Source: Amphiscolops sp. MND2022 (lineage: Eukaryota). Taken from it: a stretch of DNA of 64,000 bases. Positions 1-64,000 of the stretch are shown here, piece after piece. Within the stretch, counting starts at the first letter, position 1, and the number at the start of each line of letters is the position of its first letter. Made by a program: the position numbers and the translations under genes. Below the pieces are notes generated by a model, which saw only the letters and a program-made list of their open reading frames with translations, ran no database searches and had not been told where the DNA came from. The stretch spans positions 17,732,001 to 17,796,000 of the forward strand of contig OZ076410.1 in the NCBI GenBank assembly GCA_964187785.1, read 5' to 3'.

Positions 1-869
1 GAAACAATATCACAATCACCAGTTAATGACATACGCTTTTTGTCCATGTTTGATCACTCACGAATGATACAGTTCTCAAATAACAGTTTTCACTGAAAAG
101 TCGGTTTGGCTGTAACGAAGACGTTATTGATCTGGGTTGATTTGTTCTGTAACATTGTTAGTCAAGATTTCAGTTTTTAAAAGTCTTCCATATATCTGAC
201 ATTGATACCTGAAGTCAGAAGAGCGTGATTATCGGATCCGCCTTCAGCTCATACAGGCCATTACCGTTTGTAAGGTATGTTAATAGTAATCATAAATGAA
301 AAACTTTGAAGTCAAACTGATCTTTATCGGAAAACATGAGGGTCATACAACGATCATGTGTGAAGTCTATTCTTGGCAAATAGTTTCCATGCATGGAAAC
401 ATTGTGTACTAAATGCCGGTCAACCAGCGATGTCGTATTCAGTGTAAGAAATATTCAGACGGAATCACAATAGCTTTTTGTTGGTTTTCAAACTGGGGGT
501 TACTTTTTTTTCAAAAAAAAATTATGAAAAACTTCAAGTATGAAAGTTTAGAGAAAAAAATCAGCTATTCTCAAGTTACTGCTTGACGAAGCTCTGCAAA
601 ATTTGAAATTTCTGATAACTCAAAGAAATCTAACTTTTATATCCTTGATTTTTCGACACATATTTGAGGAATGCGCTGTCAGTTTTTTGACAGCAGAAAC
701 AAATGTGTTCAACATTTTTCAATTTAGGGTTTCTTCAAAATGTGTTCTGAATTCTTATGATTTGGAAACTCTTCAATCAAAACAAGTAACTATAAAAATA
801 GTCAAGTGGTGGATGGCGGATTTCACTGCAAAGAGTATACTCAACAATAGTCAAAGTAACTATAAAAAT

Positions 870-1200
870 AGTCAAGTAGTGGATTGAGATCGCGGAGATT
901 TGGCAGAATTTGGGAAAACCGCAGCACAGATTATGATTGATTTTCCTCCCCCATTATATATGGGCGGAAAATAATAATATCTTCCAACAGTTGTCTTTTT
1001 GCCAGCTTTTGTTTCACGAACCTTTGTTTGCAAGCTTTTGCAGCACGATAGGATACATTGAGTGTGTACATTGAGTGCGTTTGCTGATGGCGTTTGTGTA
1101 CGATCGTGTTGCGCGAGCATGTAGTAGTTAAAATGTTAATTTTTCAAACAGACGCATGTGTTTCGCGTTCTTGTTGGTTGTTGTCAAGTTTTCAAGTTAT
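870..1200. mobile_element. Dispersed repeat family A (hairpin core TTTTCCTCCCCAT..ATGGGCGGAAAA), probable non-autonomous Helitron-like element
   Basis: Similar segments at 4320-4721 (inverted), 5230-5690, 37130-37748, 42410-42880 and 56798-56905. Confidence 0.6.
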
Positions 1201-2103
1201 CAGAACAAATTAAAAGCTTATTAATGACTACCAGTGCCATCTGGTGTTTCGAAATATGTTCCTTCAACATTTGCCAATTGTGGTGCCTGTGAATTCAATT
1301 CATTTGAATCCTTTTGACTTTCGGCATTTACAGACATTCCAAAGATATGCAACTGGGAAATTCAACCACTTAAGTTATAAATGCGTCGATAAGTTTCTAA
1401 ATAGGCAATGGTGTGTAGACACACCACCGTTGCTAGGTCAGATTCGTATCGGATTTTTACCCGTACAATGTTTGGGAAGTTATACAGCGGATATCTAGGA
1501 TATCTGTCGATATAACCGATGTGGGGTTATATTGCACTAAGGGCGAGGAAAAACTCCCTCGAGATAGAAACAAGGGTATATAATATACTAAGTGGACCAA
1601 AAGATTGACACAGAAAGTGAAAGATTATCAGAAGTGATGATACGATAATGAAAAGTGAAAAATTTTGTGCATTCCGTTTTTTTGGTTCACCTAGTATTTG
1701 TCTAGACAAAGAGTCATATGCTCTCATGAAGTCTAGTGTTGCTTCATTTGATGATTAGTTTTTTACATTAACTTCTGTCGGTGATGTTACTCATCTCGAA
1801 AAGTTATAAACAAAAACAAGAAAAGCCAAGTATAAAGCGAAGTTCAAACGCATATCATGTTTACAATCAACGTATCACGAGCTCTTGAATGTTGCATTAC
1901 ATAATCTGAACCAAATTTAACAAATATGGTCATACTGACCACTCAGGTATCTATTTGTTTAGGAACGACCTAAATGGTCAACCTTAAACTTTGAAGACCA
2001 TTATTCTTATCCTAACCCATGTCCAATCTACGATATCTAGTCAAAACATCTGAATAATTATCATCGAGTTATCACTTGATTTCTTTATTAATCTCTCAGC
2101 ACG

Positions 2104-3648
2104 ATGTTAGCTAGTTCATTTGCTAAACGTCACCGAATTTGTATGACTCAGCTTTTTTATGGACGAATTATGAGAGGGATGACCACTAGAGTTGCTTCAA
2201 AAACAAATGTGACGACTCAAGGGGCCTTATACAATGAAAGTTGGTTCTCTGCTGCTAATTTGAAAGTATATGAAGTGACCTATCCTGTTCTTGATAAAGC
2301 ACTGGATTCTGTAACGAAACTTGAAGGCAACATTTTGTATTTTCAAGATCTAGGATGCAGTGCTGGTAGGAATGCTGTGGATTATGGACGTATTCTCATG
2401 CAAATGCTTCGAGCTAAGGGCGATATACGACCCGTCAGATATGTATTCAGTGATCTGCCTTCAAACGATTTTCCTTCTCTCATGAAACTTCTCTCCTCCG
2501 CTCCTCATTTACAACCAGACAAAAATGTATTTCCTTTTGCACAGGCACAAGATTTTTACGATCCATGCTCCCCAAAATCGTCTGTACATCTTTCTTTGTC
2601 TTTGATTACAATGCATTGGATTTCACAAATCCCAACTGCAACGGTTGATGAAGAGGATCTCCAGTTGCAGCCGTATTTATGTGCCAATGAGCCCGGTTGT
2701 CCTTCAATGATACGTTCCTTGTGGCAAAAGCATGCTCATCAAGATCTCAAGTTATTTTTGAGACTTCGAGCGCAAGAGCTGATGCCAGGTGGGGCCCCCC
2801 ACCATCAAATTTTTTCGTTGGAAAATTATTTCAAAAATTGTTTCAAACTGGCCAGATTAGAGGTAAAATCTTCTTCCGAAACTGGAAGTTAACTTCAATT
2901 GGAAAATTCTTTCGTTTGAACAAAACCTTTTTCACTCACTTTGACTGTGATTATGTTCGAATTATTTGTTTTTTTTTGTTGTGACTCAAAACAGAAAGCT
3001 GTTGATTGTCCTAGTCAAAAATGAGTAATAAAGAAAACTAGTGTGAAAAAAGTTGGTATTTGGATTCCAAACTGCAACCGTCGAATCGAAATTAAAATCA
3101 AGGCATTTTTGAGCGGTTTAAAGTCTTTTCAATTGAGGTATTTTCACTAATTTTTAAAATGAAAATTGGTGGTGGGGTTACAGAAAAGATCCCCAGGTGG
3201 ATATGGTATATACATGATGCCTGCAAATGGACCAGTGAAAGAATGGGTAGATGGAAATGACAAAGCACAGGGTAGTGTGTTTACCGCGGCAATGAAGCGA
3301 GCAGCGGGGAAAGGTCTTATTCCGAAAAAGGCGCTTATCAAGGCGATCACTACATACTACCTTCGCACTGAAGAAGAGGTGCAATTCGCTGCCAGAGAAG
3401 TGCCAGATCTGGAGGTAGTGAGTGTTAAGACAACGGTAGTGCCTCTGTGTGAAGGGTCGGGTCCACAACAGATGTGCAACCTAGCTTGGTCCATTAATCA
3501 AGCTTCTATTCAAACATCCGCAGGACTAACTGACGACCAAGCGGAGGCGGTGAAAGCAGAACTGAAAGATGTTCTCGAAGAAAGATTTGGACAAAATAAA
3601 GGCGCCAATATGCCTTATATCATGATATGTGTGAGGAAAAAGCCTTGA
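2104..3648 (+). CDS. SABATH-like SAM-dependent methyltransferase (Methyltransf_7 / PF03492-like), paralog 1; 2 exons (2104-2788, 3197-3648), 378 aa
   Basis: SABATH motifs are present in order: DLGCSAGRN, SDLPSNDF, QDFY, MHWIS, DLKLFLRLRAQELMPGG. A GT..AG phase-1 intron (2789-3196) joins ORF 2104 and ORF 3166 in frame as ...ELMP-GG-YGIYMM...; stop TGA at 3646-3648. Confidence 0.9.
2793..3192. mobile_element. TIR MITE forming the intron of paralog 1 (Introner-type), 8-bp TSD CCAGGTGG
   Basis: CCAGGTGG at 2785-2792 and 3193-3200. Right end AAAATTGGTGGTGGGGTTACAGAAAAGATCC is the inverse of the left end (partly deleted in this copy, complete in paralog 2). Confidence 0.75.
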
Positions 3649-3963
3649 TGCTTCTTGTCTTTAGTGCCACATGTACATTAGAGAAAAGGGTTTGAAGCTT
3701 GACTCGAAAACATGAATTGAATCACTGTTTATGGCACACAAGCTGTGACGCCACTAAGTGCTTTGAACTGACATATAGTATCAGACAAGTGCCATACTGC
3801 TGTTTTGTCTACTTGAACGATATTATATTCTATATATTGTTGTGTTAATCTAGTTGCATTTCAATAATTCATATTTGGAAGCCTTGATCGGTTTTATTTT
3901 TGTTGCGTTTGCTGTTTGTATTTCATTAATTTGGTTGTTGTACATGTTTACATTTACAAAAGG

Positions 3964-4093
3964 NNNNNNNNNNNNNNNNNNNNNNNNNNNNNNNNNNNNN
4001 NNNNNNNNNNNNNNNNNNNNNNNNNNNNNNNNNNNNNNNNNNNNNNNNNNNNNNNNNNNNNNNNNNNNNNNNNNNNNNNNNNNNNNNNNNNNN
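3964..4093. other. Assembly gap (N run)
   Basis: 130 N bases. Confidence 1.
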
Positions 4094-4319
4094 TAAAGTG
4101 TTAACAAATGTTACAAAAACCATTATCACACAATTTAAACTTCATAAAGTCTGAAAAGTATATTTTCCCTTTGAATATTGAAAACTTTTTTGAAACTCTT
4201 AGAAAAATATTTATCCGTATAAATGTACTACTCACTACGTTTTTCCAATAAGATTTGTGCACTTCACAAATTGAAATTTGATGCAACAACAAACAACAAC
4301 AAAAAAGAAGTCCTTTTAC

Positions 4320-4721
4320 ACTTGGGTTTGTTATTTTCCGACCCCATATTTTACAAATAGGGGAGGAAAATCATGATCTGTGTTGCGTTTTTTTCCAAAT
4401 TTTGCCAAAATTCCATTTTGTACTCCACTTCCTGCTCACTCTCCCTCCATAATACTCCACTTCCTGCTCACTCTCCCTACTCACTCTCCCCACTTACTCT
4501 CCCACCATAAAAGGTAAACTCAGCCGCCAACTCCGCAAGTAAAAATGGGAATAAGATCTAAAGGGAATAAGATCTAAAATTCCAGGACGGGAATAAGATC
4601 TAAAATCACTAAATTTTAGATCTTTTTCTTTAGATCCTATTCCCCTCCCAAAATAGCTATGGCTCAATTGGTGAAGGCGAAAAGGGAGGAAAATATCCCG
4701 GTGCTTAGCGGGCGTCTTGTA
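4320..4721 (+). mobile_element. Family A copy ending in a GC hairpin + CTTG (Helitron-like 3' end), with internal GGAATAAGATCTAAA repeats
   Basis: 34 bp identical to 37715-37748 (GGAAAATATCCCGGTGCTTAGCGGGCGTCTTGTA); GGAATAAGATCTAAA occurs three times near 4548-4605. Confidence 0.5.
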
Positions 4722-5869
4722 TGACAATTGTACCCTGTATATGCGAGACGATCTATTTACAACTAGTCCAGGAATTGTGAAATTACACCTAACAAAACAC
4801 ACATTGGGTTATGTTTGTTGAGGAGTGATATTTTGACTCCTACGGGTGTTCCTTTCCACAACATCTCCTTTAACAAATAAATCCAAACACGGCAAGTGTG
4901 TATTTTGATTATCAGGTCCAAAACTAGATTCATTATGAGCCTCCTAATCTCTTTGTTTATTCTCTACAAGGCACATGAAAAAGGTTTTTAAAATGATGTT
5001 TTAAAATTGTATAATCAAACTTTGGAGTGATCAATCGGAATTATCACAATGACATTAAGGTGGTTGTTTTAAATTCTTAGTCCACTGTTGCAACTCTGAT
5101 TAGATGATTCAGAGTCTACTAAACTCTCTTTAATGTATTTACCTGAGTTGCATTGATTAAAATGAGTTTTGAATTGAGTTTGCCGCGTTTTGCGGCCTCG
5201 TTCGACATCGGGGTTCCAGTGTAGTCCCACGAAGTTTCACGGATCTTGAAATTGCTGATAACTCAAAAATTCGTTTGTATCCTTCATAAGGTATAAACGA
5301 AAGTTTCAAAATCAAAATATTATTGTGTTTCTAGTCAAAATTCGAGTCATTGAGCTCTTGAGGCTATTTTTCCAACACATATTTGAGTACCACGCTGTTA
5401 GTTTTTCGACAGCGGAAACAGGAGGTTTCAACACTTATTCACTCTAGGGTATCTTCAAAGTGTAATCTGAATTGTTACCATTTGGAAACTCTTCAATCAA
5501 AATAATATCTTGCATCTGCTGTCTTTTTACAAGCTTTAGTTTTTGTTGACGTCACGTATATTACAATACATTGAGTGCGTTTGCTGATGGCGTTAGTGTA
5601 CGAACGTGTACTAGGTAAAAACGTATTTTTTTCAATCATAACATACAGACGCACGTCTTTCGCCTTCTTTGTTGTTTTCAATTTATCAACAAAATATTAA
5701 CTTTTTAGTCGGCGCCAATATTACAGTGACCAGTTTTTTGTTGGACAACTTTACTGGTAATTTTACATGATGCGTAATGGACAAGTTTTAAAGAACTATT
5801 AAACTACTGGACCGTCAACCAGAAACGCATATAAGTTAGTGGAAAGGGCCCCCTTTCATTTACTCCATT

Positions 5870-6112
5870 TTTAAAGTAAGATACAAAACCAGACGATGCT
5901 TTAGGGTGCCCTCTTCGAGTTTTTTCGGCACTGTGCGCCTTTTTTAATATATTTTTTTCTGTCTTCGAAGGGTTCCACTTTCAATTTTTCCATATTTTGC
6001 AACAAACTGCACTTTCAAAAATCCCAAAGATTCCCCTCTTTTACAATTTTATAAACTTTGCGCTTTTTGGACCTTAGATATAGCGCCGACTTTAGACGTT
6101 ACCGTCTTGTTT
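5870..6112 (+). mobile_element. Dispersed repeat family C (3' end ...CCTTAGATATGGCGCCGACTTGGGCCGTTCCCGGCTTG|TTT), Helitron/Helentron-like
   Basis: The same terminus occurs at 42153 (inverted), 50202 and 51001; an internal fragment lies at ~56140-56400. Confidence 0.6.
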
Positions 6113-6466
6113 AAGACTACCACTGCCAGCTTGTGTTTGGAAATAATTGTCTCAAACGTTTGCCGGGTCCCTGTGAACTCAATTCATTTGAATTTTTGTA
6201 ACATTTTCTGTAATTACAGACATCCCAAATATGTTCAATTGGGAAATTCAACCGCTTGAGTTACAGCCATGTGAATAATTCTTGTCGTCTCTTTCCAACA
6301 TTGCATGTTCATTTTAATTCGGTGGTACCAGTTCAAGAATAATTAGTTTTGAAACTTTGTTTCATGAAACTCAAAATTCACGTTATAGCCAACCTTAACA
6401 AAACGTTTTATTGTAGTATTCTGCGTTGTCTCCTATGAATTTGGTTTCAAACAAACATCAATAGAA

Positions 6467-6658
6467 ATGCGGAAACTCAATGTTAAAAAATTTCTGGAAA
6501 AATGTCTCCCAAAAGATATTGCGTGTGAACTGCAATTGAATACACGAACAGTACAGCGGATACTAAAGACAAACCGAGAAGCAGGGCAAAAAGAGTGGGC
6601 GCCCTCCAAAGTCGACAAAAAATCTAGGTCTACTTTAGGGAGGCTTGCACAAAAATGA
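6467..6658 (+). pseudogene. Tc1/mariner transposase N-terminal HTH fragment
   Basis: KDIACELQLNTRTVQRILKT matches the paired-like HTH pattern of Tc1-family transposases; the ORF is truncated. Confidence 0.55.
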
Positions 6659-7311
6659 CCGCCCAGAAGAACTGAGGACGTATTGGCTGATAAATGCTCC
6701 CCTACTTGTAAGGACCCAGGTCCTCTGTGTTTCACAAGCTGACTTAGAGTCCTTCGAAATTTTTGATCTCGACCCATTTATCTGTTCTCTATTCTCCTGA
6801 CTATTTGTGGCCTCCGTGTCATTGTTCCCTGATGAAGACGTGGAACTCACAATACTACCTATCTCAGGAGTAACCCTGTCAGATATAGCAGAGCTTATGA
6901 CCCTGTTGATCTGAGAATGCATTATGGACATCATAGAATCCATCTCCTGGGAAAGCCTCAGATTAAAATCATCCGTAATAGTTTCATTGATTGTAAAACT
7001 TCATCGCTTCTAGTATTGTTGTTTTCACTACCAGTGTTTTCAAATTCACCTTTATGGTGAAAGTCAACCATTGGATCATGATGCTGATTGGATCCAATGT
7101 CGCATTGGACTGTTGATTCCTCAATAGCATTAGCTAGTTCTCTCTCAATTGGATAAACGTTTTCATTCCCTACCATTATGTCTAAATTATCAAAGTCATA
7201 CATCATGTCCATTTCTCTAGATCTCCTTGCTTTCGTCTTTTGTCTCCTCGTAGAAGGCATACATAAGAAATGGTTGCAAGGGAAGAATCGAATTGAATCT
7301 TTTTCTTGCAC
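6635..7311 (-). pseudogene. Frameshifted ORF of unrecognised family, probably transposon-derived (MPSTRRQKTKARRSREMDMM... / ...SMMSIMHSQINRVISSAISDRV...)
   Basis: Two protein-like minus-strand ORFs (6958-7311, 6635-6943) abut across a frameshift, have no introns and interrupt the Tc1 fragment. Confidence 0.4.
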
Positions 7312-9309
7312 AACAAAATTTGTATCGGTTGTATAACTGAACAGTGACTAGTTTCAACAAGTTGTGTCGGGACTTGAGGTCCCGGGTATTTATATATTCA
7401 TATCTGCATGACTAGCGATTTTATGGGTGTCATGTTCTAAAAATAGCCTTAAGGGCTTTCTAAAGTAGCACCGACTGTTTTCAGCACCAATGACGTCACA
7501 TTTATAAATCAACTTCAAAGCAATTGCTTGCCGACACAGGTGAATGATGAAATGAAGGCATCGATATTTGTGTGTCCTCAAGGACAAGCAGCTGTAGATG
7601 TAACTAAATTCAATATTTCATGTAGCTTTACATGTAACTGTATTTTACATGCGATATAGAGTATCTATATATTTCAACATAACACTCTTGATATTGAAGG
7701 CCTACTAGTACAGAGGATTGCTATTTAAAGTTGGCAAGCTATTCATTCAACAGCACCAATAGTTTAAATAGGGACTAAGTGTTCATTCACCGTGATTCAT
7801 TGATGACGTAAGGCAAGTAGCCTCGGTAGCCTTTAAAGTAAACACTTCAGTAAGAATAAATGAATACTGCAACGTGATTGGTCTAAATGAGTTTTGGACA
7901 GCGTGTCCACGGCGACACGTGAGGGAACATTTGAACACGTTTCCTTTGCCTGTCCGCCTTGGTGTCCAATTATTAAGAAAGCATCAATATTTTACATGTA
8001 TAAATATACTAAATCAACAACATATCAACTAGATAATACTAATTTGAGCCAAAATGGGTTCATTCCGACATTCGGTCCGACCATTAATTTTGTTTCCATT
8101 ATCAAACAAAATATTATCATCAACATTAATATGAAACAAAGCTGCAAGTTTTAGTTTCTAATTCTTGGGTTGGGCGTCGTCCCTCCGGTTAAGGGAAATT
8201 GTTTCCAGTAGGGCTCTAACCAAGAGGCATCGTACCAGAAAGAGTGTTAGAATAATTGTATGAGATGGAATACCAGTTCCCATCGTATGCGGCAGCCTGT
8301 GACATTACTAGATACTGAAGTACATAATGTGGTTATTGAAATGATAGTTATTTTTGTTATTTCAAATTGTCATCGCTAAAGTAAATTGTTTAACATGACA
8401 TTGATTTAAAAACCAAAACGACAAGAATTATTCACAAGGGTTTATAACAGCGTCGGTACGCTTCTACATAGAGATCAGGTTTCTGCCAGTACGAAGTTTC
8501 TTGGGATCTTCTATAGTGGATATTTGGATATATATCCGTAACCGATGTGGGTCCATTCCACAAAGGGCGAAGAAAAAACCCCTAGATGAAAACAAGGATT
8601 ATACTGTACTAGGCGAACCATAAAAAACGGAGCACATGAAAATTTTGCTCTCTTAAGGTTCAAATATTTGTCAAATATATACTTCAAGTGTGAACAAAGT
8701 TACTGCTACAGACGTCTAGACTTTTTCTGCGGGTTCGGGTCATTCTTCGTGAACAATTTGATTACGTATAGAGATGATGACTAATAGAGAAAGTGAAAGA
8801 TTGTCAAAAAAGTCTTGTTTCAAATAATACGATTTTGAATAGTGAAAGCTTTTTTGCGTTCTTATTATGGTTCACCTAGTAATATTAACTTAGACATAAA
8901 GTCATATATTCTCATTAAGTCTAATGTTGCCGATGTACCGCAAAATTGAGAAGACGCCAATTTTATATTAGCAACTGAGGTTGATGGTACTAATTTCAAA
9001 AAGTTAAATAGGAACAAGAAATGACTATAGTATAAAACAAACCAAAGTTCAAAATTAAATAATGTTTACAATCAGCTCAACAAAAACCCATGACAAAATC
9101 TGAACAAATTATGACATATATGGTCATAGTGACTACACAGGTGACAGGTGACAATTCACTCGAAAACAAGAAACGACCTGAATGGTAAACCATAAACTTT
9201 GAAAACCATCATTCCTATCCTAACCCATCTTCAATCAACGATATCAAAACATCTGAATAATCATCATCTACGGAGTATCACGTGATTTTTTCTAGATTAA
9301 TCTGTCTTC

Positions 9310-10746
9310 ATGATGTTAGCTCGCTCATTTACTGAGAGCCATCGAATTTGTACGATCCAGTTTTTTTCTGAACGAATTATTAGAGAGATGACCACTAGAG
9401 ATGCATCGAAAACAAATGTGATGCAAGGGGCTTTATACAATGCAAGTTCTGTCGGTCAATTGAAATCACATGAAGTGACCTTTCCTAGTCTTGATGAAGC
9501 ACTGGATTCTGTAACGAAACTTGAAGGCAATATTTTGGATATTCAAGATCTAGGATGCAGTGCCGGAAGTAACGCTGTAGAGTATGGCCGTATTCTCATG
9601 CAAATGCTTCGAGCCAAGGGCGATTTACGACCCGTCAGATATGTATTCAGCGATCTGCCTTCAAACGATTTTCCTTCTCTCATGAAACTTCTTTCCTCCG
9701 CTCCTCATTTACAACCAGACAAAAATGTATTTCCTTTTGCACAGGCACAAGATTTTTACGAACCATGCTCCCCAAAATCGTCTGTACATCTTTCTTTGTC
9801 TTTGATTACAATGCATTGGATGTCACAAATCCCAACTGCAACGGTTGATGAAGAGGATCTCCAGTTGCAGCCGTTTTTAAGTTCCAATGAGCCGGATTGT
9901 CCTTCAACAATACATTCCTTGTGGCAAAAGCATGCTCATCAAGATCTCAAGTTATTTTTGAGTCTCCGAGCACAAGAGCTGGTTCCAGGTGGGGCTCTTT
10001 TCTCTACCCCCACCATCAAATTTTTTCGATGGAAAGTTATTTCAAAAATTGTTCCAAAATGGCCGCATTAGAGGCAAAATCTTCCTCCGAAACAGGAAGT
10101 TAACTTCTATTGGAATAGTTTTTCACTCACGTTAACTGATTATGTTCGATTGAACTTTTTTGTGACTCAAAATAGGATCCCAAACTGCCATACTTGAATT
10201 GAATTTAAAATGAAAGGTTTTCAGCCTTTTTAATTTTAATATTTTCACTGATTTTTCAAAATGAGTTCCGGGGGACAGAAAAGAATCCCAGGTGGATATG
10301 GTATATACATTATGGTTGCCAATGGACCATTGAAAGAATGGATAGATGGAAATGACAAAGCACCCGGTAGTGTGTTTACCGCGGCAATGAAGCGAGCAGC
10401 GGGGAAAGGTCTTATTCCGAAAAAGGCGCTTATCAAGGCGATCACTACATACTACCTTCGCACTGAAGAAGAGGTGCAATTCGCTGCCAGAGAAGTGCCA
10501 GATCTGGAGGTAGTGAGTGTTAAGACAACGGTAGTGCCTCTGTGTGAAGGGTCGGGTCCACAACAGATGTGCAACCTAGCTTGGTCCATTAATCAAGCTT
10601 CTATTCAAACATCCGCAGGACTAACTGATGACGAAGCGGAGGCGGTGAAAGCAGAGTTGAAAGATGTCCTCGAAGAAAGATTTGGACAAACTAGAGGCGC
10701 CAATATGTCCTACATCATGATTTGTGTGAGGAAAAAGAAGCCCTAA
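9310..10746 (+). CDS. SABATH-like SAM-dependent methyltransferase, paralog 2; 2 exons (9310-9988, 10292-10746), 377 aa
   Basis: Same motifs (YNASSVGQ, DLGCSAGSN, SDLPSNDF, MHWMS, RAQELVPGG). Intron 9989-10291 lies at the identical position and phase; the spliced frame is open to TAA at 10744-10746. Confidence 0.9.
9993..10287. mobile_element. TIR MITE forming the intron of paralog 2 (same insertion event), 8-bp TSD CCAGGTGG
   Basis: CCAGGTGG at 9985-9992 and 10288-10295; left end GGCTCTTTTCTCTACCCCC versus right end GGGGGACAGAAAAGAATC. Confidence 0.75.
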
Positions 10747-12059
10747 TGTTTTTTGTCACTAGTGACACATGCACGTGAGAAAAAGGGTCTGAATTATGAA
10801 ATGTAAATTTCAGCTGAGTCCATCTTCATGGCACACAACTTTTGACGTCATTAAGTAATTTCAACTTGACAAATAGTGGCAAAAATGCCTACTTGTTCGA
10901 TTTTATATTTTATATTTTGTATAGATAAACTTGTTCCTTGTAATCCAATAATTCACTTTCGGAAATATTGATTAGTTTTATTTCTTTTACTGAGTAATGT
11001 AATGGTTTTAATAATTTCCAAGTAGATCGTTTTTTATCTATAATTTAGATGTTATACATGTATACAATTACATAAGGCCTCGCTTTTAACAGCCATGTCC
11101 CGGCCCTGGTTATTTCTGTCAGCAACAGAACTTGGCAGCATTGGCACAACTATGCATATACAGCAATAAGATCAACTGTGATTCGCTAATGAATTTGATT
11201 GAAATTACGCACACGAAGCGGAGAATAAAGTCAATAACTTTTCTCAAAAATTTGAATACTTTGTCGAACAGCCTCAAGACAAAAAAGTTATTATAACAAA
11301 AAAACGTATGATCCAAATCTTCTCTTGAAGTTGCTTGAAAGTCGTTTTCGTTACCAATTGTTTAGGAATAAACCAAAAAATTCAATAGGTCTCAAGTGGG
11401 GAGTGTTTGGAGGGTTGTTTTCACGCTTCACAAAATCGATGTTCCCCGAAATTAAACCAAGTTTGAACGTCAGTTGCGTAATGAGATGATCCTAAACCAG
11501 GCCAGAAAATACAGTTATCACAACCGCCACACTGTGTGTCAATAAACTGTAAGAGATGAGACTTGAGATAAGTCTGGTAGAGTTCTTTGTCATCGTTTCT
11601 CCTTTTTCGGCCACGTAAACACGACTCACACCGTTGACGAAAACTGCTCACCATATCATTACAATCAACTCACACCTATTAGTAGGATACTCTTTAGTTT
11701 CACGAGGTGTTTGTTGAAAATTCAGTGAGAAAAATCCCGCGCTTGAAGGCATTTTGCATCCAGTAACAAAAATGCATCATCCATTTCCAGTGCTTTTGAG
11801 TGCGTTTGAAGTTTCGTTTTTGCCCAAGTTTATGATGCGTTGAATTTATGATCTGAGGCATCAGGACGCGGTGCTCTCTTGCGGTACTTGATGACCATTT
11901 TTCTGAGTGTTCGGTTGATTGTAATGTGCGAAAATTTGAACCTTTTCATCCACATGAAGTCGGACGTCAATTCTATCTCAATTCCAAGTCCATTTCAATG
12001 CGAACCTCATTTTGCACTGATCACTTCTTATTGTGGCTTTCGCTGCCCACTTGACTTAC

Positions 12060-15000
12060 GAAAGTAGTATAGTAATTGATTTGCTCGAGTTTTGTGAGTA
12101 AATTGTAATTACAGTTCGTGGAAAACCCGAACTATTTGAATGTTTCCGCCTCTTTGTCTTTTTACTCCATTGTTGAATTTTTGATGAATTGCTTGCTTGA
12201 GTTAAAATCTTTCCCGAAGCTAATTGGTTCACAAACGGAAGTCAAAATGGTCTAATTTTACTGTTACTCACCATAGCTGTTTTGCGTGTTGTAGATAAAT
12301 ATTCTGAGTGTCGTTATCAACTGACAAAATTCAGTAACTTTATACTTTATTTAACATTTTGGTAGCTAGTTTGACGGTGCCTTTATAGTCCCACCTTACT
12401 ACCCAAACTTGAGGAAGATCTTGGAAGCAAGAGGCATCAAGCGAAGACCTCACGAGCAGCGCAGAGAGGCTAAGCGAAAACGAGAAGACAACTAAAGATA
12501 AGTTTTTAGAGTCTCGGACTCAGAGCCGCTGTTGTTACCTTCTAGTTGCCTTTCGAATTAAAGGTGAGCTTTTAGAGTATTGGATTCAAAGCGCCGTTAG
12601 TACTTTTTAGCTATTAAGACGCAAATTGTTCGAATCGTGTTTTTTCAAGTCGGCAAAAAAATCAATGTGTAAACCGGAATTGAACCTCAAGGAACCCGAT
12701 GAAGCACATACGTGGCTCAAGGCGTTCGTGGCGCGAGCGCGCGTTGAAAAGAAAAGTTGCATCGACGCAACACCTGAAACTAGTGGAACGCAAGCTGTTG
12801 CTGCCATAGCAAAAGATTATCATGTGACTGATTTCTTCATGAGCCAATGCGGTTGTTGATAAAGCTCAGTAGGCTCGTCGCGCCCAGAAACTTTGAAGAC
12901 ATGAAAATCGTATGCATCCGTATGGATCTCAAAAATTACCTGAAGCGAAAAGAGAGACTCGTGCTTGCAGATGTCTCAGGGGGGAGAAGAAGCAGAAACC
13001 GACTACCTTGCTATGTTCTGAGAGGCTGCGCATTATTGCAAGTTTGGCGATCTCAAAGCTTCACTGGATCGTGAAGTTGAAATGATCCGATTACAATTTA
13101 TCGTCGGACTACGAGACAGAGAATCCAAGTTCAATTTACTTGAGGCACTCAGAGCAAACGACAACTTGACTGTGGAAAAACTGCTTCAACTCAATGAATA
13201 CAGAACCCAGGCCAAGGGATTTGCTGAGAGCTCAGTTTTTCGGTAAACTTCAGGTGTAATTGCATATCCAGAAAAACGTGGCCCCTATTATATAAAAGAT
13301 CTGAGTTGCCGTCAGAAGCCAGAGCAGTGCAGACGATGTGGACGAAAGCCATTCCACCTACTTTATGAGTGCCCTGCAAAAGAGGAAAAGTGTCACAATT
13401 GTTCGATGCAAGGACACTAATCCAGAAAGTACAAAGCTAAAAGAAAAGAAGCATCGCGAACTGAAGGGAAAACCTATCGAAAATCAAATGCATCAGTGTA
13501 CCATACTGGTGAAGAACAAAAATTCGAAGATCCCTCCTCATCAGGAGAAACCACGTTTTTTGCAGAACAAATCGCGACTATAGAAGAGGTTTTACAACAC
13601 TGGATGCAAAACTAAATTTCATAGCATCAAGTTAAAAGGTCATGACGTTCGATTGCAGAACGACATTGGTCTTCAGTGACCATTATCGCAACAAAAAATT
13701 GGCAGAAATTTTGCACTGGCCTTCTATGGATTCAAGCCTATCATTAAAGGGGTTAAAAACATTATCAGACTGAAGCCTGACGCAAAACCTGTTTTTTTTG
13801 TCGCGCTCGGAAAGTTCAACTTGCCATGGAAGCCCGGGTCAAGATTGAATTGGCGAAACTTTAGGCACAAGGAATCATTGCCCCAGTCAATCAAGGAGGT
13901 GTCATGAATGCTTCGCCAGTCATATTGCAAAGGAAGAATGACGGATCGTTTCGTCTTTGACCAGATTTCAAAGTTCATATAAACGATAAGATCATCACTG
14001 AAGACTACCCGCTTCCAGACGTGGAAACATTTCTTCACGAGCTGGAAGGATCAAAGTTTCATGCCAAGATTGACTCATCATCTTCACTTAAGCTGGATGA
14101 AGCAGGTTGTTTGTGTCATCAACACAATGCTCGGTCTCTTCAAGTTACTCAGACTACCTGAAGGAATGAAAAACGCATCCGGAATGTTCCAGCGAACAAC
14201 CGAGAACACTCTCAAAGGACTGGTTGGAACTATCTGTTTTAAGGACGACATACTGGTACACGGAAGAACAAAAAGTCATTGTGAAAAGCGTTGGAGGGCA
14301 GTTCAGGATCACCTGAATAACAAAGGGTTCACCATTAATGAAATTAAATCTGGAAATATCATGGAGAATATCACTTTTCTCGTTTTCACAATTTCAGGAA
14401 GCGGGGTTGAGCCCGATGATTGCCTTGTCAATAAAGTCAGGGAAATCCATTCTCCTCAAACTGTTAAGGAAGTCGGTTATCTTCGTGGATTGGTCAACTT
14501 CTACAGCCGGTTCATCCCGAACTTCCCATCGAAAAATCCCCAATAACTGATATGAGGAAGAGGTCGGTGGCTCAGTTCTAGTGGACTGAAAAAAGTCATC
14601 TTGCATTCGAAAGGCTGAAGTCTGAGCTAGCATCGAAACCTGTTGTTCAGTCTTGTTCTCTTAAAAAGGAAGTAACGATCACAACTGATGCGTCTGAGAA
14701 AACTATTATCGGAGTCCTAACTTTGGAGGGGCACCCTGTATTTATGTATCGAAGACATTGTCTCAGGCTGAGCAAAGGTACTCTAACATTGAGCGTGAAG
14801 CACTGGCGATTGTTTCTGTAGTAAAACGCCTCAAGCAGTTTTTACTTGGCTGAAAATTCATTCTCAAAACTGATCATCGTCCTCTGGAATTCATATTTGA
14901 TCCAAACAAGGAACTCCCAAAAACCGTATCAGCAAGAATTACAAATTGGGCAATTTCGCACATGGCTTTTATTTATGAGAATAAATACAAAAAGGTACTT

Positions 15001-16330
15001 CGATTCCCGATGATATGGGTAGACTTAATTACGATATAGATGACGACGAGTACACTTGAGTCCCAATCTCGATGAATGCTGTGTTCGTTTTGCCGAGCAT
15101 AAACTCATCCCATTGGCGAAGCGATTTATCAGGCGTGTAATCGATGGCGATTGGAGAGCAGGTACTCAAGTGGAGAGTTGTTTCAAGAAATTATCTTAAT
15201 TCCTCACAGTCGAGAACAGGTTGCTATACAACAGAACTAGACCTTACATTCCACCAAGATTGCGGAACATCGTATTGGAAGGAGCTCATGATACGCATCC
15301 TGGTGTCCAGGCGACTAAGAACATTGTGAACCTGATGTCTTGGTAGCCCGGGGTCGCACAAGATGTTGAAAAATTCAGAAGTGCCTTGTCTGAATTTGCG
15401 AAAATCCGACCACGAACTGAGAAACCGGTCGATACTTGGCCGATGTTCAGCTATGGAATCAACTTCACATGGATTGGGCCTATATCCGAGAAGTAGGCAA
15501 CATTCTTATTATTGCCCGCGCTGATTCTGGTTAGATAGAAGCGTTCGTATGCGGTGATTGGCCCACGAAAAAATTTATACCTTGTTTGTCCGCCATTTTT
15601 TGGAGATTTGGGGACTCGCACATATGAGTTTCCGACAATGCAAAAGAACTTATCAACGACAAAGTTGGTCACAGGCTTAAGGCTTCACCAAATTGGAGGG
15701 TCCAATCTACATTCCAAGGAGTAAAGGGCTGTGCAGACTATGAAGAAAGCATTTCAGCAGCGAGTTCTGTTCACACACCGTAACACTTCTTTCGTGAGAG
15801 AGAAGACTCCCTCGGAAGTTCCGCTGAGAAACAAAGTGCGACTCCCTGCTGTCATCATTTATCCCATCAGAGAGCGTGTTGAATTTGGTGCTGAAGCTCA
15901 CGCTGCGTATTTTCCTGAGATGTACGTGGTTGGGAAGGGCAATAATACAGCGTGGCTCACTCAGGAAAATTCAGACGGGTCTGAGAGAACAATTCTAGCA
16001 AAAACTAGCCAAATTGCTCCCTTTGCTAGTCCAATTACCGTTACCCCTGATCTAGTGACGGCTAGATCAACCAGAGATGCAGCTACGACCACGGGAGTGG
16101 CGGAACAAATTTTGACATGCGTTTCTAGCGGAGACACGTCTTGGTTGTAGATACTTCTACTACTCCCGAGGTCCCGATTGGGAGGACTGCAGGTGTCAGG
16201 AAACTGAACCAGAGATTCAATGACTACATTTGCAAGTAGCCATGAGAACTCTAAGAAAGGGGATGAGGTGTATACTGATTCATGTCTTTATTATAGTTCT
16301 GTAATTGATATAATTGATATTTGCTTTATT
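12060..16330 (+). mobile_element. Decayed Ty3/Gypsy LTR retrotransposon (Mag-like gag with paired Cys knuckles)
   Basis: LTR end ..AACA(12356) followed by PBS-like TGGTAGC (12360). Then gag; knuckles CRRCG..CPAKRKKCHNCSMQGH (~13330-13420); RT LRLPEGMKNASGMFQR..CFKDDILVHG (~14150-14260); RNase H TDASEK..YSNIEREALAIV..TDHRPL (~14680-14890); integrase remnants (~15280-15750); PPT AAGAAAGGGGATGAGG (16253-16268) followed by TG. Many stops and frameshifts. Confidence 0.9.
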
Positions 16331-19300
16331 TTAGATGTCGATGTCCCTTTGGTTTGTGCTGTCTAGTGAAAAATAGCTTTTTTTGAAAAATGTTTTGATC
16401 TACAGGAAACACGACAATGAGCATGAATGTTTGTGGTCCGACGGAGCAGTTCTTTTTGGTTAACACTGTAGAGCCTGTGACTTGCCGTTGAAAGCGAGCA
16501 CTTTGAAGACCACTCAAATGGAAAACGTTGCAACGAGAAAAAGCAAAAAGACATAGGAAACGGCTAAAAACTTTGTGTAAAATCTCGATTGCCACCAGTT
16601 TCGCTCCAAAAAAAGAACACTTGGAATGTCTCAAAGATTGGGTGTTCGTATATGGCTACGGGCGAACATACCATAAGAAAAAATATCAATACCAAGTTTT
16701 GTTTTCTCATGCAGAAATTCTCTGAAAAAAGTGGTCCTGTGGTTGCAAAAACCGATGGATTTTGCCCTAAAAACAAAAATGTGTGCGTGACCGAAATTGG
16801 CGCCGTCTGTTTTGACTACCACATTACGAGACACATGCCGAAAAAGTGAATTTCAGTCACGCAGCGTACCGTTTAAAACGTAAAATGGCCATCCATCGTA
16901 AGTCAGTCAAGACGGTCTATGCCTGGACGGTGCAGCTGTGTCAACGCGCGTAATGTAAAATAGAGTAAACTAGCGCGTAGTTAGTAAAAATTAGAAGTTA
17001 GTCCAAACATACACTTTTTCGTAATTAAATCAAACTTTGAATAACTTCCACTTACTGCAAGTAATGCGATCTGGAATCTGCAAATAGTTGAATGTGGTGA
17101 AAGTTTGACTAACTTACACCATATGTATATTCCTTTAATATTCAGTGTTCATTCTAATTTCAATTCACACCAACACATCGTAAATCAGTCGAGTTACACA
17201 ATGATTTAATAAAAAAATAGTAATTATTACCAAGCAATACATGGTACGTATGAACCGCATTGCGCACGTGTATTCTATCCATACATTTTACGTGTAAACA
17301 ATTATATAAATATACATATGATAGACCTTGGAGCTACTAATTAGTATCACTACCTTGTAGTATTCAGAGAAAAGCAGCCCTCATGAATAGTTTTTCCTCT
17401 ATAAAATGTCTAGACTTCGGAAGTTTCAGCAATCCATACAGCTGCTTCAATGATTGTTCCTTTTCCCTCAACCCCCCTTTATGTCGACATAAATGGGTTT
17501 GTACTTTTTTGTTAACCCGCCCTCCTCCTGCGCGACGGTTTGACTTGAGGGTTAGATGGAAATAGAGACCTGGCAAGAGTAAACCAAAAAACGGGGTTGG
17601 GCCATGTGATCTATTTCCCCTTCCCTCCCAAAAAGTTGGGATGGAAATAGAGCAGAAGGTTCAAATGCCATTATGTTGACATCGTTTGGGTTGAAATTTT
17701 GGCCCAATAAAATAATTGATGTCGACATAATCATATCCATTACATAGACTGTAAGTTAAAAGTTTCTTTCTAAATTTTAATTTCTTTTATGCTGATCAAT
17801 AACATCAAAAAAATTATAGTACTTTTTCCACCTGAAGTTTCCAAACAGTTGTAGAGACATCCTTTTAGAATACACATTCTTTCAAGTTTCTCTTATTTGT
17901 GCAAAAGTTTTATTCAACATTACGATACATATGCCGAAAAAGTGAACTTTATCATCCAGTGTAAAGTGTATTATAGGTAAAACGAGAGCGAACCGTATTC
18001 TAGTCAAATAGTGCATAGTGTTCATTGCGGATTGTGATGCACGGTGTAAGAAGAACTTTCGCATGTTTAACATACAGCGTGATTGTGTAAAGTAGTCATT
18101 CACTGTATTATCATCACTACGCGTAACGCCAAATCACACAGTGTAACGAGCAAAACACGTAACGCGTATCTGAAATAACAACGCGTTTTTATTGCCTGGT
18201 AATAGAACTAGCAAGATCTTTCTAGTTCGCTGCAGCATATGTATCGTAATGAAGAACAAAATGTGGTTCCCTGTTGGGGGGATTCCCAACAAGGGGGAGT
18301 AAAAAATGACATTGTACACGGGGTTTTTTGGTGCATTACATCCTGTTGTCTTTTTCAAAGTAAAATGGCTAGTTTAAATAGACAAAAATTTCCAAACTGT
18401 AAAATAATTTACAAATATTAGCCAAACTAATGATTGTTAGTCAATATATAAAAACTTGAAAGATTCGAATAACGTATTTTATGTTCACAAATTTCATATA
18501 TGTTTTCAAAGCAACAGCGTAGTGGCTATGTTGGCGGAGTTGATAGGTCGTGTGGGTATTCGAAGAAAGATGAGTTTACTAGTACCACCGGATCGATCCT
18601 CGCCAACATCACACCGGCTAGGTGACTCTATGCAGACAACCTTGATGAAGATTTCCTTCAAATGCCTTCTGCAAAAGACATCGTTGTTATTGCGTGGAAG
18701 ATCACGTGTGTTCCACTTTCCAATGACAGGAAGATCCCACATGGAAGTGTCACTGCGTTACTGAAGATGAAGATGAAGATTTCCTCCTTATCGATTCAGC
18801 AAATAGGAAGATCCCACATGGAAGGATCACTGCGTCACCGAAGCTGAGGCTTTCTCCATATCGATTCGGCAACAAAAGACATCTGTCGTGTTCCGCTTTC
18901 CAATGGAAGGAGATCCCGAATCGAAGGATCACTGCGCCACTGCATCCCTTTTTCATGAGAAACAACAATGAGTGACTTTTTGGAAGGGTCAAAAATCCGG
19001 GAGGGGGGTTGTTTGCAGAACAGATCTAAACTATTTTTCTCCACCAAATTTTCCACGTAAAAAATTGCTGAAGCTTTATTGCTGAAGTTGTTCAAAAAAG
19101 TATTCTTTTGTTACAGAGTCTGAAATATTTCACTGGGAAGAGGCCCCCGAGGCCGTGCCGGCGGAATTAACAAAAAGAACCCCATGGATTGAGTAGAGAA
19201 CTGTTGAGTTATAGTCGCTGACGTGATGCATGATTTTTAAACTTTTCCGTTTTTTGATTCCTGTCGTGAGCATCGACAAAAACTGTCCCAAAAAAGTACG

Positions 19301-20919
19301 AATTTGAAAACCAAAAATGAATTCAAAACATCCCCGACCAACATGACCCCTCTCCCATTAATATGAACCCCGCCCGCAAAGAAATGTTTGTGGTAATAAC
19401 AACCCCCCACCATTACAATTTTAGGAATGAATTTTGGAGAAAAAGTTCATCAACGATAAATAAGTTAACGGCAAAATAGGGTGGATTCCCAAAGAGAATA
19501 AAAGCAAAAAACAAAAAACTAAAATTAATTTCGAAAAACATGAAAAAAATGTTTACGAGAAAGTTGTAGAAGTCCAAAGTGTTCACAAATTAAACGACTC
19601 ACTGGCCAAAAAGAATGCAAATCACAGATAAAACTTCGTGAAGTCGATTTTTCAACCGAGTATTTGGTTTTTTATTTGTTAAATGTGACTAATTTCGTTT
19701 CATGTTATATGCTCTTGTGTTATTCAGAGTTTAGGACGCTATTCAAAGTTTGGAACGTACATCAAAATAAGTTTGCAGTCAAATTAGAAAAATCCATTAG
19801 TTCAAAAGTAACAGCTTATTGATAATTGTAAACTGAAGATTTTCATAAGTTAAGGAATTTCTCTCTGAAGCTGATCGAGCTAGTTCATTCGTTTGTTTAC
19901 CATTCATCAAATTGGAGATGTTGTTGCAGCTATTCAATGTTTCAAATAGGATGCGAAAATTTCCTGCCTTATAAGCAAACAAAAGTTTCAACTTAGAGCT
20001 CTCATTTCCTTCTAAGGTAAAAAGTATTCCCTTCCTGTTAGATATTTACTTTCTTTGGTCACCGCAGTGACTCATCGCCGATAAACAAGCCCGTCTACTA
20101 CCTTATTTGGTCAGTAAGTGCCTGTTTTACAGTACTTCAAGTTTGATCACGGTAAGATTCAAATTAAATTGGCGGTAATCAGAACTTCTTGAATGAACCA
20201 ATATCTTTACTGAGCTTTGGGTGGAATCGGAATTAACTTTCAGTTTTCATAGTAATCATTGGCAAATCAAATGAAGAATTTTGGAAAATGACAATAATTT
20301 CATTGATTTATCGATAATTATGAACGCCAGCACGACTACGAAAAAATAAAGATTGACAGTTCCATCGTGATACTTTCTTACCACTGTTACGTTACGCCTC
20401 TGAAAACAGAACATCCTGGTTCTCATTCATTGGTCCGAGAGACAAAGTTCAGCTTCCAAAATGATCAATACTTGAAATTAACCAAAGCTGTTGAACGATT
20501 AAACATTCTCCCTTCACAGAAGTTTTTCATTAAAGGGTTAGGTAAGCTAATGACAGTTTTTGTTTCCTTCCGAAAGTATACTCTGCAGTGTAAACCTACA
20601 AAAGGCATCATGATGAGCTAAAAATTGTCCTTGATTTTTCTATGTTAGTCACCATCTGAAAATTTAGTCACTTCACTAAAAGTTTCAAACAAAGACATGG
20701 CTTCTAGTTAACTCCCCTTCAAAGCGATTATTGCTTTCGATATAGAATTGGAATTCCTCGCAAAGGAACTGGAAATAAAGTAAAACCACCCTGTGCGTTT
20801 TCCAAAATGCAATTCAAAAAGCGGTCAGGAAGGTAGCCCTTCAGGTACGGTAAATCTGAGTCAAACACTTTTTAAAGACCAAGTTTGATCTCGTTAACCC
20901 GAATAAAATGGCGAATTCC

Positions 20920-21230
20920 CAAATAGCATAACAGCAAATAATATAGAAGTGAAATTAGTTTCATTTGACATAAAAAAAAATGAGTTTAACTAAACATAAA
21001 AATGGAATTGTTTACCAGAGAGTTTCAGTGGTCAAAAGCATTCACAGTTGAAAAGATTCGTTGGAACAAGTATGAGAATTGCAAATAAATTTTCGTGAGT
21101 TCGATTCTTTAACCGGCTATTCGGTTTCATTTCTATGTAATATGAAGCCAATTTCATTTTTATGTTAAATGGAACTATTTTTGTGTTTGTTATTTGCTCT
21201 CTTTTGCTCTCTCTTATGCTATTTAGTTAT
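20920..21230. mobile_element. MITE family B (inverted ends AATAGCATAA..AAATTAGTTTCA; internal TCAAAAGCATTCACA..TTAACCGG)
   Basis: A second copy lies at ~25760-26040 and a partial end at ~42085-42150. Confidence 0.55.
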
Positions 21231-21685
21231 CGTAAACTATCGGTACGTAAATCGTTATTTGGTACGTAATCAATAAAACAGGTCCTTCATGTGAGCTTAA
21301 GTGTTTTCTTTATTCTCGGAGCGCTCAAGACAGGGACCAAAATTCCAAAAATAGCTTGAGTCAAACAGTTTTTAAGTTTTGGTCCCTGTAGTGAGCTCAA
21401 TCGCTTCAAACAAATTCTAAACTATTGTCTGCAAGATGATTTTGGTCCGTGGTGTAAGTGCATTCCAGTAAAATGTTTCAATGACTATCTTCTTCAACGA
21501 CTTTTGACGCAGAAAAACGCTATTTTGGAACTTCTATCATAGTTTATTTTCATAAATGTTAAGGAAATAAAAGATTAGGAGCAATGTTCTTCTACATGTT
21601 CTCCATTGTTTTGAAAATCACATTGGATACAAGTGTCGCGTGAACGTAAATGTTTTTGCTGAAATTCAGAGTTGATGTTTTTTCT

Positions 21686-22075
21686 TCAGAGACTTTTGAC
21701 TTTGAACTTCAGTGACGTTACGACAGCTGTTCCATTCGCGACTTTGTCCCATTCGTCGCCCAATACGTTGTCCAATGCCGCTGTCGAAAATGGGCTGTCT
21801 TCTTTTATGGAGAATGTCGCTGGAGCATTTGTGATACCAAAGTCATGAATCATAGCAGTGATGCAAGGGGAACAATCTTGCTCGATATCTTTGACTCTGC
21901 TGCTTTCAATTAGAGAATTCATCAGCAAGTTGTTCAGGTTAGAATAAACCCAAGATACTACAGCATGGTCGCCGTTTAGCGGCGCGCCATGTGGGTTTTC
22001 AATTGCCCCAAGACTTTCCCCGGTGACAATCGAAAGGTACTGTTGCATTAATAACGGGTCGTCATTTTTCGCCAC
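21686..22075 (-). CDS. Intronless 129-aa ORF of unknown function within the motif-bearing block
   Basis: Open frame with protein-like composition (DDPLLMQQYLSIVTGESLGAIENPHGAP...); no family recognised. Confidence 0.35.
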   Translation of the reverse strand: MAKNDDPLLMQQYLSIVTGESLGAIENPHGAPLNGDHAVVSWVYSNLNNLLMNSLIESSRVKDIEQDCSPCITAMIHDFGITNAPATFSIKEDSPFSTAALDNVLGDEWDKVANGTAVVTSLKFKVKSL

Positions 22076-22625
22076 TTCTACAAAACAATTTTTCTGTACC
22101 GAATGAATTTGTCTTGTACCATCAGGGTTACCAAATGAATTATTGTTGTGAAAATAAATGACAACGTTTTAAAAATAACCTATTGACCCTATTTTGGTTG
22201 GTGATAAAGGCCATTCAGTGAATGATAATAGATGTGTTTGCCAAAGGTGAGAATCTACTAGTAGTCGTGTCAACAGAATTCATATCTCTCACGATTCGTA
22301 AGTTAGAAAAAGTCAAATCAACTAGAACTGTCAGTGCAATTTCTCATGCGGCTGCCGACAACTACCAACGTTAAGCTTGCAATAACATCTCATATCCACA
22401 AAACAACTACTATACGGGTATTTTTTTGTCTAGAGAAACATTGTCCGGCAGTTGCGACGTTGATATAACTTAAATTTTTGCAAGCACCTATTTAGGTTTT
22501 TACTTTGATTACTGTAATGAAAATGGGTAAATTTAACAAACGACCTTCAGAGTCTAGCAAAAAAACAGTTGTACTTCTGACGAAAAAAGTATTGAAGTAG
22601 TATGTTCGGTGAGCCAGCTTTCAAA

Positions 22626-22916
22626 TTAAGGTACATCAATTTTAGTCTTCTTCATAGGCCTCACTTGGACCGTGGCCTCTTTGTCGCATTCTTTTTGGTT
22701 GAATCGGCTGTTCTGGTCGCAAGAAACTTGTTGAACATGTTTTTTGTCTGATTCATCCGAATCGGATGAGTCCTCGTGCTCCTCGAACATGATTTGTTTT
22801 AAAAAATGAAGTTCCCTTTCGACACCGTCTTTAGCATGCGCAAGTGTATAATGAACTTTGTCGTTCCTAACGCGGTTTTCTTTCGTGTATCCCAGAACAT
22901 CAAGGGTCAGGGACAA
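22626..22916 (-). pseudogene. ORF fragment of unknown function with an acidic tract (EEHEDSSDSDESD)
   Basis: ORF-track entry; upstream frames are disrupted. Confidence 0.3.
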
Positions 22917-25540
22917 CTCAACGCTGCGGCTGTAGATTGGAATTGGCGTTTCGTTTTTCCAGATGGACCATTTATCTTAGAAGTCATGCACTTTTGGGGT
23001 GCTTTAGTGACTCCCGCTGCATGCTTTGAACTGTAATCCAACCACAGGAAACAAAAAAGTAAACAAAACTCATGTAGACGTCTACGTAGAATGTATAGTG
23101 TGAAAAAAAATCAAAAAATTAGCACGAATCTGCAACTGTTAGTCACGGTGGAAATCTCGAATTTGCGAAGTGGGAATTTTATGAAAGACCCAACTCAGAC
23201 CTTAAGTAACGAAATGAGGGGAAAAAAAGTTTAATACCTCATGAGTTTGATGAATTTCGGTGACGTAAGTTGCTCACCAAAGTCCACATTCTTCATCAAA
23301 ACATTGCAAGAGTTTTCCGGTTTTCAAAAGTTTCGAGAAAGTCAGCATTGTCTGTTTGGCACTTGATTAAAGAATCGGTACTAGTAGTGGATTTAAGAGA
23401 AGATTCAGTGTGTTTGCAGTGAGACTCGGAGAATAATTGTATGTTACTTAGAGTACTTAAAGTTTGAATGTCGACTATCAAACCACTAAACAAAAATCGG
23501 TTTTGTTCCAGGCGAAGTTGACCGGGCAGTTTTTTGATCTATTAGGTTGAAAATTTGATTTTTGGATAATCAGAAGAACTGCATAATTCGAAATAGAATC
23601 ACTATAATCACCGGTTTGTGTTAAGTGACCGGGTTGTGTATAGCAATGGATGGTGCCTCCCACGATGATGATCATCATTACAAGCCACACTCACGCTGGC
23701 ATCATTCATTCAATATTCATTCTGGCATCTACTTCCAATCATCGAGTAATGACGATCAATATTCAATGATTGGGTAATGATGCCAGAAAGAATATTGGTT
23801 GAATTTGTCAGTGTGTATCGTCACGGTAATGAGGATGATTAATCATTTAGCAATATTTGAGTCTCTTTAATTGAATTTAAAAGTAAACTCTAGTGGTGAG
23901 AAATAATTTGAATAATCTTTCGACACTTGGTATAATCGAAAAGACAATAAGTTTTATATTCATCATTTGAAATGAATCCTTCGTCACGTTCAGACCTTCA
24001 TTTAATTGAAATTTCCCAAACTGTATTGTTGCAACATTAACCATATCAAACACCGTAAGACTTCGATTCAGCTAGAGTTTACTGATCTACTGAATTTGAA
24101 AATCAAAGTGTACTTTTCCAAAATGCTGAATTCTTCTTTTTCTCTAACAATATTTTCCCAAAATTCTGTTAACATTGCTCTCGAACATATTGTTGACCGC
24201 CAATTAAATGATGATGGAATTTTCCATGAAGAAGTTTTCCATGAACTCGCGCCTGATCCTGCTCTGACATGTCAGACCTCTCATCCTCTCACTGAGGCTG
24301 ATATATATGACTTCGTTCCGTCGAACTTATCAATGCCAGGAACAACTGACGTTCACCCGGGTATAACAATTTTAAGTAGTTTAAATGTTTTCACGGAAAT
24401 CTAAAACTGTCCGAAGTTTTCGGCAATATTTTCTGCTACTTTATGGCTGTTAATTCTGAATCTAAGTAGAGTAAGGAGGTCGAAAATTGTGAAAGATTGA
24501 AAATAAACGTAATTTTAGCTCACGCAAAACAATGCTTACGTGAAATGTTTTATAGTCTTTGAGATTTGTCATAAAACATTGCTAAAAACAGTTTACCAGC
24601 TGTTTTCCGCGTGGATTGAGTGTTCTATTGAGAGTTCCAGTTACGTAGAGAACTTTGATCCTGACGTAAAACAACCAGACAACGTAAAATAGTATTTAGT
24701 TCAGACGCCTAAAGTATTAACACTCAATGTCAGTAGTTCAAATTTTTGACTGTTTTACGGTGTCAGATAGTTTTCCGACAGGAACAAAGTGCTCTACATA
24801 ACTGGGCAGCGTAACTTTTATGCTCACAATTGCAAACTTCACATCTCAATAACATGACAAAATCCAGGACAACAAAACACTGTTAAAAAAGTTTCTCACA
24901 ATATTGTAAACCTGGACAAAATTTCATCATTTTGCGTTTTTCTCTCAAATTTCACAAAGTTGAGTTGAAGTTTCTGAACAATTTATGGTCATATTTGCCT
25001 CCAAATCTCCTGATCCTGCCAACATAACTCGGTTGAAAAATTTTTTTGATATCAAAGTCATCAAAGTTTTAAAGACGTTCCAAATACATGTGTTGCAGTG
25101 TTCAAAAAATAGTTCAAAAGTACTTTAATCTGCTTTCAGACCAATTTTCTGTTTGTACATAACTGAAATTCTGGTTAGTTTTACTGGAATAAGTTCATGT
25201 CTTGTAATGGAGCTCATTCCAGGGACCAAAATTTTGAAATCACCCGAAGGACTTCGAAATTGTTCTGCAATGAATGGATGTTTCCTAGCTAATTTAGGGA
25301 AACCAATGAGCAAGCGATTCAGTGTAGGATAAAAATTAAAATTGTTTGGATGACTGAATGAACAATGAGCAAACGAATTAGTGTAGGATGAAAAGTAGAT
25401 TGTTTGGATGACAGAAGGAAGTCACTTTTAAAAAAGTCCTTGGATATCTCTAATTTTCCTCATTTAAAAAACAGATCTATTCCGGAGAATATAATAGTTT
25501 TTGAAATTCAAATCCAATTCCTGCTTCATAACGCAAAAAC

Positions 25541-25720
25541 GGACCTTTTCTGTTAATCCCCCACAGTAAACGCGGAATTTTCAATTCCCCGCCATTATTA
25601 GTGATGAGTTCAGTTGCAGTTAGAATTAAGAGATACTGCAATTTGAAACGCTGTTACTAATAATTCAATGATAATTTCAATTGACCGCTCACCAGGGGTA
25701 GGGATTTACAGAGGAGATCC
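25541..25720. mobile_element. Free-standing 180-bp MITE whose TIRs resemble those of the intron-forming element
   Basis: Left GGACCTTTTCTGTTAATCCC versus reverse complement of right end GGATCTCCTCTGTAAATCCC (16/20); both resemble the intron TIR GGATCTTTTCTGTAACCCC. No clean TSD. Confidence 0.55.
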
Positions 25721-27059
25721 CAGAAACAAAAGAATTCCAACGGTAAATTTCCAACTAACATAAGGGCAAATAACAAATACAAAATTAGTTTCAAATAACA
25801 CAAAGAATATGAAAAGAATTAATCCGGAAATATAAAATTAATTAAAATCGAAATGTTTCAGTATTCAAAAGCATTCACAATTCAAAAGATTCACCACAAA
25901 AGTGTGGAAAATACAGATAACATTTTCTTAGTTCGATTGTTTAACCGGGTGTTCGGTTTTATTCTTATGTTGTTTGAAACTAATTTCATTTTTGTTATTT
26001 GAAACTAATTATGTTTTTTTGTTGATTGCTCTAATGTTATTTGGTACAGTGGTGATTTTGAAAAGCAACAATGGCAAATCTCGAAACGAATATTTCTAAA
26101 ACAGCAGCAATTTTTGAAAACAGACAAAAGTGAAAGATTCACAAATTTTTATCTAGTTTACAAATATGTTTATTTTGGTCAATTTTTGGTCGGTATTTCA
26201 GAGAAATTTCATAAGCAATCGACTTCCCTGGTATAACCGAAGCCCTCGATATGTTTTGATTTAGAAATCGTTGTGAATTGGTAGACAACATACGTTGTAG
26301 AACAGACCTAAAAATACATGTATGGTTTTGAACTTATCAACTTGAAACAAGCTCATACAGATACAGTTTAGATAATTTTCAAGAAAAGGTTACATTGTCA
26401 GATTCGAAATAATTGAGAGAATTTGTCTGTCGAAAAAAATTGTAAGTGGATCAAAAATTCAAAACAACCGAAAACTGGTGTTTTGGAAATCGCTCTCAAC
26501 CAATGATATGTTTGTTTAATTACTTTCTTTCCGCGTGATATGTTGCTTCATCTAGAATCACTACTGTAATAGTTTCCAGTTGTCACCAACCACGCACTGT
26601 TTTCTTTGCTTCTCCTTTGGCCTCCGTTTGCAAACTTCCAGCCTGGAGAGGAAGCTCAGCTGAGCTTTTCCACAAGTGTTGTTCAACGAACCTAAAGAAA
26701 TCTGAAATTTTGAACATACATGTACTGTTGAATGCTCTAATAATATCAAAACGAGCCACATCACAGTAAAGTGGATTTCAGACACGCAGTGTAATCTGTT
26801 TACTCCATAGAATGGCCATTCATTGTATGTCAGTCAAAATGGTCTACGAAGTATGAATACAAAGAATTGTATCAGTATGAATAAAATGAGTATTCCTTTC
26901 TGTATAAAATTATCAATCGATGTTTTCGATTTTCATTCATTGTTATAAATGCGACACATGTTATTAATTCAAAACACATTGATGTCATTCAGCCAACCCT
27001 ATAAGCAATCATGTTCCGTTTTCCAGGAAAAATCTCAGTAAAAAAAGATAATTGTATTT

Positions 27060-27956
27060 TAAGGTAATCAAACTCCAGTACGGAATCCACCAGGCGATCA
27101 TGGGTAGACTGAGATTTCCAGTGCCCCGCTTCTAACAGGCCCAGGATTTGTTAACCCCCATTCAACTCCACATCCAAACCATGCGTCTTCCTCGAGGAAC
27201 TTCGTCGCTCCATTGAGCTCAATCGATGCCGCAATTCGGACTATCCGTCTCCCCTCGAATCTCTGCCAGCGGCCGAGGATGCAAGTGATTGTGGCGAACT
27301 GTGGCAATGGGCAGAAAGACAATCTTATGTCGAGCATCTGCTGCAAGCTGACCGCGTTCCTTAAAAAGAAGAAGCCATGCTTGTGTTCCAGTCTCTCGTG
27401 ATCATCTGGTGTGTCATCAATTGTTACCCTGCCCGACTGCTCAAGAAGTTCATGTGTATGACTTTGTGAACTTCTTCAGTAAAGGAAAAGGTCAACATGT
27501 TTGTGCTGTGACTGATGGAAGTAAGTACAAATTTAGGGGTTTTGAAGTTCAGCGAATTCGAGAAAAAGTGATTACTTTTCATATCAAACATGACCCCCAT
27601 TTTGGATAGATGCATTTGACGTTCTGAAAGGAAGTTTTCTCACAGCACTCCTAGATTCGACTTTGCAAGAAGTAACCCAGTCGATATTTTACAACCCAAA
27701 TAGAAAAAAAATGAATGCTACCAGAGTGTGTGAGAACTTTCAAAACAAAATGAACGCAGCCCACAGGAAGCCAAAAAGAGGACTCGTCTACGAGCCAAGT
27801 CCAGAACATCTCGAAACTGATGCAACCCCAAGTCCATCTGTGGAAGTGGCAAGTTCACCAACCAACACCCCCCGATTCCGATTCAGCAGCTCAAAGACGG
27901 TTGACGCATGTAGAAATGACTGCCAAGTGCCGACTTCAAAAAAGCAACTGTTCTAA
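27060..27956 (+). pseudogene. Decayed ORF of ~300 codons, unknown family
   Basis: Protein-like segments in shifting frames (LEELRRSIELNRC.., FVNFFSKGKGQHVCAVTDG.., QEVTQSIFYNPNRKK..). Confidence 0.4.
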
Positions 27957-28130
27957 TCCAGTGATAGTTTTGCCAGTATCAATTCAGTAAGTTGACTCTT
28001 TTGTTATCCATCGTGCGCACTGGAAAAAGTTTTTGGTTTAAATTGTGGTCCCTGTCGTGAGCACATCTGAAACTTTCTAATGATTCCATTTGGTTTTGGT
28101 TACGACTTCCATTAAAATTTTCGTTAGAGT

Positions 28131-28750
28131 ATGGAAATTGACGTTTTTTTGAAAGAAACACCTACAAAACAATAGTTCTTGATTTATGGTCTTTTTCGGG
28201 TGAAAAAAACTTCCATCCTCAAAATAATCCCAAAGACACTATCCAACTCAACCGTCCAGACCAACTCAACCGTCCAGAGAACGCTGACCGAAGTTCGTCC
28301 GCAATCGTGGCTGGTCTGATCATGCAAGAAATTTAGACAACACGATGTTAGCGTGGAAACCTTCAATTACCGAGGTTAGACAAAACACTAGACGTGCAGC
28401 ACCTGAAGCAATTAAGACGGATCTCGGAAGAGGCGAGAGCACTTTTGTTTGGAAGCTGACATCAACTTTTTGAACACTTCGAAAATCAGTTAGGTACAAT
28501 TGCAACCAAGAGGGGCACTTCCTCCAAGTTCGTTCCGAAATATTGTTCGAAAATGGTTCTGTCGGTCGAGGAGTGGTCACAACAGCCTCTATCAAAAACT
28601 TGGAAGTAGTTGGTCACTACCACACAGACCTTGTCATGGACCACACACCCTTTTTGCTTCGATTACAATGATCCAGCTTGCAGGGTGGAGTTTACCTTCC
28701 GACCCCTTTGGTGCCACATAATCCACACCGGCCCCAGGAACATCTACTAG
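28131..28750 (+). pseudogene. Decayed ORF, unknown family
   Basis: ATG at 28131 follows TTTTCGTTAG; protein-like frame LKQLRRISEEARALLFG..LFEHFENQLGTIA..CRVEFTFRPLWCHIIH contains isolated stops. Confidence 0.3.
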
Positions 28751-28839
28751 TGAATCTGAAAAAGGGACCTCTAGTAGTAACTACCAAGTGACCGAGACGC
28801 CTGAAAGTGCTACCCTCTTTTGAACTTGTGATCTTTGGA

Positions 28840-29021
28840 CAGTACAGTGATTAAAAAAGTTGTCCGCCTTTGCACTGAGCACCACTTAAAAAGGCAAGTT
28901 TGCTCCCTAATAATCCCTAATTCGCTCAAAATTAGCCCCTGGAAAATTTCATTAAAATTTTTGAGCAGTTACAAAATAACGGGCCTGAAATAGCCGGGGA
29001 CTTTTTTGAATCAGTGTACTG
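28840..29021. mobile_element. Tc1/mariner-type MITE (CAGT..ACTG ends, TA on the right)
   Basis: Left CAGTACAGTGATTAAAAAAGT versus right ACTTTTTTGAATCAGTGTACTG|TA; a related right end lies near 45090-45121. Confidence 0.7.
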
Positions 29022-29620
29022 TATATACAATTTTTGATTTTTCAAAGAAACGTTATAATTTGAAACATTCAACTGATTTTTGACATATACTCAAGATTTA
29101 TTGTTGACATATATTTGAAACTTTCAACAATGACCTTTTGTTTCCTAAGATACTATTCTTTCTTCCTTATTCGATCTCCTTCCGAAGATACTAGTGGAGT
29201 CATTCATATTATCAAAATCATTGATTGTTGCAGTATAAGAAATAACTTGAGTGATAAAATTGTTCCTATGACATTATTGTTTGAAAAATTAAGTTTTGAA
29301 ATAAATTCCGGGTCACGTGTTTTTTCTGGGGATAACGCTTTTTTCGCATAGCGAGACAACACGGTAAAATGGATTTCTGTCACGCAACTGTTTACTCCCG
29401 GACGTTCCAAGCGGACTATAAAACGGACAGTTTGAGACTTTTTGCAGTATTATTTTCTTTGAAGTCACCACACTTTTCTTTGAAGCATATCAAGGCAGTT
29501 TGCAATTTGTTTTCTCCCACTTCTGGTGGCGGTCATAACTTGTTTTCATATTCATTACAGCAAGTATTATCGTTTTTTTGATTTGTGTTTTAATATTTGC
29601 CTAAACTTTTTGTATTTCAG

Positions 29621-29785
29621 ACCCAAATGATACAAAAACCATTCATCACTTATGCTGGCATCAACTACGTGAAACTTATTCAACTGGACGTCTTGTCCCG
29701 AGTGTGTTCCTGCGACGAGGCATTGGCTCTCTGCCTCCCAATGATCACAGGAAGGTTACGGAGTTCCTCAAGAAGCATTTGAAGG
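29621..29785 (+). CDS. Isolated candidate exon (symmetrical, phase 1-1), unknown gene
   Basis: Acceptor TTTGTATTTCAG, 165 nt open (PNDTKTIHHLCWHQLRETYSTGRLVPSVFLRRGIG..FLKKHLK), weak donor GTTCAT; no partner exons identified. Confidence 0.25.
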
Positions 29786-29909
29786 GTTCATTTTGTTCTT
29801 TCGTTTTCCAATCAAAAACGTAGCTAGAGTAGATTTTGGTAAAATTGAAGGTTATTTTGATTGAATTGGAAATTATGATAAATGGAATGCACTTAGCCAT
29901 ATTTTTGTA

Positions 29910-30820
29910 GGTGATCGTTTATGACGCGTTTTGGTTCATGATTGTTGCAGAACTGAATATTAACTTCCCGAATGTGTACAAACCTCATGGAATCAAAGAA
30001 ATGTCTTCTTTGTTGGGCTAAGACGTGTTCGATTTATTGATAATATCTGCACCCCCAACCATATTTTCCTGGACGACTGAAAGAGTTGGCTATATACGTC
30101 AGTTTTTCACTTCGATGCCCATTCCAGACCGAACATCTTTTTCAACAATTGACACAGTTTTTCCACGACAGTCATCCCCGAAAGGATCCTCCTCAACTTT
30201 GGCAAGAGACGTTTCGCTGCAGAATGTTTGAAGATCTTCTATGAAGACCCTATCGGAATCAGAAGATGCACTGGATGTTTTATTGAAATTCTCAAGCAGT
30301 TTTCAATAGTCAAACATGAAAAGAAAAAAAACACCTCAGTTCATAATTTTTTCCATCTTTTTCTGCCAAACTCGTTTTGCCTTGACAGGGAAGACATTCA
30401 AATCGAGATTCAATTCCTACTTACACTGAATAATCCCCAGGATCTCTTAGTCAAAGTAAGTCGACTTATACAATGCCCTTTCATCAGAGCAACGATTCTC
30501 CCTCGAGATGTGAACTCAAAACAATCACATGTAACTTGAACGACAATTTCAGATCAATACACACTCCCGAAAGAACACCCACTGGGTTCCGTGTAAATCT
30601 TGTGGCTTTTGTTAAATTCGTTGCCTACAATTTGTCTATCCAGACCAGTTCAGTAGGCTTGAGAGTAGACATTTATAGAGACGCAATGTCTCGCGGCAAA
30701 GAAGACGTCGTACGAATGGCATTCCGATTTTTGCAAAGTGGCATCGATACTGAGCAATCCTCTACCCATGTCTTCACGTTTGCTGTGTTTGATTCGAGTC
30801 ATTCAAAGTTTACTTTATAA
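29910..30820 (+). pseudogene. Decayed long ORF, unknown family
   Basis: A protein-like frame runs through ..IPERILLNFGKRRFAAECLKIFYEDPIGIRRCTGCFIEILKQ.. with sparse stops. Confidence 0.35.
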
Positions 30821-30880
30821 GATCGAAACTTGATTTCTTTTGCGAGCCACAACAAAATGTTCATTGAAAATCATGCGAAT

Positions 30881-31165
30881 CTTGATCCCTGTCGTGGGCT
30901 ACACTTGAAAGTTTGATGGGAACGCAAATCTAACTTTGGTCCCTGTCGTGAGCTACACTTCATAGGTCAGTGGGAACGCAAAACTAAATTTTGTCCCTGT
31001 CTTAGGCTACTCTTGAAAGTTTAGTGGGAACGCAAACATAACTTTGGTCCCTTCCCTGTCGTGAGCTACACTTGATAGTTTAGCGGGAATGCAAAACTAA
31101 ACTTTGTCTCTGTCGTGAGCTACACTGAATTGTTTAGTGGGAACACAAAACAAATTTTGGTCCAT
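30881..31165 (+). repeat. Tandem array of five ~54-bp units, each carrying the TTTGGTCCCTGTCGTGAGC motif
   Basis: Units start near 30881, 30934, 30988, 31042 and 31102; consensus TTTGGTCCCTGTCGTGAGCTACACTTGAAAGTTTAGTGGGAACGCAAAACTAA. Confidence 0.9.
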
Positions 31166-31266
31166 TTTCAGCAGCACTGGATTGTTTTGTCACAAAACAA
31201 AAGTTTTTCCCTGTTCGGAAGTGAGAAACGTGATGTTGGAATAATAATTTCTGGAATGTTTTCCAG

Positions 31267-33000
31267 GGTAAAGATGTGCGAATCCACATGGAATACAACC
31301 TCGCCATGTCAGAAGTGCTTGGACGTCCTGGATGTCTATACAAGGAAACAAAGGCTTTACATGACGAAGGTGTTATACTGAGTTGTTCCGGTGACTCACC
31401 ATTCCAACTGCGTTTGTTGAAAGGTGTTAGCAGTGATGTTTCTTGTCTGTCAAAGATGTGACTTTATATCAGTGATCCTGCAGATATTCCGACTCTACCA
31501 CTGAAACAGACAAGAAAGGACATTGCTGATTATAAGAGAGAAATTGAAGTAAGGGTTGTGATTCCTCCGTCAGCTGTCGACTATGCTAATGGTCGAAGAA
31601 AAGAATTGATCATTGTTATCAGCGAACGAATCCCATAAGATTCTCCCATTGTTCTCTAATCCACTTTCAATACCTGTCCTTATCTGCTGCATATGATTGT
31701 TCGTTCAGTCGAAAGTGACATGAAGTTACATGTGGACCTGATGTTACAGTTGAAATACCATGCAGCAATATCTTGACTCGAATGTAACATAACGGAACGG
31801 AAGGTGAAACCGCCGAGATTCAAGTTTGAGATCGTGGAACACTCTGCAAGGCTGTATCTCAGTTTCAAAGACGCAGAAGTAATAATATCTGAATGGACCA
31901 GAATCAGTGACCATGGCCGATCAAACTGCACAGTTTTTGAAGATGTCTATTCATTCGAAAAACCTCATGTCTGCAAAGCTGAACAAACAAGCTCAACAAC
32001 GTCTAATCATGTGTTGATTTCATTAGTTGTTGGGATGGAGAAATCTTTCACAAAAGGAATGAGCATTTCTGTTCGGCAACTGGCTGACCTCCAATTCCGA
32101 TCTCTGTACCAGTTACTCGATTTGCTTCGACAGAGAGAATTGAGGCTCGGAGACATTCCAAAGCGCAAAGATCTTCACGAGATGTTTTACCACTCAACTT
32201 TGTCTTTTCTGTGATTGAGCGTAGATGCCATACAAACTGAAATTGGATTTGTTACTCAGACTTTTTGAGAAGGGTGAGCTTCTATCTCCATTTTTCACAT
32301 GACAGAAGGTACTGAAAAAAGACACCATACTGCAGCTAAAGACAACAATACGAAGACAATGCGTGATGGTGGTGATGATGCTTGGAACATGTCATCCAGT
32401 TATCTCGATTTTCGGTTTTCCTTCTACCGTGCATTTGATTTGTGTTCATCGAAGTTTGCGACACATGAACCTTACCTGAAGTCGTATGGAAAAACAAAGA
32501 TGAATCTTGATATTTGCGGTGAACACATTCCAGAACCCGAACTTGACTATTTTAGGACTGAGGACATGTTTAGAGGTATGACTTTGTTAATCGTTGATCA
32601 TATGGTCACATGAAGAAAACTCAAGCAAGTCTTGAAAAGAAGATAACCGAAAATAGAGGAAATGTTGTTTCCAATGTACTTATCATCAACAGGAGCAGGC
32701 TGAAATTTTTGAGTTTATCATTATTGCATTTACCAAATTGTGATTGTCTCGACGCATTCATCAATTGTTAACCAGGTACAGAATTAGCTGCAACGAAGGT
32801 ACTTTCCAATATAATTCGCGGCAACTGGATTTACGTGATCTGTGAATTTGTAATGGCCTGTATACATAAGAAATCCTTGATTGATCCCAAAGATTATGTT
32901 TTCGAAGTAGATGAATCTGCGACAGCCAAACTCAAAACGATGAAGTACATGTCTTTGGCACCGCAAGTACGTCGTCTATCAAACCCCTAAAACTTGGTTC
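31267..33000 (+). pseudogene. Decayed large ORF (at least 450 codons), unknown family
   Basis: ORF-track entries 31276, 31804 and 32299 are all in the same frame; only 8 in-frame stops between 31276 and 32613; continues after a frameshift. Confidence 0.55.
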
Positions 33001-33112
33001 AATAAACTACCATGCTGCAATGCGGAAATATACTAAAATATATTCACTAAAAAGGGCTGCCTTGAAGAAGAAAGACGAAGTGTAATGCGGACTCAGACAT
33101 TATTCTTTTTGT

Positions 33113-33330
33113 CAGACAAGGTCCATCCGACCGCTTCATAATCTTTTCAGTTCATATCCAAAACTTATTCATTCTATCAGAAAAGGTCCCTTCGGTCGCT
33201 TCATTATAATTTCAGTACAAAACCTAACTTATTGATATTGTCCGACAAGGTCCCTTCGACCGCTTCGTTCTTTCCGTGCAGATCTAAAACTTACCTATTT
33301 TATCAGACAAGGTCCTTTTGATCCCTTCAT
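33113..33330 (+). repeat. Tandem repeat, about 4 x 63-66 bp, core CAGACAAGGTCCCTTCGACCGCTTC
   Basis: The core recurs near 33113, 33177, 33242 and 33304. Confidence 0.75.
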
Positions 33331-34079
33331 TTTCATTGTTTTTTGTTTTATCATGATTATGAAGTCATTGTAATGCAGATCTAGAATATATTTTTCTTCA
33401 AGTTCACATTGATCGCCTATTTATTGCCGTTCCAGTCTATACTTTCATACTCACATCTTTTCACTTTTTTTAAAATTCTAACAGTCGAAATTTTGATACC
33501 CGTCGTGAGCGCAATTTTTGAAAGCATCAAGATGACAATCATTTTATTGTTTTTTTTAATACAATTGTGGATTGTGTTTAAAAATGTGTGACTTCCTGGT
33601 ATCTTTTTCAGTTGATATCAAATATCAACGCTACCGACTAGTAGTAGTACCTGAATGGCGTCTCATCAGAAGACATCGAAGAAGATCCCCAGTGCCGAAA
33701 TTCGATAACATGAAAAGATTTCAAAACAAAACTTTTGTGACCAAGCTGTGACGTTTTGCTAATTTCTCTTATGAAAAGATCGAATCTGACATGGAATTGG
33801 TTTCAGGCACTTGTTACGTTGTGGACAACCTGTTCAACATCCAGCGCCACCGCCTTGTCCGTCCCCGAATGCCACGAGAGCAATTCGAGCTGATTTAGAG
33901 AACATGCCAGCTCTGCCGCCAAATATTTTCTGCTAAGAAGCTGAAGTGCCTTTCCTAACTTCATTTTTTCCTTAATCTAATCTATTGAATGATTTTATTG
34001 ACCATTTTATACTCAAAACACAGCGCGCAGTGACTGGAATCCATTTTATCGGAATCCATTAATAGAGTTTTCGCGAGTT

Positions 34080-34516
34080 TCGCGTTGTCCAATTTGCCCA
34101 GAATTCAGCAACGAGAGACGCGTTTATAATCTTTGTTCGCACAAAGACTTCGTAAACGATGTTAGTGTCACTGTGTTCACGGAGGAGGCCTCACAAAAGG
34201 CATATCTTCTTTGCCCCAAGCTTTGCTTCAGACAGAGGAACTGGCTTATGGACGAGGACGGTGCGAGTGTCCCGAAAGAAGCAATTTTGTGAAGTGCCTA
34301 AATTTTTTGTGCCGAAGACCTGATGTTGACGAACCCAACCGTGATGTTTTCATCAGCTATGTGGAAGTCATCACGTATGTTCACCAGCGACCGTCACAGT
34401 CTGTCAGAGGCTTGCAAAAGGTGCCAGAGAGAAAAACCCTCGTTCAAGTTTTGGTAAGTTTGTTTTTCAGTTCCAGACTGGCTGATTCAATGATCAACCA
34501 TGCTCATGACTGGTAA
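34080..34516 (+). pseudogene. Cys-rich decayed ORF, unknown family
   Basis: CPICPEFSNERRVYNLCSHKDFVND..LLCPKLCFRQRNW followed by the ORF-track entry 34211-34516 in another frame. Confidence 0.25.
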
Positions 34517-35859
34517 ACAAAGTCAATGTTTTCGTTTCAGAATTCAGGCCATCCACTGATCGCTACATTGCTTCGATCATTAGCCACCCTGTCGCTGTAT
34601 ACAGTTATGCTACTTGATCATAATGTTACCTTTCTTGTCTCCGAGTTTTTTATTGTGGTCAGTAAACTGTACACGATATACAGAAAATGTATGGCTTTTT
34701 CGTTTAACAAAATATGCTTATACCACTACACGACAAGAATACGATCTGAAAAAATTTTAAATTCTTCGGCGAAATCCGAATCGATTCGAAATTGTCACCA
34801 AGTATGAAAAAACTGCTTTTGACTACGAAATGACGCTTCTCAAATGCTCACGGTATTTTTTGTTGAAATAATTGGCATAATCTTACAGCATATGATTACG
34901 CATTTATCGAATAAAAGTTTTAATTGTGAAACGACTTGTTGTTGTTGGCCAATATTAATGTGTACTATTTACTTCCTTTTTATAATACATTTGTACCGTC
35001 TTGAGCTTTTGTAATTTTGTAACATTCTGGATTGTATCGTTTTGTGTTACGAAGAATAAAAAAACATCTCTCGTCGGTAAGGTCGGGTCGTTGCTTCCAA
35101 ATTAAAATTACATGTAGATATTAGAAACATCAATGGCCGCCGGAAATAATTGGGTCACCACAGGGGAGTTTTAAATAACTTTGCCTTTGTGCTTCCTTGC
35201 TTTGTATGTTTTCCCTTTCAGTAAAACCACGGTCTGAAGCAAAAGTACCTTTAAGAAGCAGAATAGCAGTGTTGAGGGCTGTTTTATTATAGGTAGTACT
35301 GTTTAATATCTGATATGAATCTTTCATAGAAACAACTGTAATACATAGTGAGATATGTTTGAGGATGAAACAGTAGTGTTTTTGTTAGTCAATTGATCAA
35401 TATACTAATTTAAACTAGATTAAATTCTAACAAACTTTCATTTTTGACGTCTCACAATTTTCAATTGATGCCTTGCAAATTGAGCCTAGAATCGCTCGAG
35501 GAAGTTTCTTTAATCACATTACTGTAGCTCTCGTCCAGTGAAATAAACGTGTGGGCCTCGATTAGCCAACGATATGTTTGTTCTTTCCGGGTGTTTTGTT
35601 GTTTTTCAAAAGTTGGCGAAATCATTTGATGTAGAATCGAGTTATTCTATTACCTTTTGACAAGGGACATAAGTACAGGTAGCTGATGGTCTCCGTCGGT
35701 ATCAATTTTGAAACATGGTTTACAGTGGACCTAATGAGAGCATCTTTGGTGTAATAAACCTCAAAAAAAGTTCAAGTTGGAGTCAACGTTAGAAACATGT
35801 ATTTGACTTTTTAAATGAAATGTGAATATTAAAAAACTGAATGTTTTGAGATTTGTTTC

Positions 35860-36550
35860 GAGATGAATGTTTTGAGATTTCTAATAAAATCTTCTTCTTC
35901 CACTTATGGAGGAGAATTGAGGCACATTTGTTGGATTCCCCCACTCATCGATCGTTTTAGGCTGATCAGGCAGCCTTCCTTCCTGGAGAGAAAGCTCTTT
36001 ACCCAAAGGGCACGGTCTGCGGTTTCCCTAAAATCACAGTGGTCATTCTTTTGGAACGACATCTTGAATTAGTTTATTCCATTCGATGTTTCTTTTCAAG
36101 TTTTCTCTTTTCAAAAATGTGTAACCAAGTGTGTATCAGTGATTCCGGCAATACACAACATAAAAAAACACGCATCAAAGTTTTATCAGTGAACTTCATC
36201 AGTTGAAAAGAAAAAGTGAAAACAGCTTCTAAAAGAGTTTATAAAAGCAAGGTTCTGTTAAACATACCTCTCAAGGACTTAAATCGAGGCTTGACGGCAT
36301 TGGTGGCACAATACGTGTTTGCCGTGGAGAAACCAAATAGATGAAAAGATCTTCGCTGCATGGACCGCACAGAGCATTTTGAGGTTATGTCAATGTGAAA
36401 GGTTGATGCGAAAGTTATTTTTCTCAAGAAAGATGTGTTGGTGATCGGTGTGGTGATTTTTAGGTGAAATGGTTGAAACAACAAGTCCGAGACATACATA
36501 GAACACATGGTATGAGAAACGAATTCGGCTTTTTTGTCAATATCTTCCAT
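35860..36550 (-). pseudogene. Decayed ORF, unknown family (MEDIDKKAEFVSH...)
   Basis: 103-aa ORF that continues past its stop with protein-like sequence. Confidence 0.25.
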
Positions 36551-37129
36551 CTCAATGAACGAACAACTCGCTTTGTTCCTTGACTTCTCGCAACTTAATT
36601 TATCCTTTCATTCAAGTAACCATCTAACTAGTTTCGAACGTTTTAATAAGTTGTACCCAGCTAAGTAACCGTCTCTCCAATTACTAATGGGTTTAGTGAA
36701 CCAAGTAACTAACAACACGGTAGTGAAATGAAAGAATCTTCTCAATTTTTATCCTGTTTTGGAATGAAAGGAGATGGTACCGTGACTGTCACTATAGATG
36801 ATAGTTTGAGTTTCAAAGCAACCTCTAGCAATAGTTTCTAAACGATCTTTAGTTTTGGTCCCTGTCGTGAGCAAAGCTGATGTCAACTCGGAACGATTGG
36901 TCAACTAATTGATGAACTACTTAAATCTCGTAAGGGTATTTACGCTGATCAATTTTGATACCTGTTGTGAGCATCGTCGAAAGTTATTACAAAGATCTAT
37001 ACGATTTTGAAATTTAACAATCTGATAACAAATTTTAGGGAATACCAATCATGGAACCTCGAACTAAAGTCAAACTGTGGATTTTATGCCTGATTTCCCC
37101 CTACACAAACATTGTTTCTTACCCAACAA

Positions 37130-37748
37130 CAACCACCTGCCCCATTTATGCCTCCACTCCCCCATATAAATAAATGGAGGTAAATAATCTAATGTGAGCA
37201 TCATCAACAAAAGAACTCAGAAACCTGAAATTGTTTCAAAACGAACAGAAAATCAAATGGAATTTTCCTGAATACAAACTCATATTTAATATTGAATCAT
37301 GGAACAATGAATTCAATTGTTTTGATTTCAAAAATTTATTTAATTTGTGATCATGGTTAAGAAATATTCAAAATAATAAAAGTGTTAACTTTTTATGTGG
37401 GCGGAAAATAATAATCTAAAATATCAACGTTAACTTACGTTTAACAATTGAAATTTGTAAGTTAACTCATTTATTATTCTGAATATATCGTAGCCATGAT
37501 CACAAATTAAAATAATATTTGAAATCAAAACAAATTCAGTAAATGGGCGAGGAAAATCAAGATCTGTGACGCGTTTTTTTTTACAAATTCTGCCAAAACT
37601 CCTTTATCTCCACTCCATGGAGTGAAGTGAACTTCACTTATTGCTTTCCCAGCCAGTAGATCTTGGGTACGATCCTCTCCTTGGCCATCCTTTTTTTTGC
37701 AATAAGGGTGTTGCGGAAAATATCCCGGTGCTTAGCGGGCGTCTTGTA
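37130..37748 (+). mobile_element. Family A copy with an internal ~70-bp fold-back and a Helitron-like 3' hairpin
   Basis: Inverted repeat 37320-37389 / 37460-37530; the 3' 34 bp are identical to 4688-4721. Confidence 0.55.
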
Positions 37749-39028
37749 ACATTTATGGACGTTTACTAAAGAACACTCGACGTTAAAGTGTTTACTTTGA
37801 GGCCTAAGACCAGTGACCTCATTGTTGCATATTAATTACGTTTGCAAATTAGAATAGAATTGAACCGACCAATGTTAAGGCGCCATAGCATAGAGGATGC
37901 GCGCAAGCCCGGATACCGTCAATTGTTTTATAAATTTAAATATTGAGAAATATATTTTTCAATTACAATTCAATTTGTTATCTTGATTATTTGGTATATC
38001 ATATGATAAGATTATTGAACAAAGTTTATGATCATTTGTCAGTTTGTATGTTTCTTCGATACACCAATCTTTGTTTTTGTGGACATCTAATGCATTGAAT
38101 AAGAGACTGTTTGATTTCCCTCTTTTAAAACGAGCTGTTTTCCCGAAATCTTTGAGTCAAACTCCTTTCTTCAAATTACTTTATGTACTGTTGAATTGTG
38201 AATCACTATTTCTCGTGTACTTTTGGGTCCTGCTTCGGTATGACACACAAAAAAGATACTAAACAGCACTGGTTATCGTGAGTGAAAGAATAACAAGATA
38301 AGCCATAAAATTGCCAAACTAGTTTTTAACTTGAGGCATCAATTGTTTCAGTTTTTCTGGTTCTAAGTACTTCTTTTGTTTGATTTTTTTGAAGCAAATG
38401 TTCTTCCGGTGAGTATGCAGTCTACTTTTTTGAATTCTATTTTCGTAAATATTCAAATTGAAAAGGAAATCAAAAGGAGTTTTACTGAAAACAAAATAAA
38501 ATTTATTATTACTCGTGAAATTATGAATTAAACCAATTTTTTTTTACAAAGAGACAGTGAAATATACGTATGTACGTTTGAACTGCATGTACGTATGATC
38601 AGTCACCAATTTAGTGAAATGAATGTCTAATTTCGGTCCCTGTCGTGGGCACTTTCATTAGCACTGTACTAACTATGTACCACTTATGTAAGAAGATTGA
38701 CTGATTTATTCTGTGTATGCAAAACAAACAGTGTAATTATAAATCGACCTGTGTAGTTATCAGAACAACCCGTAATTACGAGAACCACGTGTAATTATGA
38801 GATGCAGAGTGTAGGTAGTCAAATTGCGTGGAATCCAAGTTTGGTGTAAACTAGTCAATTACTGTAATTTGCGCGGGGTTAAACTGGTCAATTTACGAAG
38901 CTCGGTCAAATCGTGTAATGACTTATCAATGCGTGTAACGTGTGACAAATGTAAATCTTCCAAAAAAGTATTCCCACCCTGACTGAACAAAAATTGAACA
39001 AGCAGGATCCTGCTAGTTCGTTATCGGG

Positions 39029-39298
39029 ATGTGTCTCGTAATGCAGGTGGACTTGATTGTTGCGGTCTGTGTGACTTACCACTCGGAGCCCTTGGAACGT
39101 TACAAACGTTTTGTCGTCCGCGAGGAAAAACTATTATATGCAAGGTACTTGAAAGAGTTAGTTTCAAAGGTTTCAGATGATCAATGTAACAGACTGTTGG
39201 CGGAACTATCCTTTGCAGCAGAACACAGATCGACGATTATTACCCTGCTGGAACTTCTGCAAACGCAAAGTAAACCTGGTCTAATGGTGATGTTCTAA
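39029..39298 (+). CDS. 89-aa helical-looking ORF of unknown function
   Basis: EPLERYKRFVVREEKLLYARYLKELVSKVSDDQCNRLLAELSF; no family recognised. Confidence 0.2.
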   Translation: MCLVMQVDLIVAVCVTYHSEPLERYKRFVVREEKLLYARYLKELVSKVSDDQCNRLLAELSFAAEHRSTIITLLELLQTQSKPGLMVMF

Positions 39299-39857
39299 AT
39301 TTGTTCATGGCTGGATTCATAGCAGCCGACGACAATTTCACGTCGCCTTGATAACCAACAGGAGACAATGAAATTGTTCGAATTTATGCGAGTTTTTGAT
39401 CCACGAAACGACTAGTTTTATCTTGGATTTTGACCGATTATGCTGTACTGGATTACAGGAAGGAGTTGTTTGCGGTTGTCGTCGTAAACCGATTCTACCC
39501 AGCTGAAAGTAGTACCATTTTTTCCATTCAAGAGAGACGCTCATTCTTCTTTTTTTTGACAGCTTCTTGTAAAATTCGTTGTGCTTGGGATAAAGTATCA
39601 GCAGAATCACACGCAGCAAAATGGCTAATTATTGATAAAATAATCTTATCTATCGTTTTAAAACAGTCGACAGAATATCGACTTTCAGTTTATTAGAAAG
39701 ATAGGTAATCTAGAAATATCAATCGTACGATTAGCGTTCGATAGATTGTTCATTGCCAACCCCTGGTTCTGCCTGCAGCGTGTACTACCTTAAATTGAAA
39801 TGGTAATAACCTATCAACCCAACGGGTTAATCTTGATGAGTTTTATTTGCACAAAAT

Positions 39858-40216
39858 ACGAATAGAGATACTCATGACTGGTATCAAAATTGCAGCATGT
39901 CATCAAATACTGGCCGATTGTGATGATCTGGCAGTTTGTCTAAAACTGGTAATAAACTTTGAAAATAACGAATATTTGTGTAATACAATATTCATTTTGC
40001 ATAATCATTATTGAAAGTCAGAAGAACTTGAATTAAATCAATTTTATGTCAATGAAAATTATTTCGATTGAAACGAAAAATCCCAATGTACGAATAGAGA
40101 TACTCATGACTTGTACCAAAATTGCAGCATGTCATCAAATGATGGCAGATTGTGATGATCTGGCAGTTTGTTCAAAACTGTAATAAACTTTGAAAAATAC
40201 GAATAATTGTGTAATA
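39858..40216 (+). repeat. Direct repeat of ~128 bp (39858-39985 and ~40089-40216)
   Basis: TACGAATAGAGATACTCATGACT..GTGATGATCTGGCAGTTTG..AATAAACTTTGAAAA occurs twice. Confidence 0.85.
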
Positions 40217-40599
40217 TTGGTGTGTTTGTCTGAATCATTTTGAGTTAATATACGAAAAGTAGTGCATAATATTATGTTTGTTCAGTCTTCCACTTGAAAT
40301 TTATTCAAGAAGAGATGCCGCGTATCGCGTCAAGCATAAAGTCGTGAAATCCAGGAAATTTATGATTTCTGCAATCTGATGGGTTCGTTTTGCAAAACTT
40401 ACGTTTTGTGGAATCCGGGACAAAGCGGCATGCCGACAGTGCGTACAGCTAAGCATTTGTTACTGGAATCCACGACAAAATCCGTGGAATCAGCGACTTA
40501 TGACGTAATTTGCCAATTTGGCACGGTTAAAGGTATGGTCGTGGAATCCGAGGTATTCAGCACAAAATTACGCTGTGAGCAAATTTAGCTTGCCTATAT

Positions 40600-41895
40600 A
40601 CTCTAATGGTATTTTTCCCTCAGCGGCCGGTGTCGAAGGCTCATTCAGCTATTTCAAACAAATCAAGTCCCCACAGAGATTTGCTTGACTAGCAATCTAC
40701 TCAGAGATTTTGCTTCATGTTACTGTAATCCGAATTTGCTCTAATTCAAAATTTCGGAGAATGTTGTTTTTCGATTCGGCAGGACAGGGCAGATATTGGA
40801 CCATAGAGCAACTAAATTTGGCCTATACTGCAGCAGAGATAACCAGGGTCTTGTCATGTCTCTTTCTCTCTCGTATCATCCGAAGGTTATCACAGTACAG
40901 TGGCTCCAGTTCAATATTGAACAAATCCGCTAAACTGTTGAGTGCGCTTGCTAGTTCGTCAAGTCTGATTGGCTGTTCATTAGAATAAATCTTTTTGTCA
41001 TTACAACTTTCAACGAAGCATTCTAATTTTAAAGTCTTCTAATTTCAAAATTGCCTCATACAGAGACGAACTTCCTGGGAGATAAGGTACAAATCTTCGC
41101 TGCCCATCAAATTGGCGAGGATGCAATCCTTCAGGGCTGTCAATTGGTGAACAAGGACGCTACAACATGGTCCAGTATAAGGAGGTCCTATAAAAAGGAA
41201 GATTGATATTTGTTCTTCGAGGTGGACCCCAAAACACTAAATTTACGGAAGAGATGAAACATGTTCTTGAGGATACCGTCTCGACAAAATGCACTTCAAG
41301 CCTCTGTGAGAAAAACATCAAATTCCCAATTAAACTGCCAAATGCGTCAAAATCGAAAATCGCAATTACTCTTGAAGGATTATTCTTTACCTTTAAATAT
41401 CTATCATTGTCCATTTCGCACAAAACAGTCAAATTGTTAACGATGCACGACGTGATTTGCTAATTGGTTTCTAGGAAACGGTACTTCCTGTCCAACTCCA
41501 GTTTTTGTCGACGAAACTGGCTTTGATGTTTGATGTAACTACCAAGCGAGAAAAGACCCTATCGAAAACGGAACACCGGCAAAAATTGTAGCCAGTGGAC
41601 AAAGGGGGCCAAACATTACACTGATATTAGCAATACCGCCGAAATTGAAAGTTGTTCATTATCAAATTCATGATGGTGATGTCAATGCTGCAATTTTCTC
41701 AGCATTTCTTGTAGCCTTGAGTAAAAGTAGCCTTGGGTAATCTATTGGAAAGGGAAAGGGTTGTAACTTTTTGACCCGTCTTTGTAACTTGTCGACTGCT
41801 TCATCAACAGGTTCATGATTGACGCATCCTAAAGTACACGACATTTCGAGACCCTGAAACGTTCGAAGATCAACTTGCATTAAATCTGATTTCAA
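40600..41895 (-). pseudogene. Decayed long ORF(s), unknown family
   Basis: Protein-like minus-strand frames (..QSQFRRQKLELDRKYRFLE..VIAIFDFDAFGSLIGNLMFF..) with sparse stops. Confidence 0.3.
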
Positions 41896-42152
41896 TCAGT
41901 GCTGTATGAGTACCTTTGCTTACATTAATTAGTTCAGTAGTTACGAAGCGCGCCATAATGTGAAAATGGAAATCTGGGAAAGTTTGACAGGTACTAGATG
42001 TCAACTGTTGAATAGACTAGAAAGCATTTTCGTCTGGCAACACCTGAGTTCAATCGATGAAACTCCCAGTACGAGAGTATGATAGAGAGCAAAGGTTAGT
42101 TGCCAAATGAATCAGAGCAAGCAAATAACGTAAAAAGTAAATTAGTTTCAAA

Positions 42153-42390
42153 CAAGCCGGGAACGGCCCAAGTCGGCGCCATATCTAAGGCTCAAAAATA
42201 GCAAAAGGATTTCAAAGTGTCAAGTATTCTCTTCTACAGTACCCGCGTGAGTACCCGCGTGCTTTGAAAAATAGCAAAAGGATTTCAAAGTGTCAAGTAT
42301 ACTCTTCTACAGTACCCGTGTGAGTACCCGCGTGCTTTGAAAAATAGCAAAAGGATTTCAAAGTGTCAAGTATACTCTTCTACAGTACCC
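42153..42390 (-). mobile_element. Family C terminus with an internal ~67-bp tandem triplication, inserted into a family B MITE end
   Basis: AAACAAGCCGGGAACGGCCCAAGTCGGCGCCATATCTAAGGCTC; AAAATAGCAAAAGGATTTCAAAGTGTCAAGTA..CTACAGTACCC occurs three times. Confidence 0.7.
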
Positions 42391-43425
42391 AGTATAGCCA
42401 AGTAACTCTAAGTGAGGTGAAACTGCGAGATTTGGCAAAATTTGGAAAAAAACGCAACACAGATCATGATTTTCCTCCCCCATTTATGTGGGCGGAAAAT
42501 AACAAATGTTATGCTAACAAGTGTTTCTAGTCACAATTCGAGTCACTATGCTCCTCTGGCTGTCTTTTCAAACGCATATTTGAAAAAATAATTGTTTTTT
42601 CGATCGACAACATAACGAAGTACTTTTAACAATTTTGAACTCTAAGGAATCTCCAAAACAAAATGCGAAGATTTGGAAACGTATCGATCAAAATAATTTT
42701 TACAAGCTTTCGTTCTTGATGACGTAACTTATATTACAATACATTTAGTGCGTTTGCTGATGGCGTTTGCGTACAATGTTGTTGGTCGAGCATGTACTAG
42801 TTAAAAACGTAATTTTTCAATCATACCAAAAGCCGCACGTGTTTCGCATTTTTGCTTGTTGTTGGTTGCTTCTCTAAAACAAGCTCTGGAATCTCCTGGA
42901 TGAATTACAGATACCTATAGTTATAACATACCATTTATAACCTATCCTTCCAAATAGATGGAAGTAGCCGAAGCATTCTTCATTCAGCAACTTGTTTTTG
43001 ACAAAAATTAGTGACAGTGAAAAGGTTAGCTTGAATGTTCGTCGTATTTATTCGATCAGATAATGAGCTTTTATATAAACCTTTCTTTTAAAAATTATGA
43101 AACTTTTCATGTCATCTGAACAAATTTAAAACCATATTTATTAGGAATTTAGTGCTGAAATTTCCTGACATGTTGCATCAGTAAGTTCATTTATTGGACA
43201 TTCAACTACTGCAGTTTTTGGTCGATATTCGAAGAAATTATCGCTATAATTGTATTTGGTAGTTCATAAGGATGCAAATAATCACACTTGTTGTTCAGTA
43301 GAGAAGAAACATACTTTTATTACCCCGTTTGAGTTGATTCACCAAAAACAAAAATCTTGCTGTGTAAAACAAAGAATGAAAAAGTTTTAATCGAATAAAT
43401 ACTGTTTCGGGAAGAATCTGCAGCG

Positions 43426-43548
43426 ATGCCGAAAAAAGGCGGGAAAAAGGGAGGCAAGAAAGGAAAGAAGGGCAAAGGAAAGAAGAAAAGTGGGGACGAA
43501 ATTGAGATCCGGGAACCTCCGGGGGAAGCAGTCCAGAGGCTACTCAAG
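43426..43548 (+). CDS. LRR gene exon 1 (MPKKGGKKGGKKGKKGKGKKK..QRLLK)
   Basis: ATG followed by a basic tract; the donor is uncertain (GC at 43549, or GT at 43531). Confidence 0.7.
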
Positions 43549-46500
43549 GCACAGTTCCGACATCATTCAAAACATGAAAAACAAGCATCACTCATTTGTT
43601 GATTTGTTGAAAAAGTAGTGAACCTAGTTGAAAAAAATACACATTTTTGCAAAATTCTTGAAAATAATTTTGTAAGATAATGTAAGGAAATTACTGTAAC
43701 AATATTCTTGTAAGATTTGCAAATCCCAGCTGAAAATGGTACAAAAATGAAATGATTTTACAAACTCATACAAAATTGCATCGTTCGATCAGAGGAAACT
43801 GGAAAAAATAGATCAAATCGTTAGGTTTTGAATAGTTTCGACTAAATTTAAAGGGGAATGATTATTAAGTAGAATGGACCCTAACCGACAATTTTTTTCG
43901 GAACCGAAGTAGAAAATTAGGTGAACCGAAAGAGTTCTACCAAACAAAAGACTGAAAACGCCAACTATCTTTCTCATTTAGCCGTGCTTAATAACTAAAT
44001 CTGAAATTTTGAACAAATCAGGGAGTTTATCCATGTAAATTGCACAAAAGTAGATGTAAATAACAGTAAAATTGTAAAAATCAAAATCTTAGTCTTTGTT
44101 CAACTGCTTGAACAAAAAGGCCATTTTTCCCGCTTTTTCAACTCCAAGAGAGCTGCGTAGCGTTCCATATGTCAAGCCTAGGGTTGAAAAGTAGCGCTCG
44201 AGTCCTGCACTTGAGGCTACGGCTGTGACAATAGAGCAGGCGATTTGAACCAACTTCACAATTTCCGTATTGCAAGCCTTGCATTTCCCTTTTTTAACAC
44301 CATTAACAGTAACAGAAAGAAATTTATCCCACACCGGCTTTTTCGCTGGAGGCATTTCAGTGATCTGAAAAAATACAATAACACCGAATGATGAAAATCC
44401 AAAAAAACTGTTAAAATCGGATGTTAATTTCAAAACATTCATGTAAATAACATGTAAATTAAAGGCTTGTTAATAACACTATGTAAATAACATGACAGCC
44501 CTGATTACTGCCATCACTGCATTACCATGGTCACGGAAAAAGTAGACTCGTGAAAAAGTAGTATCGTGCAGGTTTTGACATCGCTAATTGTTTTTTGCTA
44601 ATCGCTAAACCGCTAGTTTTAAAATCGCTATTTTGCTGAAAAACGTTTTCTGAAAACTGTTAACGCTGAAACCATTAAATGTTTGACTCCAAGTATATTT
44701 TACAATTAAATGATAACTTAATTCAGTTTTTGCAAGAAAAAGCTGGAATTTTTATACAGTGTGGGTTTTACAAGTGTGAATGTTGAATAGTTTCGTAGTT
44801 CGTTTTGAATCACCGTCTGTGCCTGAGCAAATTTTGAATTCAGTAGATTAGTGAGAGTTATTTGAGCATAAAACTGGCCAAAAAACATGTGGATAACCCG
44901 GTCAAAAATTGGAAAAACGGAAAAAAGTCCCAAATCTGCTCAAAATTAGCTATTTGTAACTTTCTCAATTTTTGTCCCAGAGAAATTTAAAAAACACTAA
45001 TATAAACTAGACAAAATTCTAAGAAACTTTTATTTCTGATGTTTTTCAAAATTCTCAACAGATTTTGAGAAAATTGAGCCTGAAATTGCCCCGGGGGACG
45101 TTTTCTTAATCACAGTACTGTATTTGTTGCCGCTATATGAATTGCTGATAAAAGCGCTGAAAAGATACTGCTAGCAGCTAATTAGCGGCGTCAAAACTCT
45201 GCTATCATGTTTTTGTTGAGTTTATGTGTTGGTTGGAACTGTGACTGAATTGGACCTGCAGGCGTACGAGGGGATAGGAAAGGAGGAACACAGACGCCCC
45301 TGTGGTGACTTGAGGAAGCTGATGCGTCACCACGTCGAGAATGAGGTTCTCCTTACAAGGGTGAGTCAATTGAGACAGAATATTCAATCTTATTCAGTCT
45401 CAGAAGAGACAAAAAGTTATTTTTATTGAATATAAACACAAAAGGAAGTTTGTTTCAAAAGAATACCTAAAAAGAGGGGAATGGGCACAACTGCTTTTCC
45501 AGTCCCCATCCTTGGGGACCAGCTTTGGCACAAATGGAAAGAAGCTAGTCAAAAATGAGCGAGACAAAAAAAAACGGATCTGTTTCACAATGTCCCCCCC
45601 CCCCCGAGTTGGGATCCCAGGGCAGCCCATCCATGGGCCATCGATGGACCATCGCATTCCCATCGATGGCCCATCGATGGTCCGCCGACCTTTTTGCCAT
45701 GGCCCATTGATGGCCCATCGATGGGCCATCGATGTGAGATGGGACTATTCTGAGCTCCCATCGATGGGCTATCGCAATTTTTGCCAGGGTATAAAAAACA
45801 CCTTTCTAAGGGACTTCTATGAAAAACATTGGAAATAAATAAATTACATTACAGTATAAGTTCAAGAGAATGCTCAGAATGTAAGAAATGCATCAGGAAT
45901 CGACTGACGGATTCCCAAATACAATTCATAACAAACAGTAGCATCTCGAAATCCTTACTTGGAAAATTTGTAACAAAAAAATAACAAACCTTCGATGCAA
46001 ATGACATCCTTAAAACGGAACACCTATATTTCTGAAAAAGTGAAGTACGATTGAAACAAAATGAAACCAAAAGGTCTGAATTATGCAAAAATTTGACTTT
46101 CAAAGTACAATAATCTGATCAAAAATACGGTAGTTTTTCACAGCAAACTAAAAAAACTGGCAAAACTTCAAAAATACACATCAAAATACGACGAAGTAGA
46201 GGAGCTTTAATTGCTGGGAGAACCATCTGCTTGTAAGAAAATAAAAGATCTGAAATATGCAAAAATGTGACCTTCAAAATACAGAAATCTGATCAAAAAT
46301 ACGTTTTTTTTTCACAGCAAAATAAAAAAACCTGGCAAAACTGCAAAAATACGCATCAAAATCCGACGGAGTAGAGGAGCTTTAATTGCTGGGAAAACTA
46401 TCTGCTTGTAAGAAAATAAAAGAGCTGAAAAATGCAAAAATTTGGTTTTCAAAATACAATAATCTGATAACAAATACGGTTTTTTTTCACAGCAAAATAA

Positions 46501-49500
46501 AAAAACCTGGCAAAACTGCAAAAATGCGCATCAAAATCCGACGGAGTAGAGGATCTTCCATTGCGGGTAGAACCATCTGCTTGTTAGAGAATAAAAGATC
46601 TGAAATATGCAAAAATTTGACCTTCAAAATACAGAAATCTGATCAAAAATACGGTTTTTTTCACAGCAAAATAAAAAAACCTGGCTAAACTGCAAAAATA
46701 CGCATCAAAATCCGACGGAGTAGAGGATCTTTAATTGCTGGGAGAACCATCTTCTTGTAAAAAAATAAAAGATCTGAAATATGCAAAAATTTGACCTTCA
46801 GGAAACGCTGTGCCGAAAAGCGTCCTTAATGCTACCCGGTCATTAAGGTAACCCAGACAACCAAAAAATATGAAAGAGACACGATTATAGAAAATCAACC
46901 AAGCTGCCGCCGCAATTCCAATTTTTCATACATGTCAGTTTTTCTCCCCCATCGATGGACCATCAATGGCCCATCGATGAGCCGTCCATGGGAAAACTTT
47001 TTTGGATCCAAACTATACCCATGGATGGCCCATGGGTGGACCATGCATGGCCATGCATGGGAGTCCATGGGATCTCATTACGGGCCCCATATATCACTCG
47101 TTACACTACCCAGGTTTTCGATCTTTGCGAATCTGTGCAGATCTGCAGAATTTTTCTGCAGGGTTCTGCATAGATCGTTGCACTGAATCTTGAAGATCCA
47201 TACAGATCTGCAGGATCTTTACATAAGTGTGCAGATTTTCTTTAAAGATTTCTGCAGAATTGTTTTTCTGCAGCTTCTAAGGAACCAATATACTGCATTT
47301 TTGGACTTCTTTAAGTACTTTATCAAGTATTTTAGCTGACCAAGGTTCAGTCAGTTGATACTCTCGATCGCTCGAAATTCTCGAGAAAGAAATTTTGTCC
47401 CCATCACGGTAATTTTGGTGAATGGAGAATGCGCCGTATTGGTTGTACACCGTAATTTATCCATTTCACTTGAACTTTCCAGAAGTGATTGTTGAACTTT
47501 GAGAGGCTCGTTTGCCATATTGACTTCCTTTTGACGGATGAAATTTGACATGTGGCAACCTTCTGGGTTGGTAGATGTGTTGATAAAATGTTGTTGTAAC
47601 AGGTCGGGAACATGGTTTGTTGGAGTAATTTTAGTAATTTGTGGTGACTCGGAATACGTTATAGTAATTTATTGGCCATTGTTTGGATCTGTAAAAAGCA
47701 CCATATTGAATATGCATAGACAAAAGATGAATGTCGGAACGGTTTTCAGGTCCCATCGAAAAGATTGTAAAGATCACATTTAATGAAATTTTTCATTTTA
47801 AGGAATATTTGATGAACCCAATGTATACCAACCAACTTGAAGCCTGTCGACACTACATCGAACGAGCTTTATTACGAACTATTTTAGTAACTCCTTTTTA
47901 TAGAAGAGCCATCACCCTCTAAGAGAACCAAATTCATAAATTTGCATGCAATTCCGAACATAAAACCATTTGGTACCATGTAATTCCATGTTTGGAAACG
48001 CCATAAAATGATCGTTGTTATTCCCTGAAAACGGAATTCTATGTTGCGTTGGGTCTGGGCAAACTCATAGCCAAAAATAGCCCTGCCTGCCCAACACAGT
48101 TTGGCATTTGAATTATTATCGAATGACGTCATCAAAGGGTCTTCTCAAGCACATATGCTTCTGCTAAGTCCAATTTATCTTTTTTTTTGAGTTTTTCCCT
48201 TTAAACAGTTCAAATCTCGCTAAAATATTAAACGATAGTTCAATAATTCAGAACCAAATTAATGCAACCCTATGACATGTATAATTGTATTTTAGTTTGT
48301 AGTTCACCCCACAACCATTAAAGTGCCAAAGAAAGCGGCGGCAGATTTTGTGATGCCAGAAGAAGTCAATCTTGAGATGCTTATCCAGTCATTCTACAAA
48401 GCCTATTACTCTTACGTCAGAGATATCATCTGCTGGGACTTGCCACTAGAATTCATCGAGTTCGCCAAACTGGTAAGCAAGCTAGGACACCGGTCGTTCC
48501 CGAAAATTAAGCATAATTCAAACAAACCCCACACATAGAGAAATCAAAATTCAAGTTTGAACTAGCGCTTCAATTTTCAAGATATTGAAATGACGTGGTC
48601 CAAAGGAACTTTCAAAGAGCGACGATATTCATTGTTCTCAAATATATGCATTTTTTGATCCTTAAGGAAGGGGCGTCAACTTAAACCGTTCCTAATTTGT
48701 TTTTTTTTTCGAATTTACGATGAGTTTATTTGTTTTTCGAAGGAATATGCATTCATTTGTTCCCGTCGTGTACAGACAAAAGCGCCCTAGACAAAGTGCC
48801 CCAGTAAAAAGTGCCACGCTAATTTCCGAGCTAATTCCCCGCTTTTAATTAAAACTAATTGGAGTAAATAATAATTCACTTGTAATGCCAGGTTTGAAAA
48901 TTTCACACATTACTTATCCCAATTGAGAACGAATCAAGCAGCTAATTTTGGCAATTTTGAAAAATTATATTATTTTTTTATTTAAACAAACTGATAATTA
49001 TTTAATTGGAGTGAATTTAGTGAAAAAAGAGCAGCAAATTCTCTGTACACTGATACTGCAGTTCTTAAGAAATTAATACATTTTGTTCAGAAATGACAAA
49101 ATTAGCAGTTTAAGTCGTTTTCAATTGGGATTTGTAAGAGGCGAAAGTTTCAAGCCGGGCATTACCAGTGAAAGTCATCCAAAAGCATTCACGTCAAAGC
49201 ATCCAAAATACACATTCAAAAGCACCCAAAATACATGTATACTCTGCCTTTGATTGGGGCGCTTTTGACTGTGTAATTTGGGTACTTTTTATCGGGGCGC
49301 TTTTGTCTGGTAACCGTTCGCGTACCTCGAGTTGATATTTCTGTGGTGTTTAGTGCCTATTGATTGAGAAGAGAGACAGATTCAAATATATCCGGATGCT
49401 GGAGGTCTGGAACTGTGGACTCTCTCCCAAGTGTGCCCTTCGTCTGTCGGAAACCCTCTCCCTCTCAAGACTCACGAGTCTTACTCTTGATGACAACGAG

Positions 49501-52500
49501 TGAGTGCGTTTTCACTAGTCACTTGTAATTCAGTTTCTCAAGACGAACACTTAAAAAATCATTATCTTTAGTATGAACACATATTATTTTCAATCATTGA
49601 GAATTTTCTAGAAAAGAAAAAATGACTGATTCATTCCAAAACTTTTAGTCGACATTTTGTACAAGGTTTGATTTCATTACAGAGTTTGTCAACATTTTTA
49701 GTCGGCGCTTTTCCAAGAAAAAACGCAGACTATAGTAGTGACTTTTCTTTTTTTAAGGCCAACGAAGTGACAGATTTTATAAGCTTTTATAAGCTGGTAT
49801 GTTCATTTGTTCATCTTCTTGGCCGACTAATTTGCAGACTCAAAGAAGCAGGAGAGCGTGGGTTTGAGTGTCGCATTAAACCAAAAATTTTTTAATGCTT
49901 CCAAAAGTAGAGGTGAGACCAAAGGATCCCCCGTTTGGGTTTTTTTCGGCACTATGCGACTTTTTTTCCGAAATTTTTTGGATTTTGTCAAAGGGTACCC
50001 CCTTGAGTTATTTGAAGATTTCGGTTTGTAAAAAACGTTTAATGAGCCTAAAGGGTCTCTTTTTGGGTTTTTCGGCATTACGCGACTTTTTTATCACATA
50101 CTTTTTTTGAAAAAAAATGTTTCCCAAGTGTTTCCATAAGTTGTTCCTTGAATATTTTTGAGCCTTAGATATGACGCTGACTTGGGCCGTTCCCAGCGCT
50201 TGTTTTGTTCTGTTTGAACTTTTCAAATTTCATCGGGTTTATAACTCTCACCAGTGATATCAGTTTTTGGAAAAAAACGTTCGCTAATTTTAAATAGTGC
50301 TTTTTGAGGAAATATGATGAAGAATTTTACATCGACTAGTTTTTTCCAGCGAACCGACCTGTATTAGCAGTCACCGACCGAAACAGCTTATAGAACGTCT
50401 GAACGAACAATTCTTCATTCTTTAGCCAAGCAGTTCGATGATATATGTGCTTTTTTGAGCCATAATCGGCCGCCAAGTCGGGCACTTCCCAACTTGTTTT
50501 TAGACGGCGCTTTCCGGAGAAAACGCAGACTATAGCACTGGTTTTTTTCAAGACCAACGACGTGACAGATTTTATAAGCTCTACAAGCTGTTGCTTTCAC
50601 TAACTGTACTTCCACACTAAACTCGTAACTTCTACTGCCACTTGGCATAGAGGTTAATTAAGATTTTCTTGAGGTCTACCAAGCAGGAGGACCTGAGTTC
50701 GAGTCTCGCTGTTGATCAAAGTTTTTTGTGCATGTTATTTCGGCTTTGTGAGACTTTTTTTGCAAATTTTTTTCATGTCTTCCCTTCAATTTTTTTATAT
50801 TTTGCAACAAAATGGATGTTCAAAAAATCCCAAAGAGCCCCCCTTGTACATTTTTCGGCATTATGCGACTTAATGGAAACTTCAAAAAAATCCAATTTTT
50901 TCCTCATTCGGGTACTGTAGAAGAGAATACTTGACAATTTGCAGTCCTTTTGCTATTTTTGAGCCTTAGATATGGCGCCGACTTGGGCCGTTCCCGGCTT
51001 GTTTCTTGTTTGGGAGATTCTGGATCCTTTGCTTCAGGATAGGGGACGAAGGAGTAATGGCCGTGTGCAGGGGACTGAGAAAAAATAGGTCCATCAAATT
51101 CCTCAGTCTATGTTTCTGTGGGGCCACTGAAATTAGCGGGAACCTCCTGGGTGAGGTTGCATCGACCACCAATTTAATGTGAGTATGAGACTTTGATCAT
51201 CATGGTAACATTTGCCAACCCCCCCCCCCCTCACATGGGAAAGAATCTCTTGAGAATCCACCCCCCGATATTATAACCGAATGGTGATTTAGAAGAGCTT
51301 GCATGTATGTAGAAATCACTTTCGACCAATCACAATTGAGAGTTCAATTCGTTTCTGCTATAAATTGTTTCCGCATTATTTTCAACACCTTTTCAAAACT
51401 ATGACATCTTTCCGCTCATTTTATGTTTGTTGTACACTCAGGGAACTGCTTTTGGATGGAAATGACTTAGGATGTGAGGGCTTCGTGGCTTTGATTGAGC
51501 CAATGGCTGAGCAAGCCGAGAATGACGCAATCAGTCGGAGAGCCGAGAAGGAGAAGAAGATGGCCGAAGAGGCTGCCGAGCAAGAGGCCAAGGCTAAGGA
51601 AGAAGGTATGAATGACGTCATCATTTTGATTTCAAACTTTTTGACAGTTCACAAGGTAACTTTAAAATTTACAATGCCCATTGCAATTTGGGTTGAATAG
51701 CATTCATCAAAAACCTGCCGCCTTCAAAAGAGAAAAACCATGCCAAGAAAACACATCGCCATTCTGACAAGTTCGACAGCTTTATGAGTTGAAAAGTTGT
51801 CAAAAATAATAACTTAAATTGAGGTTTAAGCACTTTTCCACGTCCTTTCAAAAATGTATTTCGAAAGAAGAAGCAAAACGTTGGCTTTCAAATTTCTAGA
51901 AGTTCAATTGTTTTCTTTTGCGACATTTTATGCAGACACGAAATTCTGCTTCTCAAAACGAACCTCATCATAAGCCTAAGGGTACTCGTACGAAACAAAT
52001 TGCTCGAATAAGGTTTTCTATTCAAAGAATGCCATCCAATTCCATCTAGAATTCCTAAATCTGTATGGAAATCAATGCAACATCCAACGATCATGTATGG
52101 CAAAACATGAAATCAGGATGGCAGATAAACACGGAAAACTTTATCATTATTCATGCTGAAAATGTCACACGCTTCTATCATAGAAATCACGGAGATTTTA
52201 CGATTTTTCAACAAAAAACACTCTATTCACGGGATTTTTTCATTACTTCAATAAAAGAAGGAGGAATTAACATGAAGATTTCATCGATTTTTCATTGCAT
52301 TTACATCAAGTCGTTGAATGTCTTCCGTCAGCATAAATACAAGAACCTACTTTCTACCGGGCAGAACGATACCACTAAGCTAGAGTTGAAGGATTTGCAT
52401 TTGCTTACGGCCGACAACAAAAAATTGACAGGGATCCGAACCTGAGGCCGCCCCGTGCAGACCCAAATCTATAACCACTGCACAATGCTCCTCCCTTTTT

Positions 52501-55500
52501 TATATTTTTTTCGTCTGGAACGTATCACTTGAACAAAATTACGACACTCCAATCTCTCTTTTTTCTTTTGCCTCATTTTAATACCACTTCAGTTTCAAAA
52601 TTTGTTCCAAGTTTTCCTCGCAAGAGATAGAACCGAAGAGTTGTGTTGATTATCTTGAGAAGCACCTGTTAAATGATGAAATCGTTCCTCTGTTGAATGT
52701 GAAAAATATGAGATAAACTGAAGCCTAGAATGAATCTCTAACAAACTTCAACTTGATAAAGTTACCCGAGTTGACAACGCAGGGAAATCCATCGGTGGCC
52801 TACGATCTTCCACCACAGTTCCATCGGTGGCCACCGATGGGCTATCGGTGGCCCACCGATGGACAACAGGTGGGCCACCGGAGGGCAGTCGATGAAAGGT
52901 CCCCAACGGTTGGTTAACTTAGTTGAAACTGCAGGAAAATTTTGCAAGCACAGGCATGCATGCACTGATCATTTTCGATAAATTTTGGAAAGTGGTAACG
53001 AGCAAGATCATTACCCGTGTTGGCCCTCTTACTAGCATCTTGGCTGTCTTGGCAAGATCTTGCCAAATTCTTACTACATCTTGGCAACCATGGATCCCAT
53101 GGCAAGATTCTTATTAAGATCTTACTAAGATAATACTTATTCCAAGATCGTATCTTATCACGATGGACAAAATTTTAAGATTATAAAAAACACTATACCT
53201 TCGGTACAAGCAGCCGAGACTCAATCTAAAGGCTCATTTCACCCAACAACGACTAGTTCTACTCGTTTTCATAATCAAAATGCTTAAACCTGCTGAAAAA
53301 TTTTGCATGCAAAAATGAGTGAAAAATTACGATAACGTAGTCTGGCTTCCAAAATTTTGACGAAAATCCGAAAAATTCCTCACCTGTTTAGGACTGAGAA
53401 ATGCGAATGTACCAAATGAAAGGTCATTTCAAAAGCTTTCCAAAACTTGTAATTTATCACTCCTGTCGATTTAAGAGAGGGAGAAATATGCTCTCAAACG
53501 TCCAGACCCACTATCTGAAAGTTACAGAGGAAAGACCTTAAAATCCGGAAATTTTTGTAAAATTCATATTTTCAGCTTTCTTAGAGCCTGTTTCAGCAGC
53601 CTTTTTACTGCTACAAAGGGCGGTCATTGCACTAATTTGGGTAATGATTCAGCTCGAGGCTTTCCTGACGCCGTTGTTGGCGACAGTTTTGCAATTGAAA
53701 GAACACTTTAACCAGCGTCTTCCCAGATAAATATCTCTTCAATCAAATTTTATACATTGCTAACAGAAGTTTTAATGTCTAACAATATAAATCTGCAGAA
53801 ATGTTGATTTTTATTGACTTCCTTTCAGATTTTTTCTTTCCAAATAGGATTTTACAATAAAAGTTTTAATGGAAACATGGCTCTCTTGAAAATATCTTAC
53901 CATGGCATCTTGCAATTCTTGGTAATATCTTGTCACGATCTTGGCTAAGATTTTTCCAAGATCTTGGCAAGATCTTGCCAAGATCTTACTAAGATATCCA
54001 TGGAGGGTCGACCCGGGTAGTAAAGTCTTACAGAACGAAGTGAAAACTAATTCATTAAAAAACACTGTTGGATAACTATTGAGGTCCATCAGAAAATCAA
54101 ATCAGAACCGCGGAATAATCCGTTTTCATAGTCTCGGTTGGCCAACTGAAATACAGTCCACTTTAGCAGGGCTACCAACGAGCAGGTGCATGGAAAAGCC
54201 CCATCCACAAGCAATCGAAAAGCAAGTTGATACATAAGTCACCGAGAAAAAAGATCTAAAATCACTCAAGAAAAACCGGAATTAGATCTAAAATGACTGG
54301 AAAAACACCAGCATAAGATCTAAAATAGCTAAAAAAACAACGGAATAAGATCTAAATCTATGAAAAACCACGGAATAAGATCTAAAATTACCGAAAAAGC
54401 ACTGGTATAACCCTAAAATTACAGAAAAAACCACTGGAATATCTAAAATGACCCAAAAATCACTGGAGTAAGATCTAAACTCAATGGATAACCAGTGAAA
54501 AATGTTTTTCGGACACGATCTGAAACTGCAAACAGGGTTTACAGATACTTCAGAACTGGTCCTGATAATTTTACCATTTTGTTTGGATTTGATGCGTCAA
54601 GGCCGCGAATAACGTCTAAATGCATTTCGTGTAGCGAATCATTCAGTTGCTAGAAATTTTGAACGAAATTTTCATTTTCGAATTTTTCGAAGTTTCCACC
54701 GATGGTGCATCGGTGGCCACCGGTGGGAAAGCCTCCACGTAAGCTAATTTTCCCTCACCGGTGGTGGGTTACCATGGGTTATCAGTACGGGTACGCATAT
54801 TTTCCACCATTTATGAAAAATATGTTGAAGGAATTGTTTTTGAACAAACAGAATGGTTTCTGATCTGAACTCATTGAAATGCATGAATTATCGACTGTCT
54901 GATGGAAACTTAAAACTATAGTGAAACAATTATTTTGGAATAATCGTGAATGAAATCTTGCTTATCATGGATGAATCACACAAGGATATTAGCCAGTTTT
55001 ATTTATGATTCGAGGTCTGGTCCAAAAATTCATTATTATGGGTGATGTTCCATTAAAAAACCATGACTCACTATCGTCCGATTTATTTGAAAAGAGCTCA
55101 TAACCTTTAAAATGAATATATGAACCTATAAATTTCACTTTTTCAAACCTACTCACTTTTCGACAGAATTACGTAAGAATGACTTTGGATTCTTCTTCGA
55201 ATCCTACTTCAAAGGTGGGCAAGAAACAGGTAAGCCCTAATGCATAATACGTTGAAACATCATCGATTTCTGTTCCCGCTGTGAAAATCATTCCAACATA
55301 TGTTATTCTTAACTAATCCACACTCCCAGTTTTACCCCAAAGGTCTTTCCACGTATTCTGGGCTCGAGAAGAGCTACATAGGTGCAAATTTGACAGGAAA
55401 TCTTTGTAAACTTTTCAACATGGATGCGATTGGATAATCAAAATGGACCATAAAAGATCAAATCTTGTGTTTCTGGAAACTAGAGTTTGTTAAAGTTAAT

Positions 55501-57780
55501 TCGAGGCCAAAATCGATTTTGTTGTTGTTATAGGTTTTGTGTTGATTTCCATGTTCACTTTTCTCACCTATCTTTCATTTATAAAACAATAGTCCGACTG
55601 TTTTATCCTGTTTTATTACCTCTTAATCATCACTCCATTTTGATCTTAAAACTTGAATCTCAAATCAGTTGATTCGAAGCTCATCTTTCAATCATTTTTT
55701 GTTCTTGATTTCAAAGGTTATGTGTTTGACCCAAAACAAATCACCACTTGATTGGATTAAGACTTCAATTTTTGTTATACAGCCCGTAGAATATAATCCG
55801 CTCAAGTATTTAGCAGTTTTGATGTTAAGGTTCAATGTTCATTTGTTCTAATTTCTTGAAATTGATACCATGAAACTTTTAATATTACATTGTAACTTCC
55901 AGCAGCAAAAGACCCAGAATCCCTGGACACATCGAAAGAGGATCGAACAAAAAGTGGCAAGAAAGGCAAAAAGAAAGGAGGGAAAAAAGGAAAAGGTTCG
56001 TTTACTTCCTTTTTATCAAATTCGAATTCTGAGATTGAAAATTACTTTTACTGATTGAAATTGCTGCATTGAATTAAATTAGAGTAATGTGATACTTTCG
56101 AAAACCGTTTCTGAAATAGAAGAGCTTCCGAAATAAAAGAGCTTCCGAACCTCCGGTGAATTAAAAAATTGGGAAAAACAGTCGCAGCGTGCCGAAAAAA
56201 ACGAAGAGTGACACCTAAAGAACCAAAAAGATTATTTTCTAAATTAAATTGAAAATATCAAAAATACCCCAAAGTGAAATTGAAATTGGTAAAATTGAAA
56301 AAAAACTATCGTACCGAAATGATATCGTACCGCGTTGAAAAAACCAAAAGAGAGACCCTTTTGTCTCATAAATGACAAAAGTGCGAAAACGGACACTTCG
56401 GATGCGTTGTTGATTTGCTATATTACGCTACATCTCCACCAGTCATTAATTTCTAGGAAACTTAATAAAAAACCATATAAAAAGTGATATCGGACTAAAA
56501 AAATCCCCATTGTAAGAGTCCTGCACTTTTTTACTTTTCTTCGAAAAACGCTGACTAATAAAAACAGTATTATTAAAAACAAGAACAAGCAACGGGATAT
56601 TTCCCGCCACACCAAAAAATGTGGAAAACCCACCAATACTTCTGAATAAAGCAAAAAAGTACAGTGAATGTGAGATATAACCGGTAACCTATTTCCTGGG
56701 AAAGCCGAAAAAATTTCAGGCTCTTTCCCGGGTTCGAACTGAACTGTCTGCCAGGCAGATGCACTGGGCCACGGTGACTAAAATATACACATACTACATG
56801 GAGTAATTGAGTGGAGACTTGGCAGAACTTCGAAAAAAAAACGATACACAGCTGGTGATTATCCTCCCTCTACACAAATTAATTTGTGAGGGCGGAAAAT
56901 GAGAAATAAAAATAAAAGAGTTTGAAATATTCACAGGTAAAAAAGGGGCGAAGAAGGAAGCTGCCCCCACCCAACCGGGACCCTACCTCTCGAAACTGCA
57001 CGTGTCGGACAATGGGATAGACCCCACAACCGCCACTGCCACGTGCGATTTGTTCGCTGTCGCCTCCTCTCTTTCCAGGTATCTGCTTCAACTTATTTGT
57101 GTAAATTTGTACATCAAGATAGCCCTACTTGAAAAAATTCACATTTTTTTGTAAAATTCCTACATATAAATTGTAAGATTTTGTTTACAAAAATTCGTTA
57201 TTTGAGATTATCTCTGTTAGGATCTATGATTGTGTTACAAGATTGTGTACGAATTTCATACGAATAGATGCAAATTTTGCAAAATGTTATCAGAATCTTG
57301 TGAAAAATGTTCGACATTGTAACATGCAAAGTTTGTCATTCTTGTACAAATGTTGTAATAAATGCATAATTGACAACAATTTCGACAGAATTTTGCAAAA
57401 TTTGTGATTTCCGAAAATAGGAAGTTACAGTTTATGCTGAGTTTCAGTTTATGTAGTCTTATGTAAAAGATACAAGAGTTCAACATGATTAGTTTTCTAT
57501 TAACTTTTGTTCTTGTTCAAGTCTTGCAATAATTTGTAAACCAAGCACAAAAACGCCAGTTTTATATGTTCATGGTTAGCTCGAAGTTTTTATTTTCACG
57601 CCTCTTTGATGATCAAATAATCTTAAAAATTATCAAATCTACAAAAATGTATGACACTCCGTAGTTTTTTCAGATGGCTCAAGGGATCTGGAATTTTGAA
57701 TGAAATCGACCTGAGCTATAACGAAATTGGGAACGCGGCTGCAAACATTGTGCAACAAGCTCTTCTCATCAGAAAAGAAG
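43426..57780 (+). CDS. Multi-exon RNI-like leucine-rich-repeat protein with two Lys/Gly-rich tracts; 3' end not found in window
   Basis: Exons 43426-43548, 45262-45360, 48296-48472, 49354-49499, 51038-51178, 51442-51605, 55903-55995, 56937-57078 and 57674-57780 join with compatible phases. LRR units: LTSLTLDDNEIGDEG, IKFLSLCFCG, LMELLLDGNDLGCEG, LSKLHVSDNGI, LNEIDLSYNEIGNAA. Confidence 0.85.
44019..44503 (-). mobile_element. Internally deleted hAT transposon retaining an 88-codon in-frame mini-ORF (44355 to 44089)
   Basis: N-terminus PVWDKF..KGKCKACN (half of a BED finger) is fused to ASSAGLERYFSTLG..RSSLGVEKAGKMAF (hAT C-terminal dimerisation motif). CAGGG/CCCTG ends; no matching TSD seen. 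Confidence 0.75.
45262..45360 (+). CDS. LRR gene exon 2 (AYEG..EVLLTR)
   Basis: CTGCAG acceptor, GTGAGT donor, 99 nt. Confidence 0.8.
45614..47110. mobile_element. TIR-type element(s) with clustered palindromic CCATCGATGG / CCATGG repeats at 45625-45770 and 46945-47090
   Basis: Many copies of the 10-bp palindrome occur in two clusters that bracket the 175-bp tandem array. Confidence 0.5.
46060..46800 (+). repeat. Tandem repeat, 174-175-bp unit, 4 full copies plus a partial
   Basis: ATGCAAAAA unit starts at 46083, 46257, 46432, 46607 and 46781. Confidence 0.95.
48296..48472 (+). CDS. LRR gene exon 3 (FVVHP..EFAKL)
   Basis: TTTTAG acceptor, GTAAGC donor, 177 nt. Confidence 0.8.
48770..49315. 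mobile_element. Fold-back MITE with CAGACAAAAGCGCCC termini
   Basis: Left CAGACAAAAGCGCCC (~48773) versus right GGGCGCTTTTGTCTG (~49296-49310); inner inverted repeat AATGCCAGGTTTGAAAATTTC / GAAAGTTTCAAGCCGGGCATT. Confidence 0.65.
49354..49499 (+). CDS. LRR gene exon 4 (CLLIEK..LTLDDN)
   Basis: TTTAG acceptor, GTGAGT donor, phase 0 to 2. Confidence 0.85.
49690..51001 (+). repeat. Local duplication (49690-50202 vs ~50500-51001), each copy ending in a family C terminus
   Basis: GGCGCTTT..AAAACGCAGACTATAG..CCAACGA.GTGACAGATTT.ATAAGCT occurs twice, each followed by the family C 3' end. Confidence 0.65.
50637..50715 (+). mobile_element. tRNA-derived SINE head (Pol III A/B boxes)
   Basis: A box TGGCATAGAGG (50643), B box GAGTTCGAGTC (50695); no complete cloverleaf. 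Confidence 0.5.
51038..51178 (+). CDS. LRR gene exon 5 (IGDEGV..STTNL)
   Basis: CTTCAG acceptor, GTGAGT donor, phase 2 to 2. Confidence 0.85.
51442..51605 (+). CDS. LRR gene exon 6 (ELLLDGNDLG..AKAKEE)
   Basis: CTCAG acceptor, GTATGA donor, phase 2 to 1. Confidence 0.85.
52427..52487 (-). mobile_element. tRNA-derived SINE head
   Basis: Minus strand TGTGCAGTGGTTA..AGGTTCGGATCCCTGTC. Confidence 0.5.
53014..54017. mobile_element. Nested TIR element, TA|CCCG..CGGG|TA ends with CAAGATCTTG subterminal repeats
   Basis: CCCGTGTTGGCCCTC versus CCCGGGTCGACCCTC (12/15); CTTGGCAAGATCTTGCCAAG clusters at both ends. Confidence 0.7.
54248..54482 (+). repeat. Degenerate tandem repeat (~31-bp unit, core AAGATCTAAAAT), about 7 copies
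   Basis: Recurrent AGATCTAAA; same core as 4548-4605. Confidence 0.75.
55903..55995 (+). CDS. LRR gene exon 7 (AKDPES..GKKGK)
   Basis: TTCCAG acceptor (tandem CAGCAG), GTTCGT donor, phase 1 to 1. Confidence 0.75.
56720..56779 (-). mobile_element. tRNA-derived SINE head
   Basis: Minus strand AGTCACCGTGGCCCAGTG..GTTCGAACCCGGG. Confidence 0.55.
56937..57078 (+). CDS. LRR gene exon 8 (KKGAKK..ASSLS)
   Basis: TCACAG acceptor, GTATCT donor, phase 1 to 2. Confidence 0.85.
57674..57780 (+). CDS. LRR gene exon 9 (WLKGSG..LIRKE)
   Basis: TTTTTCAG acceptor, GTACTG donor, phase 2 to 1. Confidence 0.85.
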
Positions 57781-58879
57781 GTACTGAAACTGATGTCACC
57801 CAAAGCGACGGGTTTACTTTCAGCATTTAAAACGAAGTTGCGTAAAAAAACCATTAGTTTACATGCACCAGGCTACTAAAAATTTAGAGACACACAATTT
57901 CCCTACCAGAAAATATCAGAGACTAATAGTGAATAAACACAAATCCTGTTGGTAGCTGGTTCGAGCCCTTGAGATCCAGCGTTGGTTCAAACGCAAAAAT
58001 AGCCTAGAAAGAGTTTGCCATAAAAAAGGAAGATATATGATCTAAGAATGAATTCTCTCAGCTTAGGAACCCAAAAAAATAAATCTTGTCACCAATGACA
58101 TAAAGTTGTCATATTTTGTTAGCGAGCATGTTTATTTGCCTTCGAATTTGTTTGTGTACAGTATTTTGGTATAATTCCTTGTGTTCTAAACAATTGCAAG
58201 CTTTCCGCAAATTCGTTTTGAACGACTTTTTTCGTTCAACAGTCTGTTATTCACAGCAACCATGGTCTAACATTTCATTATATTATACTGTACTAATATA
58301 TCCAAGGGTAATTGCCCCATTAGTTCTATGAATATTTCAACAATATGATACTCAAAAACGGAGAGAGGATATCAAAAACATATGAGACTCCTGTTTTTAG
58401 GAAAGGCATCCGCTACTGATCATAGATTTCTTCGGAACCCTTCGTTGCGATTTTCAATTTTCTCGTTTTCCAAACTTGTTTTCGCAGCTGTTCCGTGAAC
58501 GCAGATACCATAAGAAAACATTACTTTTGCTGTTATCTTGACAACACAAACCTTTTGTTAGGACTGTCAGGTTCAAGATTTTCGACGTTGTCAAAACGTA
58601 TTGACTTAGTAGGCGTTGAACGGGCTCTGGAATGAGTAGCTTACTGGTCAAAGTAGTCGATTTCGGAGGTTTCTCTTGTAGTAAATTTCAAGGCTTGTAA
58701 GATAGTCTTTTGGGAATGTGCGAAAAAAACTTTTTCCCCAACATTTTTTTTTCGTAAAGATGTCTCAAATTAATCTAACTCTCGAGTATTTTGGTTTATT
58801 GACAAAGAGGCTGATATACATGGTTCTCAGACATCATTTTCTCCTAATTCTACACTACGTACCCTCGGCAGTTCTTGGT

Positions 58880-59079
58880 NNNNNNNNNNNNNNNNNNNNN
58901 NNNNNNNNNNNNNNNNNNNNNNNNNNNNNNNNNNNNNNNNNNNNNNNNNNNNNNNNNNNNNNNNNNNNNNNNNNNNNNNNNNNNNNNNNNNNNNNNNNNN
59001 NNNNNNNNNNNNNNNNNNNNNNNNNNNNNNNNNNNNNNNNNNNNNNNNNNNNNNNNNNNNNNNNNNNNNNNNNNNNNNN
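58880..59079. other. Assembly gap (N run)
   Basis: 200 N bases; could hide the terminal exon of the LRR gene. Confidence 1.
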
Positions 59080-60646
59080 ATTCGTTCAATCGAGCATCAT
59101 CATTGAGGCGCTCAATGTTAGTCATATCCGGTATGGTGAATAATAATTTCGAGACTTTTCACGTGCGGCGTCAAAGTCGCTTAAAGCTTTGTGACGGAAT
59201 TAAAAGGACTTCTTTAAAAGGATGGGTATCCCGAGGGAAAAATCGTCAAACCGAAAATATGATTCACTTCAGGTTTTCAGTTTCATTGAAAGAACCCAAC
59301 TTAGCTAAGGAAGTGCGGGGAAAACCCAAAAAGTGGATGAATGGACGTGAACAAAATGAGAGTGAAGATTTTGAAAAAATTGCTTGTGAAATTAGTGGAA
59401 AATCTTTTATTTGTGAAATATTTTTTGATTTGATGCTTGGAAAAGTAATAATGAGCTATAATTATAGCTTCAATACTGGTGATTCATAAGCAGTGGACGC
59501 ATTGTTAATAAAATTGTCAAAAACTGCTAAGAAGGTCAGCATACAGTTGACCAATGTATGACGTGCAACACTTATCAAATTCTATCAATATAACAACGTT
59601 AATTAGACGTCTCCTTAAAATGGATCAGCCTTTCGAGAACAAATTCAATGCAAAAATCACCCAATTAAACACAACATTATTCCAACAATTATTTAACACC
59701 AGAACGTTTATTAAACTTTTAAGTTACTAAAGTAGGTTACGAGTTTCATTAGTGAGGTTGTTAATAGACTGTGACCTTAATATACAGAGAATAGATATTA
59801 TCGGTTAAAGTTTTAGATATGACAGTACAGTATTTTTAAAGGCTTCAGACACAACGTCATATTCCTAATCTTTAAATGAAATTCCTTCTAGCTTAGATTA
59901 ATCGAGGAACGCGATTTCAATTGACGTGATGTTGACGTAGCACATGACTCTTTAGTCCTCTTTAGTTGTGACGTAGACGTGACGTAGATTATTCTTTTAT
60001 TCTCGGCTTGTAAGCGACGTAAGCGTGACGTAAAGTCATTGAGTAAACCTGCAATCTGAGTGGTCAATTTATTCACTTGGTGATTAGTTGCGGATGTTAC
60101 TCGGTTGGAATACGTCGGTCAAGTGTTTAATTGACTACTATTGTTAAACGTGTTTGGCTTGATTCGATAAGTGTTTTATTGGTAACAAAGTTGCGAATTT
60201 TTAGACCGCGTTTCTTTTCTCTATATAGTGATTGAGTATTCTGTCACGGTTATTAAGTCTTACTTTTCAGAGTTTCGCCTTAATATTTTAATCTTTGATG
60301 TTCCTATGTTTTATTCTCGATTATCTTATTTCGTGACGTGAGTGATACGTCAATTTTGAGGACAAGCAGAGTTTTGATATAGTTGGTTATTACACTTTTC
60401 TTGCGCGTTCGGTTTTCTTCCTCTGGACATCTTTCAGTCAGAGTTTATTCAAACGTTGTTAAGTTTAAGTTGTTTTAATTCCAACAGTACTTAGCTGACA
60501 ATAGGCAACCATGCCCTCTTCAGAATTGTATTCTTCGACATGAACTTGCCAGTCCTGGAGCAGACTGTGACACCTTTGTCCAAGTATATAGCGTTTCTCT
60601 GCACGAATTTTCATTCGTGTAGGATTCTCCGAAAGGAAACACTACA

Positions 60647-60835
60647 TAGTTGTTCACTTATTTCAACTTTTCGAAGAAAAAACTCGTTAGGACGTTTTCG
60701 AATGATCACATACTTTCGGTCTAAGTGCTTAAACGGAATAAGTTGTTCACCTATTTCAGCTTTCCGGAGAAAAAACTCGTTAGGACATTTTTGAATGATC
60801 CTATACGTTCGGTCTAAGTGTTTAAACGGAATAGG
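60647..60835 (+). repeat. Tandem duplication of ~95 bp
   Basis: AGTTGTTCAC.TATTTCA.CTTT..G.AGAAAAAACTCGTTAGGAC..CGGTCTAAGTG.TTAAACGGAATA occurs twice. Confidence 0.85.
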
Positions 60836-62311
60836 CGCTCAAAACAACAAGTGAAAAGAACTTGTGCAACATCAGTGTTACTTTACTAGTTCACCTATGG
60901 AACTCAGCCGAGATCACTTAAGTTGTCCATCTTCGACGCCTTTGTGACACATAAGCATAGTTCCTTGTAGTTGAACTCACGTGGGTCTTTATTTTATTTG
61001 TCTGTCTGTCAAATCCAGGAGTCGAATTCAACAAATGTGCTTCGAGAAAATTACATCTACTTTTCACCGCATTTTAGAGGCGAATGCAAACACTTTCTCA
61101 TCTGGCAAAAATGAGCTCGCATGATGGAAGCTCTGATAGGGTCCTCTGGAAATGAGATATTTGTACTATTCATGAAACACTTTCTCACATCTCGGCAACC
61201 AATGAATTCCAAGTATTGTGGGTTAATGTGACAAACAGCTCGGTTATTCAGGGTAGAGAGTAGGCCGAATTTGAAACTGGTATAGGGTTATTTTATGTAC
61301 CGATCGAAGTTGTTGAAGATGATTGCACTGATAAACATGCTTTTCACGACTGAACACTTTTGACAACTGTGTTGCCGACGACTTCAGTAGCATAGTTAAG
61401 GTCTTGTGATGTTGAGTTTCTTTTCCCTCGATAAAATTTTCTCATTAGCTTCTGAACCTCTATTAGGCGTTTAGCTGGATGTATCAGCGTTTGACAACGT
61501 ATCTATTTTTGCAGCATGTTTTCCGGCATAGTCTCAGCAGAAGGTTTTCAAAGTTTTTCAATGTTCCGATTGTCTTGCTCCCAAGGTTTTGCGTAATCTT
61601 TTTTAAAGTCATTACTTGAAGGTTTGTGGGTTGTTTACAGTCCTGATACTGGACGTCTCCGTCTCCCTCACTCACTGGGTAAAGTGATTCTTTCCTTAAA
61701 CCGTGTCCATGAAAAGCTCTGAGGCATTTTGACTTCAACTTGTTCAAGAAATGATCGACTTGTGTTTGAAAATTTCATTAAAACAGATTAGATTCCTTTC
61801 AGTTTAAATCAATAAGATTGGTTTCAATAAAAGACGGTGGAAAAAGTTTTGATAATAACAACCCCGCGCTGGGTTTAAATACCATTTCCAGACACGCCAA
61901 GCGGACAACCGGCGCGTGTGTTTCAAGTCTCGTTCTTATCGAAATTCGACTCCACTTCCGGTCTACAACTCGGTTCGCGAACACTGTGCTTCGTTTCCCA
62001 CTTCTTAAGGACGCTAAAGACCAAAGTTGACAGAACTACATAAGCAGGAAAAAACGCGAGAAATGTTTCGTCCATCTGACAACTCCAACATACAATAAGT
62101 TACAGCCCAATAGATGACTGATGACTCGAAGCATAATGTTAATATTAGAAAATGATTCCCGAATAAACAGAATAACTCCAAGTTGGGGTGGTGATTTTAA
62201 CGATAATTAGGGACCAAATGAAGCAACATTCTTTAGGAACGGTTTAAATATTCATATTTTAGTGAAAAAGTTATACAGCGTTCGTTTACATGAATTTATT
62301 CTAATGAATCA

Positions 62312-62792
62312 CAGGGTTACCGAAAAAAATTTTTTAAACGGAAATAATTGCAATAAAGAAATAAAAATAATTTATTTTTGAGATGATGGAATAAAAAATA
62401 TTTATTTTTGAATCTTGAAATACTAATTATTTATTAAACCGCAAAAATAATTCTGCAATAACGGATTGCGTCGTCAGCCAATAGAATTGCATCGCATCGG
62501 TTGACACAAACTCATTTGCGACATGCATTGTCATCACTGCATGTGGAGGTCATTCAATTTCTCCATTATAACAGGGAACTTTGGTCGACAGAAACTGTTT
62601 CAAAAGTCCTATAATTGTTATATATAATCATAAATCATATAATAGTAAAATATAATGTGAAATTATTGCAATTATTGCAATAATATTTTTTTTGAAACAA
62701 ATGTTTTGCAATTATTATTTTTTTGAGAATAGAAATAAAATAACTGTATTTTTGGCTAAAATAATATCAAAATAATATTTTCGGTAACCCTG
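62312..62792. mobile_element. hAT-type MITE, 481 bp
   Basis: TIR CAGGGTTACCGAAAA / TTTTCGGTAACCCTG; perfect 8-bp TSD ATGAATCA (62304-62311, 62793-62800). Confidence 0.95.
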
Positions 62793-62980
62793 ATGAATCA
62801 GTTAATTGTCCATCTCAATTGACAATTACAATTACATAAGACTACTGTCTTGAGACGAACTACACATATCAAAAGTATAATTGCAATTCTTTCGAACAAA
62901 ACAAGATCTTTAACATTAATAAAACGTACAACACTCTAATACTCGAATAATGATTGTAACACAACTATATTAGTCTATAA

Positions 62981-63084
62981 TATACGGCAATATATATGGG
63001 GTCAAGACAAATATAGGGTCGTCGAGGGCGCTTTGCGACCGAGATACTTTACAATTGTCGAGACCCTATATACATTGCCGTATA
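62981..63084. mobile_element. 104-bp MITE with ~30-bp TIRs and TA flanks
   Basis: TATACGGCAATATATATGGGGTCAAGACAA versus reverse complement of right end TATACGGCAATGTATATAGGGTCTCGACAA. Confidence 0.8.
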
Positions 63085-64000
63085 ACGTATTTAGACGTCA
63101 AACAGCCACAAAATACCCTGTAGAAAATAAAATTTCTGAGCTTCTTTTTGAGTTAGTGCTCATACAGGATGGGTTCGGAACATCTCAAATATCGTCCGCA
63201 AGTTGTTTCGAATCACTGTCATCAGCCATTCTATCAGGTCACTATTTCGGATGTTTTGCCATTTCAAATTTCAAATTGATTTTAGGGCATTTATTTTAGT
63301 GATTATTAAAGCTGAATCATTGTGCAGAATTGAAGGACAGGAAGAATGTGCTGTGGTTTATCAATCAAAAAATCCAAATTCGACGTTTCTTTGTCACACT
63401 TTTTCAAAAACTAATTACGAATTCACACTTTGTTCCCACTTTTTGAACTTTTTTCGTCTCGCTTTTTCAAAACCGTAGTACGAATTCATACCTTGTCCAC
63501 ACGTTTTCAAGGATGTGATTTTTTATTTCCTTTTCCAATGAAATAATCACGATTGGGCCGCTTGACTATAGGTAATGCAAATTGTGGCATATGCAGCAAA
63601 AAGAGGGGACATCGGGAAACACTATCAAATACAAGCATTGAACATTCTAATAGCGCAGATCTGCTGTAATTTAACAACGCGTCTGATTGACTGAGTGAGG
63701 AGCCAATAAAAAAGTGTCGATAGTTTTGACGAGATCAATTGATTGACAGAATAGCATGAGATGAGCCAATAGGAGATGAATATAAATGGGCCGTAAACAT
63801 TCTTTTTTTCTAGGGGAGACATAGTGCAACGAGTCATAAAGGGGGGGGGGGTGGTACATAGTGAAAGAGATCCCAACAAACAAACACGAGGTTTACTAAT
63901 GGAATATTTATTCACAGCATACTTTCCCAGAAAATATTTTCGAATTTGCCCACGCTTTTTCATTCAAAGATAGTTTGCCATCTATGTCATTTACAGTGTA

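Follow-up and report, generated by a model that had tools for sequence, protein, structure and literature searches.

Does the only intron in each of two tandem methyltransferase genes descend from a transposon, and did the duplication of the transposon's target site supply both of its splice sites? The origin of new spliceosomal introns in animals is an old problem, and transposon-made introns are well documented in algae and protists. We examined the two genes in a 64-kb stretch of DNA (here called the window) and followed their inserts through the whole assembly of 1.07 Gb. A MITE-made, Introner-like intron is the best explanation that we can offer and is very probably correct, although both the splicing and the membership of the Merlin superfamily remain inferences.

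Two tandem genes with inserts bracketed by an 8-bp duplication

The 64-kb window contains four copies of the 8-mer CCAGGTGG and no more (2785-2792, 3193-3200, 9985-9992 and 10288-10295), and each pair of copies flanks one insert that lies within one of the two tandem methyltransferase genes. The features of the two genes are as follows.

1612..3899, + strand: tandem duplication unit 1, consisting of the gene, ~490 bp upstream and ~250 bp downstream (self-BLAST of the window)
2104..2788, + strand: exon 1 of methyltransferase paralog 1 (SABATH / Methyltransf_7), ending ...CCAG (Pfam PF03492, E = 1.4e-22; open frame, spliced translation)
2785..2792, + strand: left 8-bp target-site duplication CCAGGTGG of paralog 1, with the predicted GT donor at 2789-2790
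2793..3192, + strand: MITE copy of paralog 1, 400 bp, with the left terminal repeat short by ~12 nt and the right end reading ...ACAGAAAAGATCC
3193..3200, + strand: right duplication copy CCAGGTGG of paralog 1, with the predicted AG acceptor at 3195-3196
3197..3648, + strand: exon 2 of paralog 1, including the stop codon (spliced translation; dN/dS between paralogs)
9310..9988, + strand: exon 1 of methyltransferase paralog 2 (Pfam PF03492, E = 1.5e-24; translation)
9985..9992, + strand: left duplication copy CCAGGTGG of paralog 2
9993..10287, + strand: MITE copy of paralog 2, 295 bp, with an internal deletion and an intact left terminal repeat GGCTCTTTTCTCT
10288..10295, + strand: right duplication copy CCAGGTGG of paralog 2
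10292..10746, + strand: exon 2 of paralog 2, including the stop codon (translation)

In the self-BLAST of the window, tandem unit 1612-3899 matched 8788-10983 at 80-82% identity. Exon 1 of the two paralogs scored 80.8 and 87.2 bits against Pfam PF03492, for which the cut-off is 29.8 bits; exon 2 alone gave no Pfam match. In both window paralogs, CCAG/GT...AG/GTGG (slashes mark the predicted splice sites) is the sole GT-AG solution within the CCAGGTGG repeats. Joining 2788 to 3197 in paralog 1 yields an open frame of 378 aa (2104-2788 + 3197-3648), and joining 9988 to 10292 in paralog 2 yields one of 377 aa (9310-9988 + 10292-10746). When either gene is read without splicing, stop codons are met inside the insert. 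The predicted splicing would remove the element together with one duplication and restore ...CCA GGT GGA... (Pro-Gly-Gly). Apart from the element, the predicted intron of both genes contains only the two halves of the element's duplication and no other nucleotide. The 19-mer GGATCTTTTCTGTAACCCC matched the window only at the two insert ends (2 matches versus 0.01 expected). The CCAGGTGG-bracketed pattern is far beyond chance.

An earlier note, made from the sequence alone, had claimed that CCAGGTGG brackets the sole intron of both paralogs, that the GT lies in the left copy and the AG in the right copy with Pro-Gly-Gly restored, and that the left end of the paralog 2 insert matches the right end of the paralog 1 insert as an inverted repeat at 26 of 31 nt. 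The bracketing is exact, and it extends to a third paralog; the inverted-repeat match was confirmed as well. The geometry of the splice sites also held, and the splicing itself is only inferred.

The third paralog came from a protein search of the genome, which returned exactly three methyltransferase paralogs, two on contig C2 and one on contig C3. The C3 gene carries the same CCAGGTGG pair and the same element with both ends intact, and in addition a nested insertion of ~550 bp. Because all three paralogs share the insert, the insertion of the element predates both gene duplications; the earlier note's claim that insertion came before gene duplication is thereby upheld. The third paralog is located at L034:2165-3124 (C3 ~68.103 Mb) and its intron measures ~967 bp. 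Within the nested ~550-bp piece, whose borders read ...GGAGTC... and ...GACTCC..., there are internal repeats of ~200 bp.

Some further observations concern the gene family and the window. The genes belong to a family of SABATH type (Methyltransf_7), here in an animal genome; the nearest relatives (41-45% identity) come from metagenome and marine-protist transcriptome (MMETSP) sources. Horizontal acquisition of the family is conceivable; the host is apparently an acoel of the photosymbiotic type. Elsewhere in the window, an ORF fragment at 14061-14546 matches reverse transcriptase (RVT_1, E = 2e-11) and is a retroelement remnant, and the repeats common to 900-6050 and 37500-50900 point to other interspersed repeats. 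A run of N, either an assembly gap or a mask, occupies 3964-4093, ~300 bp downstream of paralog 1.

The insert is a copy of a high-copy MITE family

When the 1.07-Gb assembly was searched with the 416-bp insert stretch as a DNA query, 3,228 first-look candidates appeared; 42 of these were scored, showed 73-80% identity and were distributed over many chromosomes. The MITE copy of paralog 1 was 74-80% identical to more than 40 scored copies genome-wide and 23% divergent from the family consensus. Alignment of 30 copies revealed sharp family boundaries, the two ends reading GGCTCTTTTCTGT... and ...ACAGAAAAGA(A/G)CC. Many copies are flanked by perfect 8-bp direct repeats of unrelated sequence, for example GGTTTGCC, CCTGTCGC, CATAAGTT, CAAGGTTC and GTAGGTAG. 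A stricter scan of the fetched loci yielded 28 complete copies in which the two duplication copies differ at no more than one of the 8 positions. The consensus, built from 23 copies, is ~408 bp long; its terminal 21 nt are identical in inverted orientation and a partial match continues to ~36 nt.

The abundance of the family was also evident from counts of its ends. The terminal 13-mer GGCTCTTTTCTGT occurs 4,325 times in the genome versus 49 times for the reversed control, often as +/- pairs ~400 bp apart, and the 11-mer GGYTCTTTTCT occurs 11,664 times versus 3,359 times for its control. In contigs of public short-read DNA runs, the depth inside the element was ~3,000x that of the flanks. Copies of 300-430 bp had no evident coding capacity, an impression formed without an ORF scan. 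The insert family is a high-copy MITE of ~410 bp: it is short, it has terminal inverted repeats, and it is flanked by duplications that vary in sequence and are fixed at 8 bp. The check proposed in the earlier note, a search for other TIR-bearing copies with 8-bp TSDs, thus turned up thousands of copies.

Divergence from the sample consensus separates the copies into two age classes, a younger one of ~6-14% and an older one of ~19-26%. The methyltransferase copies belong to the older class.

Superfamily of the element

Merlin elements are recognized by a terminal 5'-GG, a target duplication of 8-9 bp and terminal repeats of more than 20 bp (PMC8101967). The ends of the present family, with their terminal GG and 8-bp duplication, meet these structural criteria. 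The genome also contains at least 42 matches to PF12762 (DDE_Tnp_IS1595), several of them in open frames of 310-327 aa that may be intact. We consider a Merlin-like assignment plausible. It is an argument by analogy, resting on structural hallmarks only, and the Merlin-like label given by the earlier note goes no further than that: Merlin transposases are present in the genome and no parent element has been linked to the MITE. The Merlin/IS1595-type transposase matches, for example those at C4:73095498, C12:20560775 and C9:50348630, are candidate parents.

The usual hAT terminus is (C/T)A(G/A)NG. The family ends read GGCTC... and not (C/T)A(G/A)NG; membership of hAT is not met. A 1,691-bp copy, L071, which contains a BED finger and a hAT dimerisation domain, was considered as a parent and rejected, as its coding part is nested: it is a separate hAT element delimited by CAGGGGCTGG terminal repeats and a GTCTAAAG duplication of its own. 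This hAT-type element, nested in the MITE, occupies L071:1150-2430 (C2 ~36.36 Mb) with repeats CAGGGGCTGGCAATT... and duplication GTCTAAAG, and its ORFs encode a BED-like zinc finger together with a C-terminal dimerisation motif of hAT type.

The exon downstream of the insert is under purifying selection

A first alternative to an intron is that the MITE merely broke the genes, leaving three pseudogenes or three copies that encode truncated proteins of 250-260 aa; the presence of AG/GT in the duplication would then be coincidental. In support of this view, there are no transcripts, the public gene calls contain only unspliced products of 226-262 aa, and the context of the acceptor is weak. Public run searches returned no RNA runs for the methyltransferase locus or for the ODAD3-like locus described below, only four runs from one DNA sample. 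The spliced methyltransferase protein is absent from the protein databases, in which we found only unspliced read-through ORFs of 226-262 aa. The 3' end of the intron is purine-rich (ACAGAAAAGAxCC), and two AGs further upstream, at -13 and -8, are potential competitors of the predicted acceptor.

Against disruption, each of the three paralogs keeps an open exon of 150 codons after the insert, conserved by selection: dN/dS among the three was 0.27-0.31 for this exon, compared with 0.24-0.45 overall. The insert itself evolves neutrally. Its divergence among the three paralogs (0.20-0.27 substitutions per site) is near dS (0.14-0.26), and it has undergone large indels, comprising a loss of 12 nt in one terminal repeat, a deletion of ~105 bp and the nested insertion of ~550 bp. 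All six copies of the 8-bp duplication are unchanged across the three paralogs. Furthermore, the spliced protein aligns with the intronless homologs P0004 and P0005 without a gap over the junction, which falls at a conserved EL.PGG.G motif. P0004, the nearest homolog (45% identity), comes from a 1.6-kb run contig of undetermined type, in which its ORF is contiguous; P0005, the second nearest (41% identity), is encoded by a contiguous 369-codon ORF on a metagenomic DNA contig. Four other genes have the same geometry, with the ORF always on the AGGT strand (see below). Taken with the selection data, this leaves disruption a very improbable explanation.

The downstream exon has stayed in frame and under constraint since the insertion, and we therefore infer that the insert is precisely removed from the mRNA. 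The inference comes from selection, in the absence of transcripts. That removal occurs by splicing at the duplication is likely on the same grounds, namely selection and the continuity of the ORF.

Other genes split by the family

The 8-bp duplication can hold an AGGT at five offsets, and a genome search covering all five gave 115 family ends preceded by this tetramer. About 40 of these AGGT-flanked ends were examined, and 16 independent complete copies were identified among them. Five of the 16 interrupt long ORFs, in each case on the strand that has AGGT in the duplication. Given the strand, the background frequency of at least 66 open codons on both sides was 1.8% (window and control loci), and the excess is significant (P ~6e-6; P ~1e-4 without the index case). 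Most of the sampled copies are outside ORFs. The five split genes are listed here, with the open codons on either side of the element.

Methyltransferase: index case; duplication CCAGGTGG
ODAD3-like gene (L050): 437+125 codons; duplication AAAGGTAG
PAN/C-type-lectin gene (L075): 212+66 codons; duplication CAGGTATT
Single-copy C2H2 zinc-finger gene (L076): 118+227 codons; duplication CAGGTTTG
Unknown ORF (L058): 104+81 codons; duplication AGGTTGTC

In the PAN/C-type-lectin gene, the match to the Lectin_C profile ends at position 43 of 107, precisely where exon 1 ends. Four of the five ORF-splitting copies are in the older age class, yet their duplications are perfect. Three further copies (L062, L068 and L071) were not counted as introns; they had 30-59 open codons on one side, and two of them were in the opposite orientation. 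The orientation of the element relative to the gene was the same in all five ORF-splitting copies. This agreement would arise by chance about once in 16, and a real bias is no more than a possibility that the data suggest. An element-borne branch point as the cause of such a bias was not supported, CTRAY being present in only three of the six intron copies examined.

A survey of Introners (Gozashti et al. 2022) set the minimum at four introns that resemble one another and lie in unrelated genes. Here the family splits five unrelated ORFs, their intron status being inferred without annotation or RNA. The earlier note's description of the insert as Introner-type gained support from at least four other unrelated ORFs split by the family, one of which has empty-site orthologs.

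AGGT-preceded ends were fewer than base composition predicts, with 115 observed and ~200 expected among the 11,664 end matches, and a target preference for AG/GT was rejected on these counts. The family has no preference for AGGT and so is not directed to protosplice sites. The intron cases probably represent insertions into exons that were spared by selection, the AG/GT having been present in the duplication by chance.

The same survey of copies bears on a second alternative, that the insert is removed in a non-standard way, either by splicing that depends on TIR pairing, as in the MITEs of tunicates and euglenids, or by precise excision of DNA, with the AG/GT being incidental. Two points favor it. 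Predicted folds pair the ends of the introns: the 5' 45 nt pair with the 3' 60 nt of each intron, with 14-33 of the 45 positions paired. Non-canonical MITE introns are, moreover, known in Fritillaria (PMC11282704). On the other side, every ORF-splitting copy that we found has a usable GT and AG, with the reservation that the copies were selected for AGGT. In an unselected sample of non-AGGT copies, none of 11 lay in an ORF at the 66-codon threshold; one, L006, was borderline (64/76 open codons). The left repeat of paralog 1 is short by 12 nt, and the gene is still under constraint. Non-standard removal is therefore most unlikely in our judgement, and we retain splicing at the canonical sites. 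Pairing of the terminal repeats might bring these sites together and mask the upstream AGs; this is conceivable as an inference, and paralog 1 lacks part of one repeat.

Empty sites in related genes

The ODAD3-like protein is 50-51% identical to outer dynein arm-docking complex subunit 3-like proteins of Symsagittifera roscoffensis and Convolutriloba macropyga, and 81% identical to a 558-aa protein of another assembly. These identities put the source organism of the window within or close to the acoels. All three of these other acoel assemblies encode the protein in a single uninterrupted ORF. In the closest relative, the ODAD3 DNA aligns to a single AAAGGTAC site and continues colinearly, and the protein alignment is free of gaps at the junction. 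Four DNA runs were examined at L050; their unitigs confirmed both exon/MITE junctions and contained no empty allele.

The PAN/C-type-lectin gene has more than 100 paralogs with uninterrupted frames (310-377 aa). Only the L075 gene and three tandem neighbors on C3 (84-86% identity) end at the junction, and it is likely that the insertion came first and the tandem duplication followed. Single-exon PAN + C-type-lectin genes are greatly expanded in this genome, with 644 first-look candidates and no fewer than 150 scored matches; they lie at C3:1.786-1.855 Mb and at more than 150 other places; many of the tandem clusters are on C1, C7, C11 and C13.

Recent gain, as judged from an ortholog or paralog without the intron, is established for the ODAD3-like and PAN/lectin genes. 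For the methyltransferase there are only distant intronless homologs. No close empty-site ortholog of it was found by word-indexed, exhaustive or P0004-query searches: the word-indexed protein search returned only unspliced ORFs of the same species, and in the exhaustive search the nearest non-self matches were at 45% and 41% identity. The earlier note had held that the gene was ancestrally intronless and had proposed examining orthologs for an intron at ELxP/GG. P0004 and P0005 are gap-free there, but they are distant, and the claim rests on homologs of 41-45% identity without a close ortholog.

These data also address a third alternative, in which an older intron was already present and the MITE landed in it. 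MITEs commonly sit in introns, and 32,110 TEs were counted in introns of Praesagittifera naikaiensis (PMC6451197). Against an older intron, nothing but the element and the halves of its own duplication is found between the exons, the nearest homologs are intronless at this position, and the ODAD3 site is uninterrupted exon in three species. We regard an older intron as very unlikely, and a newly made intron as the reading to be preferred.

A proposed course of events

In the explanation that we propose, a non-autonomous MITE of ~410 bp (TIR GGCTCTTTTCTGT..., 8-bp TSD) would have inserted at CCAG/GTGG in a single-exon SABATH-type gene. The duplication would have left the insert flanked by a GT on its 5' side and by an AG on its 3' side, such that the spliceosome could remove the element plus one duplication and the original mRNA would be restored. 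The insertion would then have been tolerated and become a fixed intron, and two duplications of the gene would have followed, a tandem one on C2 and one to C3. The family, without a target preference, would have done likewise in at least four other unrelated genes, the survivors being those with AG/GT in the duplication. The element family, its TIRs and duplications, the insertion shared by three paralogs, the ODAD3 empty sites and the purifying selection downstream are direct findings in this scheme.

Because the family has no target preference, intron birth appears here as a by-product of ordinary transposition filtered by selection. A single MITE family provides a datable series in an early-branching bilaterian lineage, from empty site through exon insertion and fixed intron to duplication, and the five loci are directly testable by experiment.

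A bolder reading is that introns are being gained, now or recently, throughout this genome by several MITE families, of which the Merlin-like family is one. We lean slightly against this reading on the present evidence. If it is true, Acoela would be a further animal lineage with Introners and a tractable system for the study of intron birth. Many genes of the host are single-exon, and the 3' ends of the new introns are purine-rich and lack a normal polypyrimidine tract. If the reading is true, the choice of 3' splice sites would be unusually permissive or would be helped by pairing of the terminal repeats.

Comparison with known systems

The family resembles the Merlin superfamily (IS1595-related) in its 5'-GG, its 8-bp duplication and its repeats of more than 20 bp, in a genome that has DDE_Tnp_IS1595 matches; it differs in that the link is structural only, with no autonomous copy bearing GGCTCTTTTCTGT ends. 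With hAT MITEs it shares the 8-bp duplication, but its ends do not fit the hAT terminus.

In the literature that we searched, we found no report of Introners in acoels; the sole paper containing both words was a survey of Copia retrotransposons. The genome paper on Praesagittifera naikaiensis found no introns consisting only of TEs (PMC6451197). Introners are known from Micromonas, Aureococcus, dinoflagellates and others (Gozashti et al. 2022, PMC9860276), and the survey of 3,325 genomes in that study detected them in only two animal groups. The present case is like Introners in that a short non-autonomous transposon with TIRs and TSDs makes whole introns in unrelated genes. It differs in the animal host, in the small minority of thousands of copies that are introns, in the lack of an AGGT preference, and in that intron status is inferred without transcripts. 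The specialisation of Introners for genes or protosplice targets is not met here. A parallel in geometry is the Florenciella Introner (PMC9860276, Fig. 2E), in which likewise both splice sites are recruited from the insertion site and the length of the mRNA is unchanged.

In Fritillaria borealis (PMC11282704), also an animal, insertions of MITEs with TIRs and TSDs became introns as well. The junctions there are non-canonical and require a permissive spliceosome, whereas in the present family a canonical GT-AG pair is offered in the duplication itself.

Follow-up and report, generated by a model that had tools for sequence, protein, structure and literature searches.

A family-specific motif in a giant RAG-fold DNA transposon is a likely address for the element's own zinc-finger JmjC protein

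The window, meaning the whole 64,000-nucleotide stretch of Amphiscolops sp. MND2022 contig OZ076410.1 that was analysed, contains an old, internally deleted copy of a DNA transposon that we call family D (Table 1). It is collinear with young copies of the family, at ∼65–84% identity in matched segments, and a test piece of it had a nearest relative that was 77% identical. This copy is dead and could be served only in trans. D-family elements end in CATTAC inverted repeats (11 of 11), and 9 of 11 are flanked by a target duplication of 2 bp; the 2-bp duplications of sister families are TT, TA, CG, and GC. Once inverted ends and target duplications had been found, Helitron and tyrosine-recombinase readings were dropped. 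The same features leave the viral element or packaging signal suggested in an initial annotation of this DNA without support, and no capsid, packaging ATPase, or pPolB gene, such as an endogenous virus or Polinton would carry, was found among the ORFs scanned against Pfam, where several cargo genes received no assignment.

Table 1. Features of the family D element in the window (window coordinates).
Feature	Position	Strand	Remarks
Family D DNA transposon (∼27.7 kb), old and internally deleted copy	16822..39043	+	flanked by CA/CA target duplication
Left terminal inverted repeat	16822..16842	+	starts CATTACGAGACAC
Nested 334-bp MITE	17918..18251	.	similar inverted ends; AA/AA duplication
Motif copy	19252..19271	+	non-coding; matches young-copy site 2839
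Three motif copies	21323..21459		21323-21342 (-), 21377-21396 (+), 21440-21459 (+, 5 mismatches)
Remnant exons of cargo gene(s) common to sister families	21578..23095	-	tblastn
Motif copy	25212..25231	-	non-coding
Broken two-exon SET-domain gene (KMT5A/SETD8-like)	27063..28820	+	Pfam and splice sites of young copy, remnants in window
Motif copy	28043..28062	+	inside intron of SET-domain gene
Broken transposase gene (DDE, RAG1/Transib fold, C-terminal BRCT)	29935..33082	+	stops and frame breaks in window copy
54-bp tandem array with five motif copies	30880..31163 (array 30882-31163)	+	inside transposase intron
Motif copy	33491..33510	+	upstream of zinc-finger-JmjC gene
Remnant of finger 1-2 exon, zinc-finger-JmjC gene	33807..33943	+	tblastn
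Remnants of two further cargo genes	34059..36574		34059-34447 (+), 36269-36574 (-)
Two motif copies (36853, 36953)	36853..36972	+	stretch similar to left-end module of young copies
Subterminal motif copy	38631..38650	+	∼400 bp from right end
Right terminal inverted repeat	39023..39043	-	

The element is a cut-and-paste DDE DNA transposon. Its transposase matches no Pfam transposase family, and alignments show conserved D, D, and E motifs. A structural model of the homologue P0015 (pLDDT 87) superposed on RAG1 with a Z score of 19.7 (rmsd 3.8 over 382 residues) and on HzTransib with a Z score of 17.7. Transib and RAG-like elements make 5-bp duplications and have CAC termini; in contrast, family D makes 2-bp duplications and has CAT termini. 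The CMCT clade, which comprises EnSpm/CACTA, Mirage, Chapaev, Transib, Plavaka, ESTA, as well as Lanisha, is defined by 5'-CA..TG-3' termini and a duplication of 2–5 bp (PMC12730594). Family D resembles this clade in its CA..TG termini, 2-bp duplication, and RAG1/Transib-fold DDE transposase, but differs in carrying a C-terminal BRCT domain and in that neither a C(2)C nor an H(3-4)H motif was seen; in alignments inspected by eye we found C(4)C or no such pair, and TPYKLK at the position expected for the histidines.

Two of the cargo genes encode putative chromatin enzymes. In a young copy, the SET gene matches Pfam SET at 3e-10, with KMT5A as the best PDB match. The second gene encodes three zinc fingers and a JmjC domain. 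Its window copy lacks the finger 3 and JmjC exons, but the finger and JmjC exons are free of stops in all seven young copies, and the H-x-D...H metal triad of JmjC is present in eight of eight families. KDM2A and PHF8 are tied as best PDB matches, at about 1e-9, which points to a KDM2/KDM7-type protein and a predicted histone demethylase. The fingers are of C2H2 type: the zf-C2H2 profile is found in 8 of 10 members, PDB matches include PRDM9 and CTCF, and the model (pLDDT 84) shows two strands and a helix with C-C-H-(H/C) ligands, the last ligand being Cys in fingers 1 and 2. Estimates of selection made against old copies were modest (dN/dS about 0.2–0.65). The protein database yielded no spliced finger-JmjC proteins (1 match), and a metagenome scan gave two weak loci. 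The exons at 21578..23095 had no convincing match in Pfam or Atlas, and two cargo proteins searched against Atlas led to nothing of use.

The initial annotation had pointed to a 20-bp motif confined to a block of ∼20 kb, and this observation held. We recovered 11 of its 14 coordinates with 0–3 mismatches each, against a chance expectation of 0.01; none of 100 shuffles reached 11. The copy placed at 30881 starts at 30880, and the tandem array holds weaker copies at 30988 (5 mismatches), 31047 (5), and 31101 (4), the second of these, earlier given as 31042, having a 5-bp insert. The array has five copies here versus two in young elements. A further copy at 21440 (+), previously overlooked, corresponds to a site present in young copies. 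All of these copies lie within the one element; two more that had been missed, at 39889 and 40121 (both -), belong to a related element next to it, at that element's end. The weak match noted at 48757 is not a credible copy, since the best alignment there has 7 mismatches.

The 18-mer core of the motif has 2078 exact matches genome-wide, versus none for the reversed control. The matches are not uniformly scattered: among the first 100 matches listed, 79 had a neighbour within 30 kb, compared with 7.6 if placement were uniform. We checked 21 isolated loci, and all 21 had D-family sequence at or beside the motif. The motif is thus a cis-acting one belonging to a large self-contained element, as had been proposed, and is not the end of a MITE.

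Related elements carry motifs of their own. In eight related families we found a different 17–21-bp motif in each, together with a gene for a three-zinc-finger KDM2/7-type JmjC protein, and matrices of motif counts by family were near-diagonal; sister family S, for example, has 34 sites of its own and no D sites. Families V2, V3, and X4 were at one point considered to lack the finger-JmjC gene, a view rejected when more surrounding DNA proved to contain it. Family T, whose transposase is 75–80% identical to those of D, S, and U, has retained a JmjC remnant; no fingers and no such motif were seen in 40–60 kb around three rearranged copies with undefined ends. In three of ten new loci (N2, N6, and N7) no such motif was among the top-listed motifs. 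Gene order varies among families.

In a young D copy (young copies are 99% identical to one another) there are 23 motifs, and although coding sequence makes up 31% of the element, none overlaps it, a result equalled by 19 of 3964 circular shifts. Seven of the 23 are intronic, two of these splitting the transposase core, and the finger-JmjC gene also has motifs within its own introns. A host transcription-factor site, or the shared promoter or leader first suggested for the motif, might be expected from the several sites that lie upstream of genes and from the 18 of 23 on the strand of most genes. However, there are eight motifs for eight families, none of the 21 isolated loci was free of element sequence, and intronic arrays occur in both orientations, family S having an antisense one. 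These arrays make a promoter or leader unlikely as a general role, and we regard this explanation as very improbable.

Some sites fall within short tandem repeats and hairpins, which, with the variable gene order, could be taken to indicate recombination marks at cassette junctions or neutral by-products of local duplication. Yet the anonymous ORFs between which the motif was said to lie are exons, single genes are interrupted by sites, and the flanks of most sites are unrelated. In addition, agreement between window and young copies is 90% at the sites versus 61% in their flanks, a comparison that is partly circular because sites were picked by match. We find either origin barely credible.

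Four sites lie within ∼720 bp of the element ends and survive in small derivatives, and transposases can act as sequence-specific activators (10.64898/2026.08.24.746577), and one reading takes the transposase, or a derivative resembling TnpA, as the binder, for end assembly or activation as at the subterminal repeats of Spm. Most sites are nevertheless internal or intronic. Moreover, motif likeness does not track transposase likeness: D and V2 have transposase proteins 40% identical and motifs matching at 17 of 20 positions, whereas D and S are 78% identical and match at 14 of 20; S and D have the start of the terminal repeat in common but different motifs. TnpA is a transposase derivative, and its sites are close to element ends; in contrast, D-family sites span the whole element and match zinc fingers. 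We consider binding by a transposase improbable.

We compared finger residues with motif bases using only the C2H2 code rules stated in PMC12264921. At one register, finger 1 agreed with its own family's motif at 23 of 23 coded contacts, versus 13 at the next best register. For finger 3, whose strand and register were picked post hoc from 30 options, 10 of 11 contacts agreed on the other strand (next best, 6). Shuffled family labels did as well in 90 of 5040 cases for finger 1 and in none of 5040 for finger 3, figures that overstate significance, given the kinship among the eight families. On the top strand, the last triplet (GAG, GAT, or GGG) would be read by finger 1; on the bottom strand, positions 13–11 would be read by finger 3, the latter assignment implying an unusual flipped finger or a dimer. 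For finger 2 no distinctive register fits, and no finger accounts for motif positions 1–10, the 5' half. Between V2 and X, a finger residue change from N to H accompanies a motif change from GAG to GGG, and between V1 and N, a change from S to N accompanies GTT to GAG, both as the code predicts. Motif ends predicted beforehand for three further families were found in V2, where the prediction was not fully blind, and in X4; in family N, 6 of the 7 bases specified agreed, and where a T had been predicted ahead of the last triplet the motif is mixed G/T. This fit disfavours recombination marks and by-products, and it would be a coincidence if the transposase were the binder.

The motif is repeated in non-coding parts, is specific to the family, and is matched to that family's zinc fingers, and for these reasons it is likely a self-docking address. 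It is probable, judging from these sequences, that the three-finger protein physically binds its own motif. Bound there, it would deliver a predicted histone demethylase to own-family copies and probably spare them silencing; granted binding, we consider this activity and outcome fairly probable. The SET enzyme may act at motif sites too. On the whole, the motif is likely bound by the element's own zinc-finger JmjC protein, a predicted demethylase steered to own-family copies, probably against silencing. The same protein could instead bind for self-restraint or ordinary regulation, such as autoregulation or control of cryptic starts. This alternative relies on the same finger-motif fit; KDM2A and PHF8 have equal scores, an H3K36 eraser of KDM2 type could dampen rather than activate the element, and there are the motifs in the introns of the finger-JmjC gene. 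Against it, sites run end to end through the element and persist in non-autonomous derivatives, as in VANDAL (PMC5735166), and we think it unlikely.

Among titles and abstract openings, with Repbase Reports and subscription papers outside the scope, we found no description of this element or of transposon-borne finger-JmjC targeting, and in the parts of the literature covered, the sequence-specific anti-silencing systems were those of plants (VANC and TnpA). In Arabidopsis, VANC of VANDAL transposons is a sequence-specific anti-silencing protein for which experiments demonstrated binding and DNA demethylation, and the 2017 report left open which protein parts set the target (PMC5735166). As in that system, a transposon-encoded protein is paired with a family-specific motif in intronic, intergenic, and terminal non-coding DNA, the motif is multiplied via tandem repeats, and motifs differ between related families. 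In contrast to VANDAL, which is Mutator-type, here the host is probably an animal, the transposase has a RAG1/Transib fold with inverted ends, the motif is 17–21 bp rather than 8–9 bp, and the candidate binder is a predicted C2H2-finger JmjC enzyme of specificity readable from sequence. In Spm, element-encoded TnpA likewise binds repeated motifs and activates cognate copies (10.64898/2026.08.24.746577). Plant REF6/JMJ12 is similar in that C2H2 fingers carry a JmjC demethylase to a DNA motif, CTCTGYTY (PMC6497721, PMC7105484), but it is a host gene with thousands of target genes, whereas the present protein is KDM2/7-like, transposon-borne, and apparently directed at its own family. Chromatin-modifying cargo within complete transposons is known from TET/JBP in fungi and SET in HarbingerS and MuDR, for which the parts of the account covered here describe no matching DNA-binding module with a family-specific address (PMC12730594).

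The sequences are thus best read as VANC/VANDAL-like family-specific chromatin targeting in a probable animal, built from a zinc-finger demethylase. On balance we incline towards the broader proposal that giant RAG-fold transposons of an unclassified lineage operate programmable anti-silencing in an animal, in which each family evolves a C2H2 address, rewrites dozens of matching sites along its length, and delivers its own histone demethylase. If so, the host's use of zinc fingers to guide transposon silencing would be turned around, with a specificity that is readable and predictable from sequence. The JmjC and SET cargo would then have a purpose, and natural fusions of fingers and demethylase, with target sites that are long and distinct, would be available. 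The eight families, as matched pairs of finger residues and motifs, would open protein-DNA co-evolution in the transposon-host arms race to testing.

The 20-bp motif is a real feature of this DNA, and the copies reported in the initial annotation were borne out, with 11 matches of three or fewer mismatches in the window (0.01 expected by chance) and three further, weaker copies inside a 54-bp tandem array. A supposed weak copy at 48757, with 7 mismatches, is too divergent to be credible. The 18-mer core of the motif has 2078 exact matches in the 1.07-Gb eukaryotic genome, which is probably that of an animal judging by its introns and genes, versus none for a reversed control. The clustering that the initial annotation had proposed to look for is strong; among the first 100 matches listed, 79 had a neighbour within 30 kb, versus 7.6 expected. 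All 21 isolated loci taken from contig C1 had sequence of transposon family D at or beside the motif.

It is near certain that this element is a DNA transposon. Three genomic motif clusters were collinear with the D copy in the window, inverted-repeat ends beginning CATTACG were found in 11/11 elements inspected, and nine of these 11 had a 2-bp target duplication (CA/CA at the window copy). Seven young copies are 27.3–27.9 kb long with ~99% identity, and the terminal 20-mer of D has 643 exact matches in the genome. The window copy is an old one, with a transposase interrupted by stops and frame breaks and without finger 3 or the JmjC exons; the closest relative of a test piece was 77% identical. 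Copies resembling the ends also occur inside young elements, which may reflect either an alternative end or an origin as a composite. The young copy has ~14 inverted repeats of 24–149 bp at many positions, several adjoining motif copies.

Coordinates of features in the window, in young D elements and elsewhere in the genome (G000; contigs C1 and C2; L numbers are handles of its sequences)
Location	Position	Feature
Window	2092-3648, 9301-10746	SAM-dependent carboxyl methyltransferase gene, duplicated (Pfam Methyltransf_7, 2e-24; family best known from plants)
Window	13724-16150, 44089-44469	Remnants, LTR-type reverse transcriptase and hAT-like dimerisation domain
Window	16822-39043 (+)	D copy
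Window		54-bp motif array, in transposase intron
Window	28043	Motif copy, in SET-gene intron
Window	39854-40608	87% match to right end of V2-family element; its 232-bp repeats hold degenerate motifs at 39889 and 40121
Young D, L022	10022	Internal copy of left inverted repeat, within SET-gene intron
Young D, L021	about 7850-7912	Worn right-end-like copy
G000:C1, L010	about 48762500-48769700	7-kb insertion at a (TAC)n run in one copy; weak SET and integrase-SAM-like ORFs
G000:C2	2054870-2078682	S motif grown into satellite, period near 61 bp, at least 24 kb

The ORFs of 297 aa and 617 aa belong as exons to a single transposase gene; their junction is spanned by a full-length homologue, and splice sites border the gap. 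A structure model of the homologue, which has a C-terminal BRCT domain, matched RAG1 (Z 19.7) and HzTransib (Z 17.7). The termini and target duplication fit the CMCT clade, but neither the C(2)C nor the H(3-4)H motif of that clade was seen, so we leave the transposon unclassified. D also carries a KMT5A-like SET gene and a spliced gene whose product would combine a KDM2/7-type JmjC domain with three zinc fingers. No stops interrupt the exons for the fingers and the JmjC domain in 7/7 young copies, and dN/dS for these exons against old copies is about 0.2–0.65. The JmjC metal triad was intact in all eight families.

None of the 23 motif sites in the young D copy overlaps coding sequence, which makes up 31% of D (25% by comparison with families carrying other motifs); avoidance this complete recurred in 19 of 3964 circular shifts. 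Seven sites are intronic (transposase, 2; SET gene, 3; finger-JmjC gene, 2). Across 11 window/young pairs, sites agreed at 90%, whereas their 60-bp flanks reached 61% and random pairs 50%. The comparison is partly circular, the sites having been selected by match, and two of the pairs correspond in sequence rather than position. In related family S, two motif arrays lie in introns of the finger-JmjC gene, one in sense and the other in antisense orientation, and these opposite orientations point to a signal acting at the DNA level.

An unbiased k-mer search found the D motif again, then different motifs in its relatives. Motif-by-family count matrices were near-diagonal, with notable cross-matches only for D-V2 and V2-X, and likeness between motifs does not track the transposase. 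Family T, taken as a negative control, showed neither fingers nor a motif of this kind in 40-60 kb around three copies, but these copies are rearranged, have undefined ends and retain a JmjC remnant. Ten new loci yielded the N motif in six and the V1 motif in one; the top lists of the other three held none. The S-motif satellite is possibly a high-density landing pad or sink for the S-family protein. Families V2, X, X4 and N (sequences L093 (V2), L111-L112, L107-L108 and L167) also share another dispersed module with a hairpin-like form, GTGGAAACCAGGACA / TTGTGGAATCCAC / TTGTGGATTCTTC, and the fingers do not explain it.

Family motifs beside finger contact residues (finger 1, helix positions -1, 3, 6)
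Family	Motif	Finger 1	Last triplet	Finger 3	Bottom strand
D		KNR	GAG	D at position 3	C
S	TTTTGYTTACTGKCATGATC (34 sites)	VNR	GAT	D at position 3	C
V1	TTTTCTAAACCRTGAGC	RNR	GAG		
U	TTTTACGAACTGTCWTGAGC	KNR	GAG	D at position 3	C
X	TTTTGGTTCCAATTGTGGGT	RHR	GGG		
V2	TTTTGGTCCCAATCGTGAGT	RNR	GAG		
X4	TTTTGGTATCCACCGTGAGT	RNR	GAG	R-S-R	GTG
N	(TTTT)GTAACGACTCCAKGAGC	RNR	GAG	N3 with R6	GAG

Small or hydrophobic contact residues favour T, a preference that was left out of the scoring. Fit was scored over 30 registers solely by the C2H2 contact rules in PMC12264921 (R/K/H to G, N/Q to A, D/E to C). One register of the 30 gave finger 1 a fit at 23/23 coded contacts, and finger 3 satisfied 10/11 in a register picked post hoc and then tested on family N only. 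Label shuffles did as well in 90/5040 cases for finger 1 and 0/5040 for finger 3, statistics that are optimistic given that the families are related. Several separate sister-family contrasts follow the code. Predictions noted before the motifs were read held for X4 and V2 (the latter not fully blind), and that for N was correct at 6/7 specified bases. The element's own fingers are likely to bind the motif; the fit covers fingers 1 and 3 but not finger 2 or motif bases 1–10.

In PMC5735166, VANDAL/VANC motifs are family-specific, occupy introns along with other non-coding sequence, multiply through tandem repeats and co-evolve with an element-encoded protein. D-type families repeat this layout, and their predicted targeting device resembles that of the plant host enzyme REF6; the D-type system is a member of neither. 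Our literature search, whose coverage stopped short of Repbase Reports and subscription papers, found no description of it.

The best explanation is probably that motif and finger-JmjC protein form a targeting system. In V1, an ORF (sequences L089-L091) has the look of a reader domain, which by eye we take to be a candidate Tudor/Agenet domain; if so, it would place a reader beside the writer and eraser cargo. Window CpG is barely depleted (observed/expected 0.9), which makes a histone-based form of silencing the more likely one to be countered, if any is. Granted the predicted binding, the finger-JmjC system would fairly likely serve anti-silencing; the whole chain, from finger binding to anti-silencing, is slightly favoured on balance.
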